This document shows positions 1 through 64,000 of a DNA stretch of 64,000 nucleotides, one piece after another. Both the position numbers and the translations under genes were made by a program. The stretch comes from Escherichia phage KKE7M, in the sequence record PQ356295.1. One strand, 5' to 3'. The stretch's first letter is position 1; every line of letters starts with the position of its first letter. The notes beneath the pieces are model-generated. The model was not told where the DNA came from. It saw only the letters and a program-made list of their open reading frames with translations, and searched no databases.

Positions 1-14
1 CACAAGAAAAAGTA

Positions 15-43
15 TTGACAGTCTCTGAAAAACTTGATAAAGT
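15..43 (+). promoter_or_regulatory. sigma70-like promoter (TTGACA-17 nt-TAAAGT)
   Basis: TTGACA at 15-20, 17-nt spacer, TAAAGT at 38-43, about 55 nt upstream of first ORF. Confidence 0.45.
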
Positions 44-99
44 ATCCTCTGATAATTAATCTATCATAAACCCCCTCAAGGGGGTTATTAGGAGGAGAT

Positions 100-528
100 A
101 TGTTACCAGTACCTGTAATATTTGTAGAAAAAGCCTACTACTCTTTAGAACAAAACTGTAAAAGAGCTAAAAATTTTATTGAAAGTTTAGCAGAACAACG
201 TTACACTGTATCTAAAAAGGGATGGTTTAGAAATTCACAATATTTAGTCAACCCTTTCGGAGAAGTTCGTGTGTTGTACGGCAACACAGAAAACATCTTA
301 GAAAGAATGTTAGAACTAGATAGGATCTCCTCCTGTGATTATCAACTGTTGAAATTTTACGATGTGTCAGAAAACATTAAAAACTTTCTTGACGATTTGT
401 CTAAACGAAAAACAGAAGAAGATACAATACCAGTATCTATGGAAGAATTAACGTTCTTAAGAGATATTATGGTTTTTGAAGAAAACCCTGAAATTACAAA
501 AGAGGAGATTTTAAGTAGTGGCAAATAA
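100..528 (+). CDS. hypothetical protein (142 aa)
   Basis: ORF with AGGAGG RBS 6 nt upstream of ATG; no recognisable motif. Confidence 0.6.
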   Translation: MLPVPVIFVEKAYYSLEQNCKRAKNFIESLAEQRYTVSKKGWFRNSQYLVNPFGEVRVLYGNTENILERMLELDRISSCDYQLLKFYDVSENIKNFLDDLSKRKTEEDTIPVSMEELTFLRDIMVFEENPEITKEEILSSGK

Positions 529-1027
529 GTATGATCGTCCACCAACTGATTACTATCCTACTCCACAAAAATGTATAAATGCATTATTTAGTGTAATAGA
601 TTTTAATAACCTTAAAGAAGAAGGTTTTATTTTTGCAGAACCGTGTAAAGGCGCTGCTGCTGCAATTTATCAACATTTTCCAGAAGGATCAGAATATTGT
701 GAGTTAGAAGAAGGGAAGGATTATTTTAACCACGAATGGCATACTAAGCCGGATATTATAATCACAAATCCACCATTCAGACTTGCACTTGAGTTCTTGC
801 AAAAGAGCTTAAAAGAAGCAGACGTTTGCATATACTTGTTGCGTCTTGGGTTCCTAGAGTCTATTAAACGAAGGGAATTCCATAAACAGAATCCACCAAC
901 AAATTTGATTGTTCTCTCTGAACGACCATCTTTTGTTGCAGGTGGCACTGACAAGACAGCATATGCTTGGTACGTCTACGACCCAAAAAACAGGCTGGGT
1001 TTAACTCAACCTTTCTATTTTGTTTAA
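518..1027 (+). CDS. putative phage DNA N6-adenine methyltransferase (small Dam-like)
   Basis: GTG start overlapping upstream stop with GAGGAG RBS; DYYPTP near N-terminus and IIITNPPF (motif IV-like NPPF) preceded by EPCKGAAAA. Confidence 0.5.
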   Translation: MANKYDRPPTDYYPTPQKCINALFSVIDFNNLKEEGFIFAEPCKGAAAAIYQHFPEGSEYCELEEGKDYFNHEWHTKPDIIITNPPFRLALEFLQKSLKEADVCIYLLRLGFLESIKRREFHKQNPPTNLIVLSERPSFVAGGTDKTAYAWYVYDPKNRLGLTQPFYFV

Positions 1028-1040
1028 GAGGAGCATTTTT

Positions 1041-1271
1041 ATGACCGAGAAATTTATTGTTACTATGGAACTCACCTTTGATGAAGAAGATTTTGATCTT
1101 CACGTATCAACTAAAGCAGATAACATTCACACAACACAGAGTGTTGCAATCGCTATGTTCTTTAAACAAGCAATTGCAAAACAAGCTGAAGTGTGTGCTG
1201 GTTTAGCTGTAGAGTATGCAGAAGTTGTCAAGGTTCTTGAAAATGCTCGTAACAACGATTGGGAAGAATAA
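1041..1271 (+). CDS. hypothetical protein (76 aa)
   Basis: ATG 21 nt inside listed ORF, preceded by AGAGGAG RBS. Confidence 0.55.
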   Translation: MTEKFIVTMELTFDEEDFDLHVSTKADNIHTTQSVAIAMFFKQAIAKQAEVCAGLAVEYAEVVKVLENARNNDWEE

Positions 1272-1474
1272 TGGCATACAATTACTATCTGGTATATTTT
1301 AACGAAACTAAGAAAAAAGACACAGGGACTAATGTTTATGCGGAATCCGAAGAACACGCAAAAGCTATTGGTTCAGTGCTTCTTTCTAGAATAGCAGGTG
1401 AAGAAATTCCTGTAGAAGCTATCTTTGCAGAAGTTGATCCTGGTATTCAAGAAGATGATATTACCACTACTTAA
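1271..1474 (+). CDS. hypothetical protein (67 aa)
   Basis: ATG overlapping upstream stop (TAATGG); coupled translation. Confidence 0.5.
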   Translation: MAYNYYLVYFNETKKKDTGTNVYAESEEHAKAIGSVLLSRIAGEEIPVEAIFAEVDPGIQEDDITTT

Positions 1475-1531
1475 CTGTTGACTTTAACGTTAAGGTAGTG
1501 CATACTTCCTGTAACAGAACAGGAGGGTATT

Positions 1532-2194
1532 ATGAAGTTTGTACTGTATCATCGACTTTCTAAGAAGAAACAACAAGGCAACCAGTATGGTATAGAATCA
1601 CAGGAAGCAGATATCCAACGCTTCCTGGATTCACAAGAAAATTATACTATTGTAGGTAGCTTTGCAGAGTTTTATTCTGGTAAAGGCGATTGGAAGCAAC
1701 GTAGAGAGCTTGTAAAAGCTGTTAATCTTTGCAAAGAAACAGGTGCTACACTTGTTGTTGCTAAGGTTGACCGTCTTGGACGTAACACAGCTTCTGTTGC
1801 AACCTTGTTAGAGATGATTAATGTACGAATAGCAACGATGCCCTCCGCTGAAAATATGATAATAAATATTTTAGCAGTTCTGGCAGAAGAAGAGGCTCGT
1901 GCAATATCGGATCGTGTTAAGAAGAGCCTTAAGGTAGCAAAAGCGAAGGGAACGCTTCTTGGTGCAGCAAACCCTAAATACAAAAGAACAGATTATACGA
2001 AAACGGAAGAAGCAAAACGCTCAAAAGAGTTTGCGCTTTCTTTAAAAGATTCTTTAGTTGCATACAGGGCTTGTAAAACGCCATATATGACGATTGCAAA
2101 GCATCTGAATGAATCAGGAAAGAGAACTATTCGTGGGAGTTTGTTCGATGCCAAAGCGGTACAACGTCTTTGTGCAAAATTGAATATTAAATAA
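1532..2194 (+). CDS. small serine recombinase (resolvase/invertase family)
   Basis: N-terminal YHRLSKKKQ with candidate catalytic Ser, VVAKVDRLGRN resolvase core motif, C-terminal HTH-like segment; AGGAGG RBS. Confidence 0.75.
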   Translation: MKFVLYHRLSKKKQQGNQYGIESQEADIQRFLDSQENYTIVGSFAEFYSGKGDWKQRRELVKAVNLCKETGATLVVAKVDRLGRNTASVATLLEMINVRIATMPSAENMIINILAVLAEEEARAISDRVKKSLKVAKAKGTLLGAANPKYKRTDYTKTEEAKRSKEFALSLKDSLVAYRACKTPYMTIAKHLNESGKRTIRGSLFDAKAVQRLCAKLNIK

Positions 2195-2203
2195 GGAGGA
2201 AAC

Positions 2204-2407
2204 ATGGCAGTTCAATCTTTTGAGGAGACTGTTAAAAAACAATTCCTATCGAAGCGAGCGATGGTTGAATTTTTGCATTTTCTCGAAGTAGATAGGGTAC
2301 TTATTGAGACTACACCAGATGGTAACTGGCAAGTCTCGTATATTGCCACCAGGCATATCGTAGACAGTACGAAAGAAGAAATTTCGGAAGTTACGGTTGC
2401 TAGTTAA
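2204..2407 (+). CDS. hypothetical protein (67 aa)
   Basis: AAGGAGG RBS 5 nt upstream. Confidence 0.55.
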   Translation: MAVQSFEETVKKQFLSKRAMVEFLHFLEVDRVLIETTPDGNWQVSYIATRHIVDSTKEEISEVTVAS

Positions 2408-2418
2408 AGGAGTTAAAT

Positions 2419-2991
2419 ATGCGTTTAGCTTTTAACGGGAAGATAAGCACAGCAAACATATTATCAGCAATAGGATTATTAGGTAAAAAATTCACACCTT
2501 TCAGTTTACCCGTTTGTGTAGATTTTGATCATGTATTTGATATTAATAATCCTTCACGTTGTATCGCCAGAAGTAATATTGATAACCCAAGTGAAAATCT
2601 GTTTTATATTACTAAACCATCCCAAGCAATTTTGAATCAATGGGAAGCAGGTCTGATTAAACCAGGTAAATATTTTGCATTACTACCTTGTAAATCATTG
2701 GCTATAGAGGACAGTCTAAACTATGCAAACAATCTTATTGTTACAGCATTCATTGTCTCAGAAAAAGAAGAAACTGCGGCACTTGCAAACACTGTTAAAT
2801 CTTTGTATGATTCTTTGGGTGTTACTTACACTACATTCGTTTGTGAAGATATTCCTCATTGCGTTGAATTTGTAGTAAATGGTGTAACTGTATGTCGTGT
2901 AGAAACAACGCAAGATGAGGACGTTTTTATTACTGTAGCCGATGTAATATCTGAACCTGTGTTTAGTTACGCAGTTTCATTAACACATTAA
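2419..2991 (+). CDS. hypothetical protein (190 aa)
   Basis: AAAGGAG RBS; no motif recognised. Confidence 0.6.
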   Translation: MRLAFNGKISTANILSAIGLLGKKFTPFSLPVCVDFDHVFDINNPSRCIARSNIDNPSENLFYITKPSQAILNQWEAGLIKPGKYFALLPCKSLAIEDSLNYANNLIVTAFIVSEKEETAALANTVKSLYDSLGVTYTTFVCEDIPHCVEFVVNGVTVCRVETTQDEDVFITVADVISEPVFSYAVSLTH

Positions 2992-3001
2992 GGAGAAGGG
3001 G

Positions 3002-3328
3002 ATGAAAATAACGACAGAACAGGCTTTAATAGACAAAGGAAGGGAAATCTTAGAAAGTCATTTGGAGGATATTCAAAGGACTCCAGGGTATCTCGGCTGG
3101 CGTATACAAGAAGCCGTCGATTTTCTACCCCGAAAAAATAAAGAGATTGAGGTAAGATCTCTATTCCTCCTTGTTAAAGTAGATGGTGACGCTATATACA
3201 AAGATGTAGCGTCTCACATTGAACAAATAGAAGAAAAAGCCTACAAAGAATTTGCAGATCTTGTTGTAGAACATAATATAGAAGGTAAAGTTAATATCTT
3301 TATACTTATGGATTTTGAGGAGAATTGA
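3002..3328 (+). CDS. hypothetical protein (108 aa)
   Basis: AAGGAGAAGGGG RBS directly upstream. Confidence 0.6.
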   Translation: MKITTEQALIDKGREILESHLEDIQRTPGYLGWRIQEAVDFLPRKNKEIEVRSLFLLVKVDGDAIYKDVASHIEQIEEKAYKEFADLVVEHNIEGKVNIFILMDFEEN

Positions 3329-4071
3329 TGCTAGTATATCAAGAAATTAGTGTAAAAGATGATCAAGACCTGTTTATTATTGGTGATTTACATGGTTGCT
3401 TTGATTTGTACCAGAAAGGTGTTAATACTTTAGGTATCCGAGATCAAGATGTTGTTGTATCTTTAGGAGATCTTACAGATCGCGGCAAGCAGAATTTTCG
3501 TTGTACCGTTGAATTCACCAGAAAGCTAAATCGCTATGGTATTCGTGGAAATCACGAAGATATGATGATTAAAGGGTTGCTAGAAGGTGATAGACGATAT
3601 TACGAATGTTGGTTTCAGAACGGAGGCCATACAGTTCTAAATGAGTGTGGAGAAGAAGGTGCAACTGCTCTTGCTTTGATGCTAGAAGACTTACCTGTTG
3701 TACTTGTTGTCAATTATCGTAATATGAAACTAGGCTTTATTCACGGAGGATATCCTTCAGTTTTGGAACATCTGCCAGTGACGGAAGTTTTGCCATTTTG
3801 TTCGAATATGAATAAAGAACAAGTATCTCGATTCACAGAATCTTTAATGTGGGATCGTGATATGATAGATTGCGCCCTTGAAGGGATTCTTCTTCCTAGA
3901 GTTTCAGGAGTAGATTATGTATTTCACGGGCATTCTTATGTTCCTAAACCTGTGATTAGCAGTAATAGGGTATATATGGATACAGGATCTTGCTTCAATG
4001 GTAATTTAACCTTTGCATATTTTGATGATTCAAATACGTTACAATTTTATTCTACTTTAGAGGAGGACTAA
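3328..4071 (+). CDS. calcineurin-like metallophosphoesterase (Ser/Thr phosphatase-like)
   Basis: GDLHG, GDLTDRG and GNHE motifs in canonical order; GAGGAG RBS. Confidence 0.8.
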   Translation: MLVYQEISVKDDQDLFIIGDLHGCFDLYQKGVNTLGIRDQDVVVSLGDLTDRGKQNFRCTVEFTRKLNRYGIRGNHEDMMIKGLLEGDRRYYECWFQNGGHTVLNECGEEGATALALMLEDLPVVLVVNYRNMKLGFIHGGYPSVLEHLPVTEVLPFCSNMNKEQVSRFTESLMWDRDMIDCALEGILLPRVSGVDYVFHGHSYVPKPVISSNRVYMDTGSCFNGNLTFAYFDDSNTLQFYSTLEED

Positions 4072-4391
4072 TGTATAAAGTCACAATTAAAGAGACGGTA
4101 GGGAATATTACGAAAGAAACTACTATTGAAACAGAAGATGTTGAGTTAGTCAAAGAGCTTTTATTTCCAAAACCAGAAATAAAAGATAATGACGAACAGT
4201 TGGATGAAGATAATGAGACAGCAAGGGATAAATGGAAGAAACAACTAGCGGAGATTTGGAAAAAGCCTCAAGTAACGCCTCCATTTGATCCTCGTACACC
4301 TTATAATCCCTGGGAAATTGGAAGCCCTTGGTATACGTATCCTATTACTCCAATTGTTACTCCTAATATTATTCCCAATATTACTTGTTAA
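4071..4391 (+). CDS. hypothetical protein, Pro-rich C-terminus (106 aa)
   Basis: ATG overlaps upstream stop (TAATG); GGAGGA RBS. Confidence 0.55.
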   Translation: MYKVTIKETVGNITKETTIETEDVELVKELLFPKPEIKDNDEQLDEDNETARDKWKKQLAEIWKKPQVTPPFDPRTPYNPWEIGSPWYTYPITPIVTPNIIPNITC

Positions 4392-4401
4392 GGAGAAAAC
4401 C

Positions 4402-4980
4402 ATGAGCGATTTATTCTACACAGGTGTTGGTAGCAGAGACATTACAGACGAAGAATGGGACACTATGGTAGCTGTTGCAAAATGGTTATCTACATGGTTC
4501 ATTTTGCGATCTGGTAAAGCAGAAGGTGCAGATTCCGCATTTGAATGCGGGGTATATGATAGTGGAAACAATACAAAGAAAGAAATATACATTCCTTGGC
4601 CTTCGTTTAAAGGTAATGAGATAGAGGGAGAGGTTATTGTTCTTGACAGACCCGATAGTGTAAACTATGCTCTAACTTTGCAATATGCAAAAGAATTGCA
4701 TCCAGCTTGGGACAGATTATCTCAAGGTGCTAAAAAATTACATCAAAGAAATATCCACCAAGTTCTTGGCAGAGATCTTGAGAATCCAAAACCATCTTGT
4801 TTTCTTTTAGCTTGTGCAAATACAGATAAGAATGGAGATCCTTTAGGTGGTACAAGAACAGCTTGGATGTTGGCTAAAAAGTTTAATGTTCCTTGTTTTA
4901 ATATTCGAGGTAAAAGTAAAAAACAAATCTTCGAATTTATTAAACCTATTTTAGAGGAGAATGGTCTTGTCCAGAAATAA
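4402..4980 (+). CDS. SLOG-superfamily (DprA/Smf-like Rossmann fold) protein
   Basis: GVGSRDIT ... LRSGKAEGADSAFE resembles the DprA/SLOG nucleotide-binding motif; AAGGAGAA RBS; start trimmed from listed ORF to internal ATG. Confidence 0.5.
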   Translation: MSDLFYTGVGSRDITDEEWDTMVAVAKWLSTWFILRSGKAEGADSAFECGVYDSGNNTKKEIYIPWPSFKGNEIEGEVIVLDRPDSVNYALTLQYAKELHPAWDRLSQGAKKLHQRNIHQVLGRDLENPKPSCFLLACANTDKNGDPLGGTRTAWMLAKKFNVPCFNIRGKSKKQIFEFIKPILEENGLVQK

Positions 4981-5485
4981 TATAAGTGTCATTAAAGATA
5001 GCTTTATTGATGTAACAAACGATATTGTACCTACAATACAATATATAGTTGAGGCACAAGGTTTAAACTTCATACGTGATAAAGTTAAGATTGTTTTTCA
5101 TAACACTCCAGGTTTTGTAATAGTAGGTTCAACAGAAACGATGTATCCTACAGATCTGATCACTTTAGACAAAAACTTAACACAAGAAGAAGTAGAAATT
5201 CTTAACCTCTATTGGTTAGGTTTTAAAAGATATGAGGATACAGCTTTATCCCGAATGTCAACTATTTTAGCTAATATTCTGGTGCGGAAAATTTCTAAAA
5301 TATGGGATGAAGAAAACCCAGATGAAATAATTTTACACTTTGCTAAACCGGAAGACGGGGCATATGATATAGACACATCTGAAATGGCTTATGGGTTTAT
5401 TATTTCTGGTAATGTATTACAGATGGAATCTTTATTGTATGTTGAGACAGTAAAACACAATAACAATTACGAGGAGGTTGTATGA
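4961..5485 (+). CDS. hypothetical protein (174 aa)
   Basis: ORF overlapping upstream 3-prime end; GAGGAGAA upstream. Confidence 0.55.
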   Translation: MVLSRNNISVIKDSFIDVTNDIVPTIQYIVEAQGLNFIRDKVKIVFHNTPGFVIVGSTETMYPTDLITLDKNLTQEEVEILNLYWLGFKRYEDTALSRMSTILANILVRKISKIWDEENPDEIILHFAKPEDGAYDIDTSEMAYGFIISGNVLQMESLLYVETVKHNNNYEEVV

Positions 5486-5739
5486 AAGGTTTAGAGTTTA
5501 ACTTTGTAGATGCGTGGGAAGGATGGGATGAACTAGGAGTAGGGGATTTATGTTTTTATGATGTTACCTTGAAGGAAGAATACAAACATCTAGCTCCTAG
5601 TGAAGATTGCGATGTGATTCTATCTATTCTATTAAGTCAGTCTATAGTGCAATTCGATTTCTTAAAAGGTAGTGAATGTATTGAAAGTAAAGCATTCCGT
5701 TTGGAAGTTTCTCTTGGTGAAGAAATTCCTGTAGAATAA
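5482..5739 (+). CDS. hypothetical protein (85 aa)
   Basis: GAGGAGG RBS; ATGA overlap with upstream gene. Confidence 0.55.
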   Translation: MKGLEFNFVDAWEGWDELGVGDLCFYDVTLKEEYKHLAPSEDCDVILSILLSQSIVQFDFLKGSECIESKAFRLEVSLGEEIPVE

Positions 5740-5743
5740 TATA

Positions 5744-5766
5744 AACCCGCTTCGGCGGGTTTTTTG
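5744..5766 (+). terminator. rho-independent terminator
   Basis: ACCCGC-TTCG-GCGGGT hairpin followed by TTTTTG. Confidence 0.7.
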
Positions 5767-5795
5767 TTGACAACACCAGTTTTTTCGAATAAACT
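5767..5795 (+). promoter_or_regulatory. sigma70-like promoter (TTGACA-17-TAAACT)
   Basis: TTGACA immediately after terminator, 17-nt spacer, TAAACT; 26 nt upstream of next RBS. Confidence 0.5.
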
Positions 5796-5821
5796 ACAGA
5801 AAAACAGAAGAGGAGATTAGC

Positions 5822-6235
5822 ATGTACTATAGTGACTATTTTGTAAACCCAACAAAAGAACAACTTCAATCGGCAGTGGATAAGATGCAGATTGTAGTTA
5901 AAGAATGTGAGAAAATAAGAAAACAACTACAAGAAGAAACTGTTGTTGTTAATAAATGGTTTGGTCTTAGAAAGAAGGTTGTTAGTAAACACAATATCAT
6001 CCTTGAAAAAGCAAAAACGACAGGGACTAGTTACGCCTTACAAGGCTTGTTGCTAAATTACATTGATATAGAACAACATTCTCTTCTGCACTGTTGGCTT
6101 CACAGTCCTAGTATTGAGGATCTCTTGTTCTGGTTGTCGTGTGAATCTGTACTTTTAAACGAAAATGAGGCTTACCGTTTAAACTTCTGCCTTAAGGCAG
6201 AGTTACCAGCTAGTGTTAAGGAGAAGAAGCAATAA
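5822..6235 (+). CDS. hypothetical protein (137 aa)
   Basis: AGAGGAG RBS 6 nt upstream. Confidence 0.6.
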   Translation: MYYSDYFVNPTKEQLQSAVDKMQIVVKECEKIRKQLQEETVVVNKWFGLRKKVVSKHNIILEKAKTTGTSYALQGLLLNYIDIEQHSLLHCWLHSPSIEDLLFWLSCESVLLNENEAYRLNFCLKAELPASVKEKKQ

Positions 6236-7224
6236 TGAAAGTTTTAAGTCTTTTTGATGGTATGTCAGGAGGAATGCTTGCACTAAAAAGCGCAGGTATT
6301 GAAGTAGATAAGTATTATGCCTCAGAATTGGACAAATTTGCCATAGCTGAAAGCCAAGCCAATTTTCCAGATATTATTCAATTAGGTGATGTTACAAAAT
6401 GGAGAGAATGGGATATCCCGTGGGGAGAAATTGATCTTTTGTTAGGTGGTAGCCCGTGCCAAGGCTTCTCTTCTTCTGGTAAGGGTTTGAACTTTCAAGA
6501 TCCGCGATCTAAACTGTTCTTTGAATATGTTGAAATTCTTGAACATATTAAAAAGTTTAACCCTAATGTTAAGTTCATGCTTGAAAACGTTAAGATGAAG
6601 GTGGAGTGGGAAAACGTGATCACAAGTTACTTAGGTGTTGATCCCGTATTCATTAACTCCGCAGATTTCACGGCACAGAATAGGCAACGTTTATACTGGT
6701 GCAATTGGGAAATAAAACCTTGGGATATTACCAATGAAGTGTTGCAAGATATCATTGAAGATGATAGTATCGTAGACAGAGATAAGGCTTATTGCATAGA
6801 TGCAAATTATGCCAAAGGTGGTAATATAGAACAGTATTTTGAAAAGAGTCGCAGACAACTGGTTTTTTATCCGGCAGCAATATATGGGCGTAGAATTAAT
6901 GAAAATGGCAAACGTAGTACATCTAAAACTGATCGTTTGGTACATTGTTTGGAAGTTCAGGACAGTGAAAAAACTCGTTGCCTCACGACTGTGCCTAAAG
7001 ACGTACTACTAGCTTACATTCCACCTGGAAGATATCTAGATGCCTTTGAAAAATTGAGTGAAGGCGTACATTATAGAAAGTTAACGGTTAAAGAGTGTTG
7101 CCGCTTACAAGGTGTTCCAGATGATTACTTTAAAGTGAGTAGTAACACACAAGCATATAAGATGTTAGGCAATGGTTGGACTATACCTGTCATTGCGCAT
7201 ATTCTTAAATCTATGGAGGAATAA
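6235..7224 (+). CDS. DNA (cytosine-5)-methyltransferase
   Basis: Motif I LFDGMSGG, motif IV GGSPCQGFS, motif VI FMLENVK in canonical order; AAGGAGAAG RBS. Confidence 0.9.
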   Translation: MKVLSLFDGMSGGMLALKSAGIEVDKYYASELDKFAIAESQANFPDIIQLGDVTKWREWDIPWGEIDLLLGGSPCQGFSSSGKGLNFQDPRSKLFFEYVEILEHIKKFNPNVKFMLENVKMKVEWENVITSYLGVDPVFINSADFTAQNRQRLYWCNWEIKPWDITNEVLQDIIEDDSIVDRDKAYCIDANYAKGGNIEQYFEKSRRQLVFYPAAIYGRRINENGKRSTSKTDRLVHCLEVQDSEKTRCLTTVPKDVLLAYIPPGRYLDAFEKLSEGVHYRKLTVKECCRLQGVPDDYFKVSSNTQAYKMLGNGWTIPVIAHILKSMEE

Positions 7225-7346
7225 TGGAAACATTGTGGAAAGGCTGGAAGACTGCTCTGATAGCTTTTATAATTCCATTAACTTTTCTTGGTTGGTGTTT
7301 TTGGGAATTTATCTTTTGGGTAATTTCCCATATACATTGGGGGTAA
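7224..7346 (+). CDS. small hydrophobic protein (40 aa)
   Basis: ATG overlapping the methyltransferase stop (TAATGG), single predicted TM helix, stop 1 nt before next ATG; not in ORF track (<60 aa). Confidence 0.35.
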   Translation: METLWKGWKTALIAFIIPLTFLGWCFWEFIFWVISHIHWG

Positions 7347-7347
7347 T

Positions 7348-7959
7348 ATGACTCAAAAAGTTGCATATCAAGTAGATCGTGAAGATGGTGAAGGTAGCGT
7401 TGTAGTTTTTGATACACATGGTCTTGCAGCAAGACGCAGAGGCGCTTGTCTATTGGACATTGGTGGTGAAGATGAATACTGCACTGTACGTAGAGTAAAA
7501 GAATTTGATCAATACGCTGAAAAAGGTTTTGTACCTGCAAAAGCACTATTAGAAGCTGGATGGTGGATACCTAGTGCACATGATTATGATATTTTGGAAT
7601 CAGATACAGACGAGTTTAACAGTGAAAATTTTGTTTTCTCTCTGGATGAAAAATGCGTTTGGAAAGATTGGGATGAAATGGAACGCCATGCTTATTTTAT
7701 AAACGAAGCATTAGATCGTAAAACTTGGTTTGAAAATACAGTTAAAGCAGCGTATCCTCAATTTACTTTTACAGAGTTTTGGGGTGGCCCACACCATATT
7801 ACTCATGTGGCATACTTCGAGTTCCCAGGCTCACGCTATAAAGGTACTGTCTACTGGGATTGGGACGAGGACAAAGAACCTTCTGCTCAAGACTTCCGTT
7901 GCTATGTTTGTCAAGGTGATCAAGAAGCCCTTGACAAGTACCTTAAAAGTCTGGTATAA
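7348..7959 (+). CDS. hypothetical protein (203 aa)
   Basis: ORF tightly packed after upstream gene; no motif recognised. Confidence 0.6.
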   Translation: MTQKVAYQVDREDGEGSVVVFDTHGLAARRRGACLLDIGGEDEYCTVRRVKEFDQYAEKGFVPAKALLEAGWWIPSAHDYDILESDTDEFNSENFVFSLDEKCVWKDWDEMERHAYFINEALDRKTWFENTVKAAYPQFTFTEFWGGPHHITHVAYFEFPGSRYKGTVYWDWDEDKEPSAQDFRCYVCQGDQEALDKYLKSLV

Positions 7960-7976
7960 TCCGTAAAACTTAACCA

Positions 7977-8000
7977 AAGCCCCAAGCAGGGGCTTTATTT
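7977..8000 (+). terminator. rho-independent terminator
   Basis: AGCCCC-AAGC-AGGGGCT hairpin followed by TTATTT. Confidence 0.65.
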
Positions 8001-8013
8001 GTCTGGAGGATAT

Positions 8014-8547
8014 ATGGGTTTTGATGACATGTTATTATATGAGGAGGCTTGTGTGAAAGAAGCTATGGCTTTACCAGTTTTATCTATTGATATTACAACA
8101 GTAGACACTTTTTCAGATTGTGAAACGTGTGGATCGTATTCATCTATTGTACATGAAGTCAGTGGGGATTTAGGCACTTACGAAGATGGAGATTATGCAA
8201 GTTGTTTAGGTGATAATCGAGATGGTGAAGTGGCGAATGTTGCAAACTGGATCGCTTCTAAGTTAAAAGAAAGAAATCGTCCGTTCCCTAATCTTCTTAC
8301 ACCAGAATCTATGCTTAAAGCTGAACAAGAGATGGATGACTATGGTTATAAAGTAGATTATGACTATAATGATCCTACTTATAAAAAATTGAGTGACAAG
8401 TATTGGGAACTAGCTAATGCTTATGATAAATACTACTCTACAGAAAACATTGTTAAATTATTTTTAGATTTTGGAGTAGAAATTAATTGGGATTTCGAAG
8501 AGGAAGAGCGTTACGATGCATCTTATTGGGAGGACGAGGGTGAATGA
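8014..8547 (+). CDS. hypothetical acidic protein (177 aa)
   Basis: GGAGGA RBS before internal ATG of listed ORF. Confidence 0.55.
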   Translation: MGFDDMLLYEEACVKEAMALPVLSIDITTVDTFSDCETCGSYSSIVHEVSGDLGTYEDGDYASCLGDNRDGEVANVANWIASKLKERNRPFPNLLTPESMLKAEQEMDDYGYKVDYDYNDPTYKKLSDKYWELANAYDKYYSTENIVKLFLDFGVEINWDFEEEERYDASYWEDEGE

Positions 8548-9284
8548 TAGAACGAAAACCCTTACCAGATAGAGATTACTTGTTATCAAGGTTTAGTGTG
8601 GAGAATGGTCGTCTTGTTTGGAAACCTAAACCTTCTACAACAAAAGAGAACAAAAGGTGGAATAGCAGATACGCAGGGAAGATTGCAGGGACTATTGATA
8701 AAGTTGGTTACTCTCATGTCAAAATAGATGGTATTGTATATTTGGAGCACAGAATTTGTTTTAAAATGTATCATAATTACTGTCCAGATGTTATAGACCA
8801 TGACGACGGCAATAAACTTAATAATGCGGAAAGTAATTTATTGGATAGTAACTATTTATTAAATAATAACAATAGACACGTAGATGGGTTAGAAGGTATT
8901 TATGAAAAGGATGGTGTTTTTCTTTGGGTTATAAACTACAACCAAGAAACTTTCTCTGTTTCAGGTTTCAAAACTAAAGAGGAAGCTACTGTAGCTAGAG
9001 CTTTAGCAAAACAAGAAATTTTGAAAGGATCTTATATCAAAAAAGAAAAGAAGCGTATAGATAACACTTCAGGATTAAGTTGTGTGTTTGTGGCAACAAG
9101 AGAGAGAACATTCTTTTTCAAGTTTGTGTTTGACAAGACCGCTTATTGCAAATATGGTTTCAACGATCCAGAGAGATGTGCTATAGCTCTGGAGAAGTTA
9201 AGGTTGAAGGTGATGAAAGAAAAATATAAACCTGCAAATAAAAGCATTTGCGAAAAATATAAGGAGGAGATTTATGCCGCGTAG
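8544..9284 (+). CDS. HNH homing endonuclease-like protein
   Basis: YLEHRICFKMYHNYCPDVIDHDDGNKLNN matches the HNH_3-type motif (H..DH.DGNK.NN) typical of phage homing endonucleases. Confidence 0.7.
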   Translation: MIERKPLPDRDYLLSRFSVENGRLVWKPKPSTTKENKRWNSRYAGKIAGTIDKVGYSHVKIDGIVYLEHRICFKMYHNYCPDVIDHDDGNKLNNAESNLLDSNYLLNNNNRHVDGLEGIYEKDGVFLWVINYNQETFSVSGFKTKEEATVARALAKQEILKGSYIKKEKKRIDNTSGLSCVFVATRERTFFFKFVFDKTAYCKYGFNDPERCAIALEKLRLKVMKEKYKPANKSICEKYKEEIYAA

Positions 9285-10089
9285 AGTCATATTCATAACT
9301 GGCGCAGGACTATCTGTGGATAGCGGTATCCCAGCTTTTAGAACAGATACTTCTTCAGGGGAGGCGTTATGGTCTTCTTATGATCTTTCTGAGGTCTGTG
9401 ACATTTTCAACTTCCGTGATGGTTATCAGCAAGAACAAGGTGTTCTTGATGCTATGGGTGGTTTAGATGCGGAAGGATATAACCTCTACCGTAAAACTCA
9501 CGACTTTTACAATAAACGTCGCGTGGAATTAGCGAAAGTTGACCCGAATCCAGCACATCTTCAGATTGGAGAATGGTTCAAAAAATATGGCCCAGAACGA
9601 ATTCTTAACATTACTACTAACGTGGATGACCTCCTTGAACGAGCAGGAGTAAATAGGGAAGAAGTGCTACATGTGCACGGTTTTCTTCCTGAAATTACTT
9701 TTCAAAGAAAAGCTGGACAACCTACAATTGTAAAAGATGTTGGTTATCAAGCCATAGATGTAGATGACTACCATTATGTAAAACCTAATGTAATTTTCTT
9801 TGGAGAAGCTGCTCCACTTTACACAGATATGTATCATATTCTTGATACACTAACGGCTCAAGATATGGTTGTAGTAGTAGGATGTTCAAACCAAGTTATC
9901 AATTTTAATTGGGAATTATTCCCTGCACTTAATATGGGTACAAAAATGATCGTTGTTAACCCAGGAATTAATTACGAAGAAACTCTTCTTTACGAAGATA
10001 GAGGAGTCTTTGTTTATCGAGAAAAGGCCGCAGATGCTTTTAGCAATCCTGCTTTCATAAAAATGATAGAAGATCATTTGACTAAATAA
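9274..10089 (+). CDS. Sir2-family NAD-binding protein
   Basis: FITGAGLSVDSGIPAFR Rossmann motif (GAGxSxxSGIPxFR) and downstream HVHG catalytic His; AAGGAGGAG RBS. Confidence 0.8.
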   Translation: MPRRVIFITGAGLSVDSGIPAFRTDTSSGEALWSSYDLSEVCDIFNFRDGYQQEQGVLDAMGGLDAEGYNLYRKTHDFYNKRRVELAKVDPNPAHLQIGEWFKKYGPERILNITTNVDDLLERAGVNREEVLHVHGFLPEITFQRKAGQPTIVKDVGYQAIDVDDYHYVKPNVIFFGEAAPLYTDMYHILDTLTAQDMVVVVGCSNQVINFNWELFPALNMGTKMIVVNPGINYEETLLYEDRGVFVYREKAADAFSNPAFIKMIEDHLTK

Positions 10090-10097
10090 CTTAACCA

Positions 10098-10121
10098 AGG
10101 GGGCGAAAGCCCCTTTTCTTA
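10098..10121 (+). terminator. rho-independent terminator
   Basis: GGGGGC-GAAA-GCCCC hairpin followed by TTTTCTT. Confidence 0.65.
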
Positions 10122-10133
10122 TAGGAGAATATT

Positions 10134-10391
10134 ATGACCACAGAACAAATCGTTAAAGACCATTTTATGATGCACTACGTTTATTACTTCAATAATAATC
10201 AGCAGAAAGGTGAGGGATTTTGTTATCTATCCGCACAACAAGGTTTTGGTATCCGTCAAGCAGATATTAACGGGGCAGTAGCTGGGATTACAAAAGGCTT
10301 GGTTGCAAACCTTAAAGATAATGTTGTTGTTGTCCCAACGTGCATTTCTTATCTCTCAACCTGTCCTGAAGAAGATTTTATGCATTCCTAA
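10134..10391 (+). CDS. hypothetical protein (85 aa)
   Basis: AGGAGAA RBS; last gene of forward block. Confidence 0.5.
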   Translation: MTTEQIVKDHFMMHYVYYFNNNQQKGEGFCYLSAQQGFGIRQADINGAVAGITKGLVANLKDNVVVVPTCISYLSTCPEEDFMHS

Positions 10392-10461
10392 AACCTCCTG
10401 TAACGCATTCTAACGCACTTTTTATTTTAGTAATACGTTTCCCTACCTTATGCAAACAAAA

Positions 10462-10493
10462 GCCCCTAGAAGCGATTCTAGGGGCTTTATTTT
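10462..10493. terminator. bidirectional rho-independent terminator at convergent junction
   Basis: GCCCCTAGA-AGCGAT-TCTAGGGGC hairpin flanked by A-run and T-run, between converging blocks. Confidence 0.7.
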
Positions 10494-10566
10494 AGTCTTC
10501 TGTAAAATATCCTATGACAACAATGATAAAGATGATTAACACTACAATACTCTCTAATAAAGTCAT

Positions 10567-10788
10567 CTATAGATCTCGTTCATATAGTTCAATTATCAAT
10601 TCATCCTCTGCTGTTATCGTACCAATTTGCCAAGTGTGAAGATAAACCTCTGTATAAGAGTGTATCTTACTATCTAACAAGCACAGCCACGTATTGTTGC
10701 TTACCTTTTCTTGAATATGAACCTTAACCACGAAAGGGTGAGGGTTATCTACTAAGAAACCAATACTACCTTCTACAACTACAGACAT
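10567..10788 (-). CDS. hypothetical protein (73 aa)
   Basis: GGAGG RBS upstream on minus strand. Confidence 0.55.
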   Translation of the reverse strand: MSVVVEGSIGFLVDNPHPFVVKVHIQEKVSNNTWLCLLDSKIHSYTEVYLHTWQIGTITAEDELIIELYERDL

Positions 10789-10848
10789 AATACCTCCTAT
10801 TGTTTATGCTAAAAGTGTTTATAACATATAAAGAGCATATATACAAGA

Positions 10849-10872
10849 AAACCCGCCGAAGCGGGTTTATGC
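10849..10872 (-). terminator. rho-independent terminator (minus strand)
   Basis: ACCCGC-TTCG-GCGGGT hairpin with T-run on minus strand after upstream gene stop. Confidence 0.6.
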
Positions 10873-10873
10873 G

Positions 10874-11197
10874 TCATACAATGTGTTTTGTTTTAACGTG
10901 CGAAGATTTAAAAATCTTGTTATGTAATGAAATACGATTATCACGGAACACATAATAGTTAGCAACATCTGGTTTATCAACACAGAGTGTAGCCACAACT
11001 TTCATAGGTATAGATACATTCTCACGAAGAGTAACACTACCTTTCAAACGTTCAGATGAAATGTGAATCAAACCTTCTTTTTCATCAATGATGACTTCTT
11101 TAACATTTTTGAAATTATAACAAGAGTTATCAATATAAGACACCCTTGCTTTTGTTTGCTTCTGTTTAGGACGAGAACCAGTGTTTATTTTTTGCAT
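10874..11197 (-). CDS. hypothetical protein (107 aa)
   Basis: AAGGAAAA RBS upstream. Confidence 0.55.
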   Translation of the reverse strand: MQKINTGSRPKQKQTKARVSYIDNSCYNFKNVKEVIIDEKEGLIHISSERLKGSVTLRENVSIPMKVVATLCVDKPDVANYYVFRDNRISLHNKIFKSSHVKTKHIV

Positions 11198-11205
11198 AGT
11201 TTTCC

Positions 11206-11493
11206 TTATTTGCTTTCACGAGCAAAATAATAATTTTCATATTCATTACGTGTAACGATTTCTGGATGATCAGGTTCACCGTAACTAAGTTTAACTTCAG
11301 GATACACTTTGGTGTTGAATAGACACGTAACACCTCTCATATAATATCCTGTAGGACTTAAAACAACATCATCTTCACTTACACTTGAGAATTTTATTTC
11401 ACCATTAGTATCTTTGACGACAATAAGAGCATGTTCAGGCCAATCAAGATTCTCTTCTTTTAGTTTTTCATAAACTTCTTGTACTAGTTCCAT
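11206..11493 (-). CDS. hypothetical protein (95 aa)
   Basis: GAGGAGG RBS upstream. Confidence 0.6.
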   Translation of the reverse strand: MELVQEVYEKLKEENLDWPEHALIVVKDTNGEIKFSSVSEDDVVLSPTGYYMRGVTCLFNTKVYPEVKLSYGEPDHPEIVTRNEYENYYFARESK

Positions 11494-11503
11494 ATTGCCT
11501 CCT

Positions 11504-11675
11504 CAGATTACAAATTTTTCTTCTTCTGGTTTCTCGTAGTTGGGAGAATAAACGTGGGATGGATTAAAACCTTTAAAGCTACCTCGCCCTTTTCGTGGAC
11601 AATTGAACGTCTTAGCTTGGTGATCACCAAAAGATTTACCACAATGTACACATTTATAATTGGTATCTTTGAACA
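11504..11675 (-). CDS. small Cys-containing (zinc-ribbon-like) protein, about 57 aa
   Basis: Alternative frame to listed ORF 11508..11705; AAAGGAGAG RBS, CVHC...C...C pattern; coordinates approximate. Confidence 0.4.
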
Positions 11676-11724
11676 TTTTACTCTCCTTTGAAAGATAGGC
11701 TGCACAATAGTACAGCCTTTTAGA

Positions 11725-11832
11725 AAATTAGTGTTTAAATTTTTCGATTACTTCGTCAACTTTAGCGATGATAACATCCTGATACTTGTGACCAAAATAA
11801 CCAACAACAACACCAACAATAAACGTCATCAT
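11725..11832 (-). CDS. tiny hydrophobic protein, about 35 aa
   Basis: AAAAGGAGAAG RBS then ATGATG; not in ORF track; coordinates approximate. Confidence 0.3.
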
Positions 11833-12432
11833 TTACTTCTCCTTTTTAACTATAATGGCTTCTTCATTCAGAGTAAACAGCAAGGAAGATGTATCACCAA
11901 CACACCTTGCACCTGGAATGAGTTCTAAAATTTTAGAGGATATAGCAATAGTAGTGTCATCCAGTACGTATTCCCCAGGTAACAATCTTAATGTTATTGG
12001 AAAATCTACAGATGCCAGACCAGAGAACATCCCATCATTCAGAAGAATAACTTCTAAACCGCTATCTTCTTGTTGTGCATTATGCACTTTTTCAGGTAAG
12101 AAGTCAATACATTGATTTAAAATTTCTACATCTAATTCTACACCAGTCCTAGCCTTATAAACTCTAGCCAAATCTATGATCCGAGAATCAATGCTGGCGT
12201 AAGGAGATTCCAAGTGTTTTGGGTCAATAGGAGCAACGCGTAATTTACTATCGAGAGATATCCACGTTACAATCCACATTTCACCAACCCCAGGTTGATC
12301 TCGCGCAGTAAGGAATTCTACTAATGCTCCAGGATTAGGCATTATGTAATCTTGTGTGATCAACATGTTCTTTACTCGCAAAAGCATTCCTGGCTTTAGC
12401 AAGCCCTTCTCACCACTCCAATATTCTTTCAT
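11833..12432 (-). CDS. hypothetical protein (about 199 aa)
   Basis: Internal ATG preceded by AGGAGTAAAA RBS chosen over upstream alternative start. Confidence 0.6.
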   Translation of the reverse strand: MKEYWSGEKGLLKPGMLLRVKNMLITQDYIMPNPGALVEFLTARDQPGVGEMWIVTWISLDSKLRVAPIDPKHLESPYASIDSRIIDLARVYKARTGVELDVEILNQCIDFLPEKVHNAQQEDSGLEVILLNDGMFSGLASVDFPITLRLLPGEYVLDDTTIAISSKILELIPGARCVGDTSSLLFTLNEEAIIVKKEK

Positions 12433-12445
12433 TTTTACTCCTGAT

Positions 12446-12718
12446 TTAATGTCGTAGTTCACTAAACTTACAAACAAAGTGAACGTTAAGAAAAGTTAGT
12501 TTTCGATCTGGTGTAAACTCTGTTACTGTTTTATACACCTGTGCAATACCGAACCTGTTGACAGCAGGTACTGACAATTGGCTTATACACTTTATAGCTG
12601 ATAGTTTTGCCTCTTCTTCAGATGCAAAATAAGTAAACATACCTTCTTCGTCAACTATAATTTCTTGTGTAACGCAATCTACAAAACAAAAGAAAACGTT
12701 AGGTAATTTTTCCGACAT
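12446..12718 (-). CDS. hypothetical protein (about 90 aa)
   Basis: Start trimmed to internal ATG adjacent to upstream gene stop. Confidence 0.5.
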   Translation of the reverse strand: MSEKLPNVFFCFVDCVTQEIIVDEEGMFTYFASEEEAKLSAIKCISQLSVPAVNRFGIAQVYKTVTEFTPDRKLTFLNVHFVCKFSELRH

Positions 12719-12719
12719 A

Positions 12720-12932
12720 TTAGTTGTTCCTGTACTTAGAGAACAAAGTATTGACCAACCAATCAGCAAACAGTAGTCCAAGTGTACCAATACCGTAACC
12801 AATAAGCATAATGTAAGGCACGGCTTTATTTTCATTACCTGTCATTACTTCAGGAAAAATCAAAAATACGATACCGTTACCAACGATAATCCAGAACATA
12901 AGAAACACAAAAATACGAAGCAACATTGTCAT
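12720..12932 (-). CDS. small membrane protein (70 aa, 2 predicted TM)
   Basis: GGAGGAAG RBS; hydrophobic segments. Confidence 0.55.
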   Translation of the reverse strand: MTMLLRIFVFLMFWIIVGNGIVFLIFPEVMTGNENKAVPYIMLIGYGIGTLGLLFADWLVNTLFSKYRNN

Positions 12933-12933
12933 A

Positions 12934-13116
12934 TTATTCTTCCTCCTTCACTTCTTCAACTTTACGAAGCATACGTTTATCAAATGTAGCTTTCTGTAGT
13001 TGCTCATTAACATCAAACCACACTACTTCGCAAGTATCATAAGTAGATACCATTACAGTCATTAACATTTCTTCACTGGCAAGACGTACAATATCACCTG
13101 TTTTAATATTTACCAT
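12934..13116 (-). CDS. hypothetical protein (60 aa)
   Basis: GGAGGAG RBS upstream. Confidence 0.5.
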   Translation of the reverse strand: MVNIKTGDIVRLASEEMLMTVMVSTYDTCEVVWFDVNEQLQKATFDKRMLRKVEEVKEEE

Positions 13117-13520
13117 AACTCCTCCAGAAGTTTACCAAGTTTAGTTTTAAATTCATTATCCCACGCTGTGCTAACTATGTCAAGATTACCTTGTGAATTA
13201 CGTTTTGTCTCTAAATAGTAACCACCACGCTCATAGCGATGTTTTATATGCTCGATCAGACGTTCTTTATCACTCTTAGATAAATAATCATCAAACTCCC
13301 CATTGAAAAGATCTAAGATTGTTTGTCTATTATCTCCTAATTGAGTGATTCTAAAACTAATCAAACATCCCTGTAAACCTATATCTGTTTGTTTAAGGGA
13401 AAACCCATGACCAAAGCCGCCTGTAACTATAACAAGCGGTTTTCCTGTGATAGAGCTTTTAATAACATCTTGCTTAGGTTCTGCCAAAGATGTTAGAAAC
13501 CCTTTTAACCATTTGAACAT
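13110..13520 (-). CDS. hypothetical protein (136 aa)
   Basis: AGGAGAG RBS upstream. Confidence 0.6.
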   Translation of the reverse strand: MFKWLKGFLTSLAEPKQDVIKSSITGKPLVIVTGGFGHGFSLKQTDIGLQGCLISFRITQLGDNRQTILDLFNGEFDDYLSKSDKERLIEHIKHRYERGGYYLETKRNSQGNLDIVSTAWDNEFKTKLGKLLEELW

Positions 13521-13625
13521 AAACTCTCCTATGTGGCGTGGCTTTGCCTAAGCGCCGAAGGCGCGGATCAAATATAAGCTGAATTTATTACGCCCAGGTA
13601 GCCAGGGCGCATAAATATCAGAAAT

Positions 13626-13874
13626 TTACCATCGAATAACTATTCGAGTAAAGTTTTCATCGTAGTGGGATGTTTCTGTATCAATAAAAGTTGAAAAACC
13701 TTCAGCATCCAAGCTAACTTTTACAAAAGTTGGATAAAGCGTGTAGATAGCAACTTCTCTGTCCCCGTCTTTAGCTGCTCTCTCAATATACGCGTAGATA
13801 TTTTGTAAACTCTCCTTTGCTTTGTTAAGTTCTGCGTTTTCTGCCAGTTCTCTCATTTTATCTGCTACAGTCAT
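13626..13874 (-). CDS. hypothetical protein (82 aa)
   Basis: ATGA overlap with upstream gene; AAAGGATA upstream. Confidence 0.55.
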   Translation of the reverse strand: MTVADKMRELAENAELNKAKESLQNIYAYIERAAKDGDREVAIYTLYPTFVKVSLDAEGFSTFIDTETSHYDENFTRIVIRW

Positions 13875-14134
13875 TTGTCAGTATCCTTTTCAATAAAGCC
13901 TGTGGTTTTACAAGGTACACATTCATACATTTGTCCAACATCTGCAACCACCCAACCCATTCCACTGCAATAAGGACATATTGTTTTGTTCTCTTTAGCA
14001 TACACAGCCAGAAGTCTTTCTTCTAGCTTATTGTAATCAGCAAGAAGAACATAATCCCCTTCTGGATCTGGTACAATATCACATTGACCAGCAGCACCTT
14101 GGCTGTACACCTCTAAACCATATCGTGTAACCAT
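13871..14134 (-). CDS. hypothetical Cys-containing protein (about 87 aa)
   Basis: Start trimmed to ATG with GGAGTGGGAATA upstream; CPYC...CVPC pairs suggest a zinc ribbon. Confidence 0.55.
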   Translation of the reverse strand: MVTRYGLEVYSQGAAGQCDIVPDPEGDYVLLADYNKLEERLLAVYAKENKTICPYCSGMGWVVADVGQMYECVPCKTTGFIEKDTDK

Positions 14135-14352
14135 TATTCCCACTCCGCAATCAGTTTTGGATTTTCTGCACGAGAATAGAATGTTGTAATGTCACCGTAA
14201 GTGTACTCTTGTTCTGACAGCTTTACAAGAGAGATCATTTCACGATCTGGAGTACCAGAGATCCAATCAAATACAGCAACACCTCGTGGTGTTACATAGA
14301 AACCAGATGTATTACCCGTAAACTTATCTTTTGCTTTATATAATTTGTACAC
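14134..14352 (-). CDS. hypothetical protein (72 aa), GTG start
   Basis: GAGGAGTAGAAA RBS then GTG. Confidence 0.5.
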   Translation of the reverse strand: MYKLYKAKDKFTGNTSGFYVTPRGVAVFDWISGTPDREMISLVKLSEQEYTYGDITTFYSRAENPKLIAEWE

Positions 14353-14410
14353 TTTCTACTCCTCATAGATAAAATCTATTAAAAACCTGCTATCAATCAG
14401 TATAAACAGT

Positions 14411-14478
14411 TTTACTTTTCGTAAAAAACATGCTACCCTAATCTTATATACCGAGCGATAGCGAGGTAGAGAATATTC
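14411..14478 (+). repeat. copy A of a ~65-bp element (AAAAACATGCTACCCTAA ... GAGCGA-AGCGAG-TAG)
   Basis: Near-identical to copy B at 42238..42306; lies in a 200-bp gene-free gap. Confidence 0.4.
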
Positions 14479-14559
14479 CATGTTATACATGGAAAGAGTA
14501 TATGTAATGTTACTAACTCTATAACTAACTATATACTCTTTATATCTTACTTACTACTC

Positions 14560-14802
14560 TTATTGCAGTTCAAAGATATCCCCATCTCCATCATATCCAT
14601 ACTCTAACTCTCCTGTATCATATAATACAATAAAGTCTGTATCATCTTCAATAAAAGATTTAGCATAATCTACTAACTCTTCATTATCTTCATAACCTTC
14701 CAGGTACTCAATACGACCATTGATACACTTAGCTGCAACAATTCCTGGGCCATTGCTTGGAGTCCACTCACTGTATACTCGCATCCCTAATTCTTTAATC
14801 AT
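14560..14802 (-). CDS. hypothetical protein (about 80 aa)
   Basis: Start trimmed to ATG with GAGGAGACAAACA RBS. Confidence 0.55.
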   Translation of the reverse strand: MIKELGMRVYSEWTPSNGPGIVAAKCINGRIEYLEGYEDNEELVDYAKSFIEDDTDFIVLYDTGELEYGYDGDGDIFELQ

Positions 14803-15019
14803 TGTTTGTCTCCTCATAATCAATGTAATTGTAACACTTATTCTTTAAGAAATCTTCTGCTTGTTTATTGTGTTTTAGAATGGTGCACTTCTCTATATTG
14901 TGTTCTACATTATTATGTAGCTTGTATAAGTTAGATGCACCATACAGAATACCAATTAACAAAAGCAAAAAGATTGCTGTTGATAACAAAAATTGTTGCA
15001 ACTTGTTTACAGACTTCAT
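14795..15019 (-). CDS. small membrane-anchored protein (74 aa), paralog family B
   Basis: AAGGAGGG RBS; N-terminal TM helix; C-terminal motif shared with 19514..19732. Confidence 0.55.
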   Translation of the reverse strand: MKSVNKLQQFLLSTAIFLLLLIGILYGASNLYKLHNNVEHNIEKCTILKHNKQAEDFLKNKCYNYIDYEETNND

Positions 15020-15072
15020 AAACCCTCCTTATCGTTAGTACATACTGATACTAACAAGAAGTTAAGATCGTG

Positions 15073-15246
15073 TCAACATCTTTGTGTTAATTTTATCCAC
15101 TGTTCACATTCCTCTTTTGTGTCATACTCTACAGGCTTCCCTGTATCATTTCCACAACCATCTCCGAACGTAGCCCACCAGGAGAATAGAAAACAAGTTT
15201 CTCTTACTCTCCACTTATTGGCATAGGGTACAACATAATAACTCAT
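15073..15246 (-). CDS. small Cys-rich protein, about 57 aa
   Basis: ATGA overlap with upstream stop; not in ORF track; coordinates approximate. Confidence 0.4.
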   Translation of the reverse strand: MSYYVVPYANKWRVRETCFLFSWWATFGDGCGNDTGKPVEYDTKEECEQWIKLTQRC

Positions 15247-15494
15247 AAGATTGTGATCCTTAGCTCATTTTCTAAGGTATGTCTCACACACTCTTTGAAA
15301 TTGTTATCAATATACACCACACGTACTCCATGAGGTGTGTCTTTACATTCAAACACATTATATACAGTATCAGATAAGACATGTTGTACGTTTACTTGTC
15401 CAATGCCATCTTTAACCACAACCATTACTTTCAGTAAACTTGTATGGTTTTTAACTTCATCTTCTACGTATGCTACAACATCTTTGATATTCAT
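15243..15494 (-). CDS. hypothetical protein (83 aa)
   Basis: CAGGAGAA RBS upstream. Confidence 0.6.
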   Translation of the reverse strand: MNIKDVVAYVEDEVKNHTSLLKVMVVVKDGIGQVNVQHVLSDTVYNVFECKDTPHGVRVVYIDNNFKECVRHTLENELRITIL

Positions 15495-15790
15495 GGTTTC
15501 TCCTGTTTAAGTACGATATAAGATTGACGAGATTTCCATCGCCCTATCTTAACAAGGCAAATAATGCCTCTCTTTAACAAATATTTCATATCTTCGTCAT
15601 AAGCTGTTTGCAATTGCCACTTACTGTTAACAGGAAGCGAACCATGTACCCTTAAATGAGCTAACAAATACTTTCTTCGCTCTTTTCCATAAGGCAGGTA
15701 TTGCCATTCTTTCTTTGATACAGGTTCATGTACTTTGCGATGCCAGTAAGTAAGGTGTCTTCTTTTATGTAAACCCCTATTCCTTACCAT
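15491..15790 (-). CDS. basic His-rich protein (99 aa)
   Basis: GGAGGTAGAGG RBS; highly basic, His/Arg rich. Confidence 0.55.
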   Translation of the reverse strand: MVRNRGLHKRRHLTYWHRKVHEPVSKKEWQYLPYGKERRKYLLAHLRVHGSLPVNSKWQLQTAYDEDMKYLLKRGIICLVKIGRWKSRQSYIVLKQEKP

Positions 15791-16029
15791 TATACCTCTA
15801 CCTCCGTTACCCCAGGATCTCTAGTCCAGGTGTAGTAGAGCATACCATCTTCTTTCAGTGCAATGCGATCACTTTCGTCTCGAAGATATAGGTCACAAAC
15901 CACACGCAGTTGCGGATCTGATCCTAGTAGTTCGGAAACAATAAAGTCATCACCACTCATACGAGCAACAATCACTGCATATTGACCAGTATCTTCATCA
16001 AAAATTGGTTGTCCGATGTTTAATTGCAT
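15790..16029 (-). CDS. hypothetical protein (79 aa)
   Basis: AAGGAGACAA RBS upstream. Confidence 0.6.
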   Translation of the reverse strand: MQLNIGQPIFDEDTGQYAVIVARMSGDDFIVSELLGSDPQLRVVCDLYLRDESDRIALKEDGMLYYTWTRDPGVTEVEV

Positions 16030-16077
16030 TGTGTTGTCTCCTTATTCAGTACGTTGTTTTGTGCTGCGCACCAGCAC

Positions 16078-16215
16078 TCATAAAAACCTTGGGTTAATGG
16101 CATAGTGTAGTTTCCAGAAGGATCTCTTTCGAGATCCCCCATCTGCATAACAACCACTACCTAAGAACCATTTTTCAAAATCGGATAAATCATCCCAATC
16201 TACACTATGTTTCAT
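16078..16215 (-). CDS. small protein, about 45 aa
   Basis: Internal ATG 1 nt after upstream stop; weak RBS. Confidence 0.3.
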   Translation of the reverse strand: MKHSVDWDDLSDFEKWFLGSGCYADGGSRKRSFWKLHYAINPRFL

Positions 16216-16216
16216 A

Positions 16217-16675
16217 TTATACAGTCTTATACCCGACAATAGCAACCTGATTCGTAGGCTTCCAACGACCAATAATCTCACCAGAAATCTCTGTGCTACT
16301 GTTTATGTATTGGTAATGGGTATCATCATGATTAACCCACGCCATAATGTCAAGGGTAGGGGTTTTCACGTGTACCAGTAGTGTAGCCCATTCTGGGGCT
16401 TCTTTAATATCCACAGAATCTTGCCAATCTTCTTCGATGTGCCAAGTAGGTTCACCATCAACATCTGTAACGAAGAAACGAGCTTTCATACGTTTAAAGA
16501 ACATTGGTGTATACCCATGATCGCACTCTGGGATAAAATCATCCATCGTCTCGTCATAGGTGAAATATTGTCCATCTTTGTAATGAAAAGATGCACAAAA
16601 CAGTTCATTACGAGCAGGAACATGCCATACAGCTACAAAACTACGACCATGTGGATAATGTTTAACCTCTTGCAT
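16217..16675 (-). CDS. hypothetical protein (about 152 aa)
   Basis: Start trimmed to ATG with AAGGAGAAAA RBS. Confidence 0.6.
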   Translation of the reverse strand: MQEVKHYPHGRSFVAVWHVPARNELFCASFHYKDGQYFTYDETMDDFIPECDHGYTPMFFKRMKARFFVTDVDGEPTWHIEEDWQDSVDIKEAPEWATLLVHVKTPTLDIMAWVNHDDTHYQYINSSTEISGEIIGRWKPTNQVAIVGYKTV

Positions 16676-16691
16676 AGTTTTCTCCTTATTT

Positions 16692-17036
16692 TTATTCAAA
16701 AGAATCAATTCGATTTTGTTCTATGTCAATTGCAGCATCTAGGATAAGTTTTAATGCTTCAAATTGCAAGTGTTCTTCTAAAGAGAAGACATATAAAACA
16801 ACGGATTCCAAGTAAGACAGCACCCCAAGACTAAGAGTTGCAATTTCTACTCCTGCATCGGAGAAGCCTGTTTGCAAAACTTCTTTGAAGAAACGTTGTT
16901 TATCAACAATAGCAGATAAAATAAGCGTTTTACGCTCCTCTGCTGATCGTACTGTGCAGTATATGTTGCTAAAAGAGTCCAGCCACATTTTGATCATACC
17001 TTGTCGGTACATAAGGATTTCAATATCAGCCAACAT
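16692..17036 (-). CDS. hypothetical protein (about 114 aa)
   Basis: Start trimmed to ATG with GAGGAGAAATAAT RBS. Confidence 0.55.
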   Translation of the reverse strand: MLADIEILMYRQGMIKMWLDSFSNIYCTVRSAEERKTLILSAIVDKQRFFKEVLQTGFSDAGVEIATLSLGVLSYLESVVLYVFSLEEHLQFEALKLILDAAIDIEQNRIDSFE

Positions 17037-17037
17037 A

Positions 17038-17205
17038 TTATTTCTCCTCTGGAGAGAGATTCGAATTGATTTGATAGTAAAAATCAAAATCCTTGTGTTG
17101 ATTGCACCATTCTTGAGCTTCTTTAAACGACGCAAATTGCATAGTGAATGTTGCCATCCACGTGTTCATATTTTTATTGAACTTGTCGATAAAAAATGTT
17201 TGCAT
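17038..17205 (-). CDS. small protein, about 55 aa
   Basis: GGGAGGAATA RBS before internal ATG. Confidence 0.45.
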   Translation of the reverse strand: MQTFFIDKFNKNMNTWMATFTMQFASFKEAQEWCNQHKDFDFYYQINSNLSPEEK

Positions 17206-17423
17206 TATTCCTCCCATTTTATCCAAAGGCAGTATTCTGGAACATAAACCTCTTTCCCTTTGTTATTCACAAAGGTGTACTCCACAAATTCTGCTTTATA
17301 TGTTTTGTTATATTCCTGTGCTGCTGGCACAGGACATTTTGTAATGCGCGTTTCAGTCCAACGGCGGTGTATAACCGCCTTGTTCTTTGGATCAAACGGA
17401 TGTATAAAGTGTGTTTTACTCAT
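17205..17423 (-). CDS. hypothetical protein (about 72 aa)
   Basis: Internal ATG overlapping upstream gene end by 8 nt. Confidence 0.45.
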   Translation of the reverse strand: MSKTHFIHPFDPKNKAVIHRRWTETRITKCPVPAAQEYNKTYKAEFVEYTFVNNKGKEVYVPEYCLWIKWEE

Positions 17424-17820
17424 GTGCCATTTCCACAAGATTTTTAATCATAGTTTCTCGACAGAGATTCCACATATCTGAAGCAACCATAGAGGCATAT
17501 TCATCGGGGTTGGATTCTGGTAAAATCTCTTTGACTGCTTCTGGTGTCGGATTGCACATAGCAGGTAGTGCTTTAAGTGCATCTTCAATAGAGAGCTTCT
17601 TACCTTCACTGTAAATAATCTCGTAATCATAGTCATTTACATCTTCCGAAATATCCCGATCCAGGTAACGTACAGTGGAGTTATGCATTTTGTTCATAGA
17701 TTCACTAACACCAGCACCACAAAGCTGTGCAACTTCTTTAGAGATACAGTCACAAATAACAACTTCGTAAGGCTTTCCACCATAATACTGCGCATTATAT
17801 TTGATTTTAACAGACCACAT
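17416..17820 (-). CDS. hypothetical protein (134 aa)
   Basis: AAGGAGAG RBS upstream. Confidence 0.6.
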   Translation of the reverse strand: MWSVKIKYNAQYYGGKPYEVVICDCISKEVAQLCGAGVSESMNKMHNSTVRYLDRDISEDVNDYDYEIIYSEGKKLSIEDALKALPAMCNPTPEAVKEILPESNPDEYASMVASDMWNLCRETMIKNLVEMAHE

Positions 17821-17830
17821 ATTACTCTCC

Positions 17831-18517
17831 TTATTTAACGTGTTTTAGCAATTCAATGTTAGCAGAATAGTTTTCACCACAATTAGTAACGCTCAACAGT
17901 GACCATTTACAAGAGAATACACCTTTTAGATGATCTGGAATACACATCAACGGAACATAAACTGTTTCTGAATCTTCTGTTTGCTCTGTTTTGTTAACAT
18001 TGCAACAAAATGGCAATACATCATCATGAATCATTTTACATTCACTCAAATTGTCTAACATATGTGAAACTTGTTCTGAAGTTTCAAACATTTCTGCTTC
18101 ACAAGCCAGTGCACCAACCACTTGATAAGCCTCTCCACACAAATCTTCTAGTTCTAAAATACGTTCAGACATAGTTTCGATGATTGCTGATCGTGCTTTC
18201 ACTTTAGTTTCTGCTTCTTTAATTTTATTCTCAAGTTCGGCAATGTACTTCAGTAGTGCACTAACAACATCTTGAGTATTTTCTTGATCATCTTGGGAAA
18301 TTTTTACCAAAGAAGAAGCTGCTTTGCAGCGCACTTTAGGCTCTACGTAGCCAAAAGTCATATTTTCCGAAGAAGATTGTTGTGAAAACCAGTGTTTGTT
18401 CGAAGAAAACACAGGTTCATCTTCAAACCAGAACACATCCCCAGTAATATCACGAGCCATGAAGTTTGCATTATCTGGAACTTCGTAACGATGCCCTTCA
18501 AACATAATCTCTTTCAT
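17831..18517 (-). CDS. hypothetical protein with coiled-coil segment (228 aa)
   Basis: GGAGGATG RBS upstream. Confidence 0.65.
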   Translation of the reverse strand: MKEIMFEGHRYEVPDNANFMARDITGDVFWFEDEPVFSSNKHWFSQQSSSENMTFGYVEPKVRCKAASSLVKISQDDQENTQDVVSALLKYIAELENKIKEAETKVKARSAIIETMSERILELEDLCGEAYQVVGALACEAEMFETSEQVSHMLDNLSECKMIHDDVLPFCCNVNKTEQTEDSETVYVPLMCIPDHLKGVFSCKWSLLSVTNCGENYSANIELLKHVK

Positions 18518-19101
18518 TACACATCCTCCATTTGGAACATCTCTTTGTGGTTAGAATAGATCTGTTTGAAAATCTTGTCAAGGCGTTCATATGATTCTTT
18601 ATGCTCTTGTTTCCATCCGTGATTTCGGATTTTATCTGCCAGGTCATAAACCTCGCATAAAACTTTGGCAAAGTTGGTATTATTTATAGCACAAGCCTCA
18701 AAACCTTGAACTAAACCCTCTACATCGTACCACGTATAGTCAGAGTCACTAGGAGGCTTTCCTGCATCGGCTAAACGTTGCCTTACCCATTCAATACGTT
18801 TTTCATTCAAATGGCACTTACCTTCTCTGCACTCTTGTTCTAATTCTTCTTTAGATTCATTGAATGGGTGAAGGACAGGAAGTTCTGCTTTTTGCAATTG
18901 CTCCAGGTATTCACCTACAATGCGCATAGCTTCACTGTGTGTACACTTTCTGCCTGTGTGCCAGTAACGGAAGATACTTTCTGTTAAACAGATGTTTTTA
19001 CTAAACATCGCATTGTCTTTAACATTCGATCTAGTAACCCAGTCTATATAATATACATAAAACTGCAATAATTCATAACTGCTTGGTATAATTTTACTCA
19101 T
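18517..19101 (-). CDS. hypothetical protein (194 aa), paralog family A
   Basis: AAGGAGAAG RBS; shares LLQFY ... LHPFN ... motif set with 19725..20093 and 22021..22386. Confidence 0.65.
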   Translation of the reverse strand: MSKIIPSSYELLQFYVYYIDWVTRSNVKDNAMFSKNICLTESIFRYWHTGRKCTHSEAMRIVGEYLEQLQKAELPVLHPFNESKEELEQECREGKCHLNEKRIEWVRQRLADAGKPPSDSDYTWYDVEGLVQGFEACAINNTNFAKVLCEVYDLADKIRNHGWKQEHKESYERLDKIFKQIYSNHKEMFQMEDV

Positions 19102-19110
19102 GACTTCTCC

Positions 19111-19278
19111 TTAGTTGTGCAAAATGTTATCGATCAGTATGACTAGTAGTACGAGGATAGAAGGGAGCAGGAATAGAAATCTTAACATTATGTGATGCGT
19201 GTGAGAAGCGGCTTTAGCTCCAGCCGCCAATAAGCCTACTAGTCCTACAATAAAGAGGAGTTGTTCAGGGACACCCAT
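19111..19278 (-). CDS. small membrane protein, about 55 aa
   Basis: ATG adjacent to upstream stop; hydrophobic; not in ORF track; coordinates approximate. Confidence 0.35.
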   Translation of the reverse strand: MGVPEQLLFIVGLVGLLAAGAKAASHTHHIMLRFLFLLPSILVLLVILIDNILHN

Positions 19279-19279
19279 A

Positions 19280-19504
19280 TTATGGAACACTTGGATACTC
19301 CGTAAGTTTAGCTAACAGTTGAATATGTGGACACGTAAATTGTTGTCCTGGATAGCGTGAGCTAATATCCTCCAGTAAAGCGATCACAGCATTGTGCAAT
19401 GCTTCGTAATCTTCATAATACACCATTTCTCCATTAGGATCTTCAACAATATCGCAGTGACAAGCGTGAGCAGTACACGCATCCCATTCCAGACGTTTTA
19501 CCAT
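19280..19504 (-). CDS. hypothetical Cys/His-containing protein (74 aa)
   Basis: AAGGAGGA RBS upstream. Confidence 0.55.
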   Translation of the reverse strand: MVKRLEWDACTAHACHCDIVEDPNGEMVYYEDYEALHNAVIALLEDISSRYPGQQFTCPHIQLLAKLTEYPSVP

Positions 19505-19513
19505 AAATCCTCC

Positions 19514-19732
19514 TTACTTATACATTTGATATGATACATAACGATTGCAATCAAGTGCGAGAAACTTTTCAGCATCCCTTTGATGCTTGAACACAATACA
19601 CTGTTCTTTTTTAGCTTCACTTTCACGAGCTTCTCTTGCCATATAATCACCTAAACGAACGATATTAGAGAACAATACGTATGCAAGAATAAGACAAACA
19701 GTAATTGCACAGAAAATTTTAAACTTAACCAT
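19514..19732 (-). CDS. small membrane-anchored protein (about 72 aa), paralog family B
   Basis: Start trimmed to ATG with GGAGGGATACA RBS; TM helix plus C...FKH..AE.FL...C..Y motif shared with 14795..15019. Confidence 0.5.
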   Translation of the reverse strand: MVKFKIFCAITVCLILAYVLFSNIVRLGDYMAREARESEAKKEQCIVFKHQRDAEKFLALDCNRYVSYQMYK

Positions 19733-20093
19733 TGTATCCCTCCATATCACGAATACGATCAATCACCCATTGTACACGTTCTTTGTTAAGGTGTGCAGTG
19801 CCTAGCTCTGTTTCCGTAAAGTAATGTGAGAAATCTGTATTAAATGGATGTAAATGGTTCAAACCCGCTTTCTTAAACTGTTCCTTCATTTCCTCTCGTA
19901 CAGAGGATTGGAGTTTTGATACATTTTCAACATCTTTTATCCAAGCGATGTTATATAAGAAGTCTACAAGACACGTGCAAAGACCATAGTGCTTTTTGCT
20001 AAAGTTTGTATCTTCTTGTTCCAACCACCACTCATAAAATTGTAGCAAATAGGGGCTGCTTTTCATGTTACACACTTTATTATTCTCTTGCAT
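19725..20093 (-). CDS. hypothetical protein (122 aa), paralog family A
   Basis: AAGGAGAAG RBS; LLQFYEWW ... GLCTCL ... LHPFN ... QWVIDRI motifs. Confidence 0.6.
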   Translation of the reverse strand: MQENNKVCNMKSSPYLLQFYEWWLEQEDTNFSKKHYGLCTCLVDFLYNIAWIKDVENVSKLQSSVREEMKEQFKKAGLNHLHPFNTDFSHYFTETELGTAHLNKERVQWVIDRIRDMEGYNG

Positions 20094-20102
20094 GGCTTCT
20101 CC

Positions 20103-20402
20103 TTAATGCCAGTCTACGATCACTGAATCTACAAAACCCTCTTTGGTGTTTAAAGCATACACCTTACTAAGTCCACGCTCTCGTAGTGCTTCCATAGCAA
20201 GATCAATCAAATCAACTTGGCGTTTCCTTGCTTGTTCATTTGTCGGGTAGTCATCCAAACCGAAAACAGATGGTTTAAATGCTTTGGAGTATTTACCAGT
20301 CTTAGCCTGATCATAACAGTCCTGAATGACTTCATCAATAGGAAACCACAAGCCTTCTCCACTTTGTTTTGCAATACAACGCAGTTTTTCTGTAACAGTC
20401 AT
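20103..20402 (-). CDS. hypothetical protein (99 aa)
   Basis: AAAGGAGAGGAAG RBS. Confidence 0.6.
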   Translation of the reverse strand: MTVTEKLRCIAKQSGEGLWFPIDEVIQDCYDQAKTGKYSKAFKPSVFGLDDYPTNEQARKRQVDLIDLAMEALRERGLSKVYALNTKEGFVDSVIVDWH

Positions 20403-20611
20403 TCTTCCTCTCCTTTCAATTTACACTCAAAGATACCATTCTTAATGTTATCTGTCAAATAAAGGCTATCTTCTATCTCTTCTTTTGTATACACATAAGC
20501 CTCCTTTTCCACGTCAGTCAGACCTTGCATCGGAGCTAGTAGCCACCAGCCCCGCCAGTCAAACATAGGAGACTTATCAGATACACGAAGAATGTATCTG
20601 TCATTACACAT
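20399..20611 (-). CDS. hypothetical protein (about 70 aa)
   Basis: ATG close to upstream stop; weak RBS. Confidence 0.45.
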   Translation of the reverse strand: MCNDRYILRVSDKSPMFDWRGWWLLAPMQGLTDVEKEAYVYTKEEIEDSLYLTDNIKNGIFECKLKGEEE

Positions 20612-20612
20612 A

Positions 20613-21065
20613 TTATACAATGTTCACATGAACATCTGCAACACCAATAAGAGAATAGACTTCAACTACACTCTGTGTACGATCCAGCTTGTAACGTTTT
20701 GCCTCTTTTTCAACTTCCTCACGGTAGATGGTTTCCACGATTGGAACTCCATCCACTACAAGCAGGTATTTCTCTTCATGCTTACTTTTTGGTGCTTCTT
20801 CTAATACCTCTACAAAGTATTCAAACTCACTCTCTACAAGCAATGTGTAACACTGAAGAAAATCTCCTTCATTTTGAGTGATAATTTCTTGCTCTCCTGC
20901 TAAGGATTGCAAAGAAGTGACACCATACCAGTCATCAATATCTAATACACGAAAATAGGAATCACCTAAGAAAGAAGCAATCCTGCTATTGAACTCAGAC
21001 ACATTAGCAAACTTACGGATATAAGATTCGTTCTTAAAACGATACACTTTACCAATTTCAAACAT
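20613..21065 (-). CDS. hypothetical protein (150 aa)
   Basis: AAGGAG RBS upstream. Confidence 0.6.
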   Translation of the reverse strand: MFEIGKVYRFKNESYIRKFANVSEFNSRIASFLGDSYFRVLDIDDWYGVTSLQSLAGEQEIITQNEGDFLQCYTLLVESEFEYFVEVLEEAPKSKHEEKYLLVVDGVPIVETIYREEVEKEAKRYKLDRTQSVVEVYSLIGVADVHVNIV

Positions 21066-21076
21066 TACACAACTCC

Positions 21077-21259
21077 TTATTGTTCAATAGTAAAAGGAAT
21101 GATTTCACCATAACTGTGTTGCATTTGCATGGCATCCACTTCTGCTTCTGCGCGTTGTGCTAGTTCTAATGTTGCACAGATCTTGTAAGGGACAGTGCTG
21201 CATTGGTTCCAGTCTAGGGTATTCTTTGTTACTAAGTACACAGTAGTTTGTTTATCCAT
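21077..21259 (-). CDS. hypothetical protein (60 aa)
   Basis: AGAGAGGAAAAG RBS. Confidence 0.5.
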   Translation of the reverse strand: MDKQTTVYLVTKNTLDWNQCSTVPYKICATLELAQRAEAEVDAMQMQHSYGEIIPFTIEQ

Positions 21260-21274
21260 CTTCTTTTCCTCTCT

Positions 21275-21490
21275 TTAAACAGTATATTCGTGTGGAAGGA
21301 AAACATAGTCTTCTCCTTCAACAACATCAACTACTTCCCAATTCCAGCCAGGTACTTGGCTCATTGTCTTGAATGACACATAAGCAACTCCGCTGTAAGC
21401 TATATCGGCATCCAATATAAGAGGGAAAGCAACGTGTGTCAACCCCAGATAGCCACAATTATTCTCGATACACACCCTAATGCTTTTCAT
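21275..21490 (-). CDS. hypothetical protein (about 71 aa)
   Basis: Start trimmed to ATG with GGAGCATAAC RBS, 1 nt after upstream stop. Confidence 0.5.
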   Translation of the reverse strand: MKSIRVCIENNCGYLGLTHVAFPLILDADIAYSGVAYVSFKTMSQVPGWNWEVVDVVEGEDYVFLPHEYTV

Positions 21491-21491
21491 G

Positions 21492-21950
21492 TTATGCTCC
21501 ATTAAAGACGGGGCGTGTAGCGTTACGTTCATCATTCACTGTAATAAGGTTTTTCATAACCATAACACCCTGAATATAGCCTAGCCAACGATGGCGTTTG
21601 GTTTCAGACATACCATTACACCCATCCTGAATTTCATTCAACATCCACAGCAAGTGGGAAGCACCTGTTTCACTAGTATCTGGATCTTCTACAGAACTAA
21701 GAATCGTTTCATAGCGTTCACAAATTTCTGGGTAGAATTCATAATCCTGTAGTACATCTCGCATTTCTTGAATGAAGTGACGAGCAATAGGTTTTCCACG
21801 AAAATATTCATTGAGGAAATCAATAACACACATCTCACTGCCTGTCACCACGGAAGGCTTTCCTATGTTAAATTGAACACTCACACCGCATTCTTTTACA
21901 AGATTATGTACACGCTCCGTGTTAGCAAGATACAAAGATACAGTTTTCAT
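21492..21950 (-). CDS. hypothetical protein (152 aa)
   Basis: GAGAGGTG RBS upstream. Confidence 0.6.
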   Translation of the reverse strand: MKTVSLYLANTERVHNLVKECGVSVQFNIGKPSVVTGSEMCVIDFLNEYFRGKPIARHFIQEMRDVLQDYEFYPEICERYETILSSVEDPDTSETGASHLLWMLNEIQDGCNGMSETKRHRWLGYIQGVMVMKNLITVNDERNATRPVFNGA

Positions 21951-22020
21951 TTACACCTCTCATTAGTAGTTTGTTATGCGCGATATTGTATATCTTATGG
22001 AACACAGTGTACAGACATTT

Positions 22021-22386
22021 CTATTCAATGCAAGCATTATTTGCATCTTCGATTCTGTCTTTCACCCACTGCAATCTCTTTGGGTTGGTATGGCAAGAAT
22101 GTGTCTTACCTTCATCTTCATAACACAGAAGATCATAATTAAAGGGTAGGAAGGAGGATAGCCCAGCACACGTGAATTGCAGTTTCATCTCTTCCAGTGT
22201 TTTACTACGAACCATCTTGAAATATTCTATATCTTCTTCCGTAGGTTTTTTCTTTGACATAGTGGTTGCCAGGTAATCCATAAGGCAATTACACAAACCA
22301 ACATTCTCACGATGCATTGAGGAATGATCTTCCATCCATGCTTTGTAAAATTCTAACAGCAGAGGACTGCTAAGAGGAACACACAT
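22021..22386 (-). CDS. hypothetical protein (about 121 aa), paralog family A
   Basis: Start trimmed to ATG with AAAGGAGTC RBS; LLLEFY ... GLCNCL ... LPFN ... LQWVKDRI motifs. Confidence 0.55.
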   Translation of the reverse strand: MCVPLSSPLLLEFYKAWMEDHSSMHRENVGLCNCLMDYLATTMSKKKPTEEDIEYFKMVRSKTLEEMKLQFTCAGLSSFLPFNYDLLCYEDEGKTHSCHTNPKRLQWVKDRIEDANNACIE

Positions 22387-22747
22387 ATCAGACTCCTTTA
22401 TAAATTTACGTTTCATGCTACACATCATACAGCGTCTTTTCATCTATTACAAGAACAGCAACCTAGAAACATCATTAATAGAGGAATTAGTATAGGATTT
22501 CCCTATCAATTATTCTATATATACCTAATATTTTTAACACACCCCTTTGTACATAATATAGACAAATAAATATCTATGCCACAAAAATTTTCCGGTATAC
22601 CCGATTTATTTCGACACACCCCCTTTTCATAAGCGTAAAGCCAATAATATCAATAACTTGCCGCAAAATACTGCTCGCTTGCGAGAGGTGCTTAACGCGA
22701 TTTTTAGCGCCCCCGATTTCTGCCGACCGTCCCCCTCAAATATCAAT

Positions 22748-22776
22748 GAGAATTATTATCATTTGCATTATCATTC
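22748..22776. promoter_or_regulatory. Fur-box-like AT-rich palindrome
   Basis: GAGAATTATTATCATTTGCATTATCATTC resembles GATAATGATAATCATTATC. Confidence 0.3.
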
Positions 22777-22942
22777 AATGACTTATAAGACTTTTGATTA
22801 TTTTCTGAGCAAGAAAGGCACTACTCACAACAAAACAGATAAATTATAAGTAAATCAATGACTTGGCAAGTCTAAACATCTATATACACCTTGCCAAATG
22901 AAATGATCCTGCGTGAAATAGTGCTACCCGTGGAAGATAGCT

Positions 22943-22963
22943 GATAATGATTATCATTTGCAT
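22943..22963. promoter_or_regulatory. Fur-box-like AT-rich palindrome
   Basis: GATAATGATTATCATTTGCAT. Confidence 0.3.
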
Positions 22964-23272
22964 ATTTTCTATACTATAAAACTACCTAAAAATCAAGATA
23001 ATTCTGATTTATTGCGCTTTTAAGAGAATAGGCTCAACAAATAGGCTATAACTATGCTCAACAAATGATAGGTTATATGGGGCAATAGTATGAAAAACCA
23101 TCTATTCAGATATAAATAATTTTGCGCAATAATGGTGATATTTTTCTTGACAAGAAAGATTTCTTTGTGTTCACATAGCGTCCCCTGGAAGGTGGCGCAT
23201 TATGATCATCAATGTCATTGTTCACGATGTTTATTATTGAATAGCTTATTATATGTAGCTTATATTATAGCC

Positions 23273-23456
23273 AATGTTCCAAACATTAGCTAATAATAAC
23301 GCACCGCAACAATGTAAGGGATACAATATACCATGTATATTGTTGCGCTTGCAATTGTTGCAAGCTACATAAGCACAAATAATAACTATCGGTGATGGTT
23401 ATTATGTGGGGTGTGTAGTTGCGTTATTATTAGCCGCCTATGTGTCCGGCATAGGC
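23273..23456. other. nested inverted-repeat (multi-hairpin) structure in gene-free region
   Basis: 15-bp perfect inverted repeat GCTAATAATAACGCA / TGCGTTATTATTAGC encloses three internal hairpins; a fourth GCCTATG / CATAGGC hairpin follows. Confidence 0.5.
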
Positions 23457-23499
23457 TGCTAATGATACGCTTGCTAATTATATTTCTTGTTATAATTAT

Positions 23500-23826
23500 T
23501 GTATGAAATGATTACGGTATGAAATGATTATTTAGGTAATAGATAGTAAGGTAAAGATTAGATCATAAATAGATAGGATATTAATTATTTAGTAATGTTA
23601 CTAACAATTTAATAGTTACTTTGTGCAACAATTCGATAGATTATAGTTATAGTTTTAAAGGTTAGATAGATTATATTTAGCTTGGTAATGATTTATATTA
23701 GTTATTGTTGTTTAATATAAGGTTATCAATGAGATAGTAACAGTAAGTTATAAATAAAGGTGAAATAATTAGCTTTAATTTAGTTAGATAACTTATTATT
23801 TTATAGGTTAGATGGTCATAAGTTAA
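23500..23826. repeat. AT-rich iteron-like short repeats
   Basis: Dense reiteration of TAGATAG / GGTTAGAT / GATTATA words in about 330 bp without ORFs. Confidence 0.35.
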
Positions 23827-23899
23827 GAATGATTATCATTATTGCATTATGCAGTTTATTGCATAAATAATCAGCTATAAATGAGAATGATTATTATTT
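23827..23899. promoter_or_regulatory. pair of Fur-box-like palindromes
   Basis: GAATGATTATCATTATTGCATTATGC and GAGAATGATTATTATTT. Confidence 0.3.
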
Positions 23900-24104
23900 A
23901 AGAGGAAAGACAAGAAAAAGGCTGTTTTTGCCAGATAGTTACATGGAGAAATTAAAAATAAGCGGTCTAAAACACGTTGTAAGCGCCTTATGATCTTCAT
24001 GGTATGGTTGTTCATCTGCTCCTTGATTAGCTCGATACCGCGATCTATTCACTTTTTTCGGTGAACGTTTTTGATAGGTAAAAGCTATCATCTTTATTTA
24101 GGTA

Positions 24105-24130
24105 AAAAGAAAGGGCGCTTTGTGCGCCCT
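24105..24130 (-). terminator. rho-independent terminator (minus strand)
   Basis: GGGCGC-ACAAA-GCGCCC hairpin followed by TTTCTTTTT on minus strand after gene stop. Confidence 0.6.
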
Positions 24131-24145
24131 GGTGTGAAATGTTAT

Positions 24146-24529
24146 TTACTGATAAGCTGGATCGTTTGTTATATCAATCCAATGAGCTAAATTAATTTTA
24201 TTTTTTGCTTTCATTTTCTCGATCAAACGTTCGGCTAATGTCTCGGAACGAATATAAACATGCTCGCTAAAATCTTGCCCCGTTTCCTCGTCGATCATCT
24301 CGCGATATTCAATTTTCCCGATAAACGCATGATTCAGCGCATAAGTTTTACCCGTGTACCAGTTGTGCAAATGAATCTCACATTTATAATCATCGCTATA
24401 ACCTTCGGTTGTTCTAACTTCAACCAGATCGCCTTTAAACACTGATAAGCACCACATAGGATCACGATCTACAGCGCCGTTAAAGTCTTTACCGTTTACA
24501 GTAGCCGCCAGGTTGATGATATTGCTCAT
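24146..24529 (-). CDS. hypothetical protein (about 127 aa)
   Basis: Start trimmed to ATG with CGAGGAAT RBS downstream of a sigma70-like promoter. Confidence 0.6.
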   Translation of the reverse strand: MSNIINLAATVNGKDFNGAVDRDPMWCLSVFKGDLVEVRTTEGYSDDYKCEIHLHNWYTGKTYALNHAFIGKIEYREMIDEETGQDFSEHVYIRSETLAERLIEKMKAKNKINLAHWIDITNDPAYQ

Positions 24530-24575
24530 GGTGATTCCTCGTTTACCGTTTAAAATGATTTGCCCTACGTGATAA

Positions 24576-24604
24576 ATAATAATGTAAGCGCGATCCGGTG
24601 TCAA
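24576..24604 (-). promoter_or_regulatory. sigma70-like promoter (TTGACA-17-TATTAT), minus strand
   Basis: Consensus -35 and good -10 about 45 nt upstream of start codon. Confidence 0.5.
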
Positions 24605-24616
24605 TAAGAAAGTTAA

Positions 24617-24853
24617 TTATTTTGCATAATCAATAACAGCGCAGATTTTATCATTTACATCTTGTAAATCAAAAGCATAGGCGATCTTACCTTGCAATTT
24701 CCCACGGGTGAAACAGATACGATAAACGCCGTTTTTACTATCCTCTTCTGATTTTAGTATTTTTGCAACCGTTGCAATTAACAGATCATCAGAGTAAGCG
24801 ATAAAGCCACCACGTAAAATAGGTGATTTTTTGAGGATCATGACTTCTTTCAT
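24617..24853 (-). CDS. hypothetical protein (78 aa)
   Basis: AGGAAAAAG RBS upstream. Confidence 0.55.
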   Translation of the reverse strand: MKEVMILKKSPILRGGFIAYSDDLLIATVAKILKSEEDSKNGVYRICFTRGKLQGKIAYAFDLQDVNDKICAVIDYAK

Positions 24854-24901
24854 TTTCTTTTTCCTGTTTTCGTTTTGGGTATGTTCTACCCTCTAAAAAC
24901 A

Positions 24902-24930
24902 ATATTAAACTGCTATGATTTATCGGTCAA
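24902..24930 (-). promoter_or_regulatory. sigma70-like promoter (TTGACC-17-TAATAT), minus strand
   Basis: -35/-10 pair about 50 nt upstream of 24853 start. Confidence 0.45.
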
Positions 24931-25275
24931 TAGATGAGATTGTAAAGATTTGATAGTTTATTCCTTTGATGTTTTGTTGTTTGATAGTTATTAGCTATCA
25001 ATATATAGCGGGATCTTCCGGTGATTATCTTCCCCTGTCCCCAGGTGCCGCCCGTTCCATAATAATAATCAAAAGCAGGGTAAAAGGCAAGATAAAAAGC
25101 AAATTATTTCCTATGTGCTTTAAACGCTCTAAACAGCTTTATAACAGCTTTTTCATCCTGGTAAGGGGATTAATCATCCCTACCTTGTTTAAGCGGTTAC
25201 AGTCGGTTTTAGATGGTTTTACGCCACCTTTACGCCTATTCTTTACGTGTTGTTTCCATCGTGAAAAAAGAATAC

Positions 25276-25308
25276 AAAAAAGGGCGCTTAGTGCGCCCCT
25301 TTCTTTTA
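25276..25308. terminator. bidirectional rho-independent terminator
   Basis: GGGCGC-TTAGT-GCGCCC hairpin flanked by A-run and T-run. Confidence 0.6.
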
Positions 25309-25315
25309 CCGTGTA

Positions 25316-25705
25316 TTAATATTCGTTATAATACATCGCTAATTTTTCATCAAAAGCCGATTGACGATCAGCATACTCCCAAAACATTTCCTGATCCTGT
25401 TGGTCATCTTCATCCATCATGTTAAACTGTGCTACTTCCTGGTAAGTGATCGCCATATTATAACGATAGGTGATCTCTTCTGCGATGTTTTCCGGTAAAG
25501 ATGATTCTACACTGTCTAACAGCATATTTAACATCATTTCAGCCGCTTTTTCATCATTATCAAAGCAGTAAGCAGACCATGCCGCATGATGCTTATTCTT
25601 CATCTTTGCAATCAAGCCATTGACTAAAAAAGGCGCTACGTTGTTAACGATACCCTGTAAAGATTGGAATTTTTCAACGTTAGAAACAGAAACCAGGTTG
25701 CGCAT
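25316..25705 (-). CDS. hypothetical protein (about 129 aa)
   Basis: Start trimmed to ATG downstream of promoter-hairpin cassette; AAAAAGG RBS. Confidence 0.6.
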   Translation of the reverse strand: MRNLVSVSNVEKFQSLQGIVNNVAPFLVNGLIAKMKNKHHAAWSAYCFDNDEKAAEMMLNMLLDSVESSLPENIAEEITYRYNMAITYQEVAQFNMMDEDDQQDQEMFWEYADRQSAFDEKLAMYYNEY

Positions 25706-25728
25706 AGTATTTACCTTTTTGATTACCT

Positions 25729-25787
25729 GGCGGGAAACCATTTCCCGCCTACGTGGTAAATAATACCATACTGGGGATCGGTGTCAA
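25729..25787 (-). promoter_or_regulatory. promoter + leader-hairpin cassette 1 (TTGACA-17-ATTATT then GGCGGGAAA-TGG-TTTCCCGCC)
   Basis: On minus strand: consensus -35, -10, then perfect 9-bp GC-rich hairpin, then RBS and ATG. Confidence 0.6.
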
Positions 25788-25793
25788 TACTTT

Positions 25794-26180
25794 TTATTCA
25801 ATATAAATCAAATTATCTTCACCAATGTAAGCATGCACCGATGGCATTAATTTAGCGGCATTTGTTAGGCGGTTCGCCGTGTTAGTGGTGTATATTTCAG
25901 GGCGATCCCAAAAGCCTACGCCGTGACCGTTACGGGTAAAATGTAAATCATTCCCGATCTGGTTTGCTGTAGCGCCGTCGCTCATTGCCTCAGAGATAGC
26001 TGCAACATTGGCATTACAAAAGGCGGTCACATCGCTGGTAATACGTTTCAGGGCGCTAGAAGAAAAATCATAATCGTCTAGATTCTCAATATATTCCCCA
26101 TTGTGATCCGTCGCTGGTTCGGCAAAAATAAAGGCTTCTTTATAGCCGTTGATCATTTCGTTAATGATTTCTGTTTTCAT
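25794..26180 (-). CDS. hypothetical protein (128 aa)
   Basis: ATGA overlap with upstream gene. Confidence 0.6.
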   Translation of the reverse strand: MKTEIINEMINGYKEAFIFAEPATDHNGEYIENLDDYDFSSSALKRITSDVTAFCNANVAAISEAMSDGATANQIGNDLHFTRNGHGVGFWDRPEIYTTNTANRLTNAAKLMPSVHAYIGEDNLIYIE

Positions 26181-26392
26181 GCTGTACGCTCAACAATAAT
26201 AATGGTTTGCGGGATCTCGTTTTCTACTACTATCAAGGCTTTTTTCTGCGTGATAGATATCTTTACCCGCTTCAGCGTGGCGGTAAAGTCTTTCATTTCG
26301 TCACGTGGTGTTTTAGTGCAATACCAGATCTCAGGTTTACCTATTTGCAAGCCGCGTAAAAATTCCGTTTTACCTGTCTTATTCGTGATCAT
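26177..26392 (-). CDS. hypothetical protein (about 71 aa)
   Basis: ATG with AAGGTGA RBS. Confidence 0.5.
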   Translation of the reverse strand: MITNKTGKTEFLRGLQIGKPEIWYCTKTPRDEMKDFTATLKRVKISITQKKALIVVENEIPQTIIIVERTA

Positions 26393-26402
26393 TTGTTTCA
26401 CC

Positions 26403-26507
26403 TTATCCAATACCGTGGGAAGATAGGATCATGTTAGCCATAGTTGCAATCACTCCAACCGATAACGCCAGGCCCACTATTACAACCGTGAAAATTTTCT
26501 CTAACAT
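26403..26507 (-). CDS. tiny hydrophobic peptide, about 34 aa
   Basis: GAGGGTAGC RBS directly downstream of cassette 2; one TM helix; not in ORF track. Confidence 0.35.
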   Translation of the reverse strand: MLEKIFTVVIVGLALSVGVIATMANMILSSHGIG

Positions 26508-26525
26508 GATGCTACCCTCATTAGT

Positions 26526-26587
26526 GGGCGTTGCCTTATTGCCCCGCCCTATGTGATACATATTATCAGCTTATTAGCCGTTGTCAA
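26526..26587 (-). promoter_or_regulatory. promoter + leader-hairpin cassette 2 (TTGACA-16-TAATAT, variant hairpin)
   Basis: Same architecture as cassette 1; hairpin variant GGGCGGGGCAA...GCAACGCCC. Confidence 0.55.
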
Positions 26588-26692
26588 TTACTTTTTTAAA
26601 CTTCTTTCAAAGAGAAGATCATCGATCTCAGAAACAATAAGCGTTATCAAAGGAATAATAACCGCCGCGCACATCATGGTAAGAATAATCAT
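26588..26692 (-). CDS. tiny hydrophobic peptide, about 34 aa
   Basis: ATG downstream of cassette 3; AGAGAGAA ribosome site; not in ORF track. Confidence 0.35.
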   Translation of the reverse strand: MIILTMMCAAVIIPLITLIVSEIDDLLFERSLKK

Positions 26693-26709
26693 TTTAGTTC
26701 TCTCTATTC

Positions 26710-26769
26710 TGGCGGGAAACCATTTCCCGCCCTACGTGGTACACTTTACCAGATAACCGCATATTGTCA
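26710..26769 (-). promoter_or_regulatory. promoter + leader-hairpin cassette 3 (TTGACA-16-TAAAGT + GGCGGGAAA-TGG-TTTCCCGCC)
   Basis: Identical hairpin to cassette 1. Confidence 0.6.
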
Positions 26770-26771
26770 AA

Positions 26772-26966
26772 CTATTTTTTACAAGGGATCAGTAAACTTC
26801 TCGCTACTGCTTCACGAAAACCTTTACTTTTTATTAGATCTATTGTTGCAGGGTGACAAGTAAAAGCCTTTGACCATTTTTGATCACCTGGTTTACGGGC
26901 GAAAATGTATACTTCCCCGTCAATTTCATCCCAACGAGTATTGCTTGTTAGTTTTTTAAGCGCCAT
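26772..26966 (-). CDS. hypothetical protein (about 64 aa)
   Basis: Start trimmed to ATG preceded by AAAGAGAAATC leader downstream of cassette 4. Confidence 0.5.
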   Translation of the reverse strand: MALKKLTSNTRWDEIDGEVYIFARKPGDQKWSKAFTCHPATIDLIKSKGFREAVARSLLIPCKK

Positions 26967-26987
26967 GATGATTTCTCTTTTAGTTGT

Positions 26988-27045
26988 GAGCGGCACTATT
27001 GCCGCCCTACGCAATACATTCTACCCTATTTATAATTGTTGTCAA
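26988..27045 (-). promoter_or_regulatory. promoter + leader-hairpin cassette 4 (TTGACA-16-TAGAAT + GCGGCA-ATAG-TGCCGC)
   Basis: Hairpin variant retains pairing via compensatory changes. Confidence 0.55.
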
Positions 27046-27046
27046 A

Positions 27047-27316
27047 CTATTTTTTCAAGCTCGCCCAGTCAAAACACGGCGGGATCTCGTTAAAACTTGT
27101 GCCCTGTAAAGCACATAATTTTTTAGCAATAGCCGCCGTGACCTGGCGCTGTACGCGCGGATCTGCTACTGATTGGAGAAAGTAGGCGGCTTTATATGTG
27201 ATCATGCTTTCGCCTGTTTCCTTGTTAACATGATGCACTATTTTAGCCTTATCATCTTTTACCAGGGTGTAACCGGATTCGATGGCCTTGATTGCAACGT
27301 CCAATGATATTTTCAT
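27047..27316 (-). CDS. hypothetical protein (89 aa)
   Basis: AAAGAGATAAATC leader then ATG, directly after hairpin. Confidence 0.6.
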   Translation of the reverse strand: MKISLDVAIKAIESGYTLVKDDKAKIVHHVNKETGESMITYKAAYFLQSVADPRVQRQVTAAIAKKLCALQGTSFNEIPPCFDWASLKK

Positions 27317-27335
27317 GATTTATCTCTTTATTGAT

Positions 27336-27355
27336 GGCGGGGAATACTCCCCGCC
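27336..27355 (-). promoter_or_regulatory. intergenic leader hairpin without own promoter (GGCGGGG-AGTATT-CCCCGCC)
   Basis: GC-rich hairpin between two same-operon genes; no U-tract. Confidence 0.4.
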
Positions 27356-27362
27356 TTATTAA

Positions 27363-27533
27363 TTACTCTTCATCGTCGCCGTTGTAGTATTCAATGCCGT
27401 TTTCATCGGTTACGGTAATATTAACGCCACCGATAGCAACACGATCACGGGCAAACGTCATGGCTTCATTTAAATCTTCAGACCAAAAAATATTGTGACC
27501 TTTGCGCGATACGTAAAACATAGTCGGGATCAT
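27363..27533 (-). CDS. small protein, about 56 aa
   Basis: AGAAGAGAAACAAATC leader then ATG downstream of cassette 6; not in ORF track. Confidence 0.5.
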   Translation of the reverse strand: MIPTMFYVSRKGHNIFWSEDLNEAMTFARDRVAIGGVNITVTDENGIEYYNGDDEE

Positions 27534-27557
27534 GATTTGTTTCTCTTCTGCTGTGAG

Positions 27558-27616
27558 CGGGAAACCATTTCCCGCCCTATGTGATAAACTTTACTACGTT
27601 GTTTGCCTACTGTCAA
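27558..27616 (-). promoter_or_regulatory. promoter + leader-hairpin cassette 6 (TTGACA-17-TAAAGT + GCGGGAAA-TGG-TTTCCCGC)
   Basis: Same architecture. Confidence 0.6.
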
Positions 27617-27617
27617 A

Positions 27618-27902
27618 TTATTTTTTAATGTTTTGCCCTACAAAATTGATCACATCTTTAAGCTGTTTCTCAGTCATGATCGTGCCTGGTAGTTCCTCTT
27701 TGATTTCTTGCGGTAAATAGATATTACCGCGCCAGGTTAATAAACAACCGTTTTGATCTTCGCAGATAGAATAAGAGAAGATCCACTCATTATCATTCTC
27801 AAGCTCCCAAAAGCACAAAAAATCTTCTTTCCCTAAGTTTTCAACGGTTAAGCATAAGCCGCGACGTGCTGCATAGTTGGAAAGTGCTTTTGTGATCTTC
27901 AT
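27618..27902 (-). CDS. hypothetical protein (94 aa)
   Basis: AGAAGAGATAAGAT leader then ATG downstream of cassette 7. Confidence 0.6.
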   Translation of the reverse strand: MKITKALSNYAARRGLCLTVENLGKEDFLCFWELENDNEWIFSYSICEDQNGCLLTWRGNIYLPQEIKEELPGTIMTEKQLKDVINFVGQNIKK

Positions 27903-27921
27903 ATCTTATCTCTTCTGTTAA

Positions 27922-27985
27922 GGCGGGAAAACCATTTCCCCGCTCTATGAGATACAATATACCCCTTATCAGGTGTGCTGTCAAT
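27922..27985 (-). promoter_or_regulatory. promoter + leader-hairpin cassette 7 (TTGACA-17-TATATT + GCGGGGAAA-TGG-TTTTCCCGCC)
   Basis: Same architecture, 1-nt hairpin variant. Confidence 0.6.
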
Positions 27986-28308
27986 CAATAATCTTTAATA
28001 TTTTCCACATTTACAAAAGTGTGTTTATTTTCTAAGTTTTCGCCGTACCATTGCCCAATGTTGATTTCTGCGGTGCGCAACCAGGACATGCCGCGTTCTA
28101 TCTTTTTGCTTGCAATGTCGATCCGGCTTTTACATAGTGCTTTCGCTTGCAATGTAAAAACACTATTGCCCTGTAATGCTTCCAGGTCATCATGTGCAAG
28201 GCGATACTCTTTAAAGCCTGATTCTATCATTTCAATAGCATCAAGTAAACGCGCGCGATGATAGAAAAAATCAGAGTTATCCAAATAAACACCGATCACA
28301 GATTTCAT
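27985..28308 (-). CDS. hypothetical protein (about 107 aa)
   Basis: Start trimmed to ATG with AAAAGGG RBS. Confidence 0.6.
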   Translation of the reverse strand: MKSVIGVYLDNSDFFYHRARLLDAIEMIESGFKEYRLAHDDLEALQGNSVFTLQAKALCKSRIDIASKKIERGMSWLRTAEINIGQWYGENLENKHTFVNVENIKDY

Positions 28309-28329
28309 AATTTTACCCTTTTGTTTGCG

Positions 28330-28379
28330 GCCTTTGCCGTTTTCAAGATATAGTTTAAAGCATAACAAAAAATTGTCAA
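28330..28379 (-). promoter_or_regulatory. sigma70-like promoter (TTGACA ... TAAACT), minus strand
   Basis: Consensus -35 with plausible -10 upstream of 28308 start; no GGCGGG hairpin. Confidence 0.4.
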
Positions 28380-28408
28380 GCCTTTAAAGCGTACAACTAT
28401 AAAACCTA

Positions 28409-28528
28409 TTAAAACACAATGTATAACAACATGGCTATAGTAGCAATACAACATAAAGCCATGCTTGTTTTCCTTCCTTCCTCGTATGCTGGATTTATTA
28501 CGCTATATTGTACGGGAATAATTTTCAT
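28409..28528 (-). CDS. tiny hydrophobic peptide, about 39 aa
   Basis: AAGGAAACAGC RBS; not in ORF track. Confidence 0.3.
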   Translation of the reverse strand: MKIIPVQYSVINPAYEEGRKTSMALCCIATIAMLLYIVF

Positions 28529-28537
28529 GCTGTTTCC

Positions 28538-28633
28538 TTAATGTCTTAAAACGTGGTTTACAATAGAAACAAGTATACAGAAGAAAAAAGATCCTGACAA
28601 TAAGATCCCGAAAAATAAATGTAAATAGGGCAT
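28538..28633 (-). CDS. tiny hydrophobic peptide, 31 aa
   Basis: AAGGAGTAAAACC RBS 2 nt after upstream stop; codon-by-codon check gives MPYLHLFFGILLSGSFFFCILVSIVNHVLRH. Confidence 0.35.
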   Translation of the reverse strand: MPYLHLFFGILLSGSFFFCILVSIVNHVLRH

Positions 28634-28637
28634 GGTT

Positions 28638-28940
28638 TTACTCCTTAAAAAAATCATTGACAATTAAACTGATAACGCCCAGCACCAGATCACCAGGTAG
28701 CGCCGCGCTTTCGTTGTTGCTTGTTTGCACTTCCTCACTAGTACCAGCATGATAGATTGCATGGTAAGCAATAGTATAATAACCTTTCGTTATTTCTTTA
28801 AGATTAATGATTAGCACGTTATTTGTTTCATCTTGAAACAATTTAGCGGTGATAGTATTGTTTTCTTTTACACTATCGACTTTTATTGATGGATCATTTA
28901 CACCAGAAAAAAGAAAAAACGTTTTAGCTATGCCGTTCAT
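28638..28940 (-). CDS. hypothetical protein (100 aa)
   Basis: AAAGGAGAAC RBS. Confidence 0.6.
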   Translation of the reverse strand: MNGIAKTFFLFSGVNDPSIKVDSVKENNTITAKLFQDETNNVLIINLKEITKGYYTIAYHAIYHAGTSEEVQTSNNESAALPGDLVLGVISLIVNDFFKE

Positions 28941-28962
28941 GTAGTTCTCCTTTGTTGTGTGT

Positions 28963-28991
28963 ATCTTATAACGTGCTTTCTATGTTGTCAA
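28963..28991 (-). promoter_or_regulatory. sigma70-like promoter (TTGACA-17-TAAGAT), minus strand
   Basis: -35 overlaps stop codon of upstream gene. Confidence 0.45.
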
Positions 28992-29389
28992 TCTTTTATT
29001 TCGGTGCATTTTGCTAGGGTATACGTTGCAAGTGCTGACACTAGTTTTTCATTGTTACGATCTGCGGCTGTACTGTGTACTTTTTGGATACTTTTTAACC
29101 ACGGTGTAAAATTTTGAGTAGTGAGCACACTGGTAATAATTTCACATGGCACGTTTTCATTTAAGCCATTAACAATAGATTTATCTATTTTTGCCGTTAA
29201 TTGTGTAACAGCACCATAAGCGATCATGTGTGAATCCTCCATGATTTCATCGGGGATCGCATTATTAATGATCATGACGTTTTCCATTGCATCAACGGCG
29301 CTTAATTCTGCTACTGTGGAGGATATCGCCGCGTGAGATGTTCCAACCATGCCAAAAGAGATTAAACCAGCGATCAATAATTTTTTCAT
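28988..29389 (-). CDS. putative secreted/periplasmic protein with signal peptide (about 133 aa)
   Basis: MKKLLIAGLISFGMVGTSHA signal-peptide-like N-terminus; GAGGCAAGAA RBS. Confidence 0.6.
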   Translation of the reverse strand: MKKLLIAGLISFGMVGTSHAAISSTVAELSAVDAMENVMIINNAIPDEIMEDSHMIAYGAVTQLTAKIDKSIVNGLNENVPCEIITSVLTTQNFTPWLKSIQKVHSTAADRNNEKLVSALATYTLAKCTEIKD

Positions 29390-29397
29390 TTCTTGCC

Positions 29398-29580
29398 TCA
29401 TATATGTTTTATTGAGATTATATTGTCACTATATACAACGTTTTTCAACGTGTCAATAAAAATTTTATTGTCTTCAATCCCCAGGATCACGCCGCTAGTT
29501 ATAAAGCCATATTGATCACGATATCTGGCGCATAACCTTTGCCCCTGGGCTAGTGCCTTGCTTATTTCGTCTAATTTCAT
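29398..29580 (-). CDS. hypothetical protein (about 60 aa)
   Basis: Internal ATG preceded by CAGGAGC RBS. Confidence 0.5.
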   Translation of the reverse strand: MKLDEISKALAQGQRLCARYRDQYGFITSGVILGIEDNKIFIDTLKNVVYSDNIISIKHI

Positions 29581-29667
29581 TTTTAAAGCTCCTGTAAAGC
29601 CGTCTAACGTTGATTTATAGGCTTGCCCTGGCGTTACCATTGCCTATGGGTAACAAGCCTCTATATA

Positions 29668-29700
29668 AGCTAAAAGGGCGCTTATTGCGCCCTTTTTGTT
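29668..29700. terminator. bidirectional rho-independent terminator
   Basis: AGGGCGC-TTATT-GCGCCCT hairpin flanked by A-run and T-run. Confidence 0.55.
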
Positions 29701-29836
29701 ATTCGTTCCAGTGTCTTTTTGTGCTGCGATCTCTTTTTGTTTTGTTCCGCTTATCGCCTTTCTTGGTAATCTCTTCGTTCCAATTTTTACGCGCCTTGCT
29801 GCGGTTGAATTTTTCGATCTGCTGTGATGCGTTCAT
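29699..29836 (-). CDS. small highly basic protein, about 45 aa
   Basis: AAGAGGAAAAAAC RBS; K/R-rich; not in ORF track. Confidence 0.4.
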   Translation of the reverse strand: MNASQQIEKFNRSKARKNWNEEITKKGDKRNKTKRDRSTKRHWNE

Positions 29837-29851
29837 GTTTTTTCCTCTTAA

Positions 29852-30211
29852 TTACGCAACGTTATGCTGTTTTGCCAGGGTTACAATCATGCTTGCAATA
29901 TATAACCAATAATTTTCCCTCTCACGGGTAACGGTTGTTTCTTTGCTTGTTTCTTTTATGTACTTCCATTCAATTAACAAGTGATCGATCTCGTTATAAT
30001 CAAAAGCAATATTGACTTCTGACGGTAAACCTTGTAACCATGAGGCTATTGCCTTGATCACGTTATAATTGTAACGTTTTTGATTATCGGGATACCAGTA
30101 TTCAGAGTTAAAACGGCGCATCAGTTCGGTGATCTTTTCTTTTTCGGTTGTAGTACCATCAAAAGAAATAGCCGACACAATGTAAGTTTTAATTGCTTTT
30201 ACTGATTTCAT
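29852..30211 (-). CDS. hypothetical protein (119 aa)
   Basis: AAAGAGATAAGATT leader then ATG downstream of cassette 8. Confidence 0.6.
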   Translation of the reverse strand: MKSVKAIKTYIVSAISFDGTTTEKEKITELMRRFNSEYWYPDNQKRYNYNVIKAIASWLQGLPSEVNIAFDYNEIDHLLIEWKYIKETSKETTVTRERENYWLYIASMIVTLAKQHNVA

Positions 30212-30231
30212 AATCTTATCTCTTTATTGAT

Positions 30232-30290
30232 GGCGGGAAACCATTTCCCGCCGTTGTTGTTACTTTACTTATAAATGATGCTACTGTCAA
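30232..30290 (-). promoter_or_regulatory. promoter + leader-hairpin cassette 8 (TTGACA-17-TAAAGT + GGCGGGAAA-TGG-TTTCCCGCC)
   Basis: Identical hairpin. Confidence 0.6.
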
Positions 30291-30297
30291 GCGAATA

Positions 30298-30468
30298 TTA
30301 TTTATTTTTTAACGTTAATGTTCCCAGCTTATCAGCGTGACGCAGACCAGGAAAGATCCATTTTCCTGATTCATCTTTCACCGGGGCTTTAAGCGTAGCG
30401 CCCAGGTTGGCGGCGTTAACTTTACGTGCAACGTTGCGAGCGGCTTCACGGGTGGCGAAAGTGATCAT
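30298..30468 (-). CDS. small protein, about 56 aa
   Basis: AGAAGAGGAAACATC leader then ATG downstream of cassette 9; not in ORF track. Confidence 0.45.
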   Translation of the reverse strand: MITFATREAARNVARKVNAANLGATLKAPVKDESGKWIFPGLRHADKLGTLTLKNK

Positions 30469-30491
30469 GATGTTTCCTCTTCTCTTTGTTA

Positions 30492-30554
30492 GGCGGTGGG
30501 CTATTCCACCGCCTTAATGAATATAATTTACTTTATTGATGGCCCTGGAGTCAA
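30492..30554 (-). promoter_or_regulatory. promoter + leader-hairpin cassette 9 (TTGACT-18-TAAATT + GGCGGTGG-AATAGC-CCACCGCC)
   Basis: Variant hairpin with compensatory substitutions; -35 embedded in a second short palindrome. Confidence 0.5.
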
Positions 30555-30572
30555 GGCCATCTAAAAATAAAT

Positions 30573-30914
30573 TTACTCGTTTTCTTCCAGCTCTGAAAGA
30601 TCTTCTTTCACTTCTTCGAGCTCTGTCTGCAATTCTTGGTACTCTTCATCGTCCTCAATATCCAGGCTGCCGATGTAGTCGCTAAATCCGCAGCGGTAAG
30701 CGATAGGATCTAACTCCTTGAGGATACGCGACGGAAGAAAAGAAATGTCTCCGATCATAATTTCGCCGTAGATCTCGTCTAACCATTCATCATAGTTTTC
30801 GTCGTACTTGTCCTCGTCGATTTCAAAGTTATCGATCTTGTTCTCAAGGTCTGCGATCTGTTTTTTCAGCGCGGCGATCTGCATAGCTTTTTCTGCGGCG
30901 GTCATAGTAGTCAT
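30573..30914 (-). CDS. acidic coiled-coil protein (113 aa)
   Basis: AAAGGAGAAAAC RBS; Asp/Glu-rich with heptad-like pattern. Confidence 0.6.
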   Translation of the reverse strand: MTTMTAAEKAMQIAALKKQIADLENKIDNFEIDEDKYDENYDEWLDEIYGEIMIGDISFLPSRILKELDPIAYRCGFSDYIGSLDIEDDEEYQELQTELEEVKEDLSELEENE

Positions 30915-30939
30915 GGTGTTTTCTCCTTTTGTGTATTCT

Positions 30940-30994
30940 GGGAAGTTTTCCCGTTTACGTGTTTAAGTATATCGATTTTAGTTATCTTGTCAAT
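30940..30994 (-). promoter_or_regulatory. sigma70-like promoter (TTGACA-16-TATACT) with degenerate leader hairpin
   Basis: GGGAA-AAC-TTCCC mini-hairpin downstream of -10. Confidence 0.45.
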
Positions 30995-31001
30995 ATTATT
31001 T

Positions 31002-31229
31002 TTAGTTTAACTGATCCAGGCACAACAAGCGATCAACATTTAGATCGGTTAGGCTAATCGTTGGCACTTGGTAGGCTTCGATGTACTCAACGCTCGACCA
31101 TTGCCCAAAGTTAGCGACCGCCCAGCTATTCAAGGAGGAGTGAAGATCATCCCCTTTCTTCTCGGTGATAACTGCTACTACCTGGGATATTCCAACCGTG
31201 CCGGATACGCGAACAATAACGATAGCCAT
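31002..31229 (-). CDS. hypothetical protein (75 aa)
   Basis: AAAGAAAGG leader then ATG downstream of cassette 10. Confidence 0.55.
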   Translation of the reverse strand: MAIVIVRVSGTVGISQVVAVITEKKGDDLHSSLNSWAVANFGQWSSVEYIEAYQVPTISLTDLNVDRLLCLDQLN

Positions 31230-31251
31230 AATGTTAACCTTTCTTTGATTT

Positions 31252-31311
31252 GGCGGGAAACCATTTCCCGCCCTATGCGATAAACTATACCAGATTAAAA
31301 AACGTTGTCAA
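31252..31311 (-). promoter_or_regulatory. promoter + leader-hairpin cassette 10 (TTGACA-16-TATAGT + GGCGGGAAA-TGG-TTTCCCGCC)
   Basis: Identical hairpin. Confidence 0.6.
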
Positions 31312-31320
31312 CTGCTTTTA

Positions 31321-31560
31321 TTACATTCCTACCATAGCGGCGCGGATACTGGTTTTACTGAATTTATAGCCATCTGGCGTAGTATTTTGGCCCATTTCGT
31401 TAAGTAGTGACATCATTTCACGCGCGGCGTTATCTTTATTGTTGTTCACGGCTATAAATTCTTTTGCCATATTATAAAAACCTGGATCGTTATTAATCCA
31501 AAGGCTTACATTCCAATGAGTTTTATTTTTGTGACCGTTGTACATTTTAGATTTAGCCAT
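31321..31560 (-). CDS. hypothetical protein (79 aa)
   Basis: AAAAGAGATTAACATC leader then ATG downstream of cassette 11. Confidence 0.6.
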   Translation of the reverse strand: MAKSKMYNGHKNKTHWNVSLWINNDPGFYNMAKEFIAVNNNKDNAAREMMSLLNEMGQNTTPDGYKFSKTSIRAAMVGM

Positions 31561-31585
31561 GATGTTAATCTCTTTTTCAGTGAGG

Positions 31586-31642
31586 CGGGAACTATTCCCG
31601 CTCTCGATATAAGTATTATATGCTTTTTATTCGTGCTGTCAA
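31586..31642 (-). promoter_or_regulatory. promoter + leader-hairpin cassette 11 (TTGACA-16-TATAAT + GCGGGAA-TAGT-TCCCGC)
   Basis: Perfect consensus -35/-10; variant hairpin. Confidence 0.6.
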
Positions 31643-31648
31643 TGCTTT

Positions 31649-32014
31649 TTATAAATCTTTTTTGCGTTTAACATCGCTTGCATGACTGTATACAGCGATC
31701 CCATTGTCACGGCAAAAACGGGAAAGGTAAGCATAATTTGAAAAGTCTTTACCTTCCAGGTTGATAACCTTGCTAAACTCTTCCAGGGCAACGGTATCAA
31801 AATGATCACCATAACCATATTGAAACGGAACGTTAACGACTTCAATCAGTTTACCGCCGATCTCAACGTCAACCATCAAAGAGAAATAAGTATTACCATA
31901 CGACTTTTGAAACCAGCGACGGGCGCTAATATGTACCGCTTCAATGCTGGATAGCTCAATTTTAGCAGTGTTAGCCAGGGTAGCATAAGCAGAAACATTG
32001 ATATTTTTAGCCAT
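31649..32014 (-). CDS. hypothetical protein (121 aa)
   Basis: AAAAGAGATTAAAGAC leader then ATG. Confidence 0.6.
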   Translation of the reverse strand: MAKNINVSAYATLANTAKIELSSIEAVHISARRWFQKSYGNTYFSLMVDVEIGGKLIEVVNVPFQYGYGDHFDTVALEEFSKVINLEGKDFSNYAYLSRFCRDNGIAVYSHASDVKRKKDL

Positions 32015-32040
32015 AGTCTTTAATCTCTTTTGATTAGTTA

Positions 32041-32090
32041 GGAGTATTCCCGATAAAAGTTATTATGCTTGTGCTATCGTTCGTTGTCAA
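32041..32090 (-). promoter_or_regulatory. sigma70-like promoter (TTGACA-17-CATAAT)
   Basis: -35/-10 upstream of 32014 start; hairpin degenerate. Confidence 0.45.
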
Positions 32091-32109
32091 TAGCACAAGA
32101 CTAAAACTT

Positions 32110-32289
32110 TTAACGATAATCATCATAGGCTTTATTGACCTGGCGAATATAGCATTCAAAAGCTAGATCAATAGATTTATATTCACGGATATAATCACCA
32201 TAGGAAACCACATACATTTCTATAGCTTCCTCATATGCCAGGATGATAGAATCTAAACCTACGATCTCAGTCTTTGCAATAATAGCCAT
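32110..32289 (-). CDS. small protein, about 59 aa
   Basis: CTAAGGAATAAAAGC RBS; not in ORF track; coordinates approximate. Confidence 0.45.
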   Translation of the reverse strand: MAIIAKTEIVGLDSIILAYEEAIEMYVVSYGDYIREYKSIDLAFECYIRQVNKAYDDYR

Positions 32290-32348
32290 GCTTTTATTCC
32301 TTAGTAATGTTTCAATCTATATAAGCATTATAGCTTACTGATTTCAGG

Positions 32349-32432
32349 TGTCAAGTGATTTTTTATTTCACCTTATGGGGCGTTGCCCCGCTTTATGTGG
32401 TACATATTACGGGGCTTATTTGCATATGTCAA
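32349..32432 (-). promoter_or_regulatory. tandem promoters (TTGACA-17-TAATAT and TTGACA-16-TATAAT) flanking a GGGGC-AAC-GCCCC hairpin
   Basis: Two consensus promoters 70 bp apart on minus strand upstream of 32289 start. Confidence 0.5.
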
Positions 32433-32435
32433 GCC

Positions 32436-32990
32436 TTACACAATGCAATTTTCATAATTTTTTAGGGCTTGTCTTTTTTCCTCTTCTGTCGGCATGTATG
32501 GCTGGATCTCTTCCTCTTCCAGAGTAGGCATGATTTCTTCCTCTTCCTCCTGGTCGCCCTGGTCTTCCTCTTGCGCTATGGTAACAAGTTTATTGATCTT
32601 CTCCTGGGCTTTAATCAATTTTGCATCTAGCACCATTTTAGCGGTGTTGTATACAGTCCAGGCCATGCGCTTTTCTTCGTATGCCTTATCTAGTGCGGCT
32701 AATTTAGCGGGATACTCTTCCAACACCTTAAAAGCCGGATCAATGTTGTACAAGGGATTATTTTTAGCGTCATCGCTTGGATCTGCGGCGCTTGCAATGT
32801 CAGCGTTACCATTCGCCAGCCATCCAGGACGAACGGATCGCGTCCTGGTGTTGCCGTTGCTCTTTGCCGCTCGATTTCCTATCTGCTCCCCGCTATACCC
32901 TACCATGTGATCGATCATGTCATCTGGTATTATGCGCGGATCATTTGCGTCATGCTTTACCCAGGACTGGATCACATATTCACGCCCCAT
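32436..32990 (-). CDS. hypothetical protein with acidic C-terminal region (184 aa)
   Basis: AGAAGAGG RBS upstream. Confidence 0.6.
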   Translation of the reverse strand: MGREYVIQSWVKHDANDPRIIPDDMIDHMVGYSGEQIGNRAAKSNGNTRTRSVRPGWLANGNADIASAADPSDDAKNNPLYNIDPAFKVLEEYPAKLAALDKAYEEKRMAWTVYNTAKMVLDAKLIKAQEKINKLVTIAQEEDQGDQEEEEEIMPTLEEEEIQPYMPTEEEKRQALKNYENCIV

Positions 32991-32991
32991 G

Positions 32992-33252
32992 CTAGTTCGC
33001 CTCTTCTGTTAGTAGTTTACATACCTTAAACATGCTTGCAGCGTCTTTTGACGGTAGCCAGCCTATTCGATACACTCCAGGATCTGGATTAGTTACATCA
33101 GTCAGTTGCGCGTTGCGATGATTAAAAATAGTGTAACCGCCGCCAGCACGGGGATAAACATTATCTTTAAACCTGATAGCGTATCTCGCCAGGTCGAACG
33201 TTGTAGCATGTTCAAAAGCGATCACATTATCAAAAACTTTTAGAAAAAACAA
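32992..33252 (-). CDS. hypothetical protein (86 aa), TTG start
   Basis: GGGGAGGA RBS 5 nt before TTG. Confidence 0.5.
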   Translation of the reverse strand: MFFLKVFDNVIAFEHATTFDLARYAIRFKDNVYPRAGGGYTIFNHRNAQLTDVTNPDPGVYRIGWLPSKDAASMFKVCKLLTEEAN

Positions 33253-33254
33253 GA

Positions 33255-33401
33255 TTATCCTCCCCAGCGTTTAAAGCCCGTTGCACGGTTATTTTTTAGC
33301 TCTCGTTTTAGTCTCTTGCAACGGTTTACAAGTGCAAACCGTGCCGGAGTCGTAACAGTAGCGCCGTTTTTGGTATGAATACTCATTACATATTGTTTCA
33401 T
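33255..33401 (-). CDS. small basic protein, about 48 aa
   Basis: AGGATAAAACTTT then ATG downstream of cassette 13; not in ORF track. Confidence 0.4.
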   Translation of the reverse strand: MKQYVMSIHTKNGATVTTPARFALVNRCKRLKRELKNNRATGFKRWGG

Positions 33402-33420
33402 AAAGTTTTATCCTATATAA

Positions 33421-33473
33421 GCGGGAACAATTCCCGCTTTAAGATAGCTTATCAGGTTTTAGTGCAATGTCAA
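33421..33473 (-). promoter_or_regulatory. promoter + leader-hairpin cassette 13 (TTGACA-16-TAAGCT + GCGGGAA-TTGT-TCCCGC)
   Basis: Same architecture, variant loop. Confidence 0.55.
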
Positions 33474-33479
33474 CCGTTT

Positions 33480-33842
33480 TTATTCGTAAATTTTACCGCT
33501 TTCTACCCATACCATAACACGGCGCATGTTATCCCATGCATCTTGTTGCAGATTTAAGGCATGCAATTCTTCCGTGGTGCTCATACCTAGAACGGGCTTG
33601 CTATATGTTACAAAGAGATCGCCAGCATATTCATAAGCCAGGGTAAGATCACATTGAATCATCTTTTTAATCATAGCATCAAGCATCATATTAGCGGCAT
33701 GTTGATCACGTTTCAGCGGTAACGTTGCGATCTGTGTGCGATAGCTTTCGATCCGTGCATCCACTGCATCACGCGAAAGGTTTTTCACGTCATCGCGGAA
33801 AGATACCAGATTAAACATGATAGTATTGATTTGCTTGCTCAT
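33480..33842 (-). CDS. hypothetical protein (120 aa)
   Basis: AAAGAAAGGGTAACACA leader then ATG downstream of cassette 14. Confidence 0.6.
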   Translation of the reverse strand: MSKQINTIMFNLVSFRDDVKNLSRDAVDARIESYRTQIATLPLKRDQHAANMMLDAMIKKMIQCDLTLAYEYAGDLFVTYSKPVLGMSTTEELHALNLQQDAWDNMRRVMVWVESGKIYE

Positions 33843-33864
33843 TGTGTTACCCTTTCTTTGATTT

Positions 33865-33924
33865 GGCGGGAAACCATTTCCCGCCTTATGTGGTATATAT
33901 TACCAGATTATTTTTCAGTGTCAA
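33865..33924 (-). promoter_or_regulatory. promoter + leader-hairpin cassette 14 (TTGACA-16-TAATAT + GGCGGGAAA-TGG-TTTCCCGCC)
   Basis: Identical hairpin. Confidence 0.6.
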
Positions 33925-33927
33925 GCC

Positions 33928-34200
33928 TTAAAACAAAAATGCTATATCTTGCGCTTTTAGTGTAGTGTCGATCATTTTCGGGCTTTTATAATCGACAAAG
34001 CGCGCGGTTTTTTCAATAACGAAGCCGAGGTAATCTTGTTTATTGAAATCACATTCTTTTTTAAATGTTTCCCGTGCCACTGTGATCGCTGCGTCCAGGG
34101 ATAAACGTCCATCAATATTGATGTTAGCGAAAGATCCGCCACCGCGCATAGGTTTACCAGTGATACCCTTTACGATCATTGATGCGCTATATGATGCCAT
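33928..34200 (-). CDS. hypothetical protein (90 aa)
   Basis: AGAAGAGAGAAATAATC leader then ATG downstream of cassette 15. Confidence 0.6.
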   Translation of the reverse strand: MASYSASMIVKGITGKPMRGGGSFANINIDGRLSLDAAITVARETFKKECDFNKQDYLGFVIEKTARFVDYKSPKMIDTTLKAQDIAFLF

Positions 34201-34224
34201 GATTATTTCTCTCTTCTGTTATGA

Positions 34225-34280
34225 GCGGCACTATTGCCGCCCTATGTGATACATCTTATCAGATTAAAAAACGTTGTCAA
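34225..34280 (-). promoter_or_regulatory. promoter + leader-hairpin cassette 15 (TTGACA + GCGGCA-ATAG-TGCCGC)
   Basis: Same variant hairpin as cassette 4. Confidence 0.55.
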
Positions 34281-34289
34281 GAATATTTT

Positions 34290-34385
34290 TTAGAAAATAA
34301 CAACCGCTACTACAATCCAAAATGGAACGGCTAGAATGATAGCGTTAATCGTTCCAACCGTCAAGCTGTTTTCTTTCTTGATCAT
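34290..34385 (-). CDS. tiny hydrophobic peptide, 31 aa
   Basis: First ORF after the outermost promoter of the array; weak RBS; not in ORF track. Confidence 0.25.
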   Translation of the reverse strand: MIKKENSLTVGTINAIILAVPFWIVVAVVIF

Positions 34386-34512
34386 CGTTATCAACCTTTT
34401 ATAAGTAATGTTATTGTGACGGTGGATTGTGGAGATCCTCACCTTTGCCCGTCCTGCATTGCACCCGCCTTTTATTTATTGTCGTTGTGCCTTGCCCCCC
34501 TCGACAAGATGA

Positions 34513-34541
34513 ATAATATGTTATTACCCTGGTAACGTCAA
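34513..34541 (-). promoter_or_regulatory. sigma70-like promoter (TTGACG-17-TATTAT), outermost promoter of reverse array
   Basis: -35/-10 pair followed by about 120-nt GC-rich leader. Confidence 0.4.
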
Positions 34542-34651
34542 CCATTTTTTTAATCTTTTTTCATTTCTTTTTTGCTTGCTATCTATAAAGGAAACGGCTA
34601 TTATCTTTCTACCGCGCCAACCAGGGCGCACATCAAAGAAAGGGCGATACC

Positions 34652-34918
34652 ATGACAAATACTCCTTTACATCTCATGCACTCATTGGGCTGGCAAGGCG
34701 GCACGGTGCACCAGGTAGCAAGCGCAACGGGCTTAAAGGTTGAAACCGTTCTCAACCTGGGCGATCATAAGGTGGAAGAGATAGATCATTTTGATACGTT
34801 CGCAAATGGTTATCTATGGGCTTGCAGTGGCGGCGGGGAAAGCAAGATCCCACCAGGGGCGCGGGGCGACATGTATTTTTGGTTAGGTGTCCTATCCTGG
34901 CAAGAAAACAAAAAATAA
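34652..34918 (+). CDS. hypothetical protein (88 aa), GC-rich codon usage
   Basis: Forward ORF in otherwise gene-free region; weak RBS; composition differs from neighbours. Confidence 0.4.
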   Translation: MTNTPLHLMHSLGWQGGTVHQVASATGLKVETVLNLGDHKVEEIDHFDTFANGYLWACSGGGESKIPPGARGDMYFWLGVLSWQENKK

Positions 34919-34921
34919 TCT

Positions 34922-34950
34922 TGACAAGCCCAGGGATCGGGCTTATACTG
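34922..34950 (+). promoter_or_regulatory. sigma70-like promoter (TTGACA-17-TATACT) driving GC-rich non-coding transcript
   Basis: Consensus -35/-10 with no credible ORF downstream for more than 700 nt. Confidence 0.45.
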
Positions 34951-35180
34951 TTTTACATACAGAAGAGGAAGCGCCACCCCCACGGCGTAAAGGCGGGGCT
35001 AACATACCAGGGGGGCACTGGTTGGAAGGTTGATCGCCGGTAGCTCGTCTAAAATAAATTTGTAAAGAAATGTAAAGATAAAAATAATCGCTTGCTTTTG
35101 TTGTTGGTTATGCTATTCTTATTGTATGGCGAGGGGACACGGGAGCGCGAGACAAACACCACCCCTGCGCGTTATTCTCT

Positions 35181-35292
35181 AAATGAGAAAAATTCTCATT
35201 TGCTAACGATTCTCATTCTCTTACTGAGAATGATTATCACTTACATAATTAAATGATAATGATTCTCATTTACAAATGAGAATGATTATCAT
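35181..35292. promoter_or_regulatory. cluster of Fur-box-like palindromes
   Basis: AAATGAGAAAAATTCTCATTT, GAGAATGATTATCAC and AAATGATAATGATTCTCATTTACAAATGAGAATGATTATCAT. Confidence 0.35.
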
Positions 35293-35313
35293 ACGCACAC
35301 CTATAAAAACACG

Positions 35314-35520
35314 AAATTGAACTTTTCATTTTTGATTTTTCTACGGAAAAAGGCAAAAAAACTTTAAATAAACTGGGGAATTTTTAAAAAATTGAAGTTT
35401 TCATTTTCAAAATCTGGATAGAAATACATACAAAAACTTTAAATAATTTTGACCAAACTTGAACTTTTCATTTTCTAAATTTGTACCCAAAAATCTGTAA
35501 AAACTTTAAATAATTTTGTA
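35314..35520. repeat. three tandem direct repeats of about 67 bp
   Basis: Units start at about 35314, 35387 and 35455; each is AAAtTGAAcTTTTCATTTT ... AAAAACTTTAAATAA. Confidence 0.6.
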
Positions 35521-35732
35521 CTTTTTATAAAAATGATTTTACTGTTCTGTTATAAGTAGTAGTTAAGAGATAGTATGTCTTTTAAAGATCAGATACCATA
35601 GTCCAACAAACAAATTAAATACTTTATTAACAGGGTATAGAATACTACTTACTCTGGATATATTATTCAGAGGGTGAATTTCCGTACATGAAACCCACAC
35701 CCCTTTTTATAAAAATAAAAATTTTCAAAATA

Positions 35733-36284
35733 TCAGGAAATATCAGATTGTGCTTTTAGATAAACAGCAAGGTCTGTATGCCATTTTCCTAAAAGATTTT
35801 GTCCTTTCCAACAATCCTTATTTTCCACGTCACGATCCCACATCCCCATTTTGATACCATAAATAGAATCATAAGGGCTTGCCTCTACGAACTCCTTATC
35901 TGCGTAAGCGATAAGTTTATTTTTGAGATCTTCATTTTGTGTGTATTTAAGATACAAACCACGCTTGACAATCTTCTCCCGTAAAGAAGCCCAAGTATCT
36001 TCATCGTAATCTTTAACTAATCTACCTAGTCGCTTATAATATGCCTGTTCTTTTTCTCCTGTATATCTTAGATCTCCGGTTAAAATAGAAGATGCAATGT
36101 TGTAATCATAAAACAAACATGCTTTTCTCCACATCATATATTGTTCCACACAAGTAAATTCAACAGAACTTGTAATAGAATTATTATACTTGGGTGCTAA
36201 AGGTTCAATAAAAGATGATAGATACCAGTTGCTAAATTCATCTTTTGCTGAAAAGAAGAACACATACTTATCAGTAATCCGCAT
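35733..36284 (-). CDS. NADAR (YbiA-like, DUF1768) domain protein
   Basis: FFF...FSNWY.S.F ... EQYMMWRKA.LFYD pattern of the NADAR family; AAGGAG RBS. Confidence 0.7.
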   Translation of the reverse strand: MRITDKYVFFFSAKDEFSNWYLSSFIEPLAPKYNNSITSSVEFTCVEQYMMWRKACLFYDYNIASSILTGDLRYTGEKEQAYYKRLGRLVKDYDEDTWASLREKIVKRGLYLKYTQNEDLKNKLIAYADKEFVEASPYDSIYGIKMGMWDRDVENKDCWKGQNLLGKWHTDLAVYLKAQSDIS

Positions 36285-37274
36285 TTACATCTCCTTACTG
36301 TATACTAATTTGCCACCATATTGTGTAATAATTTTTTGAAGATTTTCCAAATCAGAAACACTTACTGTTTCTGTATAACCGTCTTTCAACTCTCTTTCCG
36401 TTAAAATACCAGTTTTTAATTTTTTCTTTATAGCTCTTTCAGCAGCCTTACATTGTTTTACTGTGCTAAAATCATATAAACAAATACGCTCCATAGGAAA
36501 CATATTACGGCTATTTTGAATTTTTAATCGTCTATCACTATCTTTAGCTATACCAAACTTAAGAGCAACTATAATATTATCATCCTTAACAATATTAATA
36601 TATAACTGCTGCTGACTATGACCAGCACACATAGGACAACCTCGACCGAGGCTTAATAAATTATGAGCACTCCCTATCTGCTCACCATGCACAAGACAAA
36701 AATATTTAAACTTACCTATAGAAGAGGGTTTGGTAATCCAATCTACCCAGACATACCCTTTCCCTTCTACTTCCTTTTTTACCCTATAGGTGATCTGGTC
36801 TTCTGTATACCGATAGTTCCCACAACGACACGGAATATACCCTCGTTTAAGGTTATCTCCTTCAGAGTAAAATTTACCATCACAAACACCTGCTTGAACA
36901 TATTCATCATGAGAGCAAACAGGACATTCAACCATCCAGATAATATTCCTACATCCTTTACCCCGTGTTCCTGTGTTAGTGAAGATAGTGCCTTCCTTAA
37001 ATTCCCCTGTAGAAAAGAAATCTGCAATATGTTGATCGTCGGACATTGTTTGTGACTTCCTTATATTCTTCCTCCTACATTGTGGACAACCGCTACCACA
37101 TTTAAAACTGTTAATACTTGTAGTATCCCATTTATAACCACAATGGCACAACAAATCAAGTTTTGTGTGGACCCCTTTCCATTGTCCCGTCCATCCTAAG
37201 ATTTGGATTTGCTTACTCTCTGCTATTGGTATACACTCTTCTTTATATTGTTCCCATGATTTTGGTGCTGCCAT
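36285..37274 (-). CDS. Cys-rich zinc-ribbon repeat protein with C-terminal T5orf172/GIY-YIG-like domain
   Basis: Four or more CxxC pairs (GSGCPQC, ECPVCSHDEY, IPCRCGNY, GRGCPMCAG) then KFGIAKDSDRRLKIQNS ... AERAIKKKL ... DGYTETV; AAGAGGAG RBS. Confidence 0.55.
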   Translation of the reverse strand: MAAPKSWEQYKEECIPIAESKQIQILGWTGQWKGVHTKLDLLCHCGYKWDTTSINSFKCGSGCPQCRRKNIRKSQTMSDDQHIADFFSTGEFKEGTIFTNTGTRGKGCRNIIWMVECPVCSHDEYVQAGVCDGKFYSEGDNLKRGYIPCRCGNYRYTEDQITYRVKKEVEGKGYVWVDWITKPSSIGKFKYFCLVHGEQIGSAHNLLSLGRGCPMCAGHSQQQLYINIVKDDNIIVALKFGIAKDSDRRLKIQNSRNMFPMERICLYDFSTVKQCKAAERAIKKKLKTGILTERELKDGYTETVSVSDLENLQKIITQYGGKLVYSKEM

Positions 37275-37313
37275 CTACTACTCCTCTTATTAAATCTGGC
37301 ATTAATGCAAGAA

Positions 37314-37337
37314 AACCCGCCGAAGCGGGTTTTTATT
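37314..37337 (-). terminator. rho-independent terminator (bidirectional-capable)
   Basis: ACCCGC-CGAA-GCGGGT hairpin with flanking T/A runs after AAA ATPase gene. Confidence 0.65.
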
Positions 37338-37348
37338 TGCTGGCTTAC

Positions 37349-38476
37349 TTAAAACACACTTGCCAAAGTTGCACCATTGGTGATAGTTGGTTCCAGAACA
37401 ATACGGAAAGAATCTTCTGGATCATCACTAAACACAACGATTTTACCGCCTGTGATAAGATCTGCTTTCATTTTTGTCGCATTCAATGGAATTCGAGCAT
37501 CGCCTTCATCATCAAAAACCACGTAAGAGCTATTAGCAAGGGCTTCTTTAGAGTCTGCATCACTTGGAGATGACAAGTACACGTCTAGTGTGCACGAACC
37601 ACCTAAAAAGATTGCAGGTGTAAAGTTATGCCAACTAGATACCCAGCTAACTTTCTGAAGTTTTCCATTAATAACAACGCTGCTGATATCCCATTTATTA
37701 CCACCACCTAAAGAAACGCCCATCATAGAGATGCATTCTTTAAAGGATAAATCAGGGTAGAAATTAAGTTCTTCTACTATACCTTGGATCACATCAAAGG
37801 ACAACTCTAAACTTACATCCCAAAGTCTTTGGAAATTATCAAAGTGTGCTTTGTTATCCAGGTTTTTATCTAAATAGTCAATCATAGTTTCTAGTGAGAT
37901 TTTATCATAATTAAAATTATAAAACACACGACTAGGACGATTTAAAAAGAATTCAGAGATAAAACCACTGTTTTTAGTCAGAATAAACAGTTTATTACCA
38001 CTGCCAGTACCATCTAACAAAGTGAGAAGTGCTTCTTGATCTTGTTTCTTCTCATATACTTTATCAAACTCGTCAAAAATAATCACTGCTTTGTCGGTGA
38101 TCTTGCTAATAAGTTCAATGAAATTAGCATCACTGTAGGCTTGAGTAACCATAATAGTTGGAATACCTTCTTCTACAAGATCACGACTAATGAGTTTGGC
38201 TAACATAGTTTTACCACTACCCTTAGTTCCTGTCAGAAGCAAGCCTGTATTTTTACCTTGTGCACTCCGGCGATGGAATGTACGGATAACGTGATTTGCT
38301 CGTTTTTCTGTTTCACCATACAGAACATCCGGTACACCTGTTAGATTACCACGGCTTAAAAAATAATTGCCAAGGGGATCACGACTAACAGTATAGAATC
38401 CAGGTGGAAGATAGTTAGATTCCACGCCCATATCTTTATTTACACTTACAATATCACCATAAATCGTGTATTTCAT
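37349..38476 (-). CDS. AAA-family ATPase (paralog 1)
   Basis: Walker A GTKGSGKT, Walker B IIFDEFDK, downstream LLTLLDG ... LFILTKN; about 45 percent identical to 52455..53615. Confidence 0.8.
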   Translation of the reverse strand: MKYTIYGDIVSVNKDMGVESNYLPPGFYTVSRDPLGNYFLSRGNLTGVPDVLYGETEKRANHVIRTFHRRSAQGKNTGLLLTGTKGSGKTMLAKLISRDLVEEGIPTIMVTQAYSDANFIELISKITDKAVIIFDEFDKVYEKKQDQEALLTLLDGTGSGNKLFILTKNSGFISEFFLNRPSRVFYNFNYDKISLETMIDYLDKNLDNKAHFDNFQRLWDVSLELSFDVIQGIVEELNFYPDLSFKECISMMGVSLGGGNKWDISSVVINGKLQKVSWVSSWHNFTPAIFLGGSCTLDVYLSSPSDADSKEALANSSYVVFDDEGDARIPLNATKMKADLITGGKIVVFSDDPEDSFRIVLEPTITNGATLASVF

Positions 38477-38487
38477 TTTAACCCCTT

Positions 38488-38925
38488 TTATTTTTGTTGA
38501 GATGAACGAATTAAATCAGCAGCAAATTCAATCAGATACACTTTTGGTGCAATAATGATTTTTAGCCAATCAAAATTCGAAAAGAAAATAACAAATCCTA
38601 AAAAGAAAAAGAAAGCACAGACAACAAGACCAACAATAGGTAAAGCAGATACTTCACCATAACGATCTCGTGACCACAGGCATTCTTTATCTTTAATTGC
38701 TTTTACGATGTTCCGCACAGCAATAAAAGTAATAAACATAAAGCAAATACTAAAAAGTTGCCATAAACCTGCGGATACTGCTTTCCACACTAATAATTGA
38801 TGGATTACTTCTGGAATTTGTTGTTTTCCAAACTCTACAACATCACTCATTGTTTGAATAGTGACGTTAACCATGTTCAGAAGTACATCCGTTGCTTTAT
38901 CTGCGATTACGTTTGTTTTACTCAT
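38488..38925 (-). CDS. membrane protein (145 aa)
   Basis: GAGGAATAAAGA RBS; several hydrophobic helices. Confidence 0.6.
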   Translation of the reverse strand: MSKTNVIADKATDVLLNMVNVTIQTMSDVVEFGKQQIPEVIHQLLVWKAVSAGLWQLFSICFMFITFIAVRNIVKAIKDKECLWSRDRYGEVSALPIVGLVVCAFFFFLGFVIFFSNFDWLKIIIAPKVYLIEFAADLIRSSQQK

Positions 38926-38940
38926 TCTTTATTCCTCACT

Positions 38941-39113
38941 TACCTTTTAAGGAAACCAATCATAATGAAGAACCACATCCAGGCAGGAGAGATAATAAAG
39001 CCAAAGAAACCGCAAATAACCGCTTTCTTAATCTCTTCCAGACAACCCACTAGGAAAAGAACGAGTGAGACTACAATCCAAATAGCCATAAATACTGTAA
39101 CAAAGAAACTCAT
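38941..39113 (-). CDS. small membrane protein, about 57 aa
   Basis: ACGGGAGAAAGGT RBS; hydrophobic; not in ORF track; coordinates approximate. Confidence 0.35.
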
Positions 39114-39133
39114 ACCTTTCTCCCGTCTGTATT

Positions 39134-39385
39134 TTAAAATTCAACCACCACTTTATCGAGGTGCTCTGCTTCAACTTGATCTAATGTTAACACCTCAACT
39201 AAACCCTTGTCAATACCTAATTTAATAACATCAACATATTGTCCAAACAGATCCTGGATAGATATCTTGTGTTCGACAACAACAACCACTTCATTCCCTT
39301 TTGTGAATTCTCTCCATACACGTCCACATTTGAAAATAAAGTCTGCTTCATCTGCTGTTATCATTTTAGGTTTGATACTTAACAT
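39134..39385 (-). CDS. hypothetical protein (83 aa)
   Basis: ATGA overlap with upstream gene. Confidence 0.55.
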   Translation of the reverse strand: MLSIKPKMITADEADFIFKCGRVWREFTKGNEVVVVVEHKISIQDLFGQYVDVIKLGIDKGLVEVLTLDQVEAEHLDKVVVEF

Positions 39386-39936
39386 TATAAAACTCCGTAT
39401 TCCGGCTCAAAATCATATTTTTCACAAATCATGTCCCAGCGTTCGTTACCGAAGCTGCGACCACAAATTGCATCGTAAGCATAATGCTCTGCTAACCATT
39501 TTACAACAGTGTCTACATCATTATCAAGTGGTAATCTGAATTCTTTGCCATAGCGCATACGAAGAACAAATTCACCCCCTTCTTCAAACAAGTGCATATG
39601 GCTTTTTGCATAAGAAGCCAGGTTGAAAAAAGATACCTCTTCCCAGCATTCTTTTTCCACTGCAATCCCGTGATCAACAACTAAAGCACCGATGACGCGA
39701 TACATAATAGGGCTAAACAGTGCGCTTGAGTTAGGCTGATCTTCAACTATAGACCAACCTGTTCCCTGCCAAATTTCATTTTTGAACCATTGTTCCATGT
39801 TATTTCCTTTTTCGTCTACAAGGGATTGGTTACGCATTTCAAACCATTCCCCTTCGCAAAAGTATGTATGTTTAACACGTTTGCCTTTTAACATTGCTTC
39901 TTTGGCTTCTACCCAAGTCAGATCGGTGTTTTGCAT
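39385..39936 (-). CDS. hypothetical protein (about 183 aa)
   Basis: Start trimmed to ATG with GAGGAGATAAACGA RBS downstream of promoter. Confidence 0.6.
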   Translation of the reverse strand: MQNTDLTWVEAKEAMLKGKRVKHTYFCEGEWFEMRNQSLVDEKGNNMEQWFKNEIWQGTGWSIVEDQPNSSALFSPIMYRVIGALVVDHGIAVEKECWEEVSFFNLASYAKSHMHLFEEGGEFVLRMRYGKEFRLPLDNDVDTVVKWLAEHYAYDAICGRSFGNERWDMICEKYDFEPEYGVL

Positions 39937-39968
39937 TCGTTTATCTCCTCTCATTTGTGTATGCATTA

Positions 39969-39996
39969 AGATTAGCACAATAAAACAGTATGTCAA
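39969..39996 (-). promoter_or_regulatory. sigma70-like promoter (TTGACA-16-TAATCT) at divergent junction
   Basis: -35/-10 pair about 30 nt upstream of first gene of reverse operon. Confidence 0.45.
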
Positions 39997-40052
39997 TACT
40001 TGATCTGAAATTAGTTTCTGGTACTCTGTGTGTATCGTAACAAAAGAGGTAG

Positions 40053-40346
40053 ATGATGAACATTACTTTAGCAACTAAGAATATTTCTGAAACAATTAAC
40101 GGTTTTGGTGTGATTGTAGCCTTGCACGGTAACAATGAGAAATGGTTGGCTTCTTTTGAAGAGGATCGTCAGCACAACATCATTTTAGATGCTCCTATAA
40201 AAGTTATGCATATTGTTGGTGAAAGCAAAGTGCTCACTTCCTCCCGTTCAAGGGAACAAATTACAAATGAATTAGTAAAACTGCTTGACAATGTTCTTAA
40301 CATGTTTGATGATGCTCCCATCAACACAAAACGTGTCTTAATGTGA
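40053..40346 (+). CDS. hypothetical protein (97 aa)
   Basis: AAAGAGGTAGATG RBS; first gene of forward block. Confidence 0.6.
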   Translation: MMNITLATKNISETINGFGVIVALHGNNEKWLASFEEDRQHNIILDAPIKVMHIVGESKVLTSSRSREQITNELVKLLDNVLNMFDDAPINTKRVLM

Positions 40347-40358
40347 GAGGAGAACCAA

Positions 40359-40646
40359 ATGTATTATTCACAAGACGAAGTAGCAAACATTAAACTGGCA
40401 GTGGGCGATCTTATTGTGTCACCTAACTACTATTGGGATAACACAGACTTGGTTGAAGTAGTAACCTATGTTGGAGTTGAAGGTATTGTGCTCTACACAC
40501 TAGGTGGAGGTGTTGTTGGGGAAATGGAACGTTATACGACAACGAAGAAACTGGTAAGCTCTTATCACATGTTTTTACACCAAGGTTCGGAAGAGTATAC
40601 AGATTTCTTGTTGAAATTAGATGCAGATCGGGAGAAGGCACGATGA
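40359..40646 (+). CDS. hypothetical protein (95 aa)
   Basis: GAGAGGAGAACC RBS. Confidence 0.6.
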   Translation: MYYSQDEVANIKLAVGDLIVSPNYYWDNTDLVEVVTYVGVEGIVLYTLGGGVVGEMERYTTTKKLVSSYHMFLHQGSEEYTDFLLKLDADREKAR

Positions 40647-40996
40647 AAATTGTACACGATGAAATTCAATTTGAAGAGAGTGATCTTCTTGATCTGGATG
40701 TGACACTAAGTAAACTGATCTACAATGCACTTTCTGCGTATCGTGCAAAAGTGATAGCCACAAACAATGTTAAAATTCCTAGTGGGTTACTTCGTCGGAT
40801 GTACCCACACGCTAAAGGTGACTATCTACCTTATATGGAAGAACGAGCAGCAGAACACTGGTTAGAAATTCTTGAAAAAATGGAGTCTTCTTTTAAGGAC
40901 TCAACTCCACCAGAAGAAGTTAATGAAAAACAACGGCAAGATCGTTTAGAAGGTCGTATTTTGTTTGCTAAGTATTTTCATAACCTGTGGATGTAA
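40643..40996 (+). CDS. hypothetical protein (117 aa)
   Basis: ATGA overlap; GGAGAAGG upstream. Confidence 0.6.
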   Translation: MKIVHDEIQFEESDLLDLDVTLSKLIYNALSAYRAKVIATNNVKIPSGLLRRMYPHAKGDYLPYMEERAAEHWLEILEKMESSFKDSTPPEEVNEKQRQDRLEGRILFAKYFHNLWM

Positions 40997-41008
40997 CAAG
41001 GAGTAAAG

Positions 41009-41164
41009 ATGGTTATCTACAAAAATAAGTTCACTGGCTGTCTGCGTAAATTTATTGACAAAAAAGGGTATGTTTCTGTTGACAATGGTGTTACGTGGGT
41101 GCAAAATGGCACTTCAGAACAACTGATCAGGGCTTTACCTTACTACGAGGAGTCTACAAAATGA
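41009..41164 (+). CDS. small protein, 51 aa
   Basis: ACAAGGAGTAAAG RBS; stop overlaps next ATG; not in ORF track. Confidence 0.5.
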   Translation: MVIYKNKFTGCLRKFIDKKGYVSVDNGVTWVQNGTSEQLIRALPYYEESTK

Positions 41165-41361
41165 CAGAATGGGTAAAAGTAGAAGATCCATACGATATCC
41201 CACTAGGTGAGTATGTGGTGGTAATGGAAGATGGTGGAAAAGGGTATTGTGAAGTGCATAAAAGTATGTCTGGTAAGATTATTGTGGTGAACCATCATTT
41301 TCACTTTGATTACCCTCCCATTGTGGCATATATGCCTTTACCTAAATATGAAGGGGATTAA
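41161..41361 (+). CDS. hypothetical protein (66 aa)
   Basis: CGAGGAG RBS before internal ATG of listed ORF. Confidence 0.55.
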   Translation: MTEWVKVEDPYDIPLGEYVVVMEDGGKGYCEVHKSMSGKIIVVNHHFHFDYPPIVAYMPLPKYEGD

Positions 41362-41508
41362 ATGTTATTCTTTAGACTTAATATTGCTTTTTGTTTGTTT
41401 GCAAATATTGCATTCTGGGTATTGGGTAGTGTAAAATTAGGCTACTTCTTTATTGTACTACAAGCTATTTGTTTAGCTGGTCAAATAATCACTAAGGGGC
41501 GAGTATGA
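41362..41508 (+). CDS. small membrane peptide, 48 aa
   Basis: AAGGGGATTAA then ATG; hydrophobic; stop overlaps next start; not in ORF track. Confidence 0.4.
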   Translation: MLFFRLNIAFCLFANIAFWVLGSVKLGYFFIVLQAICLAGQIITKGRV

Positions 41509-41933
41509 CACAACAAATCCAAGACAAGTTTAATGAACTCTATCCAGCAAGCGAAAGCGGCACTCATAACGTGCGTAAATCGCTCTATAACGTCTTTAAA
41601 GCAGGATGGGAGGCTTGCCTTCAGGCTCAAGAGGAACCAGCGTCAGGGACGCGTAACGGCTTTTATATCCCGATTGTTGAAAGTGAGGAAGGATGGGGTA
41701 GCAAACATGATGGTTATATGGTAGGATTCACCATAGAAGATCTTGAAGAACGCCGTAAAGTCTTTGAGGCAGCTAATACAGAAAAGTATGGCTACTATTA
41801 TGAACGACCTGTTCGTTACATTCCTGTTGTGCTTAGTCCTAAAGCTGTTGAAACAATGTCTGCAACAGAAAAAGAAAGGACTCGCCATTGTGTATGGTTT
41901 GATGATATTGACGATTTTCGATTTGGAGAATAA
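41505..41933 (+). CDS. hypothetical protein (142 aa)
   Basis: AAGGGGCGAGT RBS. Confidence 0.6.
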   Translation: MTQQIQDKFNELYPASESGTHNVRKSLYNVFKAGWEACLQAQEEPASGTRNGFYIPIVESEEGWGSKHDGYMVGFTIEDLEERRKVFEAANTEKYGYYYERPVRYIPVVLSPKAVETMSATEKERTRHCVWFDDIDDFRFGE

Positions 41934-41936
41934 ATT

Positions 41937-42209
41937 ATGAAAAATAAACACCCTTACTATAAATTATTGCATGTACTGCGCCGATTGCGCAATAAACAGA
42001 TTGAAGATTTCCGTCACTTCAAGCGTGATCGTGTGAATCGTCAATGGATGGATCATCGTTTCTTCTCTCTAACTATACGTAAGTTCCGTGAAGAGATTAA
42101 GAAGACAGACCAGGTAATTGCAGGTGCTAAACGTGCAATCTCTATGTCAAAGATCACAGGTGTAAATCATATGTACGACTTCAAAACAGACTCTGTTGTA
42201 CCTATGTAA
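41937..42209 (+). CDS. hypothetical basic protein (90 aa)
   Basis: GGAGAATAAATT upstream. Confidence 0.55.
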   Translation: MKNKHPYYKLLHVLRRLRNKQIEDFRHFKRDRVNRQWMDHRFFSLTIRKFREEIKKTDQVIAGAKRAISMSKITGVNHMYDFKTDSVVPM

Positions 42210-42237
42210 AAGTATTTTGTAAAGTTTTGTGGAGAGT

Positions 42238-42306
42238 ATTGACTTTTTCAGAAAAACATGCTACCCTAAACCTGAAAGGTGACGAGCGAAGCGAGTTAGT
42301 ATTCTC
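42238..42306 (+). repeat. copy B of the ~65-bp element (TTGACTTTTTCAGAAAAACATGCTACCCTAA ... GAGCGAAGCGAGTTAG)
   Basis: Matches copy A at 14411..14478; here begins with TTGACT and precedes a forward gene. Confidence 0.4.
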
Positions 42307-42373
42307 TATAGATATTGTTCCTGTCACTCATGGAGGGGCAGGAACAGAGTATATTACTGTATAGGAGAATACT

Positions 42374-42640
42374 ATGGATGTTACTACACTAAGGTTTATA
42401 CTTCTCTTCTTACTTATAGTTATAGGATTAATTGTTATACCCTATCTATATGTCTACATGTTATCTTGTAAGTATGGTTATGATCGTATACCATTTTACT
42501 ATTTAATACCTGTCTTAATTATCTATCTATTTCTCTTTTGTAGATATTGCCCTGAATTAGTCCCTGAACACTGGAAGTTAGAACCTGTTGAAGTTTACTA
42601 TTGTGAATGGAAGACAGAATACAGATCTAACAGTAATTAG
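42374..42640 (+). CDS. membrane protein (88 aa)
   Basis: ATAGGAGAATACT RBS; two hydrophobic helices. Confidence 0.55.
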   Translation: MDVTTLRFILLFLLIVIGLIVIPYLYVYMLSCKYGYDRIPFYYLIPVLIIYLFLFCRYCPELVPEHWKLEPVEVYYCEWKTEYRSNSN

Positions 42641-42700
42641 TTATTGACTCTATCTACTAAATAATCTAGACTCTATGTAAAATTTACTAAGGAGACTACT

Positions 42701-42865
42701 ATGCAAAACATTTCTATCACTAAAACAAAAAGATCTGTACCTAAACTTACTCACTCTACATATCCTGTTATCATCCGTAAAGGAAAAGAATGGATTAAAG
42801 ATGATCATGGTGGTTATGTAGAAGTGTCAAAGCTGAAAGAAGCAGAAGTTAACTTTGTACGCTAA
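42701..42865 (+). CDS. small protein, 54 aa
   Basis: CTAAGGAGACTACT RBS; not in ORF track. Confidence 0.5.
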   Translation: MQNISITKTKRSVPKLTHSTYPVIIRKGKEWIKDDHGGYVEVSKLKEAEVNFVR

Positions 42866-42875
42866 GGAGTAGACT

Positions 42876-43157
42876 ATGACTGAAGAATTTAAGCAATGGT
42901 TTGATAAAACCTTCCCACCACATATGTGGCCTAACGAAGAAGAACGTCAAGAAGTGATGATCTACACTTGGCTTGCCTGGCGGGATGGTATCCGTAGCAA
43001 AGAAGCACAGGAAGAGGAACCTATTGCCTACATCTTTAAACATCCAGCAGGTAAGTTGTTTTGGGCTTTAACAGATGAAAGTAATAAAGATCAACACGAT
43101 GTTATTCCTGTGTATACCAAGAGCAATGTAAAGGATCAATCAGATGACAAGGTATAG
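42876..43157 (+). CDS. hypothetical protein (93 aa)
   Basis: GCTAAGGAGTAGACT RBS. Confidence 0.6.
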   Translation: MTEEFKQWFDKTFPPHMWPNEEERQEVMIYTWLAWRDGIRSKEAQEEEPIAYIFKHPAGKLFWALTDESNKDQHDVIPVYTKSNVKDQSDDKV

Positions 43158-43626
43158 CATATGGGGTAGAATGGGCGAAGACCATGATTACTATTGCTTG
43201 AAAAGTAATGTTGAACAGGCAGATGTTGATAAAATTATAAAGCACTACCTAAAAACATGGCGTGAAGTGGAGTTTAGAGAGTTCGCTATCCTCCATAGTC
43301 AAGAAGGAGAAAAGGAGATAGACATGAGTACACTAACTAAAGCAGTACAAACGCATAAGGAGTATGAGGAAGCAGTTAAAGATGAAGTGAACCCTACTTC
43401 ACTGACGTTCGAAAACCTCACCCCTTTGTTTTGGTCATATGATGGTAATGAAATTTTTACACATGATACACCAGAGGCTGTTAAAAATTGGGAAGGCTGT
43501 TGTAATTCCTATGAGGTGTTATATGTTGTAGAAGAAGATGATACGTACATTATGTTCCGCATAGATAACGGTTGTGGTGATCAGTGGGATATTGTTCTTT
43601 CTAAACATTTGCAATTGGGTGGTTAA
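43144..43626 (+). CDS. hypothetical protein (160 aa)
   Basis: ORF overlapping upstream gene end. Confidence 0.6.
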   Translation: MTRYSIWGRMGEDHDYYCLKSNVEQADVDKIIKHYLKTWREVEFREFAILHSQEGEKEIDMSTLTKAVQTHKEYEEAVKDEVNPTSLTFENLTPLFWSYDGNEIFTHDTPEAVKNWEGCCNSYEVLYVVEEDDTYIMFRIDNGCGDQWDIVLSKHLQLGG

Positions 43627-43627
43627 A

Positions 43628-43990
43628 ATGCTAAAGTACCTGATGATCACTTGGTTATGTTTACTTTCATTTGCGGGGCATGCAACAGAAGGTTTTAAAC
43701 TTGGTGCTGACGGTACTAAATTCTTTACATATTGGGGTGGGAAAGCCTTATACCAAGAAGAAAAGAATAGCATAGAATGTACGGTTAGTAAGAAGATTAA
43801 ATCAGTAGATCAATATGGGGATGCCTATACTGGTGTAGGTTTTAACTGTGGAAAAGATTTATTTCTATTTGTTAAGAAGTATTTAGATGTTAACCTTGTA
43901 TTGCTTATTGTTATAGATCCTGCTAAGTTTGAAGAGCGTAAAGCATATCGTGCAGATATGTTCCTAGAATATGATGATAAGGAGAAATAA
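43628..43990 (+). CDS. putative secreted protein with signal peptide (about 120 aa)
   Basis: Start trimmed to MLKYLMITWLCLLSFAGHA signal-peptide-like N-terminus. Confidence 0.55.
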   Translation: MLKYLMITWLCLLSFAGHATEGFKLGADGTKFFTYWGGKALYQEEKNSIECTVSKKIKSVDQYGDAYTGVGFNCGKDLFLFVKKYLDVNLVLLIVIDPAKFEERKAYRADMFLEYDDKEK

Positions 43991-44341
43991 ATGCTTGATG
44001 TAACTATTAATGGTGTTAAATATATTCCTTATGTAGAGAAAAGCAATCCTGATGCCCTGGATGTTATGTTTGAGGATTCAGACCTTGGTACTGTCACTGT
44101 ACGGGAATATTTCCGACAACTACTCTCTACGTTATGGAGAGAAGAAGAGTGTTTTAATGGTAAACGTCCATTTGGTAATTCATGCTGGCAATTTGATATG
44201 ATCCGTGCCTTAATTGAGGCAGGGTATATTGAAGGTACAGTTGTGTACGATGAAGATGGATATCCAGAAGAAACTGATTACGACAGTAAAGAAGCTAATA
44301 AATTTATACAGGGCTTGATTGCACAGATGTGTTTGGGTTAA
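43991..44341 (+). CDS. hypothetical protein (116 aa)
   Basis: AAGGAGAAATAA RBS. Confidence 0.6.
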   Translation: MLDVTINGVKYIPYVEKSNPDALDVMFEDSDLGTVTVREYFRQLLSTLWREEECFNGKRPFGNSCWQFDMIRALIEAGYIEGTVVYDEDGYPEETDYDSKEANKFIQGLIAQMCLG

Positions 44342-44342
44342 T

Positions 44343-44729
44343 ATGAAAGTATTAAATTTCTACCATTTAGGTAAAGTAATACCTGAAGGTGCAGTGTACA
44401 TTGGCAGAGCTATGCCTCATATGGGGTTAAAAGCCTCAAAGTTTGCAAATCCTTTTAAGTTAAAGGATGATGAGCCACGAGGATCAACTATACAAAGATA
44501 TAAAGAGTGGTTGTGGGAGCAAATTCGTTGTGGTAAAATCACTCTTGAAGATTTGTTAGAATTAGAAGGGAAAGACTTAGTTTGCTTCTGCTCACCTCAA
44601 CCTTGTCATGGTGATGTGTTGGTAGCAGCGGTTGCTTGGGCTAGAACAGAGTGGGATAAAAGGCATCCTACTTACACAGATGATTATTGGATTTGGGAGG
44701 ATATTTATGAAGACTACACAAGAAATTAA
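44343..44729 (+). CDS. DUF4326-like protein
   Basis: GRAMPHMGLKASKFANPF ... YKEWLWEQI ... LVCFCSPQPCHGDVL pattern. Confidence 0.5.
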   Translation: MKVLNFYHLGKVIPEGAVYIGRAMPHMGLKASKFANPFKLKDDEPRGSTIQRYKEWLWEQIRCGKITLEDLLELEGKDLVCFCSPQPCHGDVLVAAVAWARTEWDKRHPTYTDDYWIWEDIYEDYTRN

Positions 44730-45072
44730 CGTATTTGATCTGTCAGGTTTAGATATGGAAAAAGCAACCCTGTATCATCACGATAAAGATAACATTACGT
44801 ACATCTACATCGGAGCAGATAAATATAACATTCCTGAAAACTCCCTGGCAGTAATGAAGGAAGGGGATATGCCTTTGCAAGAGAAGATGATTGGTTTTTC
44901 CTTTCGTCAAGATGTTAAGATGGATGGTGTTATTGCTGTCTTCCAGGTGGACGAGTTTTATATGGTTACTTTTGTCACACCAAATTTCACCAATATTAAT
45001 GGGGAAGAGGCAGCAAACGATGTTATTGTTTTAACGTTGGGTAATGCCTTAAAAGATTTAGAAAACGTTTAA
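44707..45072 (+). CDS. hypothetical protein (about 121 aa)
   Basis: GGAGGATATTT RBS before internal ATG. Confidence 0.5.
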   Translation: MKTTQEINVFDLSGLDMEKATLYHHDKDNITYIYIGADKYNIPENSLAVMKEGDMPLQEKMIGFSFRQDVKMDGVIAVFQVDEFYMVTFVTPNFTNINGEEAANDVIVLTLGNALKDLENV

Positions 45073-45093
45073 CAAACCAATAAGGAAAATATA

Positions 45094-45609
45094 ATGTTTT
45101 TTGATGCTCAATCTCCACTTGTTGACTCTGTAAGCAGGGCGGTAATATATCCAGACTTTGATGAAAGAGAAATATGGCTTAAGGAACACCACTATGATCC
45201 AGAAAATGTCAACTGGTGCAATCTGGATGTTGGTAAATATCCGCGAGATAAGGGCATCTTGAAATATTATGCTTGCTATACGGTGGATAACATCTATGAA
45301 TATTATGTGTTTCGTAGTTTGATTATCCATCTAAATAAATTGGGTGCTCTAACAGGGGATTCTCAATTCACTCTAGGCCACTATAAACCATTTAAGAAAG
45401 GTGGAGAGCACTTTCCAAGTAATTGGATTATACAAACATTAAAAGATAATTCTCGTGCTAGTGATGTTATCCCGGACAAAAAAGAAAAGTGGACATGGCA
45501 TGAGCAAATGGAGTATATTATACAACATATGCCACAACGTGTATTGTACGATGAAAAGTTGGTCAACCGTTGTGCCGAGTTAATACAAATTGTTAAGGGG
45601 TTTTACTAG
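45094..45609 (+). CDS. hypothetical protein (171 aa)
   Basis: ATAAGGAAAATATA RBS. Confidence 0.6.
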   Translation: MFFDAQSPLVDSVSRAVIYPDFDEREIWLKEHHYDPENVNWCNLDVGKYPRDKGILKYYACYTVDNIYEYYVFRSLIIHLNKLGALTGDSQFTLGHYKPFKKGGEHFPSNWIIQTLKDNSRASDVIPDKKEKWTWHEQMEYIIQHMPQRVLYDEKLVNRCAELIQIVKGFY

Positions 45610-45617
45610 GGGGAAAT

Positions 45618-46094
45618 ATGTCTAAACGTTTTGGTCGTAATCAAAAAAGAAAGTTAAGTGCTCAACTAGCAGCTTTGCAAAAAGAGGTTAACACTTTACA
45701 AAAAAGTGTTTGTGAACTCAAGGAACAAAACCAGCTTGAAAAAGAGTGTATTCAGCTTACACAGGAAGTTATTGGGGAGTATTTCCCTTCATTAGTGCCT
45801 AAGAAGGTGGCTCTTAGGGAAAATCTACCTTTTGCCTTATCCTTGATGCAAACAAGGGATAGATTCCAAACTGAAACTGATGATTTGATGTTTGCAATGC
45901 ATCAATTACGTGGTTTAGAATATACAGCACGAGTGGATAAACTTCGTAACATGTTATATGTGCGGGTAGAAACACCTAAAGGTGAGACAGTAGCATTTAA
46001 TTATAATTTCCAACAGCTACCTGATCACATTATTGAACAAATTTTAAAACGAGATTTTGTTCCTATGCTTGTTAAACAAATTAAGAGAGGTTGA
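45618..46094 (+). CDS. hypothetical protein (158 aa)
   Basis: GGGGGAAAT RBS. Confidence 0.6.
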   Translation: MSKRFGRNQKRKLSAQLAALQKEVNTLQKSVCELKEQNQLEKECIQLTQEVIGEYFPSLVPKKVALRENLPFALSLMQTRDRFQTETDDLMFAMHQLRGLEYTARVDKLRNMLYVRVETPKGETVAFNYNFQQLPDHIIEQILKRDFVPMLVKQIKRG

Positions 46095-46095
46095 A

Positions 46096-47832
46096 ATGGC
46101 TAAGAAAGAGTTGAGTTTTACTCCAACAGAAGAGCAAACAGCTATTAAGGAGGCTTTTCCAGATCATCGGTTTTTAACTATCCAAGCTAAATCTGGATCA
46201 GGAAAAACGTCAACACTTTATTTGCTGGCTAACAGTACAGAAGATCGCATTCTTTACTTAGCTTTCAATAAAAGCATGGCAGAAGAAGCACGGCGTAAGA
46301 TGCCACCAAATGTAGAATGCCGTACATTGCATTCCATTTGCTATCAATTCCTGGATCATCGTTTACGTGCAAAACTGTCACGACCAGAAGGACAGTATGT
46401 TAACGTTGCAGGTACAGGTAGTGAGATAGCAAAGAAATTTAAGATTAATAATCTTATTGATAAACGAGGGAAAACACTTTTAACTCGTGCTATGATTGGT
46501 TTAATGATCAAGCAAACCGTAGGTAAGTTTGAATTTTCGGATGATCCTTTTATCAGCCGTAAACATTTTCCTGGTGTACATCTTGCAGATATTAAAAGAA
46601 AAGGTATTAACGAACACAAACTAATTACAGAAGTAGTTAAGTATGCAAAACAATTGTGGCGAGAGCGCATTGACCCTAACACAGATACTTTGATGACGCA
46701 CGACACCTATGTAAAATTGTTTGAATTGTCTGGTGCTGACCTTGGTTATGACATTATTTTTGGGGATGAATTCCAGGATGTTAACCCTGCATTCTTGTCT
46801 ATTCTGCGGAATGCTAAATCTGCAAAACAAGTAGTGGTGGTGGGAGATGAATATCAGAGCATCTACCAGTTCCGTGGAAGCCAAAATATGATGAAGGAAA
46901 CCTCTACATATGGGGCAGAGCTTCCATTAACTGCTTGCTTCCGTTTTGGCCCCAAAGTGGCAAATATTGCGAATATGATTTTAAGTGATAAAGAACCTTT
47001 GCGTCATCCTTTGGTTGGTAAAGGCTTTGATACTGTAGTAGGTAGCTACAAATCAGATGTTGTAGACTATACAAAACCTTACACTATCATCTTTCGCAAG
47101 AATTTAACCTTGCTTATGGAGGCAATGGATCGTATTGCAGATGGGGAAGAAATTATTATTAACGTAGATACCAGGGATTTTATCTCTATGGTAGATAGTG
47201 TTAATGCTCTTCGGAGAGGAGATATTGAGAAAGTAAAACATGAAACTGTATTACCTTACGCAGACTGGAATGAATTTGTTGAGTGTGCAGAGGCTGATCC
47301 AGATGCTAAACGCTTGTTAAACATTGTAGTTTCTGGTAAGGCAAACACTATAGCACATACACTTAGAACGCATAGAAATTCTCCTACAGCAAAAGTCACA
47401 CTGACTACAGCACATAAGTCTAAAGGTTTGGAGTGGGATCAGGTTATTGTTGCTAATGATTTTCCTTCCAACTATGATAAAAAGACTGGTGAATGGGTAG
47501 GACTAGAAGAGGCAGAGCGAAACCTACTGTATGTAGCGCATACCCGTTGTGTTAAATGCTTACAATGGAACACAACCGTACAGGAGATTATAGATATCAA
47601 CCGTGTTGCAACAGAGAAAGTACCAACAAGCCCTACTTTACCGATCAATGGTATTAAACTTGGTGTATTTGGCGCTGGCACATCTCGAAAAACTGTAGAA
47701 AAATTTGTTGCAGATTCTTTTGATGGTAACTATAATCATGCACAAGCATATGAGAGTTGGCTAGAGGAAGGTGAAGGTGATTTCTTAGGTGAAATAAATC
47801 TTTTACCAGATATAAATAAACTGGTAAACTAA
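46096..47832 (+). CDS. UvrD/Rep-like superfamily 1 DNA helicase
   Basis: TEEQ then Walker A AKSGSGKTST, Walker B IIFGDEFQD, VVVVGDEYQSIYQFRG helicase motif; AAGAGAGG RBS. Confidence 0.8.
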   Translation: MAKKELSFTPTEEQTAIKEAFPDHRFLTIQAKSGSGKTSTLYLLANSTEDRILYLAFNKSMAEEARRKMPPNVECRTLHSICYQFLDHRLRAKLSRPEGQYVNVAGTGSEIAKKFKINNLIDKRGKTLLTRAMIGLMIKQTVGKFEFSDDPFISRKHFPGVHLADIKRKGINEHKLITEVVKYAKQLWRERIDPNTDTLMTHDTYVKLFELSGADLGYDIIFGDEFQDVNPAFLSILRNAKSAKQVVVVGDEYQSIYQFRGSQNMMKETSTYGAELPLTACFRFGPKVANIANMILSDKEPLRHPLVGKGFDTVVGSYKSDVVDYTKPYTIIFRKNLTLLMEAMDRIADGEEIIINVDTRDFISMVDSVNALRRGDIEKVKHETVLPYADWNEFVECAEADPDAKRLLNIVVSGKANTIAHTLRTHRNSPTAKVTLTTAHKSKGLEWDQVIVANDFPSNYDKKTGEWVGLEEAERNLLYVAHTRCVKCLQWNTTVQEIIDINRVATEKVPTSPTLPINGIKLGVFGAGTSRKTVEKFVADSFDGNYNHAQAYESWLEEGEGDFLGEINLLPDINKLVN

Positions 47833-47842
47833 GGGGGTTAAA

Positions 47843-48094
47843 GTGGCAGGGTATCATTTGAAGGAGATTAGCAAAGAGGAATATGGTTCTGTTGCTAAGA
47901 TTCAAGAAGAGCTTTATGAACTTCAAGATGCTATTGATCAAGATTGCAAGCTGATGCAACTTATTGAGTTATCAGATATTGTAGGCGCTGTTGAAGGTGT
48001 TCTTGAACAGCATTTTCCTGAGATGACGCTTCAAGATTTGATCACTATGTCAAACATTACTAAACGTGCATTCCGCAGCGGAGGTCGATCATGA
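47843..48094 (+). CDS. hypothetical protein (83 aa), GTG start
   Basis: AAGGGGGTTAAA then GTG. Confidence 0.5.
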   Translation: MAGYHLKEISKEEYGSVAKIQEELYELQDAIDQDCKLMQLIELSDIVGAVEGVLEQHFPEMTLQDLITMSNITKRAFRSGGRS

Positions 48095-48663
48095 ATGTTG
48101 CAGTAATAGCTCAAGCTATTGCTTACTATGGTCGGTTTGCACAAATGTTGGAAGTTCCATATCTCGTGGATGCTGATATACTGGCGTACACACTACCAGA
48201 AAATAAAGAGGATCGCCCGTTAGGGCATCCTAACGGTAAATACTATGTAGCTAGTGCAGAACAATCTTTCCTGCAAATGGAGAAGGATGGTTTTGAATTT
48301 GCAGCAGGTAATCCATATATGGCACTAACGCCATGTTACCGTACAGAAGAAAATTTAGATGATACCCATTTTAATATTTTCTTGAAATTGGAGTTGATTG
48401 AGTTCTACCCTGATGCTACAATTGAAGAGTATGCTAACGCTATGCGTTGTTTCTTCTCTACTTATTATGGAGTTAAAACATATTTAGTACCCACTAATAT
48501 TGGGGTTGACGTAGAGGATGAATATGGTTTAGAATTAGGTTCATTCGGTATGAGGGAGTCTCCAAAAGGTCATCCTTATATCTATGCAACAGGTATTGCA
48601 GAGCCTAGGGCTTCACTGGCAATAAACCGTGTTGTAAATAACATTCAAAGCATTAGCAAATAA
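48091..48663 (+). CDS. hypothetical protein (190 aa)
   Basis: GGAGGTCGATC RBS; no confident family assignment. Confidence 0.6.
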   Translation: MNVAVIAQAIAYYGRFAQMLEVPYLVDADILAYTLPENKEDRPLGHPNGKYYVASAEQSFLQMEKDGFEFAAGNPYMALTPCYRTEENLDDTHFNIFLKLELIEFYPDATIEEYANAMRCFFSTYYGVKTYLVPTNIGVDVEDEYGLELGSFGMRESPKGHPYIYATGIAEPRASLAINRVVNNIQSISK

Positions 48664-48675
48664 GAGGAGAATAGA

Positions 48676-49110
48676 ATGTCTATTGTGACACAAATGAAAG
48701 CAGATCGTATCTTAGCACGTACAACCGATAAAGGTGCTTTTGCTTTGTTAACTAATATTATTGGTGAGTTTGACCTTGCTCGTACTCAAAAGGCAAATCT
48801 AAACAAATCAGAAGACGATATTATGATTAACATTGTTAAGATTGGTATTGCACACGCTAAAGAGGAACTAGACTCGCTTAAGAAAGTTAATGCCTCCATT
48901 AGCAAATGTGAGCGAGCTATGCGTGATATCACCACTCTGGAAAAATATTTACCAGAAATGCTATCTGAAGATGATCTTCGCGCTATTGCTGAAGAATTTG
49001 CCTTGACAGGCAAGAAAATGCCAGATATGATGAAACACCTTAAAGCAGAGTATCCGAATCAATATGATGGAAAACTTGCTTCTACCATTGCAAAAGAAAT
49101 TTTAAACTAA
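48676..49110 (+). CDS. GatB/YqeY-domain protein
   Basis: Length and pattern (KADRIL ... EKYLPEMLSEDDLRAIAEE ... MMKHLK) match YqeY-like helical domain. Confidence 0.55.
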   Translation: MSIVTQMKADRILARTTDKGAFALLTNIIGEFDLARTQKANLNKSEDDIMINIVKIGIAHAKEELDSLKKVNASISKCERAMRDITTLEKYLPEMLSEDDLRAIAEEFALTGKKMPDMMKHLKAEYPNQYDGKLASTIAKEILN

Positions 49111-49127
49111 TTTAGAAGGAGAACATA

Positions 49128-50078
49128 ATGATTGCATTTTACGCTAATAAACTGGAAGTTAAAAAAGCAGCAGAAGAGATGGGTATCCTGCATATTCTTA
49201 ACGAAGCAATTCACAAAAGTTTTGGTTACACGTCTGAAGCAGAAATCAATGATCTGATTCACAGTGTTAATGACTTGTTCTTCTACCCTAACTTTCTACA
49301 GCAATTAGATGGTTGTGGATTTGAATATATGGAGCTTCATCCTGAATATACATTTATGGAAGTAACACCTGAAAATTTTCTGGAGATTATTCGTACTGAA
49401 TATCTTGCTAAAGAGGATAAAGAAAAAGATATGGCTGAAAAAGTACAACTGACTGTGCATAATACGTGTTTCCTGGATACTGATGCCACGGAAGAAGATA
49501 TTAGTTATCTGCTTTCCGTTTGTAATCCTCGTTGTCCACAACCACATTGGAAAAATGCAGATCATTATCTAATGTATTCAACTGAAGAAAACATTACTTT
49601 CTTCGATGAAAACAGTGGTATTAATGGTGCACATAAGAATTCTCCATATCGGAAAGATCGGTTTGTAGTTGATGTAAAAACATTTACTAAACTGTTTGAG
49701 GAGTATTATTCAAAAGATGAAAGTAAAACTGAATCTTCACCAAAACCACGTTTTCGCCGACCGCGTAAACCTGTGCCTACTCGTTCTGTAAGTTATGTTC
49801 GTATCATTTACACTACACAGCAGGTATATACTCTTAAGAACGTAAGTGTTCTTACTGTACAAGAAGATGCAATTAATATTGTGCGCAATAATGTTATTAC
49901 AGAGGGTATTGAGGAAAAGATTATGTCTGTTATCGATCCTAAACTTGTTATGGCAATCATTATTAATGAACCAAAAGGTGTAACAACATTGTTCCGAAAT
50001 ATTCACGGTACTTGGGAAACTCAAGTTGACGGTTTGACTTCTGACGGTTGTACACGTATTACCAAAAACCTTGACTAA
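49128..50078 (+). CDS. hypothetical protein (316 aa)
   Basis: GAAGGAGAACATA RBS. Confidence 0.6.
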   Translation: MIAFYANKLEVKKAAEEMGILHILNEAIHKSFGYTSEAEINDLIHSVNDLFFYPNFLQQLDGCGFEYMELHPEYTFMEVTPENFLEIIRTEYLAKEDKEKDMAEKVQLTVHNTCFLDTDATEEDISYLLSVCNPRCPQPHWKNADHYLMYSTEENITFFDENSGINGAHKNSPYRKDRFVVDVKTFTKLFEEYYSKDESKTESSPKPRFRRPRKPVPTRSVSYVRIIYTTQQVYTLKNVSVLTVQEDAINIVRNNVITEGIEEKIMSVIDPKLVMAIIINEPKGVTTLFRNIHGTWETQVDGLTSDGCTRITKNLD

Positions 50079-50126
50079 GATCAAGGACAATCTTACGAAA
50101 AAGATTTAAAATAAAGATCCACCCTA

Positions 50127-50155
50127 AAGCCAGCTTAATGCTGGCTTTTATTTTC
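50127..50155 (+). terminator. rho-independent terminator
   Basis: AAGCCAGC-TTAAT-GCTGGCTT hairpin followed by TTATTTT. Confidence 0.65.
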
Positions 50156-50167
50156 CACGGAGGATTA

Positions 50168-51967
50168 ATGACCCAAAAACTATATGAGGATGTAATCGGA
50201 TTCCTCGAACAAACATCCGAAGAATTTACTCGTGAAAATGCAAACAAACCTGCAATGATTGTTAATACTCACCGAGACTTACTAGCAGGTATCCTAAGCA
50301 AGCACATGGCAATGACCCATATTTTACCGGAAGATCTGGCAGAATGGCATAAAAGTGGGTATGGTCACATTCACGATTTAGATTATTTACTCTCACCTCT
50401 AACTAATTGTTGCCTGGTAAATTACCAAGATATGCTTGAGAATGGTTTCCGTATTGGTAATGCACATATTGAAAAACCAAAATCTATTGGTGTAGCAACT
50501 ACTGTTCTAACTCAAATTATTCAAGCAGTAGCTTCTAGCCAATATGGTGGACAAACTTGTGCACATATTGATACTGGGCTTAGTCAATACGTTAAAGCAA
50601 GTTTTAATAAAATATATGCCGATGTTGGCGATTATGATATTGCTATGCGTATGGTAGATAAACAGGTTTACGATGCAATGCAAACTTTAATCTACCAGGT
50701 GAACACCCTAATGAGTGTAAATGGTCAGTCACCTTTTATAACAATTAGTTTAGGTTTGGATACCTCTGCTTTTGGTAGAATGATCACTAAAAACTACCTA
50801 ATGGTGCACAAACAAGGATTAGGAAAAGATAGGGTAACTCCTGTGTTTCCTAAAGTTATCTTCTTCTTAGAAGATGGTGTTAACATGAAAGCTGGCGATC
50901 CAAACTATGATTTGAAGCAACTGGCAATGGAGTGTTGTGCTGAACGCATTTATCCTGATTTTATCTCTGTACCTTTAAACAAAGAAGTTACAGGATCTTC
51001 AGATGGTCGCGTCACAAGCATGGGTTGCCGTAGTTTCTTGTCATACTATGCAACAGAGCAAGGTGAAAAATATGATGGTCGTTTCAACTTAGGCGTAGTT
51101 TCTTTAAACTTACCTATCATTGCAGCGGAGTCCCGTGAAAAGGGCATCTTATTTACTGAACTGTTGGAACAACATATGGAGATGGCGTATAAGGCACATA
51201 TGCTACGTGTTAACCGTATTAGACATACCAAAGCATCTCAAAACCCTACATTGTTTATGGAAGGGGCTTTAGCTCGACTAGAAGCTAATGAAGAGATTGG
51301 TAAACTATTTGAAGGTGGTTATGCCTCTATTAGTATCGGTTATGTAGGTTTAGCAGAAGCTATGGAGATTTTATACCCAAATAACACCAATCCAAAAGCT
51401 ATGGGTAAAAACATCCTTCAATATATGAAGGATATCTGTTGCACATTTAAAGAACGTTCTGGTTTAGCTTTTAGTTTGTATGGCACACCAGCAGAATCCT
51501 TGTGTTATAAATTTGCCAAAGCATTAAATGATCGCTATCCTGGTTCTATTGATCGTGACTACTTGACAAACTCTTTCCATCAACCTGTATGGATGCACAC
51601 TACCCCGTTCCAAAAGTGGGATTATGAGGAAGGTTTTGCACAAATTAGTAATGGTGGGAACATAGGTTATGTAGAAACACCAAACCTTAAAAATAACTTG
51701 CAAGCACTGGAAACTCTTGTAGATTATGCCTACAATAAAATTCCTTATTTTGGCGTGAACCAACCTGTAGATCAGTGTTTCAAATGTGGTTTTCATGGTG
51801 AATTTAAAGCAACGGCTAAAGGCTTCGAGTGTCCAAGTTGCGGTAATCATGAAGAAGAATCCATATCTGTGATCAGAAGAGTGTCAGGATACCTTTCTGC
51901 CCCTAACTCTCGCCCTTATAATAAAGGTAAAATGCAAGAGGTACTAGAAAGGGAGAAACATTTTTGA
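50168..51967 (+). CDS. nrdD: anaerobic ribonucleoside-triphosphate reductase NrdD
   Basis: Length about 600 aa, C-terminal CxxC ... CPSC zinc site and glycyl-radical motif RRVSGYLS; immediately followed by NrdG. Confidence 0.9.
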   Translation: MTQKLYEDVIGFLEQTSEEFTRENANKPAMIVNTHRDLLAGILSKHMAMTHILPEDLAEWHKSGYGHIHDLDYLLSPLTNCCLVNYQDMLENGFRIGNAHIEKPKSIGVATTVLTQIIQAVASSQYGGQTCAHIDTGLSQYVKASFNKIYADVGDYDIAMRMVDKQVYDAMQTLIYQVNTLMSVNGQSPFITISLGLDTSAFGRMITKNYLMVHKQGLGKDRVTPVFPKVIFFLEDGVNMKAGDPNYDLKQLAMECCAERIYPDFISVPLNKEVTGSSDGRVTSMGCRSFLSYYATEQGEKYDGRFNLGVVSLNLPIIAAESREKGILFTELLEQHMEMAYKAHMLRVNRIRHTKASQNPTLFMEGALARLEANEEIGKLFEGGYASISIGYVGLAEAMEILYPNNTNPKAMGKNILQYMKDICCTFKERSGLAFSLYGTPAESLCYKFAKALNDRYPGSIDRDYLTNSFHQPVWMHTTPFQKWDYEEGFAQISNGGNIGYVETPNLKNNLQALETLVDYAYNKIPYFGVNQPVDQCFKCGFHGEFKATAKGFECPSCGNHEEESISVIRRVSGYLSAPNSRPYNKGKMQEVLEREKHF

Positions 51968-52434
51968 ATTACGCCGGATATGAACCTGTTGACATGCTCA
52001 ACGGTGACGGTGTAAGATGCTCTTTGTGGGTGAGCGGTTGTAGCCACGGCTGTCGTGGCTGCTTTAACCAGAAAGCCTGGTCGTATAACTACGGACAAGA
52101 GTTCACTGCTGAAACATTAGATCTTATCTTGGAAGATTTATCTCGACCTTTCATTAAAGGATTAACAGTTTTAGGTGGTGAACCTCTTGACAAAGAGAAC
52201 ATTGATACTGTAGAGTATGTTCTTGAGAAGGTAAGAGATTGTTTTGGAAACAAAAAAGATATTGTCTTATATACAGGATATCTTTTTGAAGAAATTCCAG
52301 ATAAAATTAAAAAACTGGTTGACATAGTGATAGATGGTAAGTATGATATGAATCAACCAACAACGAAACGTTATAGAGGTTCAGATAATCAACGAATGTG
52401 GGTTAAGAAAGACAACATTTGGGAATCTGACTAA
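51964..52434 (+). CDS. nrdG: anaerobic ribonucleotide reductase activating protein NrdG (radical SAM)
   Basis: MNYAGYEPVDMLNGDGVRCSLWVSGCSHGCRGCFN parallels the NrdG N-terminus including the radical-SAM Cys cluster; TTG start overlapping nrdD stop. Confidence 0.85.
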   Translation: MNYAGYEPVDMLNGDGVRCSLWVSGCSHGCRGCFNQKAWSYNYGQEFTAETLDLILEDLSRPFIKGLTVLGGEPLDKENIDTVEYVLEKVRDCFGNKKDIVLYTGYLFEEIPDKIKKLVDIVIDGKYDMNQPTTKRYRGSDNQRMWVKKDNIWESD

Positions 52435-52454
52435 ATTAAATAGAGGAGAAAACT

Positions 52455-53615
52455 ATGTTTACAGTATTCGGCAATCAAATCTTCCTGCGTCAGAAATCTG
52501 GTACAGATATTGAAGAAATTCCAGCAGGAACTTTTGGTGTAGGTGTTACTCAAAGTGGTGAGTTCTTCTTGTATCCTAAAAACGATATGGAAGTCCCTTC
52601 AGTAACATACGGTGATACTGATGATAAATCAGAACGTATTATCAAAACGTTCCTTAGCCGCAAAGGTAAAAACACAGGTGTTCTCCTTGAAGGTACGAAA
52701 GGTAGCGGTAAAACTTTGCAAGCTAAAATGCTGTCTTCTGCTCTTCGTGAAATGGGTATTCCTACTATTTCTATCGGTAGTGCTTTTAATGGTGAAGGCT
52801 TTATCAATTTTATGTCTAAAACCACACAACCTGTGATGATTATGATCGATGAATTTGATAAACTGTATGCTGAAAAAGATGCACAAGATGGTTTGCTTAC
52901 CCTGCTGGATGGTGTTGGTGGCTACGACAAACTGTTTGTATTGACTAAAAATGATGGTTATGTATCAGAATTTTTGCGTAATCGTCCTAGCCGTATTTTC
53001 TACAGTTTTAGCTATAAGAAACTACCTAAAGCTACTATGGATGATTATCTGGCTAAAAATCTGGAGAACAAAGCCTTCTTACCAGATTTTGAAACGCTTT
53101 ATAATCTCTCCGTGGATTTGAACTTTGATATTGTTCAGTCATTAGTAGAAGAACTTAACCGTTACCCTAATGACAAATTCTCTGATGCACTTGCATTGAT
53201 GGGTATCAGTATTACTGAACACCGCTATGCTGCAAAAGAGGTTAAACTTCTGAAAGTTAACGGTGTAGATCGTACAGGAGATGTTTCGGCAGATACCGAT
53301 ATTGACGGTATGACAGCACAAGGTTTGTTTAGCGGTAATCGTTATGTTGTAGCTGTAGACCATAAACTAGGTGAAGAGCATCTTCCTGAAATGGAAGGGA
53401 TCGTTACCGTAGAAGATAAAGATGAAGAAGGTGACTACTACTGGGGTGTAGACCGTATCTTGCTGACGTATGATGAAAAACACATTCGTACAATGGGTGG
53501 TGACGGTTATCACTTTATGTTCACCGATGATAAAGGTAACAACATTGAAGTTGTTATTAAAAACAAAGAACGTAAAAATTACACAGAGTATGTGTTTGGT
53601 GGTCGTTCTTACTAA
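52455..53615 (+). CDS. AAA-family ATPase (paralog 2)
   Basis: Walker A GTKGSGKT, Walker B IMIDEFDK, LLTLLDG ... LFVLTKN; paralog of 37349..38476. Confidence 0.8.
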   Translation: MFTVFGNQIFLRQKSGTDIEEIPAGTFGVGVTQSGEFFLYPKNDMEVPSVTYGDTDDKSERIIKTFLSRKGKNTGVLLEGTKGSGKTLQAKMLSSALREMGIPTISIGSAFNGEGFINFMSKTTQPVMIMIDEFDKLYAEKDAQDGLLTLLDGVGGYDKLFVLTKNDGYVSEFLRNRPSRIFYSFSYKKLPKATMDDYLAKNLENKAFLPDFETLYNLSVDLNFDIVQSLVEELNRYPNDKFSDALALMGISITEHRYAAKEVKLLKVNGVDRTGDVSADTDIDGMTAQGLFSGNRYVVAVDHKLGEEHLPEMEGIVTVEDKDEEGDYYWGVDRILLTYDEKHIRTMGGDGYHFMFTDDKGNNIEVVIKNKERKNYTEYVFGGRSY

Positions 53616-53623
53616 GTGATAAA

Positions 53624-53650
53624 AGGAGGCGAAAGCCTCCTTTATTTATA
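53624..53650 (+). terminator. rho-independent terminator
   Basis: GGAGGC-GAAA-GCCTCC hairpin followed by TTTATTT. Confidence 0.65.
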
Positions 53651-53661
53651 TGGAGGGTATT

Positions 53662-53853
53662 ATGGATCATTATTTTGTTTTTAAAGATAAAGTTGATACC
53701 GCAGGTGGTCACGTTGCTAAAAATGATCGTGACATTAAAGAAGTATTAGGAGATCTGATTAACATTTTAGAACAAAAAGAGTTGCTTTTAGATAAGGATA
53801 TTGCTAGACTTCTTGGTGTGGGGATAAGTGACATACAAAGATTACCATTCTAA
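53662..53853 (+). CDS. hypothetical protein (63 aa)
   Basis: TGGAGGGTATT RBS before internal ATG. Confidence 0.5.
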   Translation: MDHYFVFKDKVDTAGGHVAKNDRDIKEVLGDLINILEQKELLLDKDIARLLGVGISDIQRLPF

Positions 53854-53864
53854 AGGGGAAGAAA

Positions 53865-54020
53865 ATGCTTACAGATGATGAATATAAAGCTATCCAAGAA
53901 AAACTGACGGAGCTTGAAATTCTTGCTGTCAATATTAAAGATCAATCACATGCTGGAAAGTTACTACGTCAAGAGATTAATAAAATTAAGCAGATGATAT
54001 TCTTTTGGACGGAGGATTAA
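53865..54020 (+). CDS. small protein, 51 aa
   Basis: AAAGGGGAAGAAA RBS; stop 1 nt before next ATG; not in ORF track. Confidence 0.45.
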   Translation: MLTDDEYKAIQEKLTELEILAVNIKDQSHAGKLLRQEINKIKQMIFFWTED

Positions 54021-54021
54021 A

Positions 54022-54678
54022 ATGACTGTTAAGCATATTTCTTTTGATGTATGGAATACTCTTATTACTGCTAACCCTTTGTATGCAGAAGAGCGCAACA
54101 AGGTTATTGCCGAGTATGCCTCTTGTTCTGAGGTAGAAGCAGCTACCGTATATAAAGAGGTAAAAACTCTCCTGGATTTAAAAGCAGAAAAAGGCATTTG
54201 TGGAACATCTAGAAATGCTTGGGAAACACTTTCTGCTCATTTGAACATTGAGCTTGATAAAGTAGATGGGTTAAAAAGAGACTGTTTAGCAATGTTTATA
54301 AAACATCCTCCAACATTAAACCCTGAACTTTGCAAGAAGTTGGAAGAGCTAAGTTCAACCTATTCTTTGAGTATTAAGAGCAATACTAATTTTGTACCAG
54401 GTAGCTTCTTAGCTGTCTATTCTGGCTTGACAAAATTACCATTTGACTTTATGCATTTTTCTGATGAGTTTTGCTTGTGTAAACCAGATCCTAGGTTTTT
54501 TAAACTCTCTTTTGATGAAATGGTAACGTTTGATCTCGCACCAGAGGAGATCTTACACGTTGGAGATAGTTTGATTTATGATGGAAAAGCTGTTGACATA
54601 GGAATGAAGTTCTGTCATATTATTAATCCAGAAGACTTGTTGGCTAAACTTAAAAAAGAGGAACTTATTAATGCGTAA
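54022..54678 (+). CDS. HAD-superfamily hydrolase
   Basis: N-terminal ISFDVWNTLI (motif I with nucleophile Asp) and C-terminal HVGDSLIYDGKAVD (motif IV); GGAGGATTAAA RBS. Confidence 0.7.
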   Translation: MTVKHISFDVWNTLITANPLYAEERNKVIAEYASCSEVEAATVYKEVKTLLDLKAEKGICGTSRNAWETLSAHLNIELDKVDGLKRDCLAMFIKHPPTLNPELCKKLEELSSTYSLSIKSNTNFVPGSFLAVYSGLTKLPFDFMHFSDEFCLCKPDPRFFKLSFDEMVTFDLAPEEILHVGDSLIYDGKAVDIGMKFCHIINPEDLLAKLKKEELINA

Positions 54679-55528
54679 TCAAATTCAACATTTTGCTAAT
54701 ACTTTTACTAACCTGAAGGAAGCAAAATTTAACATTGCAGATTATTCCAAGCTAAAGTTTGGTAGTAACCAGGCAGCAAAAAGAATGGGGCGCATTCTGG
54801 CTGAAAGTTTCTTTTCTAAGTATGAAGAACGACTGGTAAATGAAAGTTTTGTTGTTATTCCATCTCCATATAACTATGTGAAAAATGCAGCTACAGTGTT
54901 ATCTGAACATTTTGTAGATCACCTCAACTACCTAATCTCTATCAAAGGAGGTAAAGCAGTGGAGTGGGATATCGTTCATCGTAAAGTGAGCTACATTAAT
55001 GATTATGGATTTCTTAGCAAAGAAGATCGTAAGGCTTTGATCGATGGTGACACTTTCTCTATCAATCGTGATTTCTGGGGTAATAAAACTCTGATTTTCA
55101 TTGATGATGTTAATATTACAGGAACACACGAAGAAAAACTTATTGAAATTTTAGACAAAGAAGGTGTTGAAAACGATACGTTTTTCCTGTACTTTGCAAA
55201 GTATGAAGGTACAGAAGCCAATACCGAAGCTGCACTTAACTTCAACTATATCAACAATCTGGCAGCTTTTATTAAAATGATTAAGCAAGAAACTGATGCT
55301 AAATGTTTGGTTCGTCCTATTAAGTATCTAATGAGTCAAAGCGAAGTTGATTTTAAAATTGCACTTTCACAACTTCCTTTGTATTATGTAGAACAACTGT
55401 TCTTTGGTTGCCTTGCAGAAGGTTACAATAACGTTGAAAAATACAAAGAGAACTTTGATTTCCTACGTCAATTTTTTGAAAGCAACATTATCAACAAATC
55501 TAATGTTAAAGGGGATTATTATGTCTAA
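54671..55528 (+). CDS. phosphoribosyltransferase (type I PRT fold) domain protein
   Basis: PRPP-binding loop TLIFIDDVNITGTHEEK; overlaps both neighbours. Confidence 0.7.
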   Translation: MRNQIQHFANTFTNLKEAKFNIADYSKLKFGSNQAAKRMGRILAESFFSKYEERLVNESFVVIPSPYNYVKNAATVLSEHFVDHLNYLISIKGGKAVEWDIVHRKVSYINDYGFLSKEDRKALIDGDTFSINRDFWGNKTLIFIDDVNITGTHEEKLIEILDKEGVENDTFFLYFAKYEGTEANTEAALNFNYINNLAAFIKMIKQETDAKCLVRPIKYLMSQSEVDFKIALSQLPLYYVEQLFFGCLAEGYNNVEKYKENFDFLRQFFESNIINKSNVKGDYYV

Positions 55529-56237
55529 TAAAGTAATGACTTTCGGAGATCCTATCACCAATATTACAGAAAAAGATTTTGGGCGTGTAGCAACAGATAA
55601 AGATGGTGTCTTAAGAATTCGTGTGCAAGGTATTACAGCACAGGATGAATACGCTGTGTATGTTTCAGGTCTTAACTATATTGATGATCGCATTACACAA
55701 AACTTTGCACTGATCGGTGGTGTAGAGAAAATGTACTGGGAAGATGAAATTGTAATAAGTTATCCAGCAGGTATCGTTGAGGTATACGGTGATCTTTTAG
55801 CAGCAGCCGAGAGAGGCGATATAGACGCTATAGCACACTGCTGTAACTGTTTTTGCACTATGGGTAGTGGTATTGCACCAAAAATTAAAAGCAAGTGGCC
55901 TGGTGCGTTTAAAGCAGATTGTGCCACTAAACGTGGTGATTATAAAAAATTAGGTACGTTTACCAAATATACAGAAAACAATTTGACAATTTATAATTTA
56001 TATGGACAATATGGTTATAGTAGTCGTGAGGAAGGTAAGCGTGACCTGAATTATGAAGCTATCTACAATGCGCTAGATAGTATGGGAGACGATGTTGTAT
56101 CTTCAGGCGGTAAAATTGTAGGTTTACCAATGCTTGGTTGTGGTTTGGCTGGAGGTTCTTGGAATATTGTAAAACTTATGATCGAAGAAACTCTAGTAAA
56201 CAAAGGTTTAAATGTAATTGTTTACAAACTGAAATAA
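55521..56237 (+). CDS. macro-domain-like (ADP-ribose binding/processing) protein
   Basis: DAIAHCCNCFCTMGSGIAPKI and later GLPMLGCGLAGGSW resemble the two glycine-rich macro-domain loops; about 80-aa N-terminal extension. Confidence 0.55.
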   Translation: MSNKVMTFGDPITNITEKDFGRVATDKDGVLRIRVQGITAQDEYAVYVSGLNYIDDRITQNFALIGGVEKMYWEDEIVISYPAGIVEVYGDLLAAAERGDIDAIAHCCNCFCTMGSGIAPKIKSKWPGAFKADCATKRGDYKKLGTFTKYTENNLTIYNLYGQYGYSSREEGKRDLNYEAIYNALDSMGDDVVSSGGKIVGLPMLGCGLAGGSWNIVKLMIEETLVNKGLNVIVYKLK

Positions 56238-56246
56238 GGAGAAAGT

Positions 56247-56453
56247 ATGGCAGGTGTTTTAGCAGTATTAGGTTGTTTTATTGTTGTGTTCTTGATTGTG
56301 TTAATCCCTAGTTGGCTACTGCTTTTAGCATACAATTATATGATTGACATTATCGGCTTAGACTGGCATCATGTTCCTGTAACGTTTTGGAGTGTAGTCT
56401 GTGTGACGTTCATTCTTGCGGTACTCCGTGGTATCTTTCAATCTAACAAATAA
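56247..56453 (+). CDS. small membrane protein (68 aa)
   Basis: AAGGAGAAAGT RBS; two TM helices. Confidence 0.55.
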   Translation: MAGVLAVLGCFIVVFLIVLIPSWLLLLAYNYMIDIIGLDWHHVPVTFWSVVCVTFILAVLRGIFQSNK

Positions 56454-56467
56454 GAGAGGATCTTTAT

Positions 56468-56716
56468 ATGCGTAAAGTAAATGTTGAAGTGCTTGAAAAA
56501 TTTATAAACACTCGTGATTGTACTATCGGCAAGGTTTACGAGGCTATTCTCATTGAAGATGGAGATGAAGTTCCTGCTCCGTATCATGCCTTTAATGGTC
56601 AGGTTAGCAAAGTGGAAGGTGGTCTTGCTATTTGCTTTATTGATGATGTAGGTGATGCTGTAGCTTTCCCTATCATTAACAAAGAAGATAAACTTAAAAT
56701 TACAGAACTGAACTAG
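56468..56716 (+). CDS. hypothetical protein (82 aa)
   Basis: AGAGAGGATC RBS. Confidence 0.55.
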   Translation: MRKVNVEVLEKFINTRDCTIGKVYEAILIEDGDEVPAPYHAFNGQVSKVEGGLAICFIDDVGDAVAFPIINKEDKLKITELN

Positions 56717-56793
56717 TTGACTTTCTTTAAAAACAGTTTATAGTATAAGACATAGAGCGGAGGATTGTCCTCCGCATTAAAGAGGAGAAGAGA

Positions 56794-57771
56794 ATGCAAC
56801 TGGGTTTCCCAATTATTGATGTGGTTGTTTTAGTGGGTATTTTAGTGTTGTCGATTTGTATTGATTTCTTTGGACACAGAGAAAACAAAGAGATTTCATT
56901 TAAATCGGCAGTTGGTTGGTCAATTTTCTGGATTGGGGTATCATTAGCCTACTATGGTTTTGTATACTTCCAACACGGTGCTGATTTTGCGAGCTTGTTC
57001 TTGAGTGGATATGTGTTGGAGAAATCTCTTTCTGTAGATAACTTAGTAGTATTTGTGGCAGTATTCGCAAGTTTTGGTATTAAAAGCACACACTTGCAAC
57101 ACAAGATTCTACTTTGGGGTATTGCAGGTGCGATTGTCTTCCGAGGTGTGTTTGTAGCAGTAGGCACTTACTTGTTGAGTTTGGGCTGGTATGTTAATAT
57201 CTTCTTCGGTGCGGTCATCCTTTTCTGTGCAGCTAAAATGGTATTCGCGGGAGATAATGACGCAGAAGTTGATTACTCTAAACACTGGGCTACTCGCATT
57301 GTTCGTAAGCTGTTCCCTGTATCTGATCAGATGGATGGTGAGAAGTTCTTCACAATCAAAAATGGTGTTCGTGTACCAACTCCGGCTCTGGTTTGTGTGT
57401 TTGTAATGGAAATGGTTGACGTAATCTTTGCAGTAGACTCTGTTCCAGCAGTAATTGCAGTGACACAAGAACCTCTGCTTGTATTTTCTTCAATGCTGTG
57501 TGCAATTTTAGGTCTACGTGCTCTGTTCTTTGTCCTTAGTGTTGCACTGAAGTATTTGGTTCATCTGGAGAAAGCAGTTATCGTAGTCCTGGTGTTTGTG
57601 GGTGTAAAACTGATGTATCACCCGTTTGCAGAAACTCTGCACGCAAAAGTCAGTTTCCTGCCAGCACACATTGATCCGACGATCAGTATGTATATTGTGT
57701 TAGGTACTCTTGGGCTGGGTGTTATTGCAAGTTTAATCTTCCCTGAAAAAGAAGACCAGACTGTTGCTTAA
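56794..57771 (+). CDS. terC: TerC-family integral membrane protein
   Basis: Multi-pass membrane protein with EKSLSVDNLVVF and AVDSVPAVIAVTQEPLLVFSSMLCAILGLRALFF TerC signatures; AGAGGAGAAG RBS. Confidence 0.8.
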   Translation: MQLGFPIIDVVVLVGILVLSICIDFFGHRENKEISFKSAVGWSIFWIGVSLAYYGFVYFQHGADFASLFLSGYVLEKSLSVDNLVVFVAVFASFGIKSTHLQHKILLWGIAGAIVFRGVFVAVGTYLLSLGWYVNIFFGAVILFCAAKMVFAGDNDAEVDYSKHWATRIVRKLFPVSDQMDGEKFFTIKNGVRVPTPALVCVFVMEMVDVIFAVDSVPAVIAVTQEPLLVFSSMLCAILGLRALFFVLSVALKYLVHLEKAVIVVLVFVGVKLMYHPFAETLHAKVSFLPAHIDPTISMYIVLGTLGLGVIASLIFPEKEDQTVA

Positions 57772-57777
57772 TTCATT

Positions 57778-57800
57778 AAGCCCCTTCGGGGGCTTTGTTG
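57778..57800 (+). terminator. rho-independent terminator
   Basis: AGCCCC-TTCG-GGGGCT hairpin followed by TTGTTG. Confidence 0.6.
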
Positions 57801-57810
57801 AGGTGATCTG

Positions 57811-58017
57811 ATGGTGGTTTTACGTGTTCTTTGGATTCTGTTTGAAAATATTTGTTTTGCTTTAGGGTTATTTTGTTTGATTTTTATCTTGACAACATAT
57901 ATTGATAACCATACAATTACTATCAACAGGAACGGAGAACAGATGTATTGTTTCTCTAGGGATTTTAAAAATTGTGTTGAGACTTTAAATGAGAGGGTTA
58001 CAAATGAAAAACATTAA
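57811..58017 (+). CDS. small membrane protein (68 aa)
   Basis: GAGGTGATCTG then ATG; hydrophobic N-terminus. Confidence 0.45.
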   Translation: MVVLRVLWILFENICFALGLFCLIFILTTYIDNHTITINRNGEQMYCFSRDFKNCVETLNERVTNEKH

Positions 58018-58594
58018 ATCTTTTATTGTTGCAGTTGTATTAGGTAGTGCATTGCTGGTAGGTTGTGATGATTCTGAAAATGTACAAAATCAACGTTACC
58101 AACAAACACCAAATCAGATGGTAGATGAACAATATGTGAATCAGCCTGCACCTCAAGTTGTTCAAGCAGCACCTGCACAACCTTCAACAGTTGTTGTGCA
58201 AGGAGGCGGCAGTGGTTCTTCTGGTGTAGGTGACTTTGCTACAGGTATGCTTCTTGGTCATATGTTGAGTGGTAACAGTGGCGGTGGTGGTTATAGAGAT
58301 GGTGGTAGCAATACAACCATTATTAATAACAATGCTGCCCCTACAACTAACAGTAAATCATATACAACACAAAAGCGTAGTTTTTATGATAAACCTGTAA
58401 ATACATATACAACCACTAAACAAAACACAATTAAGCAGCAAAGTGTACAAACGTATTCACGCCCATCAACAACAAAAGTGAATAGTGATTACTCTGCTCG
58501 TAAGTCTTACTCAAGTCCTATTAGCTCTTATAGTAAGTCTTCGAAAAGTTATTCTTCGTCGAAACGTAGTTTTAGTAGCTCACGTCGTCGTTAA
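58004..58594 (+). CDS. lipoprotein with glycine-zipper and Ser/Tyr/Lys-rich tail
   Basis: Signal peptide ending in lipobox LLVGC; GGGSGSSGVGDFATGMLLGHMLSGNSGGGG glycine zipper; low-complexity C-terminus. Confidence 0.6.
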   Translation: MKNIKSFIVAVVLGSALLVGCDDSENVQNQRYQQTPNQMVDEQYVNQPAPQVVQAAPAQPSTVVVQGGGSGSSGVGDFATGMLLGHMLSGNSGGGGYRDGGSNTTIINNNAAPTTNSKSYTTQKRSFYDKPVNTYTTTKQNTIKQQSVQTYSRPSTTKVNSDYSARKSYSSPISSYSKSSKSYSSSKRSFSSSRRR

Positions 58595-58629
58595 TAATTT
58601 AATACAGATTAAATAAGAAGGAGAAACAG

Positions 58630-59481
58630 ATGAAACTAGAAGTTGGTAAAGTGTATCGCCTGGAAGGTTGGATCTTTAATCAAGAAATTCTTGAGAAGAA
58701 TAAAGATGGTTTTGAGTTTGTTGGTACTACCAAAGAAAGTATGCACGATGACGAATATTGTAAATTCGTTGGTAAAAATACAGGTCAAGAACAATTTTGC
58801 TTTAAAAGCGCAATCGGTGATTATGCTTCTGTAATGCCAACACCAGAAAAAACTTCGAAGCCATATACTGTCTTTGGTGTAAAACTTGAAGAACTGGTAG
58901 AACACCCACGTTTTGAAGAGTTTAAGGTTGCTGCAATGTGCAAGCATTCTGAAATTAAGATACATAATTTGTTTGATTTAGAAGATCGTTTTGATATCTT
59001 TATGTATGATCGCAGGGGAAAGCATTTTGATGCAACGACTTCAAAATTTGCTGCAACAGAGGATATTAAAATCCTTGATGTTGATACCTTTCTTGATAGT
59101 GTATCGTTTGTATTCATTCCTAAGTACAAAAAACGTAGTGATCATAAACGTGTGAAAGGAACTCCTCGTAAGAAACGTACTGTAAACAAAGCAACTTTGC
59201 ATTTCACTTCTGGTGATAAGTATACTCTCAAAGGGTTTGAAAGTGTTTTGTATGATGCTGGAACGGGTAATATCAAGTTTATTATTAAGGCAACCTACAA
59301 AGGTACGGTATTGCACGAAGAGGCTGTTACACTGCCTGTATTCGATATCTCTCGTGTTGAGGTACGGGGTGTTAAAGAGTCCTTCGATCTGGATTTCTTA
59401 ACCACTAATGCTACTGGTTATGTTAATCTGGAAGCAGATGGAGCATTTATTACTACAAATTATTTAGATATGTTTGTTTAA
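58630..59481 (+). CDS. hypothetical protein (283 aa)
   Basis: AAGAAGGAGAAACAG RBS. Confidence 0.6.
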   Translation: MKLEVGKVYRLEGWIFNQEILEKNKDGFEFVGTTKESMHDDEYCKFVGKNTGQEQFCFKSAIGDYASVMPTPEKTSKPYTVFGVKLEELVEHPRFEEFKVAAMCKHSEIKIHNLFDLEDRFDIFMYDRRGKHFDATTSKFAATEDIKILDVDTFLDSVSFVFIPKYKKRSDHKRVKGTPRKKRTVNKATLHFTSGDKYTLKGFESVLYDAGTGNIKFIIKATYKGTVLHEEAVTLPVFDISRVEVRGVKESFDLDFLTTNATGYVNLEADGAFITTNYLDMFV

Positions 59482-59549
59482 TACTTAATTTGTGTTATGA
59501 TGGTGGTACAGAGGTATCACCATCTACTAAAGAATATGGAGGAAATTGA

Positions 59550-60653
59550 ATGTCCAGTCCTTTTATCAGTGCCGTAAAAAGCAAACCGTCTGAAATGAGT
59601 GTATTCACGGCAACAACAGAAAAAAGTAAGTCTTTGTTTGCTCCAAGTGCTATGGATGCAAGTCCTGTATATGCCCCTGCTGTTGCACGACCTGTACAAA
59701 TGCTGCCTCCAATGTCTCGTGAAGAGATTGAACAGGTTGGTGCTGATGCAGGACTTACTCTTCGTAACCTTAATGCTGAAGTGCTTAAACACCAGCGTTC
59801 ATCTCAGGGAGATGAAATGAGTGAACGTTTAACTGCACTTATTAAGCAAGCAAAGCAACTTGATCCTAATTCTATTAAACAATCTAAAGGTTTAGGTAAG
59901 TTAGTTAAGAAAGTATTAGGTATGAAAGAAGATTTGTTTGGAGAATTTGACACCATCAATAATCGTATTGAAGGTTTGGTAAAGACACTACAAACAGACT
60001 TGAAAAAAGAAGAAGATTCTTTACGATATCTGCAACGTTTAGAAGAGGCTATTGCAAAATATGCTCTTAGCTTAAACAGGGATATAGAGCTTCTAACAGC
60101 TACTTATGAAAAAGAAGAAGTTCGCCTTAATACACTACCTGAAAATGAAGTAGAAGAGCGTCAACGTACTCGTGATACTATGGATCTGCTTGAAATTCGT
60201 ATTGCAGACCTGAAAGCCTTGCGTTTACTGTGTGTTCAGATGGGGCCACGTGTACAAAGTATGCAGAAAGTATCTGCAAGTTTGATGCGATCAGCACGTA
60301 ACATTGTGAATAATGTTATCCCTGCTTACTCTGCAAACTTTTCTATGTATATTGAAAGTCTACGCCAGAAGAAAGCAGCCGATACGCAGAACAATGTACT
60401 GAATGAGTTTAATGCTGCTATTGCAATGGGTAGTGATCTGGCTGCACAAAACCAAATTGAAGCTACGCAACTTGCTAATCGTCAAGTATTGGATATTGAA
60501 ACATTACGTCGCGATCAAGAAAACTTAGTTAAAATGTTGGAAGAAACTAACCGAATCAACACTGAAGCCCGTGCTGCTCGTATTGATTACATTCAAGAAG
60601 TGCAATCTCTTGAAGATGGTATGATTCAAACTGTTAAACGTGGTCTACTTTAA
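59550..60653 (+). CDS. telA: TelA-like (toxic anion resistance family) coiled-coil protein
   Basis: About 370 aa, largely alpha-helical/coiled-coil, length and pattern consistent with TelA/KlaA; sits between TerC and TerD. Confidence 0.55.
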   Translation: MSSPFISAVKSKPSEMSVFTATTEKSKSLFAPSAMDASPVYAPAVARPVQMLPPMSREEIEQVGADAGLTLRNLNAEVLKHQRSSQGDEMSERLTALIKQAKQLDPNSIKQSKGLGKLVKKVLGMKEDLFGEFDTINNRIEGLVKTLQTDLKKEEDSLRYLQRLEEAIAKYALSLNRDIELLTATYEKEEVRLNTLPENEVEERQRTRDTMDLLEIRIADLKALRLLCVQMGPRVQSMQKVSASLMRSARNIVNNVIPAYSANFSMYIESLRQKKAADTQNNVLNEFNAAIAMGSDLAAQNQIEATQLANRQVLDIETLRRDQENLVKMLEETNRINTEARAARIDYIQEVQSLEDGMIQTVKRGLL

Positions 60654-60666
60654 GGAGAAATATATT

Positions 60667-60873
60667 ATGAATATTAAAATTTACAAACTGTCTGGTTCTA
60701 TGATCGCTGTCCAGTACGACAATGAAGATCGTTATGTTCTCCTCCAGGATGCTTGGTTAGATGATCCTAATGTATTTACTGTCCTGCGAGAACTACGTTC
60801 TGTCTATACCTATTCTTCTAAAGATGGTTTTGATAGTTCAACGATGGAATTGGTAAAAGAGGAGAATGTGTAA
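60667..60873 (+). CDS. hypothetical protein (68 aa)
   Basis: TAAGGAGAAATATATT RBS. Confidence 0.5.
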   Translation: MNIKIYKLSGSMIAVQYDNEDRYVLLQDAWLDDPNVFTVLRELRSVYTYSSKDGFDSSTMELVKEENV

Positions 60874-61073
60874 TGAGTAAAGATATTCACTTAACTCGTG
60901 AAGAGTTACAAACCATTATGGAAGATGCTTTCATTGATGGTTGGAAACAAGGTCAAGAGTCAGATTGGTATGATGCCGAAGATTTTTTGTATTATCATAT
61001 GACTGCACCTGTAGATGAGCAAACACACTCTGAAACAACTTTGGCTATAATTGATCTTAAGGCTGGTGTATAA
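60873..61073 (+). CDS. hypothetical acidic protein (66 aa)
   Basis: ATG overlaps upstream stop; GGAGAATG upstream. Confidence 0.5.
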   Translation: MSKDIHLTREELQTIMEDAFIDGWKQGQESDWYDAEDFLYYHMTAPVDEQTHSETTLAIIDLKAGV

Positions 61074-61636
61074 TGGGATGTTTTAGTTTCTTGTGCAAAG
61101 AATCTGGTCATGCTGCTCTTTCTACCTCTTTCGATGGCTCTCCTTGCTACCTATTTCTTTTGAAAGGTGGTAAAGTTGTTGAAGAGATGTATGGCAATTA
61201 TGATAGCTATGGTAGTGTTTTCTCTAACGAAGAAGATAAACATGGCAATCGTAAAAGATTCAAGTGGTCTATGCCTTGGGAAGAAGTTTGTAATTTGATG
61301 TTCTCTTCCGATCTTGGGGATGGTATTGCTATGGTGTTAGAAGAGCACTTTACAGGTGAGATCCCAACAGAAAGATCTGAAGAAGACCCTAACCAGGGCT
61401 GGGGTGATGGAGAAGAAGATCCAGATTGCTTCTTCAGCACTGAAAATAATAAATTTAAACGTGTTGACAATCCTTACCACAAAGTGCATAATACTTGCAT
61501 TGAGACAGAAGAAGACTCAAAGCTAGAAATTGAAGATGATTTAGTTGTAACTATCTCTTTAAACGAGTTGCAAAAGATCACCAGAGAGGCTTTCTATTTA
61601 GGCTTGAGAGCAGGTAAAGGAGAAGACAGTGCTTAA
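61073..61636 (+). CDS. hypothetical acidic protein (187 aa)
   Basis: TAATGG overlap with upstream gene. Confidence 0.55.
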   Translation: MGCFSFLCKESGHAALSTSFDGSPCYLFLLKGGKVVEEMYGNYDSYGSVFSNEEDKHGNRKRFKWSMPWEEVCNLMFSSDLGDGIAMVLEEHFTGEIPTERSEEDPNQGWGDGEEDPDCFFSTENNKFKRVDNPYHKVHNTCIETEEDSKLEIEDDLVVTISLNELQKITREAFYLGLRAGKGEDSA

Positions 61637-61898
61637 ATTTAATATCAAAGACGACAAATCAGATGAACCTAAATGTTTTGGAGAACTTGACGCAGGTGAT
61701 ACATTCGTATATTATGTTGCCTATCAAGATGCTGGTTTAGATACGTTCAGAAACTTAGTGTTTATTAAGGTTAATACAAACCAAGCAATGTGTCTGAATG
61801 GTTCACAAAGAGGTCAACTTAACTGTATTTTATATGATACAGAAGTAGTAGAAGTGGATTTAGAAGTTACTAACATTACACTCAGAAAGGAGAAATAA
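61629..61898 (+). CDS. hypothetical protein (89 aa), GTG start
   Basis: AAAGGAGAAGACA then GTG. Confidence 0.5.
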   Translation: MLKFNIKDDKSDEPKCFGELDAGDTFVYYVAYQDAGLDTFRNLVFIKVNTNQAMCLNGSQRGQLNCILYDTEVVEVDLEVTNITLRKEK

Positions 61899-61899
61899 T

Positions 61900-62694
61900 A
61901 TGTCCAATAAAATCAGTCTTAAAAAACGTCAAGAAACTCTTACTGTATCTCTGCGTAAGAAAAAGATTAACGATGTTGTTCTTCGTGTCGGTAGCGCCTT
62001 AGATATTTCGGGCAGTATGTGTGAACTGTATCGTGATGGCACTGTTAGTGATTTTGTAGGTAAACTGCTGCCGTTTGGTATGAAGTTTGATGATAATGCA
62101 CAGATTGACATGTGGGCTTTCAATAGTTCTTCTTTTGAACTGCCTCCTGCAACGGCTGATGTGTATGATGATTATGTCGGCTCTTGCATGTCTAATGTTT
62201 GCATCAACGGTGGTACAGCTTATGCTCCAGTAATGCAAGAGATTTATGATACATACTTCGGCAGTGTACCTATGAAAAATATTACACGCGAAGTCGTTGA
62301 GTATGAAGAAGTCCCAGCTAAGGGTTTCCTTGCTAAACTAACTGGTAAAAAAGAACTTGTAGAAGTAACACGTACTGTTGTAGAACAGGTTGTAGATACT
62401 GATGCACAAGTTGATCGTACTCCTGCAATGATTTTCTTCCAAACTGACGGGGAAAACATGGATACTTCAGCAGTACGTAGCTTACTGAACAAACACCGCA
62501 ATACGCCTGTTTACTGGTTTATGGTTGGTGTAGGTAATGCAAACTTTAAATTCCTGAAAGACTTGGCAAAAGAATACGATAATGTTGATTTTATCGGTAT
62601 TGCAGATTTGTCCTTGTCTGATGAAGAACTTTACGATAAACTGTTATCCGAAGAGTTTGGCGAGTGGGTTAAAAAATTTGGAGCAAAAGCGTAA
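61900..62694 (+). CDS. von Willebrand factor A (vWA) domain protein, TerY-like
   Basis: MIDAS motif LDISGSM after a TerD-like ISLKK ... VSL N-terminal segment; AGAAAGGAGAAATAAT RBS. Confidence 0.65.
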   Translation: MSNKISLKKRQETLTVSLRKKKINDVVLRVGSALDISGSMCELYRDGTVSDFVGKLLPFGMKFDDNAQIDMWAFNSSSFELPPATADVYDDYVGSCMSNVCINGGTAYAPVMQEIYDTYFGSVPMKNITREVVEYEEVPAKGFLAKLTGKKELVEVTRTVVEQVVDTDAQVDRTPAMIFFQTDGENMDTSAVRSLLNKHRNTPVYWFMVGVGNANFKFLKDLAKEYDNVDFIGIADLSLSDEELYDKLLSEEFGEWVKKFGAKA

Positions 62695-62766
62695 AAAACG
62701 CTTGACTTTGTAGAAAAGATTAGTAAAATAGACAACGTAAATTAACAACAAAGGAGATAATAAATT

Positions 62767-63363
62767 ATGACTCAGAAAATTTCCCTGAAAAAAGGTTCTA
62801 GCGAAAAAGTTTCTCTGAAAAAGATTGCACCAGCACTGAAACGCATTCGTCTGGAATTCTCTTGGAAATCTAACGAAAAACTGGATCTGGATGTTAGTGC
62901 TCTGATTTGCCGACACAACGCATCTGGTCTGCCGGAACTGTTGTCTCCTCGCCACCTGGTGTGCTACGCACAGAAATTTGATCCTGAACGTTCTACTTTT
63001 GCAGGTGAAGATGTTCGTGACGGTGTAGGACAAATGGAGCAGATTGATGTTACACTGGATAATATCTCTGCTGAAGCACAGGAAATTGCATTCGTAATTA
63101 CTATTGATGACGAAACGGGTAAGAAACGCCTTGGTCACGCTACCGAAGGTTTCCTTAAAATCTTCGATGATGAACGTAATGTTGAACTGCTGGACTTTGA
63201 CTTCTTGGCTCCAGAACTTGCAGGTAACACCATTTGCCACGTTGCCTCCCTGGTACGGGAAGATAGTGAATGGAAACTGAAAGCATATGGTGTAGGTAAA
63301 GCTGGGCTTGACATTTACGATGTAGTTAAAGCGTTTGGCGCTGGCGACGATTGGTTCGAGTAA
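62767..63363 (+). CDS. terD: TerD-family stress protein
   Basis: ISLKKG ... VSLKK start, LDLDVSALI, GEDVRDGVGQMEQIDV, LLDFDFL and WKLKAYGVG match TerD domain blocks; AAAGGAGATAATAAATT RBS. Confidence 0.8.
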   Translation: MTQKISLKKGSSEKVSLKKIAPALKRIRLEFSWKSNEKLDLDVSALICRHNASGLPELLSPRHLVCYAQKFDPERSTFAGEDVRDGVGQMEQIDVTLDNISAEAQEIAFVITIDDETGKKRLGHATEGFLKIFDDERNVELLDFDFLAPELAGNTICHVASLVREDSEWKLKAYGVGKAGLDIYDVVKAFGAGDDWFE

Positions 63364-63371
63364 TAAATCAT

Positions 63372-63395
63372 AGCGCCCTTCGGGGCGCATATTTA
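63372..63395 (+). terminator. possible terminator (weak T-tract)
   Basis: GCGCCC-TTCG-GGGCGC hairpin followed by ATATTTAAAA. Confidence 0.4.
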
Positions 63396-63415
63396 AAATA
63401 AAAGAGGAGAAAACA

Positions 63416-64000
63416 ATGAGTATTACTTTAGAAGGTCAAAAACTTATTCGTAGCGGCAATTTTCTTGTAGATATTGACAACAATGAAGATTATGCTTTAG
63501 AAGTTAGTGATGTGCTGTTTGATGCTTTGCAGTCTGGTTTCAATTTTGAAGTTTATGAAGTAATCCGTGGAACTAAACTCAGAGAAACCCTTGGATCATC
63601 TAGTGATGTTTATTCGGCAATCTGGCAATATTTCGGGTTAATGGAGGGTAAGACATATCTTACTGATAGTTATTCTGAAGATGTTGTTTATCTTGATATG
63701 GAAGAGTTTCGTCGTCTGTTCAAAAGTGAAGAAAATGAAGAAGAGGGCGAACTTTTTGAAGGAATTACTCTTGAAGGTAATGTTGAAATTGTGTATAAAG
63801 CAGGGAAAACATTCCATTTGCGCGAAAACGGTAAAGCAAAAGTTGATTTTGTAAACAAGACAGTGACAACTGAACATAATTATCTTAAAGATGGTCAACC
63901 AGCTTTTGAACGTGTAAAAATTAAATTTAAAGTGTTGTCTGCACTAGTTACGGATCAAGAACGTATTGATTTTGTAGAAGATGGTGTAGTAACTCATACA
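63416..64000 (+). CDS. hypothetical protein, 3-prime truncated by window end
   Basis: AAAAGAGGAGAAAACA RBS, ATG at 63416, open to end of window. Confidence 0.5.
   Translation, partial: MSITLEGQKLIRSGNFLVDIDNNEDYALEVSDVLFDALQSGFNFEVYEVIRGTKLRETLGSSSDVYSAIWQYFGLMEGKTYLTDSYSEDVVYLDMEEFRRLFKSEENEEEGELFEGITLEGNVEIVYKAGKTFHLRENGKAKVDFVNKTVTTEHNYLKDGQPAFERVKIKFKVLSALVTDQERIDFVEDGVVTHT

Follow-up and report, generated by a model that had tools for sequence, protein, structure and literature searches.

Two methyltransferase genes and a mobile HNH gene in Escherichia phage KKE7M are probably functionally independent

We analysed a 64,000-nt stretch of Escherichia phage KKE7M DNA (PQ356295.1; hereafter the window), which belongs to a phi92-like Justusliebigvirus and is 97.6% identical to phage muut, and found that its two methyltransferase genes and nearby HNH gene probably make up three functionally independent items: an orphan C5-cytosine methyltransferase, a small N6-amino-type methyltransferase and an HNH homing endonuclease gene. 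An earlier note on this DNA had instead linked the three, proposing that dual methylation would give broad protection against host restriction and that the HNH gene was either a homing endonuclease inserted next to a methyltransferase or a partner nuclease. The genes themselves are real and lie exactly where that note had placed them (Table 1). All three are of known kinds among phage genes, and neither methylase is new, both being annotated already in near-identical published genomes; phage PaulScherrer also has the two, and the block that holds them shares 97.6% identity with the window. The small methylase and the C5 methylase were assigned to separate predicted transcription units, with a predicted hairpin and promoter element dividing the one unit from the other.

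Table 1. Features of the methyltransferase and HNH region of the KKE7M window.
Feature	Position	Strand	Basis
Stand-alone N6-amino-type methyltransferase catalytic domain (169 aa; phi92 gp056 homologue)	518..1027	+	
Terminator-like hairpin	5743-5762	+	Consensus scan only
Promoter-like site (hairpin and promoter element, 5743..5795)	5767-5795	+	Consensus scan only
C5-cytosine DNA methyltransferase (phi92 gp043 homologue)	6235..7224	+	Profile matches, motifs
Sigma-70-like promoter, perfect consensus	7931-7960	+	Consensus scan only
Hairpin before the gp039-HNH-Sir2 unit (element 7931..7996)	7976-7996	+	Consensus scan only
gp039 homologue	7999..8547	+	
Mobile cassette, ~1.35 kb (HNH gene and first ~600 bp of Sir2)	~8525..9870	.	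Genome comparison
Free-standing HNH (HNH_3-type) homing endonuclease gene	8544..9284	+	phrog, residues, presence pattern
Sir2-family gene, chimeric relative to phi92	9274..10089	+	

As judged from genome comparison, the HNH gene is linked with Sir2 and with neither methylase. Its actual site is between the gp039 homologue and Sir2, and not beside a methyltransferase as had been supposed, with its start overlapping the upstream stop (ATGA) and its end overlapping the Sir2 start by 11 nt. Both methylases are kept in ~50 close relatives, the HNH gene in only ~4. In KKE7M it forms part of a cassette that takes the place of phi92-type sequence and is 95–100% identical in Phapecoctavirus nepoznato, a phage of a second genus, whose flanking sequence shows no more than about 45–75% identity; nepoznato has the HNH gene and the 5′ part of Sir2, with a different methylase in the corresponding slot. 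The last ~8 codons of the gp039 homologue differ from those of phi92 because of the left junction of the cassette. Within Sir2, identity with the phi92 protein is 61% over residues 1–205 and 100% over residues 206–271; this gene is probably either what the HNH gene targets or a neighbour co-converted with it.

Sporadic presence at one site and apparent transfer between lineages speak for the homing endonuclease suggestion. The HNH gene resembles the free-standing phage HNH homing genes, of which Certrevirus CB7 holds many (PMC7344957), in its sporadic occurrence at one fixed intergenic site, overlaps with neighbouring genes, movement among related phages and the divergence of the sequence that flanks it where it is carried. 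It differs from the usual genes of this kind in that its neighbour and presumed target is Sir2 and not a replication or nucleotide-metabolism gene. Intronless homing of the Mob/Seg type in T4 is a comparable system. In a mixed infection, the HNH protein would cleave the allele lacking the HNH gene, at the gp039/Sir2 junction or close to it; with an HNH-carrying genome as the repair template, the HNH gene would be copied in and, in the same event, would carry along the divergent, presumably cut-resistant 5′ three-quarters of Sir2; the methylases and the HNH gene would not depend on each other in either direction. UAB_1, cardinal and PD114 have the Sir2 allele but no HNH gene; their allele could just as well be ancestral, the form that received the HNH insertion, and not a product of partial co-conversion. 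The comparison marks the HNH gene as a mobile element with which three-quarters of Sir2 is exchanged between two phage genera and, if it homes as proposed, the cassette would be a clean case in nature of allele replacement driven by an endonuclease.

These patterns bear directly on the partner-nuclease suggestion, and more widely on the proposal that the methylase pair confers broad restriction protection with the HNH protein as its partner in an RM-like or methylation-sensing arrangement, which we consider highly improbable and for the most part refuted already. KKE7M does possess two intact methyltransferase genes of different chemistry, and phage methylases such as M.EcoGII can protect broadly (PMC5778455); however, most relatives with both methylases are without the HNH gene, nepoznato carries it in the company of another methylase, and in KKE7M it stands three ORFs off in another predicted transcription unit. 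Moreover, PADLOC assigned no defence-system membership to the HNH protein, to Sir2 or to the two intervening genes, and the HNH gene is not a nuclease that co-occurs with a methylase and can be recognised as its restriction partner, as would be expected of an RM system.

The HNH protein matches phrog_99 (E 6e-33), and the catalytic-core residues H69, R70, D85, H86, N93, N94 and N98 are invariant in five sequences with identity down to 35%. Against Pfam HNH_3 it scores 21.6 bits, under the gathering threshold of 24.8; homologues ~70% identical to it bear a precomputed PF13392 assignment, marked weak at their loci, and in those relatives that were examined the gene is labelled ‘hypothetical protein’. 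AlphaFold, run on the single sequence, gave a model too poor for a fold search (pLDDT 37). The lineage is narrow (4 clusters among 5.8 billion proteins), and no relatives of the C-terminal ~85 residues were detected outside it. That the protein is a packaging accessory stimulating terminase, a role suggested in general terms for the ‘HNH endonuclease’ of BME3 (PMC12210895), seems to us scarcely credible: an essential factor would not be missing from ~90% of near-identical genomes, the gene lies amid small non-structural genes beside Sir2 with no terminase near, and it has been inserted and replaced in the manner of a mobile element.

The identification of ORF 6235..7224 as a C5-cytosine methyltransferase was borne out, the ORF being complete, the Pfam match strong (1e-43) and every motif present. 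The protein matches PF00145 over residues 1–328 with 150.5 bits (cut-off 22) and TIGR00675 with 141 bits (cut-off 100.65), and motifs I (FDGMSGG, at residue 7), IV (PCQ, 74, with the catalytic Pro-Cys), VI (ENV, 117), VIII (QNRQR, 148), IX (RKLTVKE, 281) and X (GNG, 312) follow one another in the canonical order. In size, ten-motif order, PCQ cysteine and ENV it is like the PF00145 orphan enzymes M.HhaI and M.HaeIII and the catalytic domain of DNMT3; unlike known PF00145 enzymes, it has a variable (target-recognition) region, ~aa 160–275, with no solved or characterised match. Despite the ‘Dcm-like’ annotation, we rejected an orthologue of E. coli Dcm (CCWGG): the protein reached only 29.5 bits on NF007772, whose cut-off is 710, and BLASTP against MG1655 Dcm gave 24% identity that was confined to the conserved motifs, with no similarity in the variable region.

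We also looked for 5mC-deamination hot spots in four aligned genomes (the window, muut, A150 and PD211; 22,565 C sites and 2,244 transitions). In this underpowered and confounded comparison, the leading contexts, GAC, GGC and AAC, reflected codon third-position effects; none of the palindromes was enriched in these four genomes, and CCWGG, the host-Dcm control, stayed level (0.9–1.4x). A search of the accessible literature found no methylome or restriction-digest data on Justusliebigvirus or Phapecoctavirus and no enzymology on the former, the rV5 paper mentions neither restriction nor methylation, and a search of IMG/VR for close relatives that would enlarge the data set returned only homologues of <=56% identity. 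The target of the C5 methylase, a canonical orphan enzyme, is most likely a single short motif that it methylates as phage DNA replicates, and it would therefore protect only from the few restriction enzymes with that motif.

For the putative small N6-adenine methyltransferase, motifs and predicted fold upheld a second methyltransferase, of N6-amino type, while specificity for adenine in DNA is unproven. The protein carries an X-like motif (DYYPTP), motif I (FAEPCKGAAA) and motif IV (NPPF), and it has the order of the gamma class, a SAM-binding motif I and then a catalytic (D/N)PP(Y/F) motif IV, on a Rossmann-like fold. Searches of Pfam and NCBIfam gave no match at E 0.01 or better, only sub-threshold ones, and its profile reached a best E of 0.009 against PDB, with no curated PDB sequence match. 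Its structure model is confident and places it near METTL5, M.TaqI and HsdM. No target-recognition domain is present, the protein stopping ~30 residues past the core, and no conserved partner or specificity subunit was seen in the gene neighbourhoods examined. We considered the overlapping upstream ORF (100..528; phrog_15078) as a partner and rejected it, since it is unrelated to the ORF upstream of a distant homologue (phrog_335, phosphatase-like). The small methylase is unlike the gamma-class enzymes M.TaqI, MmeI, M.BseCI and Type I HsdM, which have 380–750 aa, in being a catalytic domain only, of 169 aa, without target-recognition domain or specificity subunit. The family to which it belongs, one of stand-alone phage proteins, is very large, and 13,975 of its representative clusters fall within E<=0.001; the best-scoring members are nearly all of 160–220 aa, and the longer ones showed no informative fusions or extra domains. 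A huge family of mini-methyltransferases lacking a target-recognition domain (TRD) exists without a curated model.

As a phage-borne adenine methylase, the small enzyme would be like phage ‘Dam’ (PF05869) and M.EcoGII, which are thought to counter restriction. The PF05869 proteins are similarly small (profile length 169) and gave sub-threshold matches in 13 of 44 family members (best E 0.006); M.EcoGII, an enzyme of the beta class, has 349 aa and a target-recognition domain, and DNA that it has modified resists many enzymes (PMC5778455). In structure, the two nearest neighbours of the small-enzyme model are the rRNA m6A methylases METTL5 and PH1948, so that DNA may not be the substrate, and rRNA and DNA enzymes both occur among its neighbours at similar Z. 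The TRD-less enzyme could accordingly be no DNA methylase at all, but one that tunes translation during infection by methylating either rRNA or tRNA of the host or the phage, in the manner of METTL5/PH1948 or Erm/KsgA, or a protein, in the manner of HemK/Mtq2, a reading that we hold to be unlikely but worth keeping in mind. The KKE7M enzyme is just 18% identical to METTL5/PH1948, its phage gene family is annotated as DNA methylases, and METTL5 needs its partner TRMT112, whereas no conserved partner was seen for the small methylase. In the view that we favour, m6A in nucleic acid is the most likely product of the small gamma-type enzyme, with DNA as the default guess for the substrate.

The predicted broad protection through dual methylation is contradicted by the BASEL phenotypes of phi92-like phages, which were reported as exceptionally susceptible to six RM systems, with types I, II and III represented by two systems apiece (PMC8594841). 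Phi92-like phages called restriction-sensitive, PaulScherrer among them, bear both methylase genes. Conservation of the small methylase extends over the entire rV5/phi92 supergroup despite this hypersensitivity, and the enzyme may therefore not serve anti-restriction. It might then write m6A on RNA (rRNA or tRNA), or else on some special structure in DNA, and so reprogramme translation or replication in infection; to this narrower proposal, with no anti-restriction role, we give slightly less credence than to the RNA-or-protein reading above. In the window, 6-bp palindromes are avoided to an extreme degree, and KKE7M anti-restriction appears to rest mainly on this site avoidance and not on methylation. 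Systems that cut AAGCTT, GGATCC, CTGCAG, GGWCC or GGCC would on this view be of no consequence to the phage, while sites of the GCGC, CGCG, CCWGG, GATC and GANTC types are not avoided. Such avoidance predicts which restriction systems stop these therapeutically used broad-host-range phages and which do not.

Over positions 1–10500, the window matched Escherichia phage muut (Justusliebigvirus, Stephanstirmvirinae) at 97.6% identity along its full length and ~50 further phi92-like records at 95–99%, and the block that holds the genes considered here runs colinear to phi92 from gp057 to gp037 and likewise to PaulScherrer, a phi92-like phage of the BASEL phenotyping study. The three ORFs singled out in the earlier note, those of a small methylase, a C5 enzyme and an HNH protein, lie exactly where it had placed them, each single-copy in the window and preceded by a Shine–Dalgarno sequence.

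Features of the window and of related records
Feature	Position	Remarks
Colinear block	100..10391 (+)
Small methylase	518..1027	169 aa
Serine recombinase/DNA invertase	1532..2194	Pfam Resolvase E 8e-22; phrog_125
ORF with PHROG label 'histidyl tRNA synthetase'	2419..2991	190 aa
C5 enzyme	6235..7224	329 aa
gp039 homologue	7999..8547
Cassette	~8525..9870	~1.35 kb; HNH gene and first ~600 bp of Sir2
HNH gene	8544..9284
Promoter-like sequence	9130..9158	TTGACA, 17 nt spacer, TATGGT; inside HNH ORF 3' end, ~115 nt upstream of Sir2 start
Sir2	9274..10089
HNH homologue, ECML-183-2 (OL631481.1)	79581..80316	aligns as two pieces, 95% identity
Gene upstream of HNH homologue, contig L097	3374..3508	44 aa; usually ~180 aa
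Phapecoctavirus nepoznato locus (L004)	423..755 and 1148..1831	separate small HNH gene two genes upstream of 227-aa C5-like methylase

That the C5 enzyme is a C5-cytosine methyltransferase was confirmed, since motifs I, IV (PCQ) and VI (ENV) are followed by VIII, IX and X in canonical order, and its scores exceed the curated cut-offs of Pfam PF00145 (E 1e-43, residues 1–328) and TIGR00675. Its catalytic domain matched DNMT3A/B, M.HaeIII and M.HhaI in the PDB, while its variable region resembled no characterised enzyme; alignment to E. coli Dcm was confined to the conserved motifs, and the NF007772 score was 29.5 bits versus 710. In a deamination hot-spot analysis of four genomes, codon effects dominated the signal. 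The PaulScherrer record already names both enzymes explicitly, as 'Dcm-like C5 cytosine methyltransferase' and 'putative N6 adenine methyltransferase'.

The small ORF, which contains an NPPF motif, found no match in Pfam, NCBIfam or PDB sequence searches, and phrog_799 (E 1.7e-56) had been the sole basis for its methyltransferase label. Alignment of 44 diverse members of this family of stand-alone, ~160–200-aa proteins revealed the conserved order D-x-Y-x-TP, F-x-EPC-x-G, acidic E, DY and D-x-IITNPPF, that is, motifs X, I, II/III and IV, the order of gamma-class amino-methyltransferases. The AlphaFold model built from the alignment was confident (pLDDT 90.7, pTM 0.87), a profile search of the PDB gave marginal matches only (StySJI HsdM, E 0.009; DpnA, METTL5 and ErmC), and Pfam matches among the 44 members were all sub-threshold and all to adenine-methylase models (EcoRI_methylase 40, MTS 23, N6_Mtase 13, Dam 13, Eco57I 11). 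We conclude that the small methylase is a SAM-dependent N6-amino methyltransferase, with DNA adenine as a plausible substrate. At E ≤ 0.001 an exhaustive profile search retrieved 13,975 representative clusters (7,077 at E ≤ 1e-10), and because nearly all of the best-scoring 150 are of 160–220 aa, absence of a target-recognition domain (TRD) is typical of the family and does not reflect truncation. No informative extra domain was seen in longer members, and no conserved partner ORF was found among the neighbours of the gene, which is present in 494 records of phages from Justusliebigvirus, Phapecoctavirus, Vequintavirus, Seunavirus and others. The remaining novelty lies in this uncharacterised TRD-less family, whose substrate could prove other than DNA. 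A distant homologue on metagenomic phage contigs (L008/L009) has a Cys4 zinc-ribbon insert and lies beside genes for a PRPP-synthetase-like protein, NAMPT, a Metallophos phosphatase and RtcB, a neighbourhood that looks like NAD salvage and RNA repair; the window block likewise has a Metallophos phosphatase and the NAD-dependent Sir2.

The two methylases had been expected to confer broad protection against restriction. Each of EcoKI, EcoCFT_I, EcoRI, EcoRV, EcoCFT_II and EcoP1_I is blocked when its own site carries N6-adenine methylation. These enzymes form the BASEL restriction panel, on which three phi92-like phages were phenotyped, among them PaulScherrer (PMC8594841), where both methylase genes are present. 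That study reports exceptional sensitivity of the phi92-like phages to the systems of the panel. This phenotype contradicts broad protection and, given how the panel enzymes are blocked, also argues against a role of the small TRD-less enzyme as an efficient non-specific DNA adenine methylase like M.EcoGII (PMC5778455). The window sequence points instead to another strategy, in which palindromic restriction sites are avoided to an extreme degree: 24 of the 64 hexamer palindromes, including AAGCTT (18.4 expected), CGATCG (10.7), GGATCC (9.6) and CTGCAG (8.2), are missing from 1..64000, and among hexamers with a Markov expectation ≥ 4, 12 of 47 palindromic versus 0 of 3,558 non-palindromic ones are absent. 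Strong depletion also affects GGCC (0.28; 19 observed versus 67 expected), CCGG (0.45), GGWCC (1 versus 17.5) and CCSGG (2 versus 9.8). GAATTC, GATATC, GATC, GCGC, CGCG and CCWGG are not avoided, and these include the sites of the two type II enzymes to which the phi92-like phages were reported sensitive (PMC8594841); the methylase targets, if protective, most likely fall among such non-avoided motifs.

The HNH ORF, with invariant catalytic-core residues, scored 21.6 bits on Pfam HNH_3 (cut-off 24.8) and matched phrog_99 at E 6e-33. Its suggested role as a partner nuclease of the methylases does not fit, because it is missing from most genomes where both persist, it lies three ORFs from the C5 gene, across a predicted promoter/terminator boundary, it co-occurs in nepoznato with a different C5-like methylase in the syntenic slot (25% identity over motifs I–VI), and PADLOC returned no defence-system match for the protein. 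Relative to phi92 and PaulScherrer, identity is 97–100% up to ~8525; a replaced segment follows, with the HNH ORF and then the 5' part of Sir2 at only 57–64%, the last dense mismatch being at 9873, and from 9891 the level is again 99.5%. The comparison with nepoznato gave 100% (9274–9303) and 94.9% (9304–9890) inside the cassette, with a right-hand break at 9871, but only ~45–75% in the flanks; it follows that the cassette was recently transferred between the two genera. Carriers are the window, muut, BME3 and KKP_3264 in Justusliebigvirus, and nepoznato, ECML-183-2 and DIJ07P2 in Phapecoctavirus. The HNH lineage comprises only four clusters among 5.8 billion proteins, and two ~70%-identical members lie directly upstream of, and overlap, a Sir2 gene on other large phage contigs. 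Taken together, these observations fit the proposed homing endonuclease, a free-standing one linked to the gp039/Sir2 junction rather than to the methylase gene. On a consensus match, the cassette may bring its own promoter for Sir2; the ECML-183-2 homologue may carry a frameshift or be in decay.

The Sir2 protein is chimeric, with residues 1–205 sharing 61% identity with phi92 and 95% with nepoznato, and residues 206–271 sharing 100% and 73% respectively. Three Justusliebigviruses (UAB_1, cardinal, PD114) lack the HNH gene yet have the Sir2 segment of the window type, UAB_1 switching from phi92-type to window-type at GTGG/CGCAGG (G-A-G-L-S codons), ~30 nt into Sir2; a partial co-conversion tract and an ancestral HNH-free allele are equally possible. 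The gene is a mosaic across the window and loci L003, L004 and L005: the N-terminal ~200 residues are the NAD-binding and catalytic part, of which several alleles (61–77% identical) are exchanged between Justusliebigvirus and Phapecoctavirus, whereas the C-terminal 66 residues are genus-specific.

Orphan C5 and N6 methylases and free-standing HNH homing endonucleases are standard in large lytic phages, and the same combination is described in the related Certrevirus CB7 (PMC7344957). The original sequence observation was correct, its interpretation only partly right and the gene set ordinary; since muut, nepoznato and KKP_3264 label the HNH gene only 'hypothetical protein', recognising it as a mobile cassette linked to Sir2 is a small addition.

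The serine recombinase or invertase gene lies between the two methylase genes of a virulent myovirus. The 'histidyl tRNA synthetase' label, shared with the similarly sized muut gp076, is probably unreliable for a protein of only 190 aa without a Pfam hit. Host labels (C. jejuni) look doubtful for the 'Campylobacter phage' GenBank records A150 (flagged UNVERIFIED), C3, A145 and D1 (MG065639.1, loci L092 and L093; MG065656.1, MG065645.1, MG065646.1), which either are ~97% identical to phi92-like phages of E. coli or contain genes of the rV5 type.

What the first reader, a model, noticed from the sequence alone, without database searches (positions are those of the whole stretch)
1532..2194. Small serine recombinase in an apparently lytic gene block
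A 220-aa resolvase/invertase-type serine recombinase with a C-terminal HTH sits among early-type genes, with no adjacent inverted repeats or attachment-site-like sequence recognised. In phages such enzymes usually drive programmed inversions (host-range switches) or resolution of replication dimers. Its target site may lie elsewhere in the genome.
Basis: partly seen in the sequence, partly recalled or inferred. Interest (0 to 1): 0.5.

Follow-up and report, generated by a model that had tools for sequence, protein, structure and literature searches.

The report
Orphan serine recombinase of phi92-like phages
The ORF is a real, intact small serine recombinase, already annotated as phi92 gp053; it is conserved in a whole subfamily of strictly lytic coliphages, is not a classical DNA invertase, and its DNA target remains unknown.

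Summary
Window 1532-2194 (+) encodes a 220-aa serine recombinase (Pfam Resolvase, E=8e-22) with the catalytic residues intact (Y6, R8, S10, R57, D80-R81, R84, E121, R128). The window comes from a phi92-like coliphage (Justusliebigvirus). The protein is phi92 gp053, 100% identical in at least 55 public genomes, several annotated "DNA invertase/resolvase". The finding is therefore already known as an annotation; I found no experiments.

New here:
- The C-terminal domain is a truncated "Recombinase" domain of the large-serine-integrase lineage, not the HTH_7 of resolvases/invertases.
- The gene is the best-conserved protein of its block, and relatives occur throughout Stephanstirmvirinae but not in PVP-SE1/4MG.
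- The invertase reading is not supported. There are no flanking inverted repeats. A complete phi92 genome has essentially only terminator hairpins as inverted-repeat pairs. Close relatives show no orientation variant in window 1-25 kb and 40-64 kb, and phi92 is collinear throughout.
- No prophage or plasmid copy occurs in 5,426 E. coli genomes.
- These phages have 343-bp direct terminal repeats, which lie in this window (22693-23034).

Best guess, at low confidence: a trans-acting resolution- or cyclisation-type recombinase acting on phage DNA.

The parts
1532..2194 (+). Serine recombinase CDS (220 aa plus stop), identical to phi92 gp053
   Evidence: ORF list. Pfam PF00239, 8.4e-22. 100% amino-acid identity in at least 55 phage records. 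RefSeq annotation 'DNA invertase / putative recombinase, resolvase family'.
1532..1954 (+). Catalytic domain plus E-helix (residues 1-141). The nucleophile Ser10 is codon 1559-1561. Other key residues are R8, R57, D80, R81, R84, E121 and R128.
   Evidence: Family alignment A1: these residues are invariant or at least 90% conserved. AF2 secondary structure, with the E-helix at residues 108-138. Foldseek: Sin catalytic domain, target-normalised TM-score 0.70-0.75. Pairwise alignment to gamma-delta resolvase.
1955..2014 (+). Flexible linker (residues 142-161)
   Evidence: This is the lowest-confidence stretch of the model (10-residue block means 70 and 56) and has no regular secondary structure.
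2015..2191 (+). C-terminal four-helix DNA-binding domain (residues 162-220). It is a truncated 'Recombinase' domain (PF07508-like, motif IAxxLNxxGxxTxxG...VxRL).
   Evidence: 19 of 23 family C-termini hit PF07508 and only 1 hits HTH_7. The best natural PDB hit is the SPbeta large serine recombinase, residues 206-244. This domain is 60% identical in Klebsiella phage 05F01, where the catalytic domain is only 33% identical.
1478..1506 (+). Sigma-70-like promoter TTGACT-17 nt-CATACT upstream of the gene
   Evidence: Pattern scan. The hit alone is not above chance (7 found, 4.6 expected). However, both hexamers are conserved in three of the five orthologous intergenic regions aligned, the 87%, 78% and 72% orthologues, while the rest of the spacer has diverged.
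1521..1527 (+). Shine-Dalgarno sequence AGGAGGG
   Evidence: Read from the sequence. Partly conserved in alignment A2: AGGAG in four of the six sequences, AGGAGGG in three.

Best explanation
The gene encodes a catalytically competent small serine recombinase with an N-terminal resolvase-type catalytic domain, an E-helix and a shortened recombinase-domain DNA binder. It has what looks like its own host-type promoter, so it is probably made early. It is a vertically inherited gene found throughout the strictly lytic Stephanstirmvirinae, which have genomes of 145-150 kb with 343-bp direct terminal repeats. It acts in trans on a site that is not next to the gene. The most likely reaction is deletion/resolution between directly repeated copies of one phage site. 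Those copies could be the same site in successive genome units of replicating multimers, or in the two ends of the infecting DNA. The outcome would be to monomerise or circularise replicative DNA. Inversion of a phage segment is unlikely. What is shown: identity, an intact active site, purifying selection, a subfamily-wide distribution, retention of the DNA-binding domain, absence of inverted-repeat pairs and of orientation variants, and absence of prophage copies. What is inferred: the reaction type, the substrate and the benefit to the phage.
For: The catalytic constellation is intact and conserved down to 31% identity. The fold is confirmed. It is the best-conserved protein of its block: 87/78/72/55/50% identity where neighbours drop to 30-86% or disappear, and its nucleotide divergence resembles that of its neighbours, so it is vertically inherited under purifying selection. 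It is found in 161 phage records, and its taxon counts closely match those of a Stephanstirmvirinae-specific non-coding element. In Klebsiella phage 05F01 the syntenic gene keeps the DNA-binding domain (60% identity) but has a different catalytic module (33%, different indels). Both catalysis and this DNA specificity therefore appear to be selected. The nearest non-phage full-length relatives (34-36%) sit on 6-35 kb plasmids, where I infer that a lone recombinase of this size acts as the multimer resolvase. No inverted-repeat pair exists on which an invertase could act. No orientation variants were seen. The only long direct repeats on virion DNA are the DTRs.
Against: No res-like array of dyads lies next to the gene, and in the Phapecoctavirus-like orthologue the upstream gap is only 10 bp. 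Linear DTR phages do not obviously need multimer resolution. Seunaviruses (PVP-SE1, 4MG), which share the conserved ori-like non-coding region and are repeatedly cited as homologues in the phi92 annotation, lack the gene. One Phapecoctavirus record (Schickermooser) has a copy with several frameshifts, so the gene may be dispensable, unless these are sequencing errors. The one palindrome cluster that looked res-like (35181-35294) also occurs in phages without the recombinase. No target site was found.
Confidence: 0.33

Rival explanations
1. It is a DNA invertase that flips a segment of the phage genome, for example as a host-range or promoter switch, as Gin, Cin, Hin and Pin do.
For: Public pipelines label it 'DNA invertase' (PHROG 125). 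There is a weak NCBIfam similarity to the Mpi master invertase, which acts on distant sites: E=3e-8, but 33.5 bits against a cut-off of 272.
Against: No inverted repeats of 18 bp or more lie near the gene in 85 loci of the family; the few pairs found are sparse and show no consistent relation to the gene. In a whole phi92 genome only terminator hairpins form inverted-repeat pairs, apart from one promoter-like pair and one 18-bp chance-level match. The tail-fibre operon is co-oriented with no alternative cassettes. The window is collinear with phi92, and window 1-25 kb and 40-64 kb are collinear in about 55 close genomes. The only inverton-like structure, a 15-bp inverted repeat flanking 116 bp at 23289-23434, has the same orientation in two genera and its stems covary, which points to a folded structure rather than a switch. 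The C-terminal domain is not HTH_7.
Confidence: 0.04
2. It acts on DNA other than the phage's own. It might rearrange or cut a host chromosomal site, or a resident prophage, satellite or defence locus, as part of host takeover or counter-defence.
For: No target was found on the phage. The putative host-type promoter suggests early expression. It lies in a block rich in host-manipulation and anti-defence-type genes: methyltransferases, a Ser/Thr phosphatase, a DprA-like protein and Sir2. Conservation of the DNA-binding domain despite a swap of the catalytic module fits a fixed external target.
Against: There is no direct evidence and no known precedent for this in lytic phages. The hosts of recombinase-bearing relatives are very diverse (Escherichia, Klebsiella, Shewanella, Vibrio, Cellulophaga), so a shared host site is not obvious.
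Confidence: 0.15
3. It supports a non-lytic persistence state, either as an integrase (small serine recombinases can integrate phages) or as a resolvase that stabilises an episomal carrier form.
For: In a survey of 'persistent virulent phages' in E. coli isolate assemblies, the cluster formed by Phapecoctavirus and Justusliebigvirus had 19 of 55 BACPHLIP predictions called temperate (10.1101/2024.12.31.630880). Plasmid-borne relatives are at 34-36% identity. From my own knowledge, not tested here: the filamentous phage phiRSM uses a resolvase-like serine recombinase as its integrase.
Against: Window 1-4100 has no match in 5,426 complete E. coli genomes, plasmids included. No bacterial genome among 185k species representatives has a relative above about 40% identity, and none is enterobacterial. 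The same preprint found no partition or replication genes, no similarity to complete assemblies, and the largest number of persistent phages in Vequintavirinae; the two Vequintavirinae genomes I checked (PVP-SE1, 4MG) lack the gene.
Confidence: 0.12
4. It has a role other than strand exchange between two sites. It might act as a site-specific DNA-binding regulator, or as a nicking or topoisomerase-like enzyme at a single structured site such as the conserved dyad-rich element near the right genome end.
For: A single-copy, dyad-rich element (window about 23289-23466) is the best-conserved non-coding block of the terminal region. It is found in 132 records whose taxon counts closely match those of the recombinase-bearing Stephanstirmvirinae (Escherichia 106, Campylobacter 5, Justusliebigvirus 3, Phapecoctavirus 3 in both; Klebsiella 7 versus 10) (versus 40).
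Against: The co-occurrence may simply reflect shared ancestry. The stems of the element covary, which points to a folded RNA or ssDNA rather than a protein-bound palindrome. Conservation of the full catalytic constellation argues for covalent chemistry rather than mere binding.
Confidence: 0.1
5. It is a dispensable passenger: a domesticated or decaying mobile-element gene with no role in the phage life cycle.
For: The copy in phage Schickermooser is frameshifted. PVP-SE1 and 4MG manage without it. Bacterial homologues sit in islands beside tyrosine integrases and restriction-modification genes.
Against: The amino-acid sequence is identical across at least 55 genomes whose flanks differ by 1-6%, and the protein stays identical to alia's although the gene differs by 0.9% in DNA. 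It is the best-conserved protein of its block down to 50% identity, and it is syntenic. Its catalytic residues are invariant.
Confidence: 0.08

Closest known systems
phi92 gp053 (YP_009012384) and its orthologues in Justusliebigvirus and Phapecoctavirus
   Same: The amino-acid sequence is identical (100% in at least 55 records), as are the position and the neighbours.
   Different: Nothing differs; this is the same gene. Public annotation varies between 'DNA invertase', 'resolvase', 'recombinase family protein' and 'hypothetical protein'. No functional study was found.
Small resolvases: gamma-delta/Tn3 resolvase and Sin
   Same: The catalytic-domain fold and the active-site residues R8, S10, D67/R68/R71 and E-helix equivalents are shared. 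The size is about 200 aa.
   Different: The catalytic domain has an 8-11 residue insertion after Ser10 and a 10-17 residue deletion before the E-helix. The C-terminal domain is PF07508-like, not HTH_7. No res site is adjacent to the gene.
DNA invertases: Gin (Mu), Cin (P1), Hin and Pin
   Same: The superfamily, the size and the phage-borne location are shared.
   Different: There is no adjacent invertible segment, no inverted-repeat crossover pair anywhere in the genome and no orientation polymorphism. The DNA-binding domain is different.
Large serine recombinases (Bxb1, PhiC31, SPbeta SprA, TP901-1 integrases)
   Same: Bxb1 is the best full-length Foldseek hit. The C-terminal helices match the start of their recombinase domain. 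The N-terminal motif is followed by a 'G(I/L)(E/D)(S/A)Q' element like theirs; this comparison is read from alignment A1 and set against my own knowledge of these enzymes, and was not tested here.
   Different: The protein has only 220 aa. It lacks most of the recombinase domain, the zinc ribbon and the coiled coil that control att-site choice and directionality. There is no prophage state.
Mpi-family master invertase (Bacteroides) and YneB-like resolvases
   Same: Length and overall architecture are similar, and the weak NCBIfam hits run end to end. Mpi is a precedent for a small serine recombinase acting on distant sites (my own knowledge).
   Different: The scores are far below the family cut-offs (33.5 versus 272 and 29.8 versus 175). 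No inverted-repeat-flanked promoters exist in the phage.
Cre/loxP of phage P1 (functional analogy only)
   Same: It is a phage site-specific recombinase that cyclises terminally redundant infecting DNA and resolves multimers. This is the kind of reaction proposed here.
   Different: Cre is a tyrosine recombinase of a temperate plasmid-prophage. No lox-like site has been identified here.

Membership tests
Serine recombinase superfamily (PF00239 catalytic domain) | N-terminal catalytic domain matching the family profile above its curated threshold | tested here: met
   78.3 bits against a cut-off of 23.3, residues 4-141. The fold is confirmed by AF2 and Foldseek.
Serine recombinase superfamily (PF00239 catalytic domain) | Nucleophilic serine in a Y-x-R-x-S motif, plus the conserved Arg/Asp/Glu residues | tested here: met
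   Y6, R8, S10, R57, D80, R81, R84, E121 and R128 are invariant or at least 90% conserved in 32 sequences. S10, R8 and D80-R81-R84 align to S10, R8 and D67-R68-R71 of gamma-delta resolvase.
Serine recombinase superfamily (PF00239 catalytic domain) | Demonstrated DNA cleavage and strand exchange | not testable with these tools
   This needs purified protein or genetics. No experimental paper was found.
Classical small resolvase/invertase group (Tn3, gamma-delta, Hin, Gin) | C-terminal HTH_7-type DNA-binding domain | tested here: not met
   19 of 23 family C-termini hit PF07508 Recombinase and only 1 hits HTH_7. The full protein has no HTH_7 hit at E<=1.
Classical small resolvase/invertase group (Tn3, gamma-delta, Hin, Gin) | Cognate site next to the gene: a res array, or an invertible segment flanked by inverted repeats | tested here: not met
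   Upstream, only the promoter hexamers (in three of five orthologues) and, in part, the SD are conserved, and one orthologue has a gap of only 10 bp. No inverted repeats consistently flank the gene in 85 loci.
Phage DNA invertases (Gin/Cin/Pin type) | A pair of inverted crossover sites in the genome, and both orientations seen among isolates | tested here: not met
   The phi92 genome has 10 inverted-repeat pairs of 18 bp or more: eight terminators, one promoter-like pair and one 18-bp chance-level match. The window is collinear with phi92 and, over 1-25 kb and 40-64 kb, with about 55 close genomes. The roughly 85 kb of genome outside the window was checked only in phi92 itself (inverted-repeat scan and gene orientation), not for orientation variants across relatives.
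Phage DNA invertases (Gin/Cin/Pin type) | Fis-dependent recombinational enhancer inside the invertase gene | not tested
   No reliable sequence test is available here.
Large serine recombinases (phage integrases) | Complete recombinase domain, zinc-ribbon domain and coiled coil (typically more than 400 aa) | tested here: not met
   The protein has 220 aa, and the model shows only four short helices after the E-helix. Only the start of PF07508 is matched.
Large serine recombinases (phage integrases) | attP/attB integration, that is, occurrence as a prophage | tested here: not met
   There is no match in 5,426 complete E. coli genomes. No relative above about 40% identity occurs in 185k bacterial species representatives.
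Mpi-family master DNA invertase (NF009949) | Score above the curated equivalog cut-off | tested here: not met
   33.5 bits against 272.
Plasmid/replicon multimer resolvase (functional class) | Single site per replicon, recombined only when directly repeated in a multimer | not testable with these tools
   The only support is indirect: the nearest non-phage relatives are on small plasmids. No site has been identified in the phage.

The most novel reading that the evidence does not exclude
Strictly virulent, DTR-ended myoviruses (Stephanstirmvirinae) carry a trans-acting serine recombinase throughout the subfamily. It would cyclise or monomerise the infecting or replicating genome at a dedicated single-copy site near the genome end. 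The candidate site is the dyad-rich element at window 23289-23466, whose taxon distribution closely matches that of the gene. This would be a Cre/lox-like function performed by a short large-serine-type enzyme in a lytic phage.
Probability: 0.1. Interest if true: 0.6.

Novelty: already known. Interest (0 to 1): 0.27.

Why it matters
The practical point is that this gene makes lifestyle predictors and therapy-safety screens flag phi92-like and phAPEC8-like phages, which are popular therapy candidates, as possibly temperate. A published survey reports 19 of 55 such genomes called 'temperate'. The evidence here supports a strictly lytic lifestyle: there are no prophage or plasmid copies, the zinc ribbon and coiled coil of integrases are absent, and no att-like context exists. 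The biological point is modest but genuine. A catalytically intact site-specific recombinase is conserved across a whole subfamily of virulent phages, with no recognisable site and no known role. Identifying its target could reveal an unappreciated step in how DTR genomes are processed, or a new host-directed activity. It could also supply a compact recombinase/site pair as a tool.

Tried and rejected
1. A res site upstream of the gene. The alignment of six orthologous intergenic regions shows conservation only of the promoter hexamers (in three of five orthologues) and, in part, the SD. The dyad CCTGTaacagaACAGG (1508-1523) is not conserved.

2. An invertase cassette.
- Self-BLAST of 85 family loci found no inverted repeats consistently flanking the gene.
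- A genome-wide inverted-repeat search in complete phi92 found essentially only terminators.

3. Orientation variants. MegaBLAST of the window in three 25-kb pieces against 50,697 phage records, plus a local comparison of the window with phi92, found none. For the mosaic 20-45 kb part, only the phi92 comparison is conclusive.

4. The 21-bp palindromes AAATGAKAATnATTMTCATTT, in the DTR region and as a 113-bp cluster at 35181-35294, as a res-like array. Rejected because the same boxes, in the same layout, occur in PVP-SE1 and 4MG, which lack the recombinase. They also match the Fur 7-1-7 box, and their odd spacing fits a 2-bp crossover poorly.

5. The element at 23289-23434, bounded by a 15-bp inverted repeat, as an inverton. 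Rejected because it has the same orientation in the window, phi92 and tuntematon, and its stems covary.

6. A prophage or phage-plasmid state. There is no match in E. coli genomes, plasmid hits are only distant, and bacterial genomes hold relatives of at most about 40% identity.

7. Recent mobile insertion. Rejected because the nucleotide identity of the gene (99.1%) resembles that of its neighbours and the gene is syntenic in relatives with 50-87% protein identity.

8. Literature. I found only annotation-level remarks. The original phi92 paper (PMC3457257) is not held.

9. Rfam. There are no hits in the window, nor at E<=1 in 34880-35200.

Direct-repeat BLAST of phi92 at strict settings found few pairs, so a single-copy site cannot be found by repeat searching.
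Full report
OBSERVATION. Window 1532-2194 (+) is an ATG-initiated ORF of 220 codons, preceded by the Shine-Dalgarno sequence AGGAGGG (1521-1527). Pfam assigns residues 4-141 to PF00239, the resolvase N-terminal catalytic domain, with E=8.4e-22 and 78.3 bits against a cut-off of 23.3. PHROGs gives phrog_125 'DNA invertase' at 1e-31 and phrog_95 'integrase' at 1.5e-25. The nearest solved sequences are the Sin, Tn3 and gamma-delta resolvases and the Gin/Hin-type invertases, all weak at 1e-5 to 1e-3.

WHERE THE WINDOW COMES FROM. The first 8 kb are 97.6-98.3% identical to many Escherichia phages of the genus Justusliebigvirus (the phi92-like phages, subfamily Stephanstirmvirinae). The protein is 100% identical in at least 55 records and equals phi92 gp053. 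The phi92 record annotates gp053 as 'putative recombinase, resolvase family protein / DNA invertase'. Other records call it DNA invertase, resolvase, recombinase family protein or hypothetical protein. As an annotation, the finding is already public. In the literature I found only passing remarks. One Phapecoctavirus paper guesses a role in keeping 'concatemers as single genome'. Two papers on ESCO5 state that no recombinase is present, although tblastn finds the orthologue in ESCO5. No experiment on this gene was found.

IS IT AN ACTIVE ENZYME? I aligned 32 family members from a 5.8-billion-protein search, reaching down to 31% identity. The following residues are invariant: Q24, E46, G50, R57, A63, D80, R81, L82, R84, E121, R128 and G140. 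Y6, R8 and S10 are at least 90% conserved, the only exception being an N-terminally truncated sequence. In a pairwise alignment, S10/R8 and D80-R81-R84 fall on S10/R8 and D67-R68-R71 of gamma-delta resolvase. The AlphaFold2 model (pLDDT 86.7) shows the beta-alpha catalytic core, a 31-residue E-helix (108-138), a low-confidence linker and a four-helix C-terminal domain. Foldseek returns only serine recombinases among its significant hits. Bxb1 integrase is the best full-length match, and the Sin catalytic domain has a target-normalised TM-score of 0.70-0.75.

THE C-TERMINAL DOMAIN. A profile of the C-terminal 70 residues tells a different story. 19 of 23 members hit Pfam PF07508 'Recombinase' (best 4.7e-8) and only one hits HTH_7. 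In the PDB the best natural match is residues 206-244 of the SPbeta large serine recombinase. The protein is thus a 'short' relative of the large serine recombinases. It keeps only the first helices of their recombinase domain and lacks the zinc ribbon and coiled coil. NCBIfam gives only far sub-threshold end-to-end hits to CcrB, Mpi and YneB.

EVOLUTIONARY STATUS. Orthologues at 87%, 78%, 72%, 55% and 50% identity occupy the same co-oriented block of small genes in contigs of up to 149 kb. Within this block the recombinase is the best-conserved protein, while its neighbours fall to 30-86% identity or become undetectable. Its nucleotide identity to phage alia (99.1%) resembles that of its neighbours (96-99.5%), and the protein stays identical. 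This is the signature of vertical inheritance under strong purifying selection, not of a recently inserted mobile gene. tblastn finds it in 161 phage records:
- Justusliebigvirus, 99-100% identity
- Klebsiella phage FKP3, 78%
- Phapecoctavirus, 55-57%
- more distant copies in phages of Shewanella, Vibrio, Cellulophaga, Microcystis and Arthrobacter

The Seunaviruses PVP-SE1 and 4MG (Vequintavirinae) are not among the hits. Two variants are informative. In phage Schickermooser the first third of the gene carries several frameshifts, which means either a pseudogene or sequencing error. In Klebsiella phage 05F01 the syntenic gene is chimeric. Its C-terminal DNA-binding domain is 60% identical to ours, but its catalytic domain is only 33% identical and has a different indel architecture, of the classical YxRVSTxxQ type. 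Retention of the DNA binder while the catalytic module was exchanged suggests that both the DNA specificity and catalysis are selected.

SEARCH FOR A TARGET NEAR THE GENE. The 57-bp upstream spacer contains a sigma-70-like promoter, TTGACT-17-CATACT, at 1478-1506. The scan hit alone is not above chance, with 7 found against 4.6 expected. However, both hexamers are conserved in the three closest orthologous spacers, and the SD in part, while everything else has diverged. In the Phapecoctavirus-like orthologue the gap is only 10 bp. The downstream gap is 9 bp. There is therefore no res-like array next to the gene. In 85 loci of the wider family, self-BLAST found no inverted repeats of 18 bp or more that consistently flank the gene. 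The few pairs found were terminator hairpins in the two close relatives and sparse pairs in four distant loci.

SEARCH FOR AN INVERTIBLE SEGMENT.
- I assembled the complete phi92 genome from four fetched pieces.
- Genome-wide, only 10 inverted-repeat pairs of 18 bp or more exist. Eight are GC-rich terminator hairpins, one is a pair of promoter-like sequences, and one is an 18-bp match I take to be chance.
- The tail-fibre and tailspike genes gp135-gp153 are all co-oriented, with no alternative C-terminal cassettes.
- The window is collinear with phi92 over its whole length, and every segment of 60 bp or more lies on the same strand.
- Window 1-25000 and 40001-64000 appear as single collinear places in about 55 close genomes. 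Extra places are explained by record ends.
- The 20-45 kb part is mosaic, so the survey of records is uninformative there and only the phi92 comparison counts.
- The 85 kb outside the window was checked only in phi92 itself.

Within these limits, the Gin/Hin-type reading is not supported.

GENOME ENDS. The phi92 record annotates identical 343-bp direct terminal repeats. A 342-bp DTR was determined with PhageTerm for phage BME3, and DTRs are reported for all Stephanstirmvirinae. The DTR maps to window 22693-23034 as a single copy. The window therefore runs across the joined genome ends, as in a circularised assembly. The recombinase lies 19.5 kb from the left end, in the leftward unit gp037-gp106. 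The DTRs are the only long direct repeats on the virion DNA. A resolution-type enzyme could in principle use sites in them to circularise the genome, or use one site per genome unit in concatemers. No such site could be identified.

CANDIDATE SITES EXAMINED AND REJECTED. The window has two long non-coding stretches, about 22.45-23.94 kb and 34.45-35.73 kb.

First candidate: the 21-bp palindrome. AAATGAKAATnATTMTCATTT occurs only in these two stretches, including a 113-bp cluster of four copies at 35181-35294 that superficially resembles a res site. The same boxes occur in the same layout in PVP-SE1 and 4MG, which lack the recombinase. That layout is a promoter, a conserved GC-rich RNA-like stretch, the box or boxes, a second promoter and three tandem AT-rich repeats of about 70 bp. 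The boxes are therefore not specific to the recombinase. They match the Fur 7-1-7 motif, and one DTR copy matches the 19-bp E. coli Fur consensus at 17 of 19 positions.

Second candidate: the terminal dyad-rich element. Window 23289-23434 is bounded by a perfect 15-bp inverted repeat and holds three hairpins. It is the best-conserved block of the terminal region, 81% identical to Phapecoctavirus. Its interior has the same orientation in the window, phi92 and tuntematon, with an alignment score of 40.5 forward against 1.0 reverse. Its stems change in a compensatory way, so it is a folded element and not an inverton. It is single-copy and was found in 132 records. Their taxon counts closely match those of the recombinase-bearing Stephanstirmvirinae: Escherichia 106, Campylobacter 5, Justusliebigvirus 3 and Phapecoctavirus 3 in both searches, but Klebsiella 7 against 10. 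This co-occurrence may simply reflect common descent. I list the element only as a candidate to be tested.

LIFESTYLE. Window 1-4100 has no match in 5,426 complete E. coli genomes, plasmids included. In 185,579 bacterial species representatives the closest relatives are at most about 40% identical. They are mostly alphaproteobacterial and lie in islands beside tyrosine integrases, restriction-modification genes and a large serine recombinase. On plasmids the best full-length relatives (34-36%) sit on replicons of 6-35 kb. I infer, without a test, that a lone recombinase on such a small replicon is the multimer resolvase. A preprint on 'persistent virulent phages' reports that 19 of 55 BACPHLIP predictions in the Phapecoctavirus/Justusliebigvirus cluster were 'temperate'. 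It found no temperate genes and no similarity to complete assemblies, and the largest number of persistent phages was in Vequintavirinae. The two Vequintavirinae genomes I checked lack the gene. I suspect that this recombinase drives the 'temperate' calls, but that is my inference. Nothing supports integration.

MECHANISM. What is shown: an intact serine recombinase that is strongly conserved, probably expressed from its own host-type promoter, has no cognate site beside it, has no invertible substrate in the genome, and is never found as a prophage. What I infer, at confidence about 0.33: it acts in trans on a single phage site and catalyses deletion/resolution between directly repeated copies of that site, in genome multimers or at the two ends, yielding monomeric circular replicative DNA. 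The arguments against this are real. DTR phages have no obvious need for it, PVP-SE1 and 4MG lack it, one copy may be a pseudogene, and no site was found. The rivals, with my confidence in each:
- action on host or competitor DNA (0.15)
- a role in a carrier or episomal state (0.12)
- a single-site nicking or regulatory role (0.10)
- a dispensable passenger (0.08)
- a classical invertase (0.04)

COMPARISON AND NOVELTY. The enzyme works like a member of the serine recombinase superfamily, and it passes every sequence and structure test for membership. It fails the tests for the classical resolvase/invertase group, which requires an HTH_7 domain and an adjacent site. It also fails those for the large serine integrases (domain set, prophage state) and for the Mpi family (score). 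It is best described as a short, recombinase-domain-type serine recombinase, a widespread but uncharacterised group with at least 584 viral and at least 582 bacterial loci. The gene itself is already annotated in public records, so the finding is 'already known'. What remains open is its function. Interest is modest at 0.27. It would rise if a Cre/lox-like cyclisation system or a host-directed activity were demonstrated.

Noticed in passing
window 22693-23034: This stretch equals the 343-bp direct terminal repeat annotated in phi92 (DTR-L and DTR-R are identical) and is present once. The window therefore runs across the joined physical genome ends, as in a circularised or concatemer-type assembly. 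It lies in a 1.5-kb gene-free, AT-rich region (about 22450-23940).
   Followed up: yes
window 22744-22764, 22939-22959, 22990-23010, 23825-23843, 23879-23899 and a cluster at 35181-35294: The 21-bp palindrome AAATGAKAATnATTMTCATTT (core TGAKAATnATTMTCA) matches the Fur 7-1-7 box. It is confined to the terminal non-coding region, including the DTR, and to one 113-bp cluster of four copies; elsewhere in phi92 only chance-level matches occur. In phi92 one DTR copy matches the 19-bp E. coli Fur consensus at 17 of 19 positions. The boxes are also present in PVP-SE1 and 4MG. They could be host Fur or phage regulator operators at the genome ends and at an ori-like region.
   Followed up: partly
window about 34920-35170 (+): A sigma-70-like promoter (TTGACAagcccagggatcgggctTATACT) is followed by a GC-rich stretch of about 90 nt (34964-35052). 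That stretch is conserved at 70-85% DNA identity in 244 records spanning distant large myoviruses (PVP-SE1, 4MG, CR3/CR9, KpS8, CB7, ChuuTotoro, Ro1) and is mostly unannotated. RNAalifold on four sequences gives a closing stem plus three hairpins with two compensatory pairs. There is no Rfam hit even at E<=1. It is a candidate conserved phage ncRNA. A second promoter and another GC-rich stretch follow at about 35090-35165.
   Followed up: partly
window 35314-35534: Three tandem AT-rich repeats of 67-75 bp (AAATTGAACTTTTCATTTT...AAAAACTTTAAATAA) lie just downstream of the palindrome cluster. Three tandem repeats also occupy the equivalent position in PVP-SE1, 4MG and tuntematon. The arrangement is iteron-like and could be a replication origin or regulatory hub.
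   Followed up: partly
window 23289-23466: A dyad-rich structured element lies 255-430 bp inside the right genome end. A perfect 15-bp outer inverted repeat (GCTAATAATAACGCA/TGCGTTATTATTAGC) encloses three hairpins, and a fourth hairpin lies just outside. The block is 81% identical to Phapecoctavirus. The outer stem and the outside hairpin show compensatory changes. The element is single-copy and was found in 132 records, all apparently Stephanstirmvirinae, often near record ends. It could be a pac or ori signal or a structured RNA. Only the 3-nt loop of one hairpin is flipped between genera (GGT versus ACC).
   Followed up: partly
window 25700-34300 (- strand genes): At least eight copies of a regulatory cassette precede small genes in the most mosaic part of the genome: an early-type promoter (TTGACA...TATAGT-like) followed by the stem-loop GGGCGGGAAATGGTTTCCCGCC. 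They resemble the promoter-stem-loop (PeSL) cassettes that mediate modular shuffling in T4-type phages (my own knowledge). Some genes in the corresponding phi92 region are annotated as up to 96% similar to rV5 proteins.
   Followed up: no
L175 808-1479 (Klebsiella phage 05F01, LC483177 129776-130447): The syntenic serine recombinase is a chimera. Its C-terminal DNA-binding domain is 60% identical to the window protein. Its catalytic domain is only 33% identical and has a different indel architecture, with Ser in place of the Asp equivalent to D67 of gamma-delta resolvase.
   Followed up: partly
L174 about 730-1446 (phage Schickermooser, NC_048196): The first third of the orthologue is interrupted by several frameshifts, and only the C-terminal 128 codons are annotated. 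This is either a pseudogene or homopolymer sequencing error.
   Followed up: partly
phage records MG065639, MG065645, MG065656, MG065689: Unannotated records named 'Campylobacter phage' with Campylobacter jejuni as host are 98% identical to this E. coli phi92-like phage over the 8-kb query. They are probably mislabelled or contaminant genomes.
   Followed up: no
L085 3676-5673 (135-kb metagenomic relative): In a relative whose recombinase is 50% identical, a 665-aa tailspike gene (Tail_spike_N plus pectate-lyase beta-helix) sits two genes upstream of the recombinase, inside the early-type block. This is an unusual place for a receptor-binding protein.
   Followed up: no
window 40001-64000 (annotations of relatives): Relatives annotate an intein-containing UvrD/Rep helicase and a split or spliced anaerobic ribonucleotide reductase (NrdD) in this part of the window. 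Presence varies between genomes, with gaps of about 1-1.5 kb.
   Followed up: no
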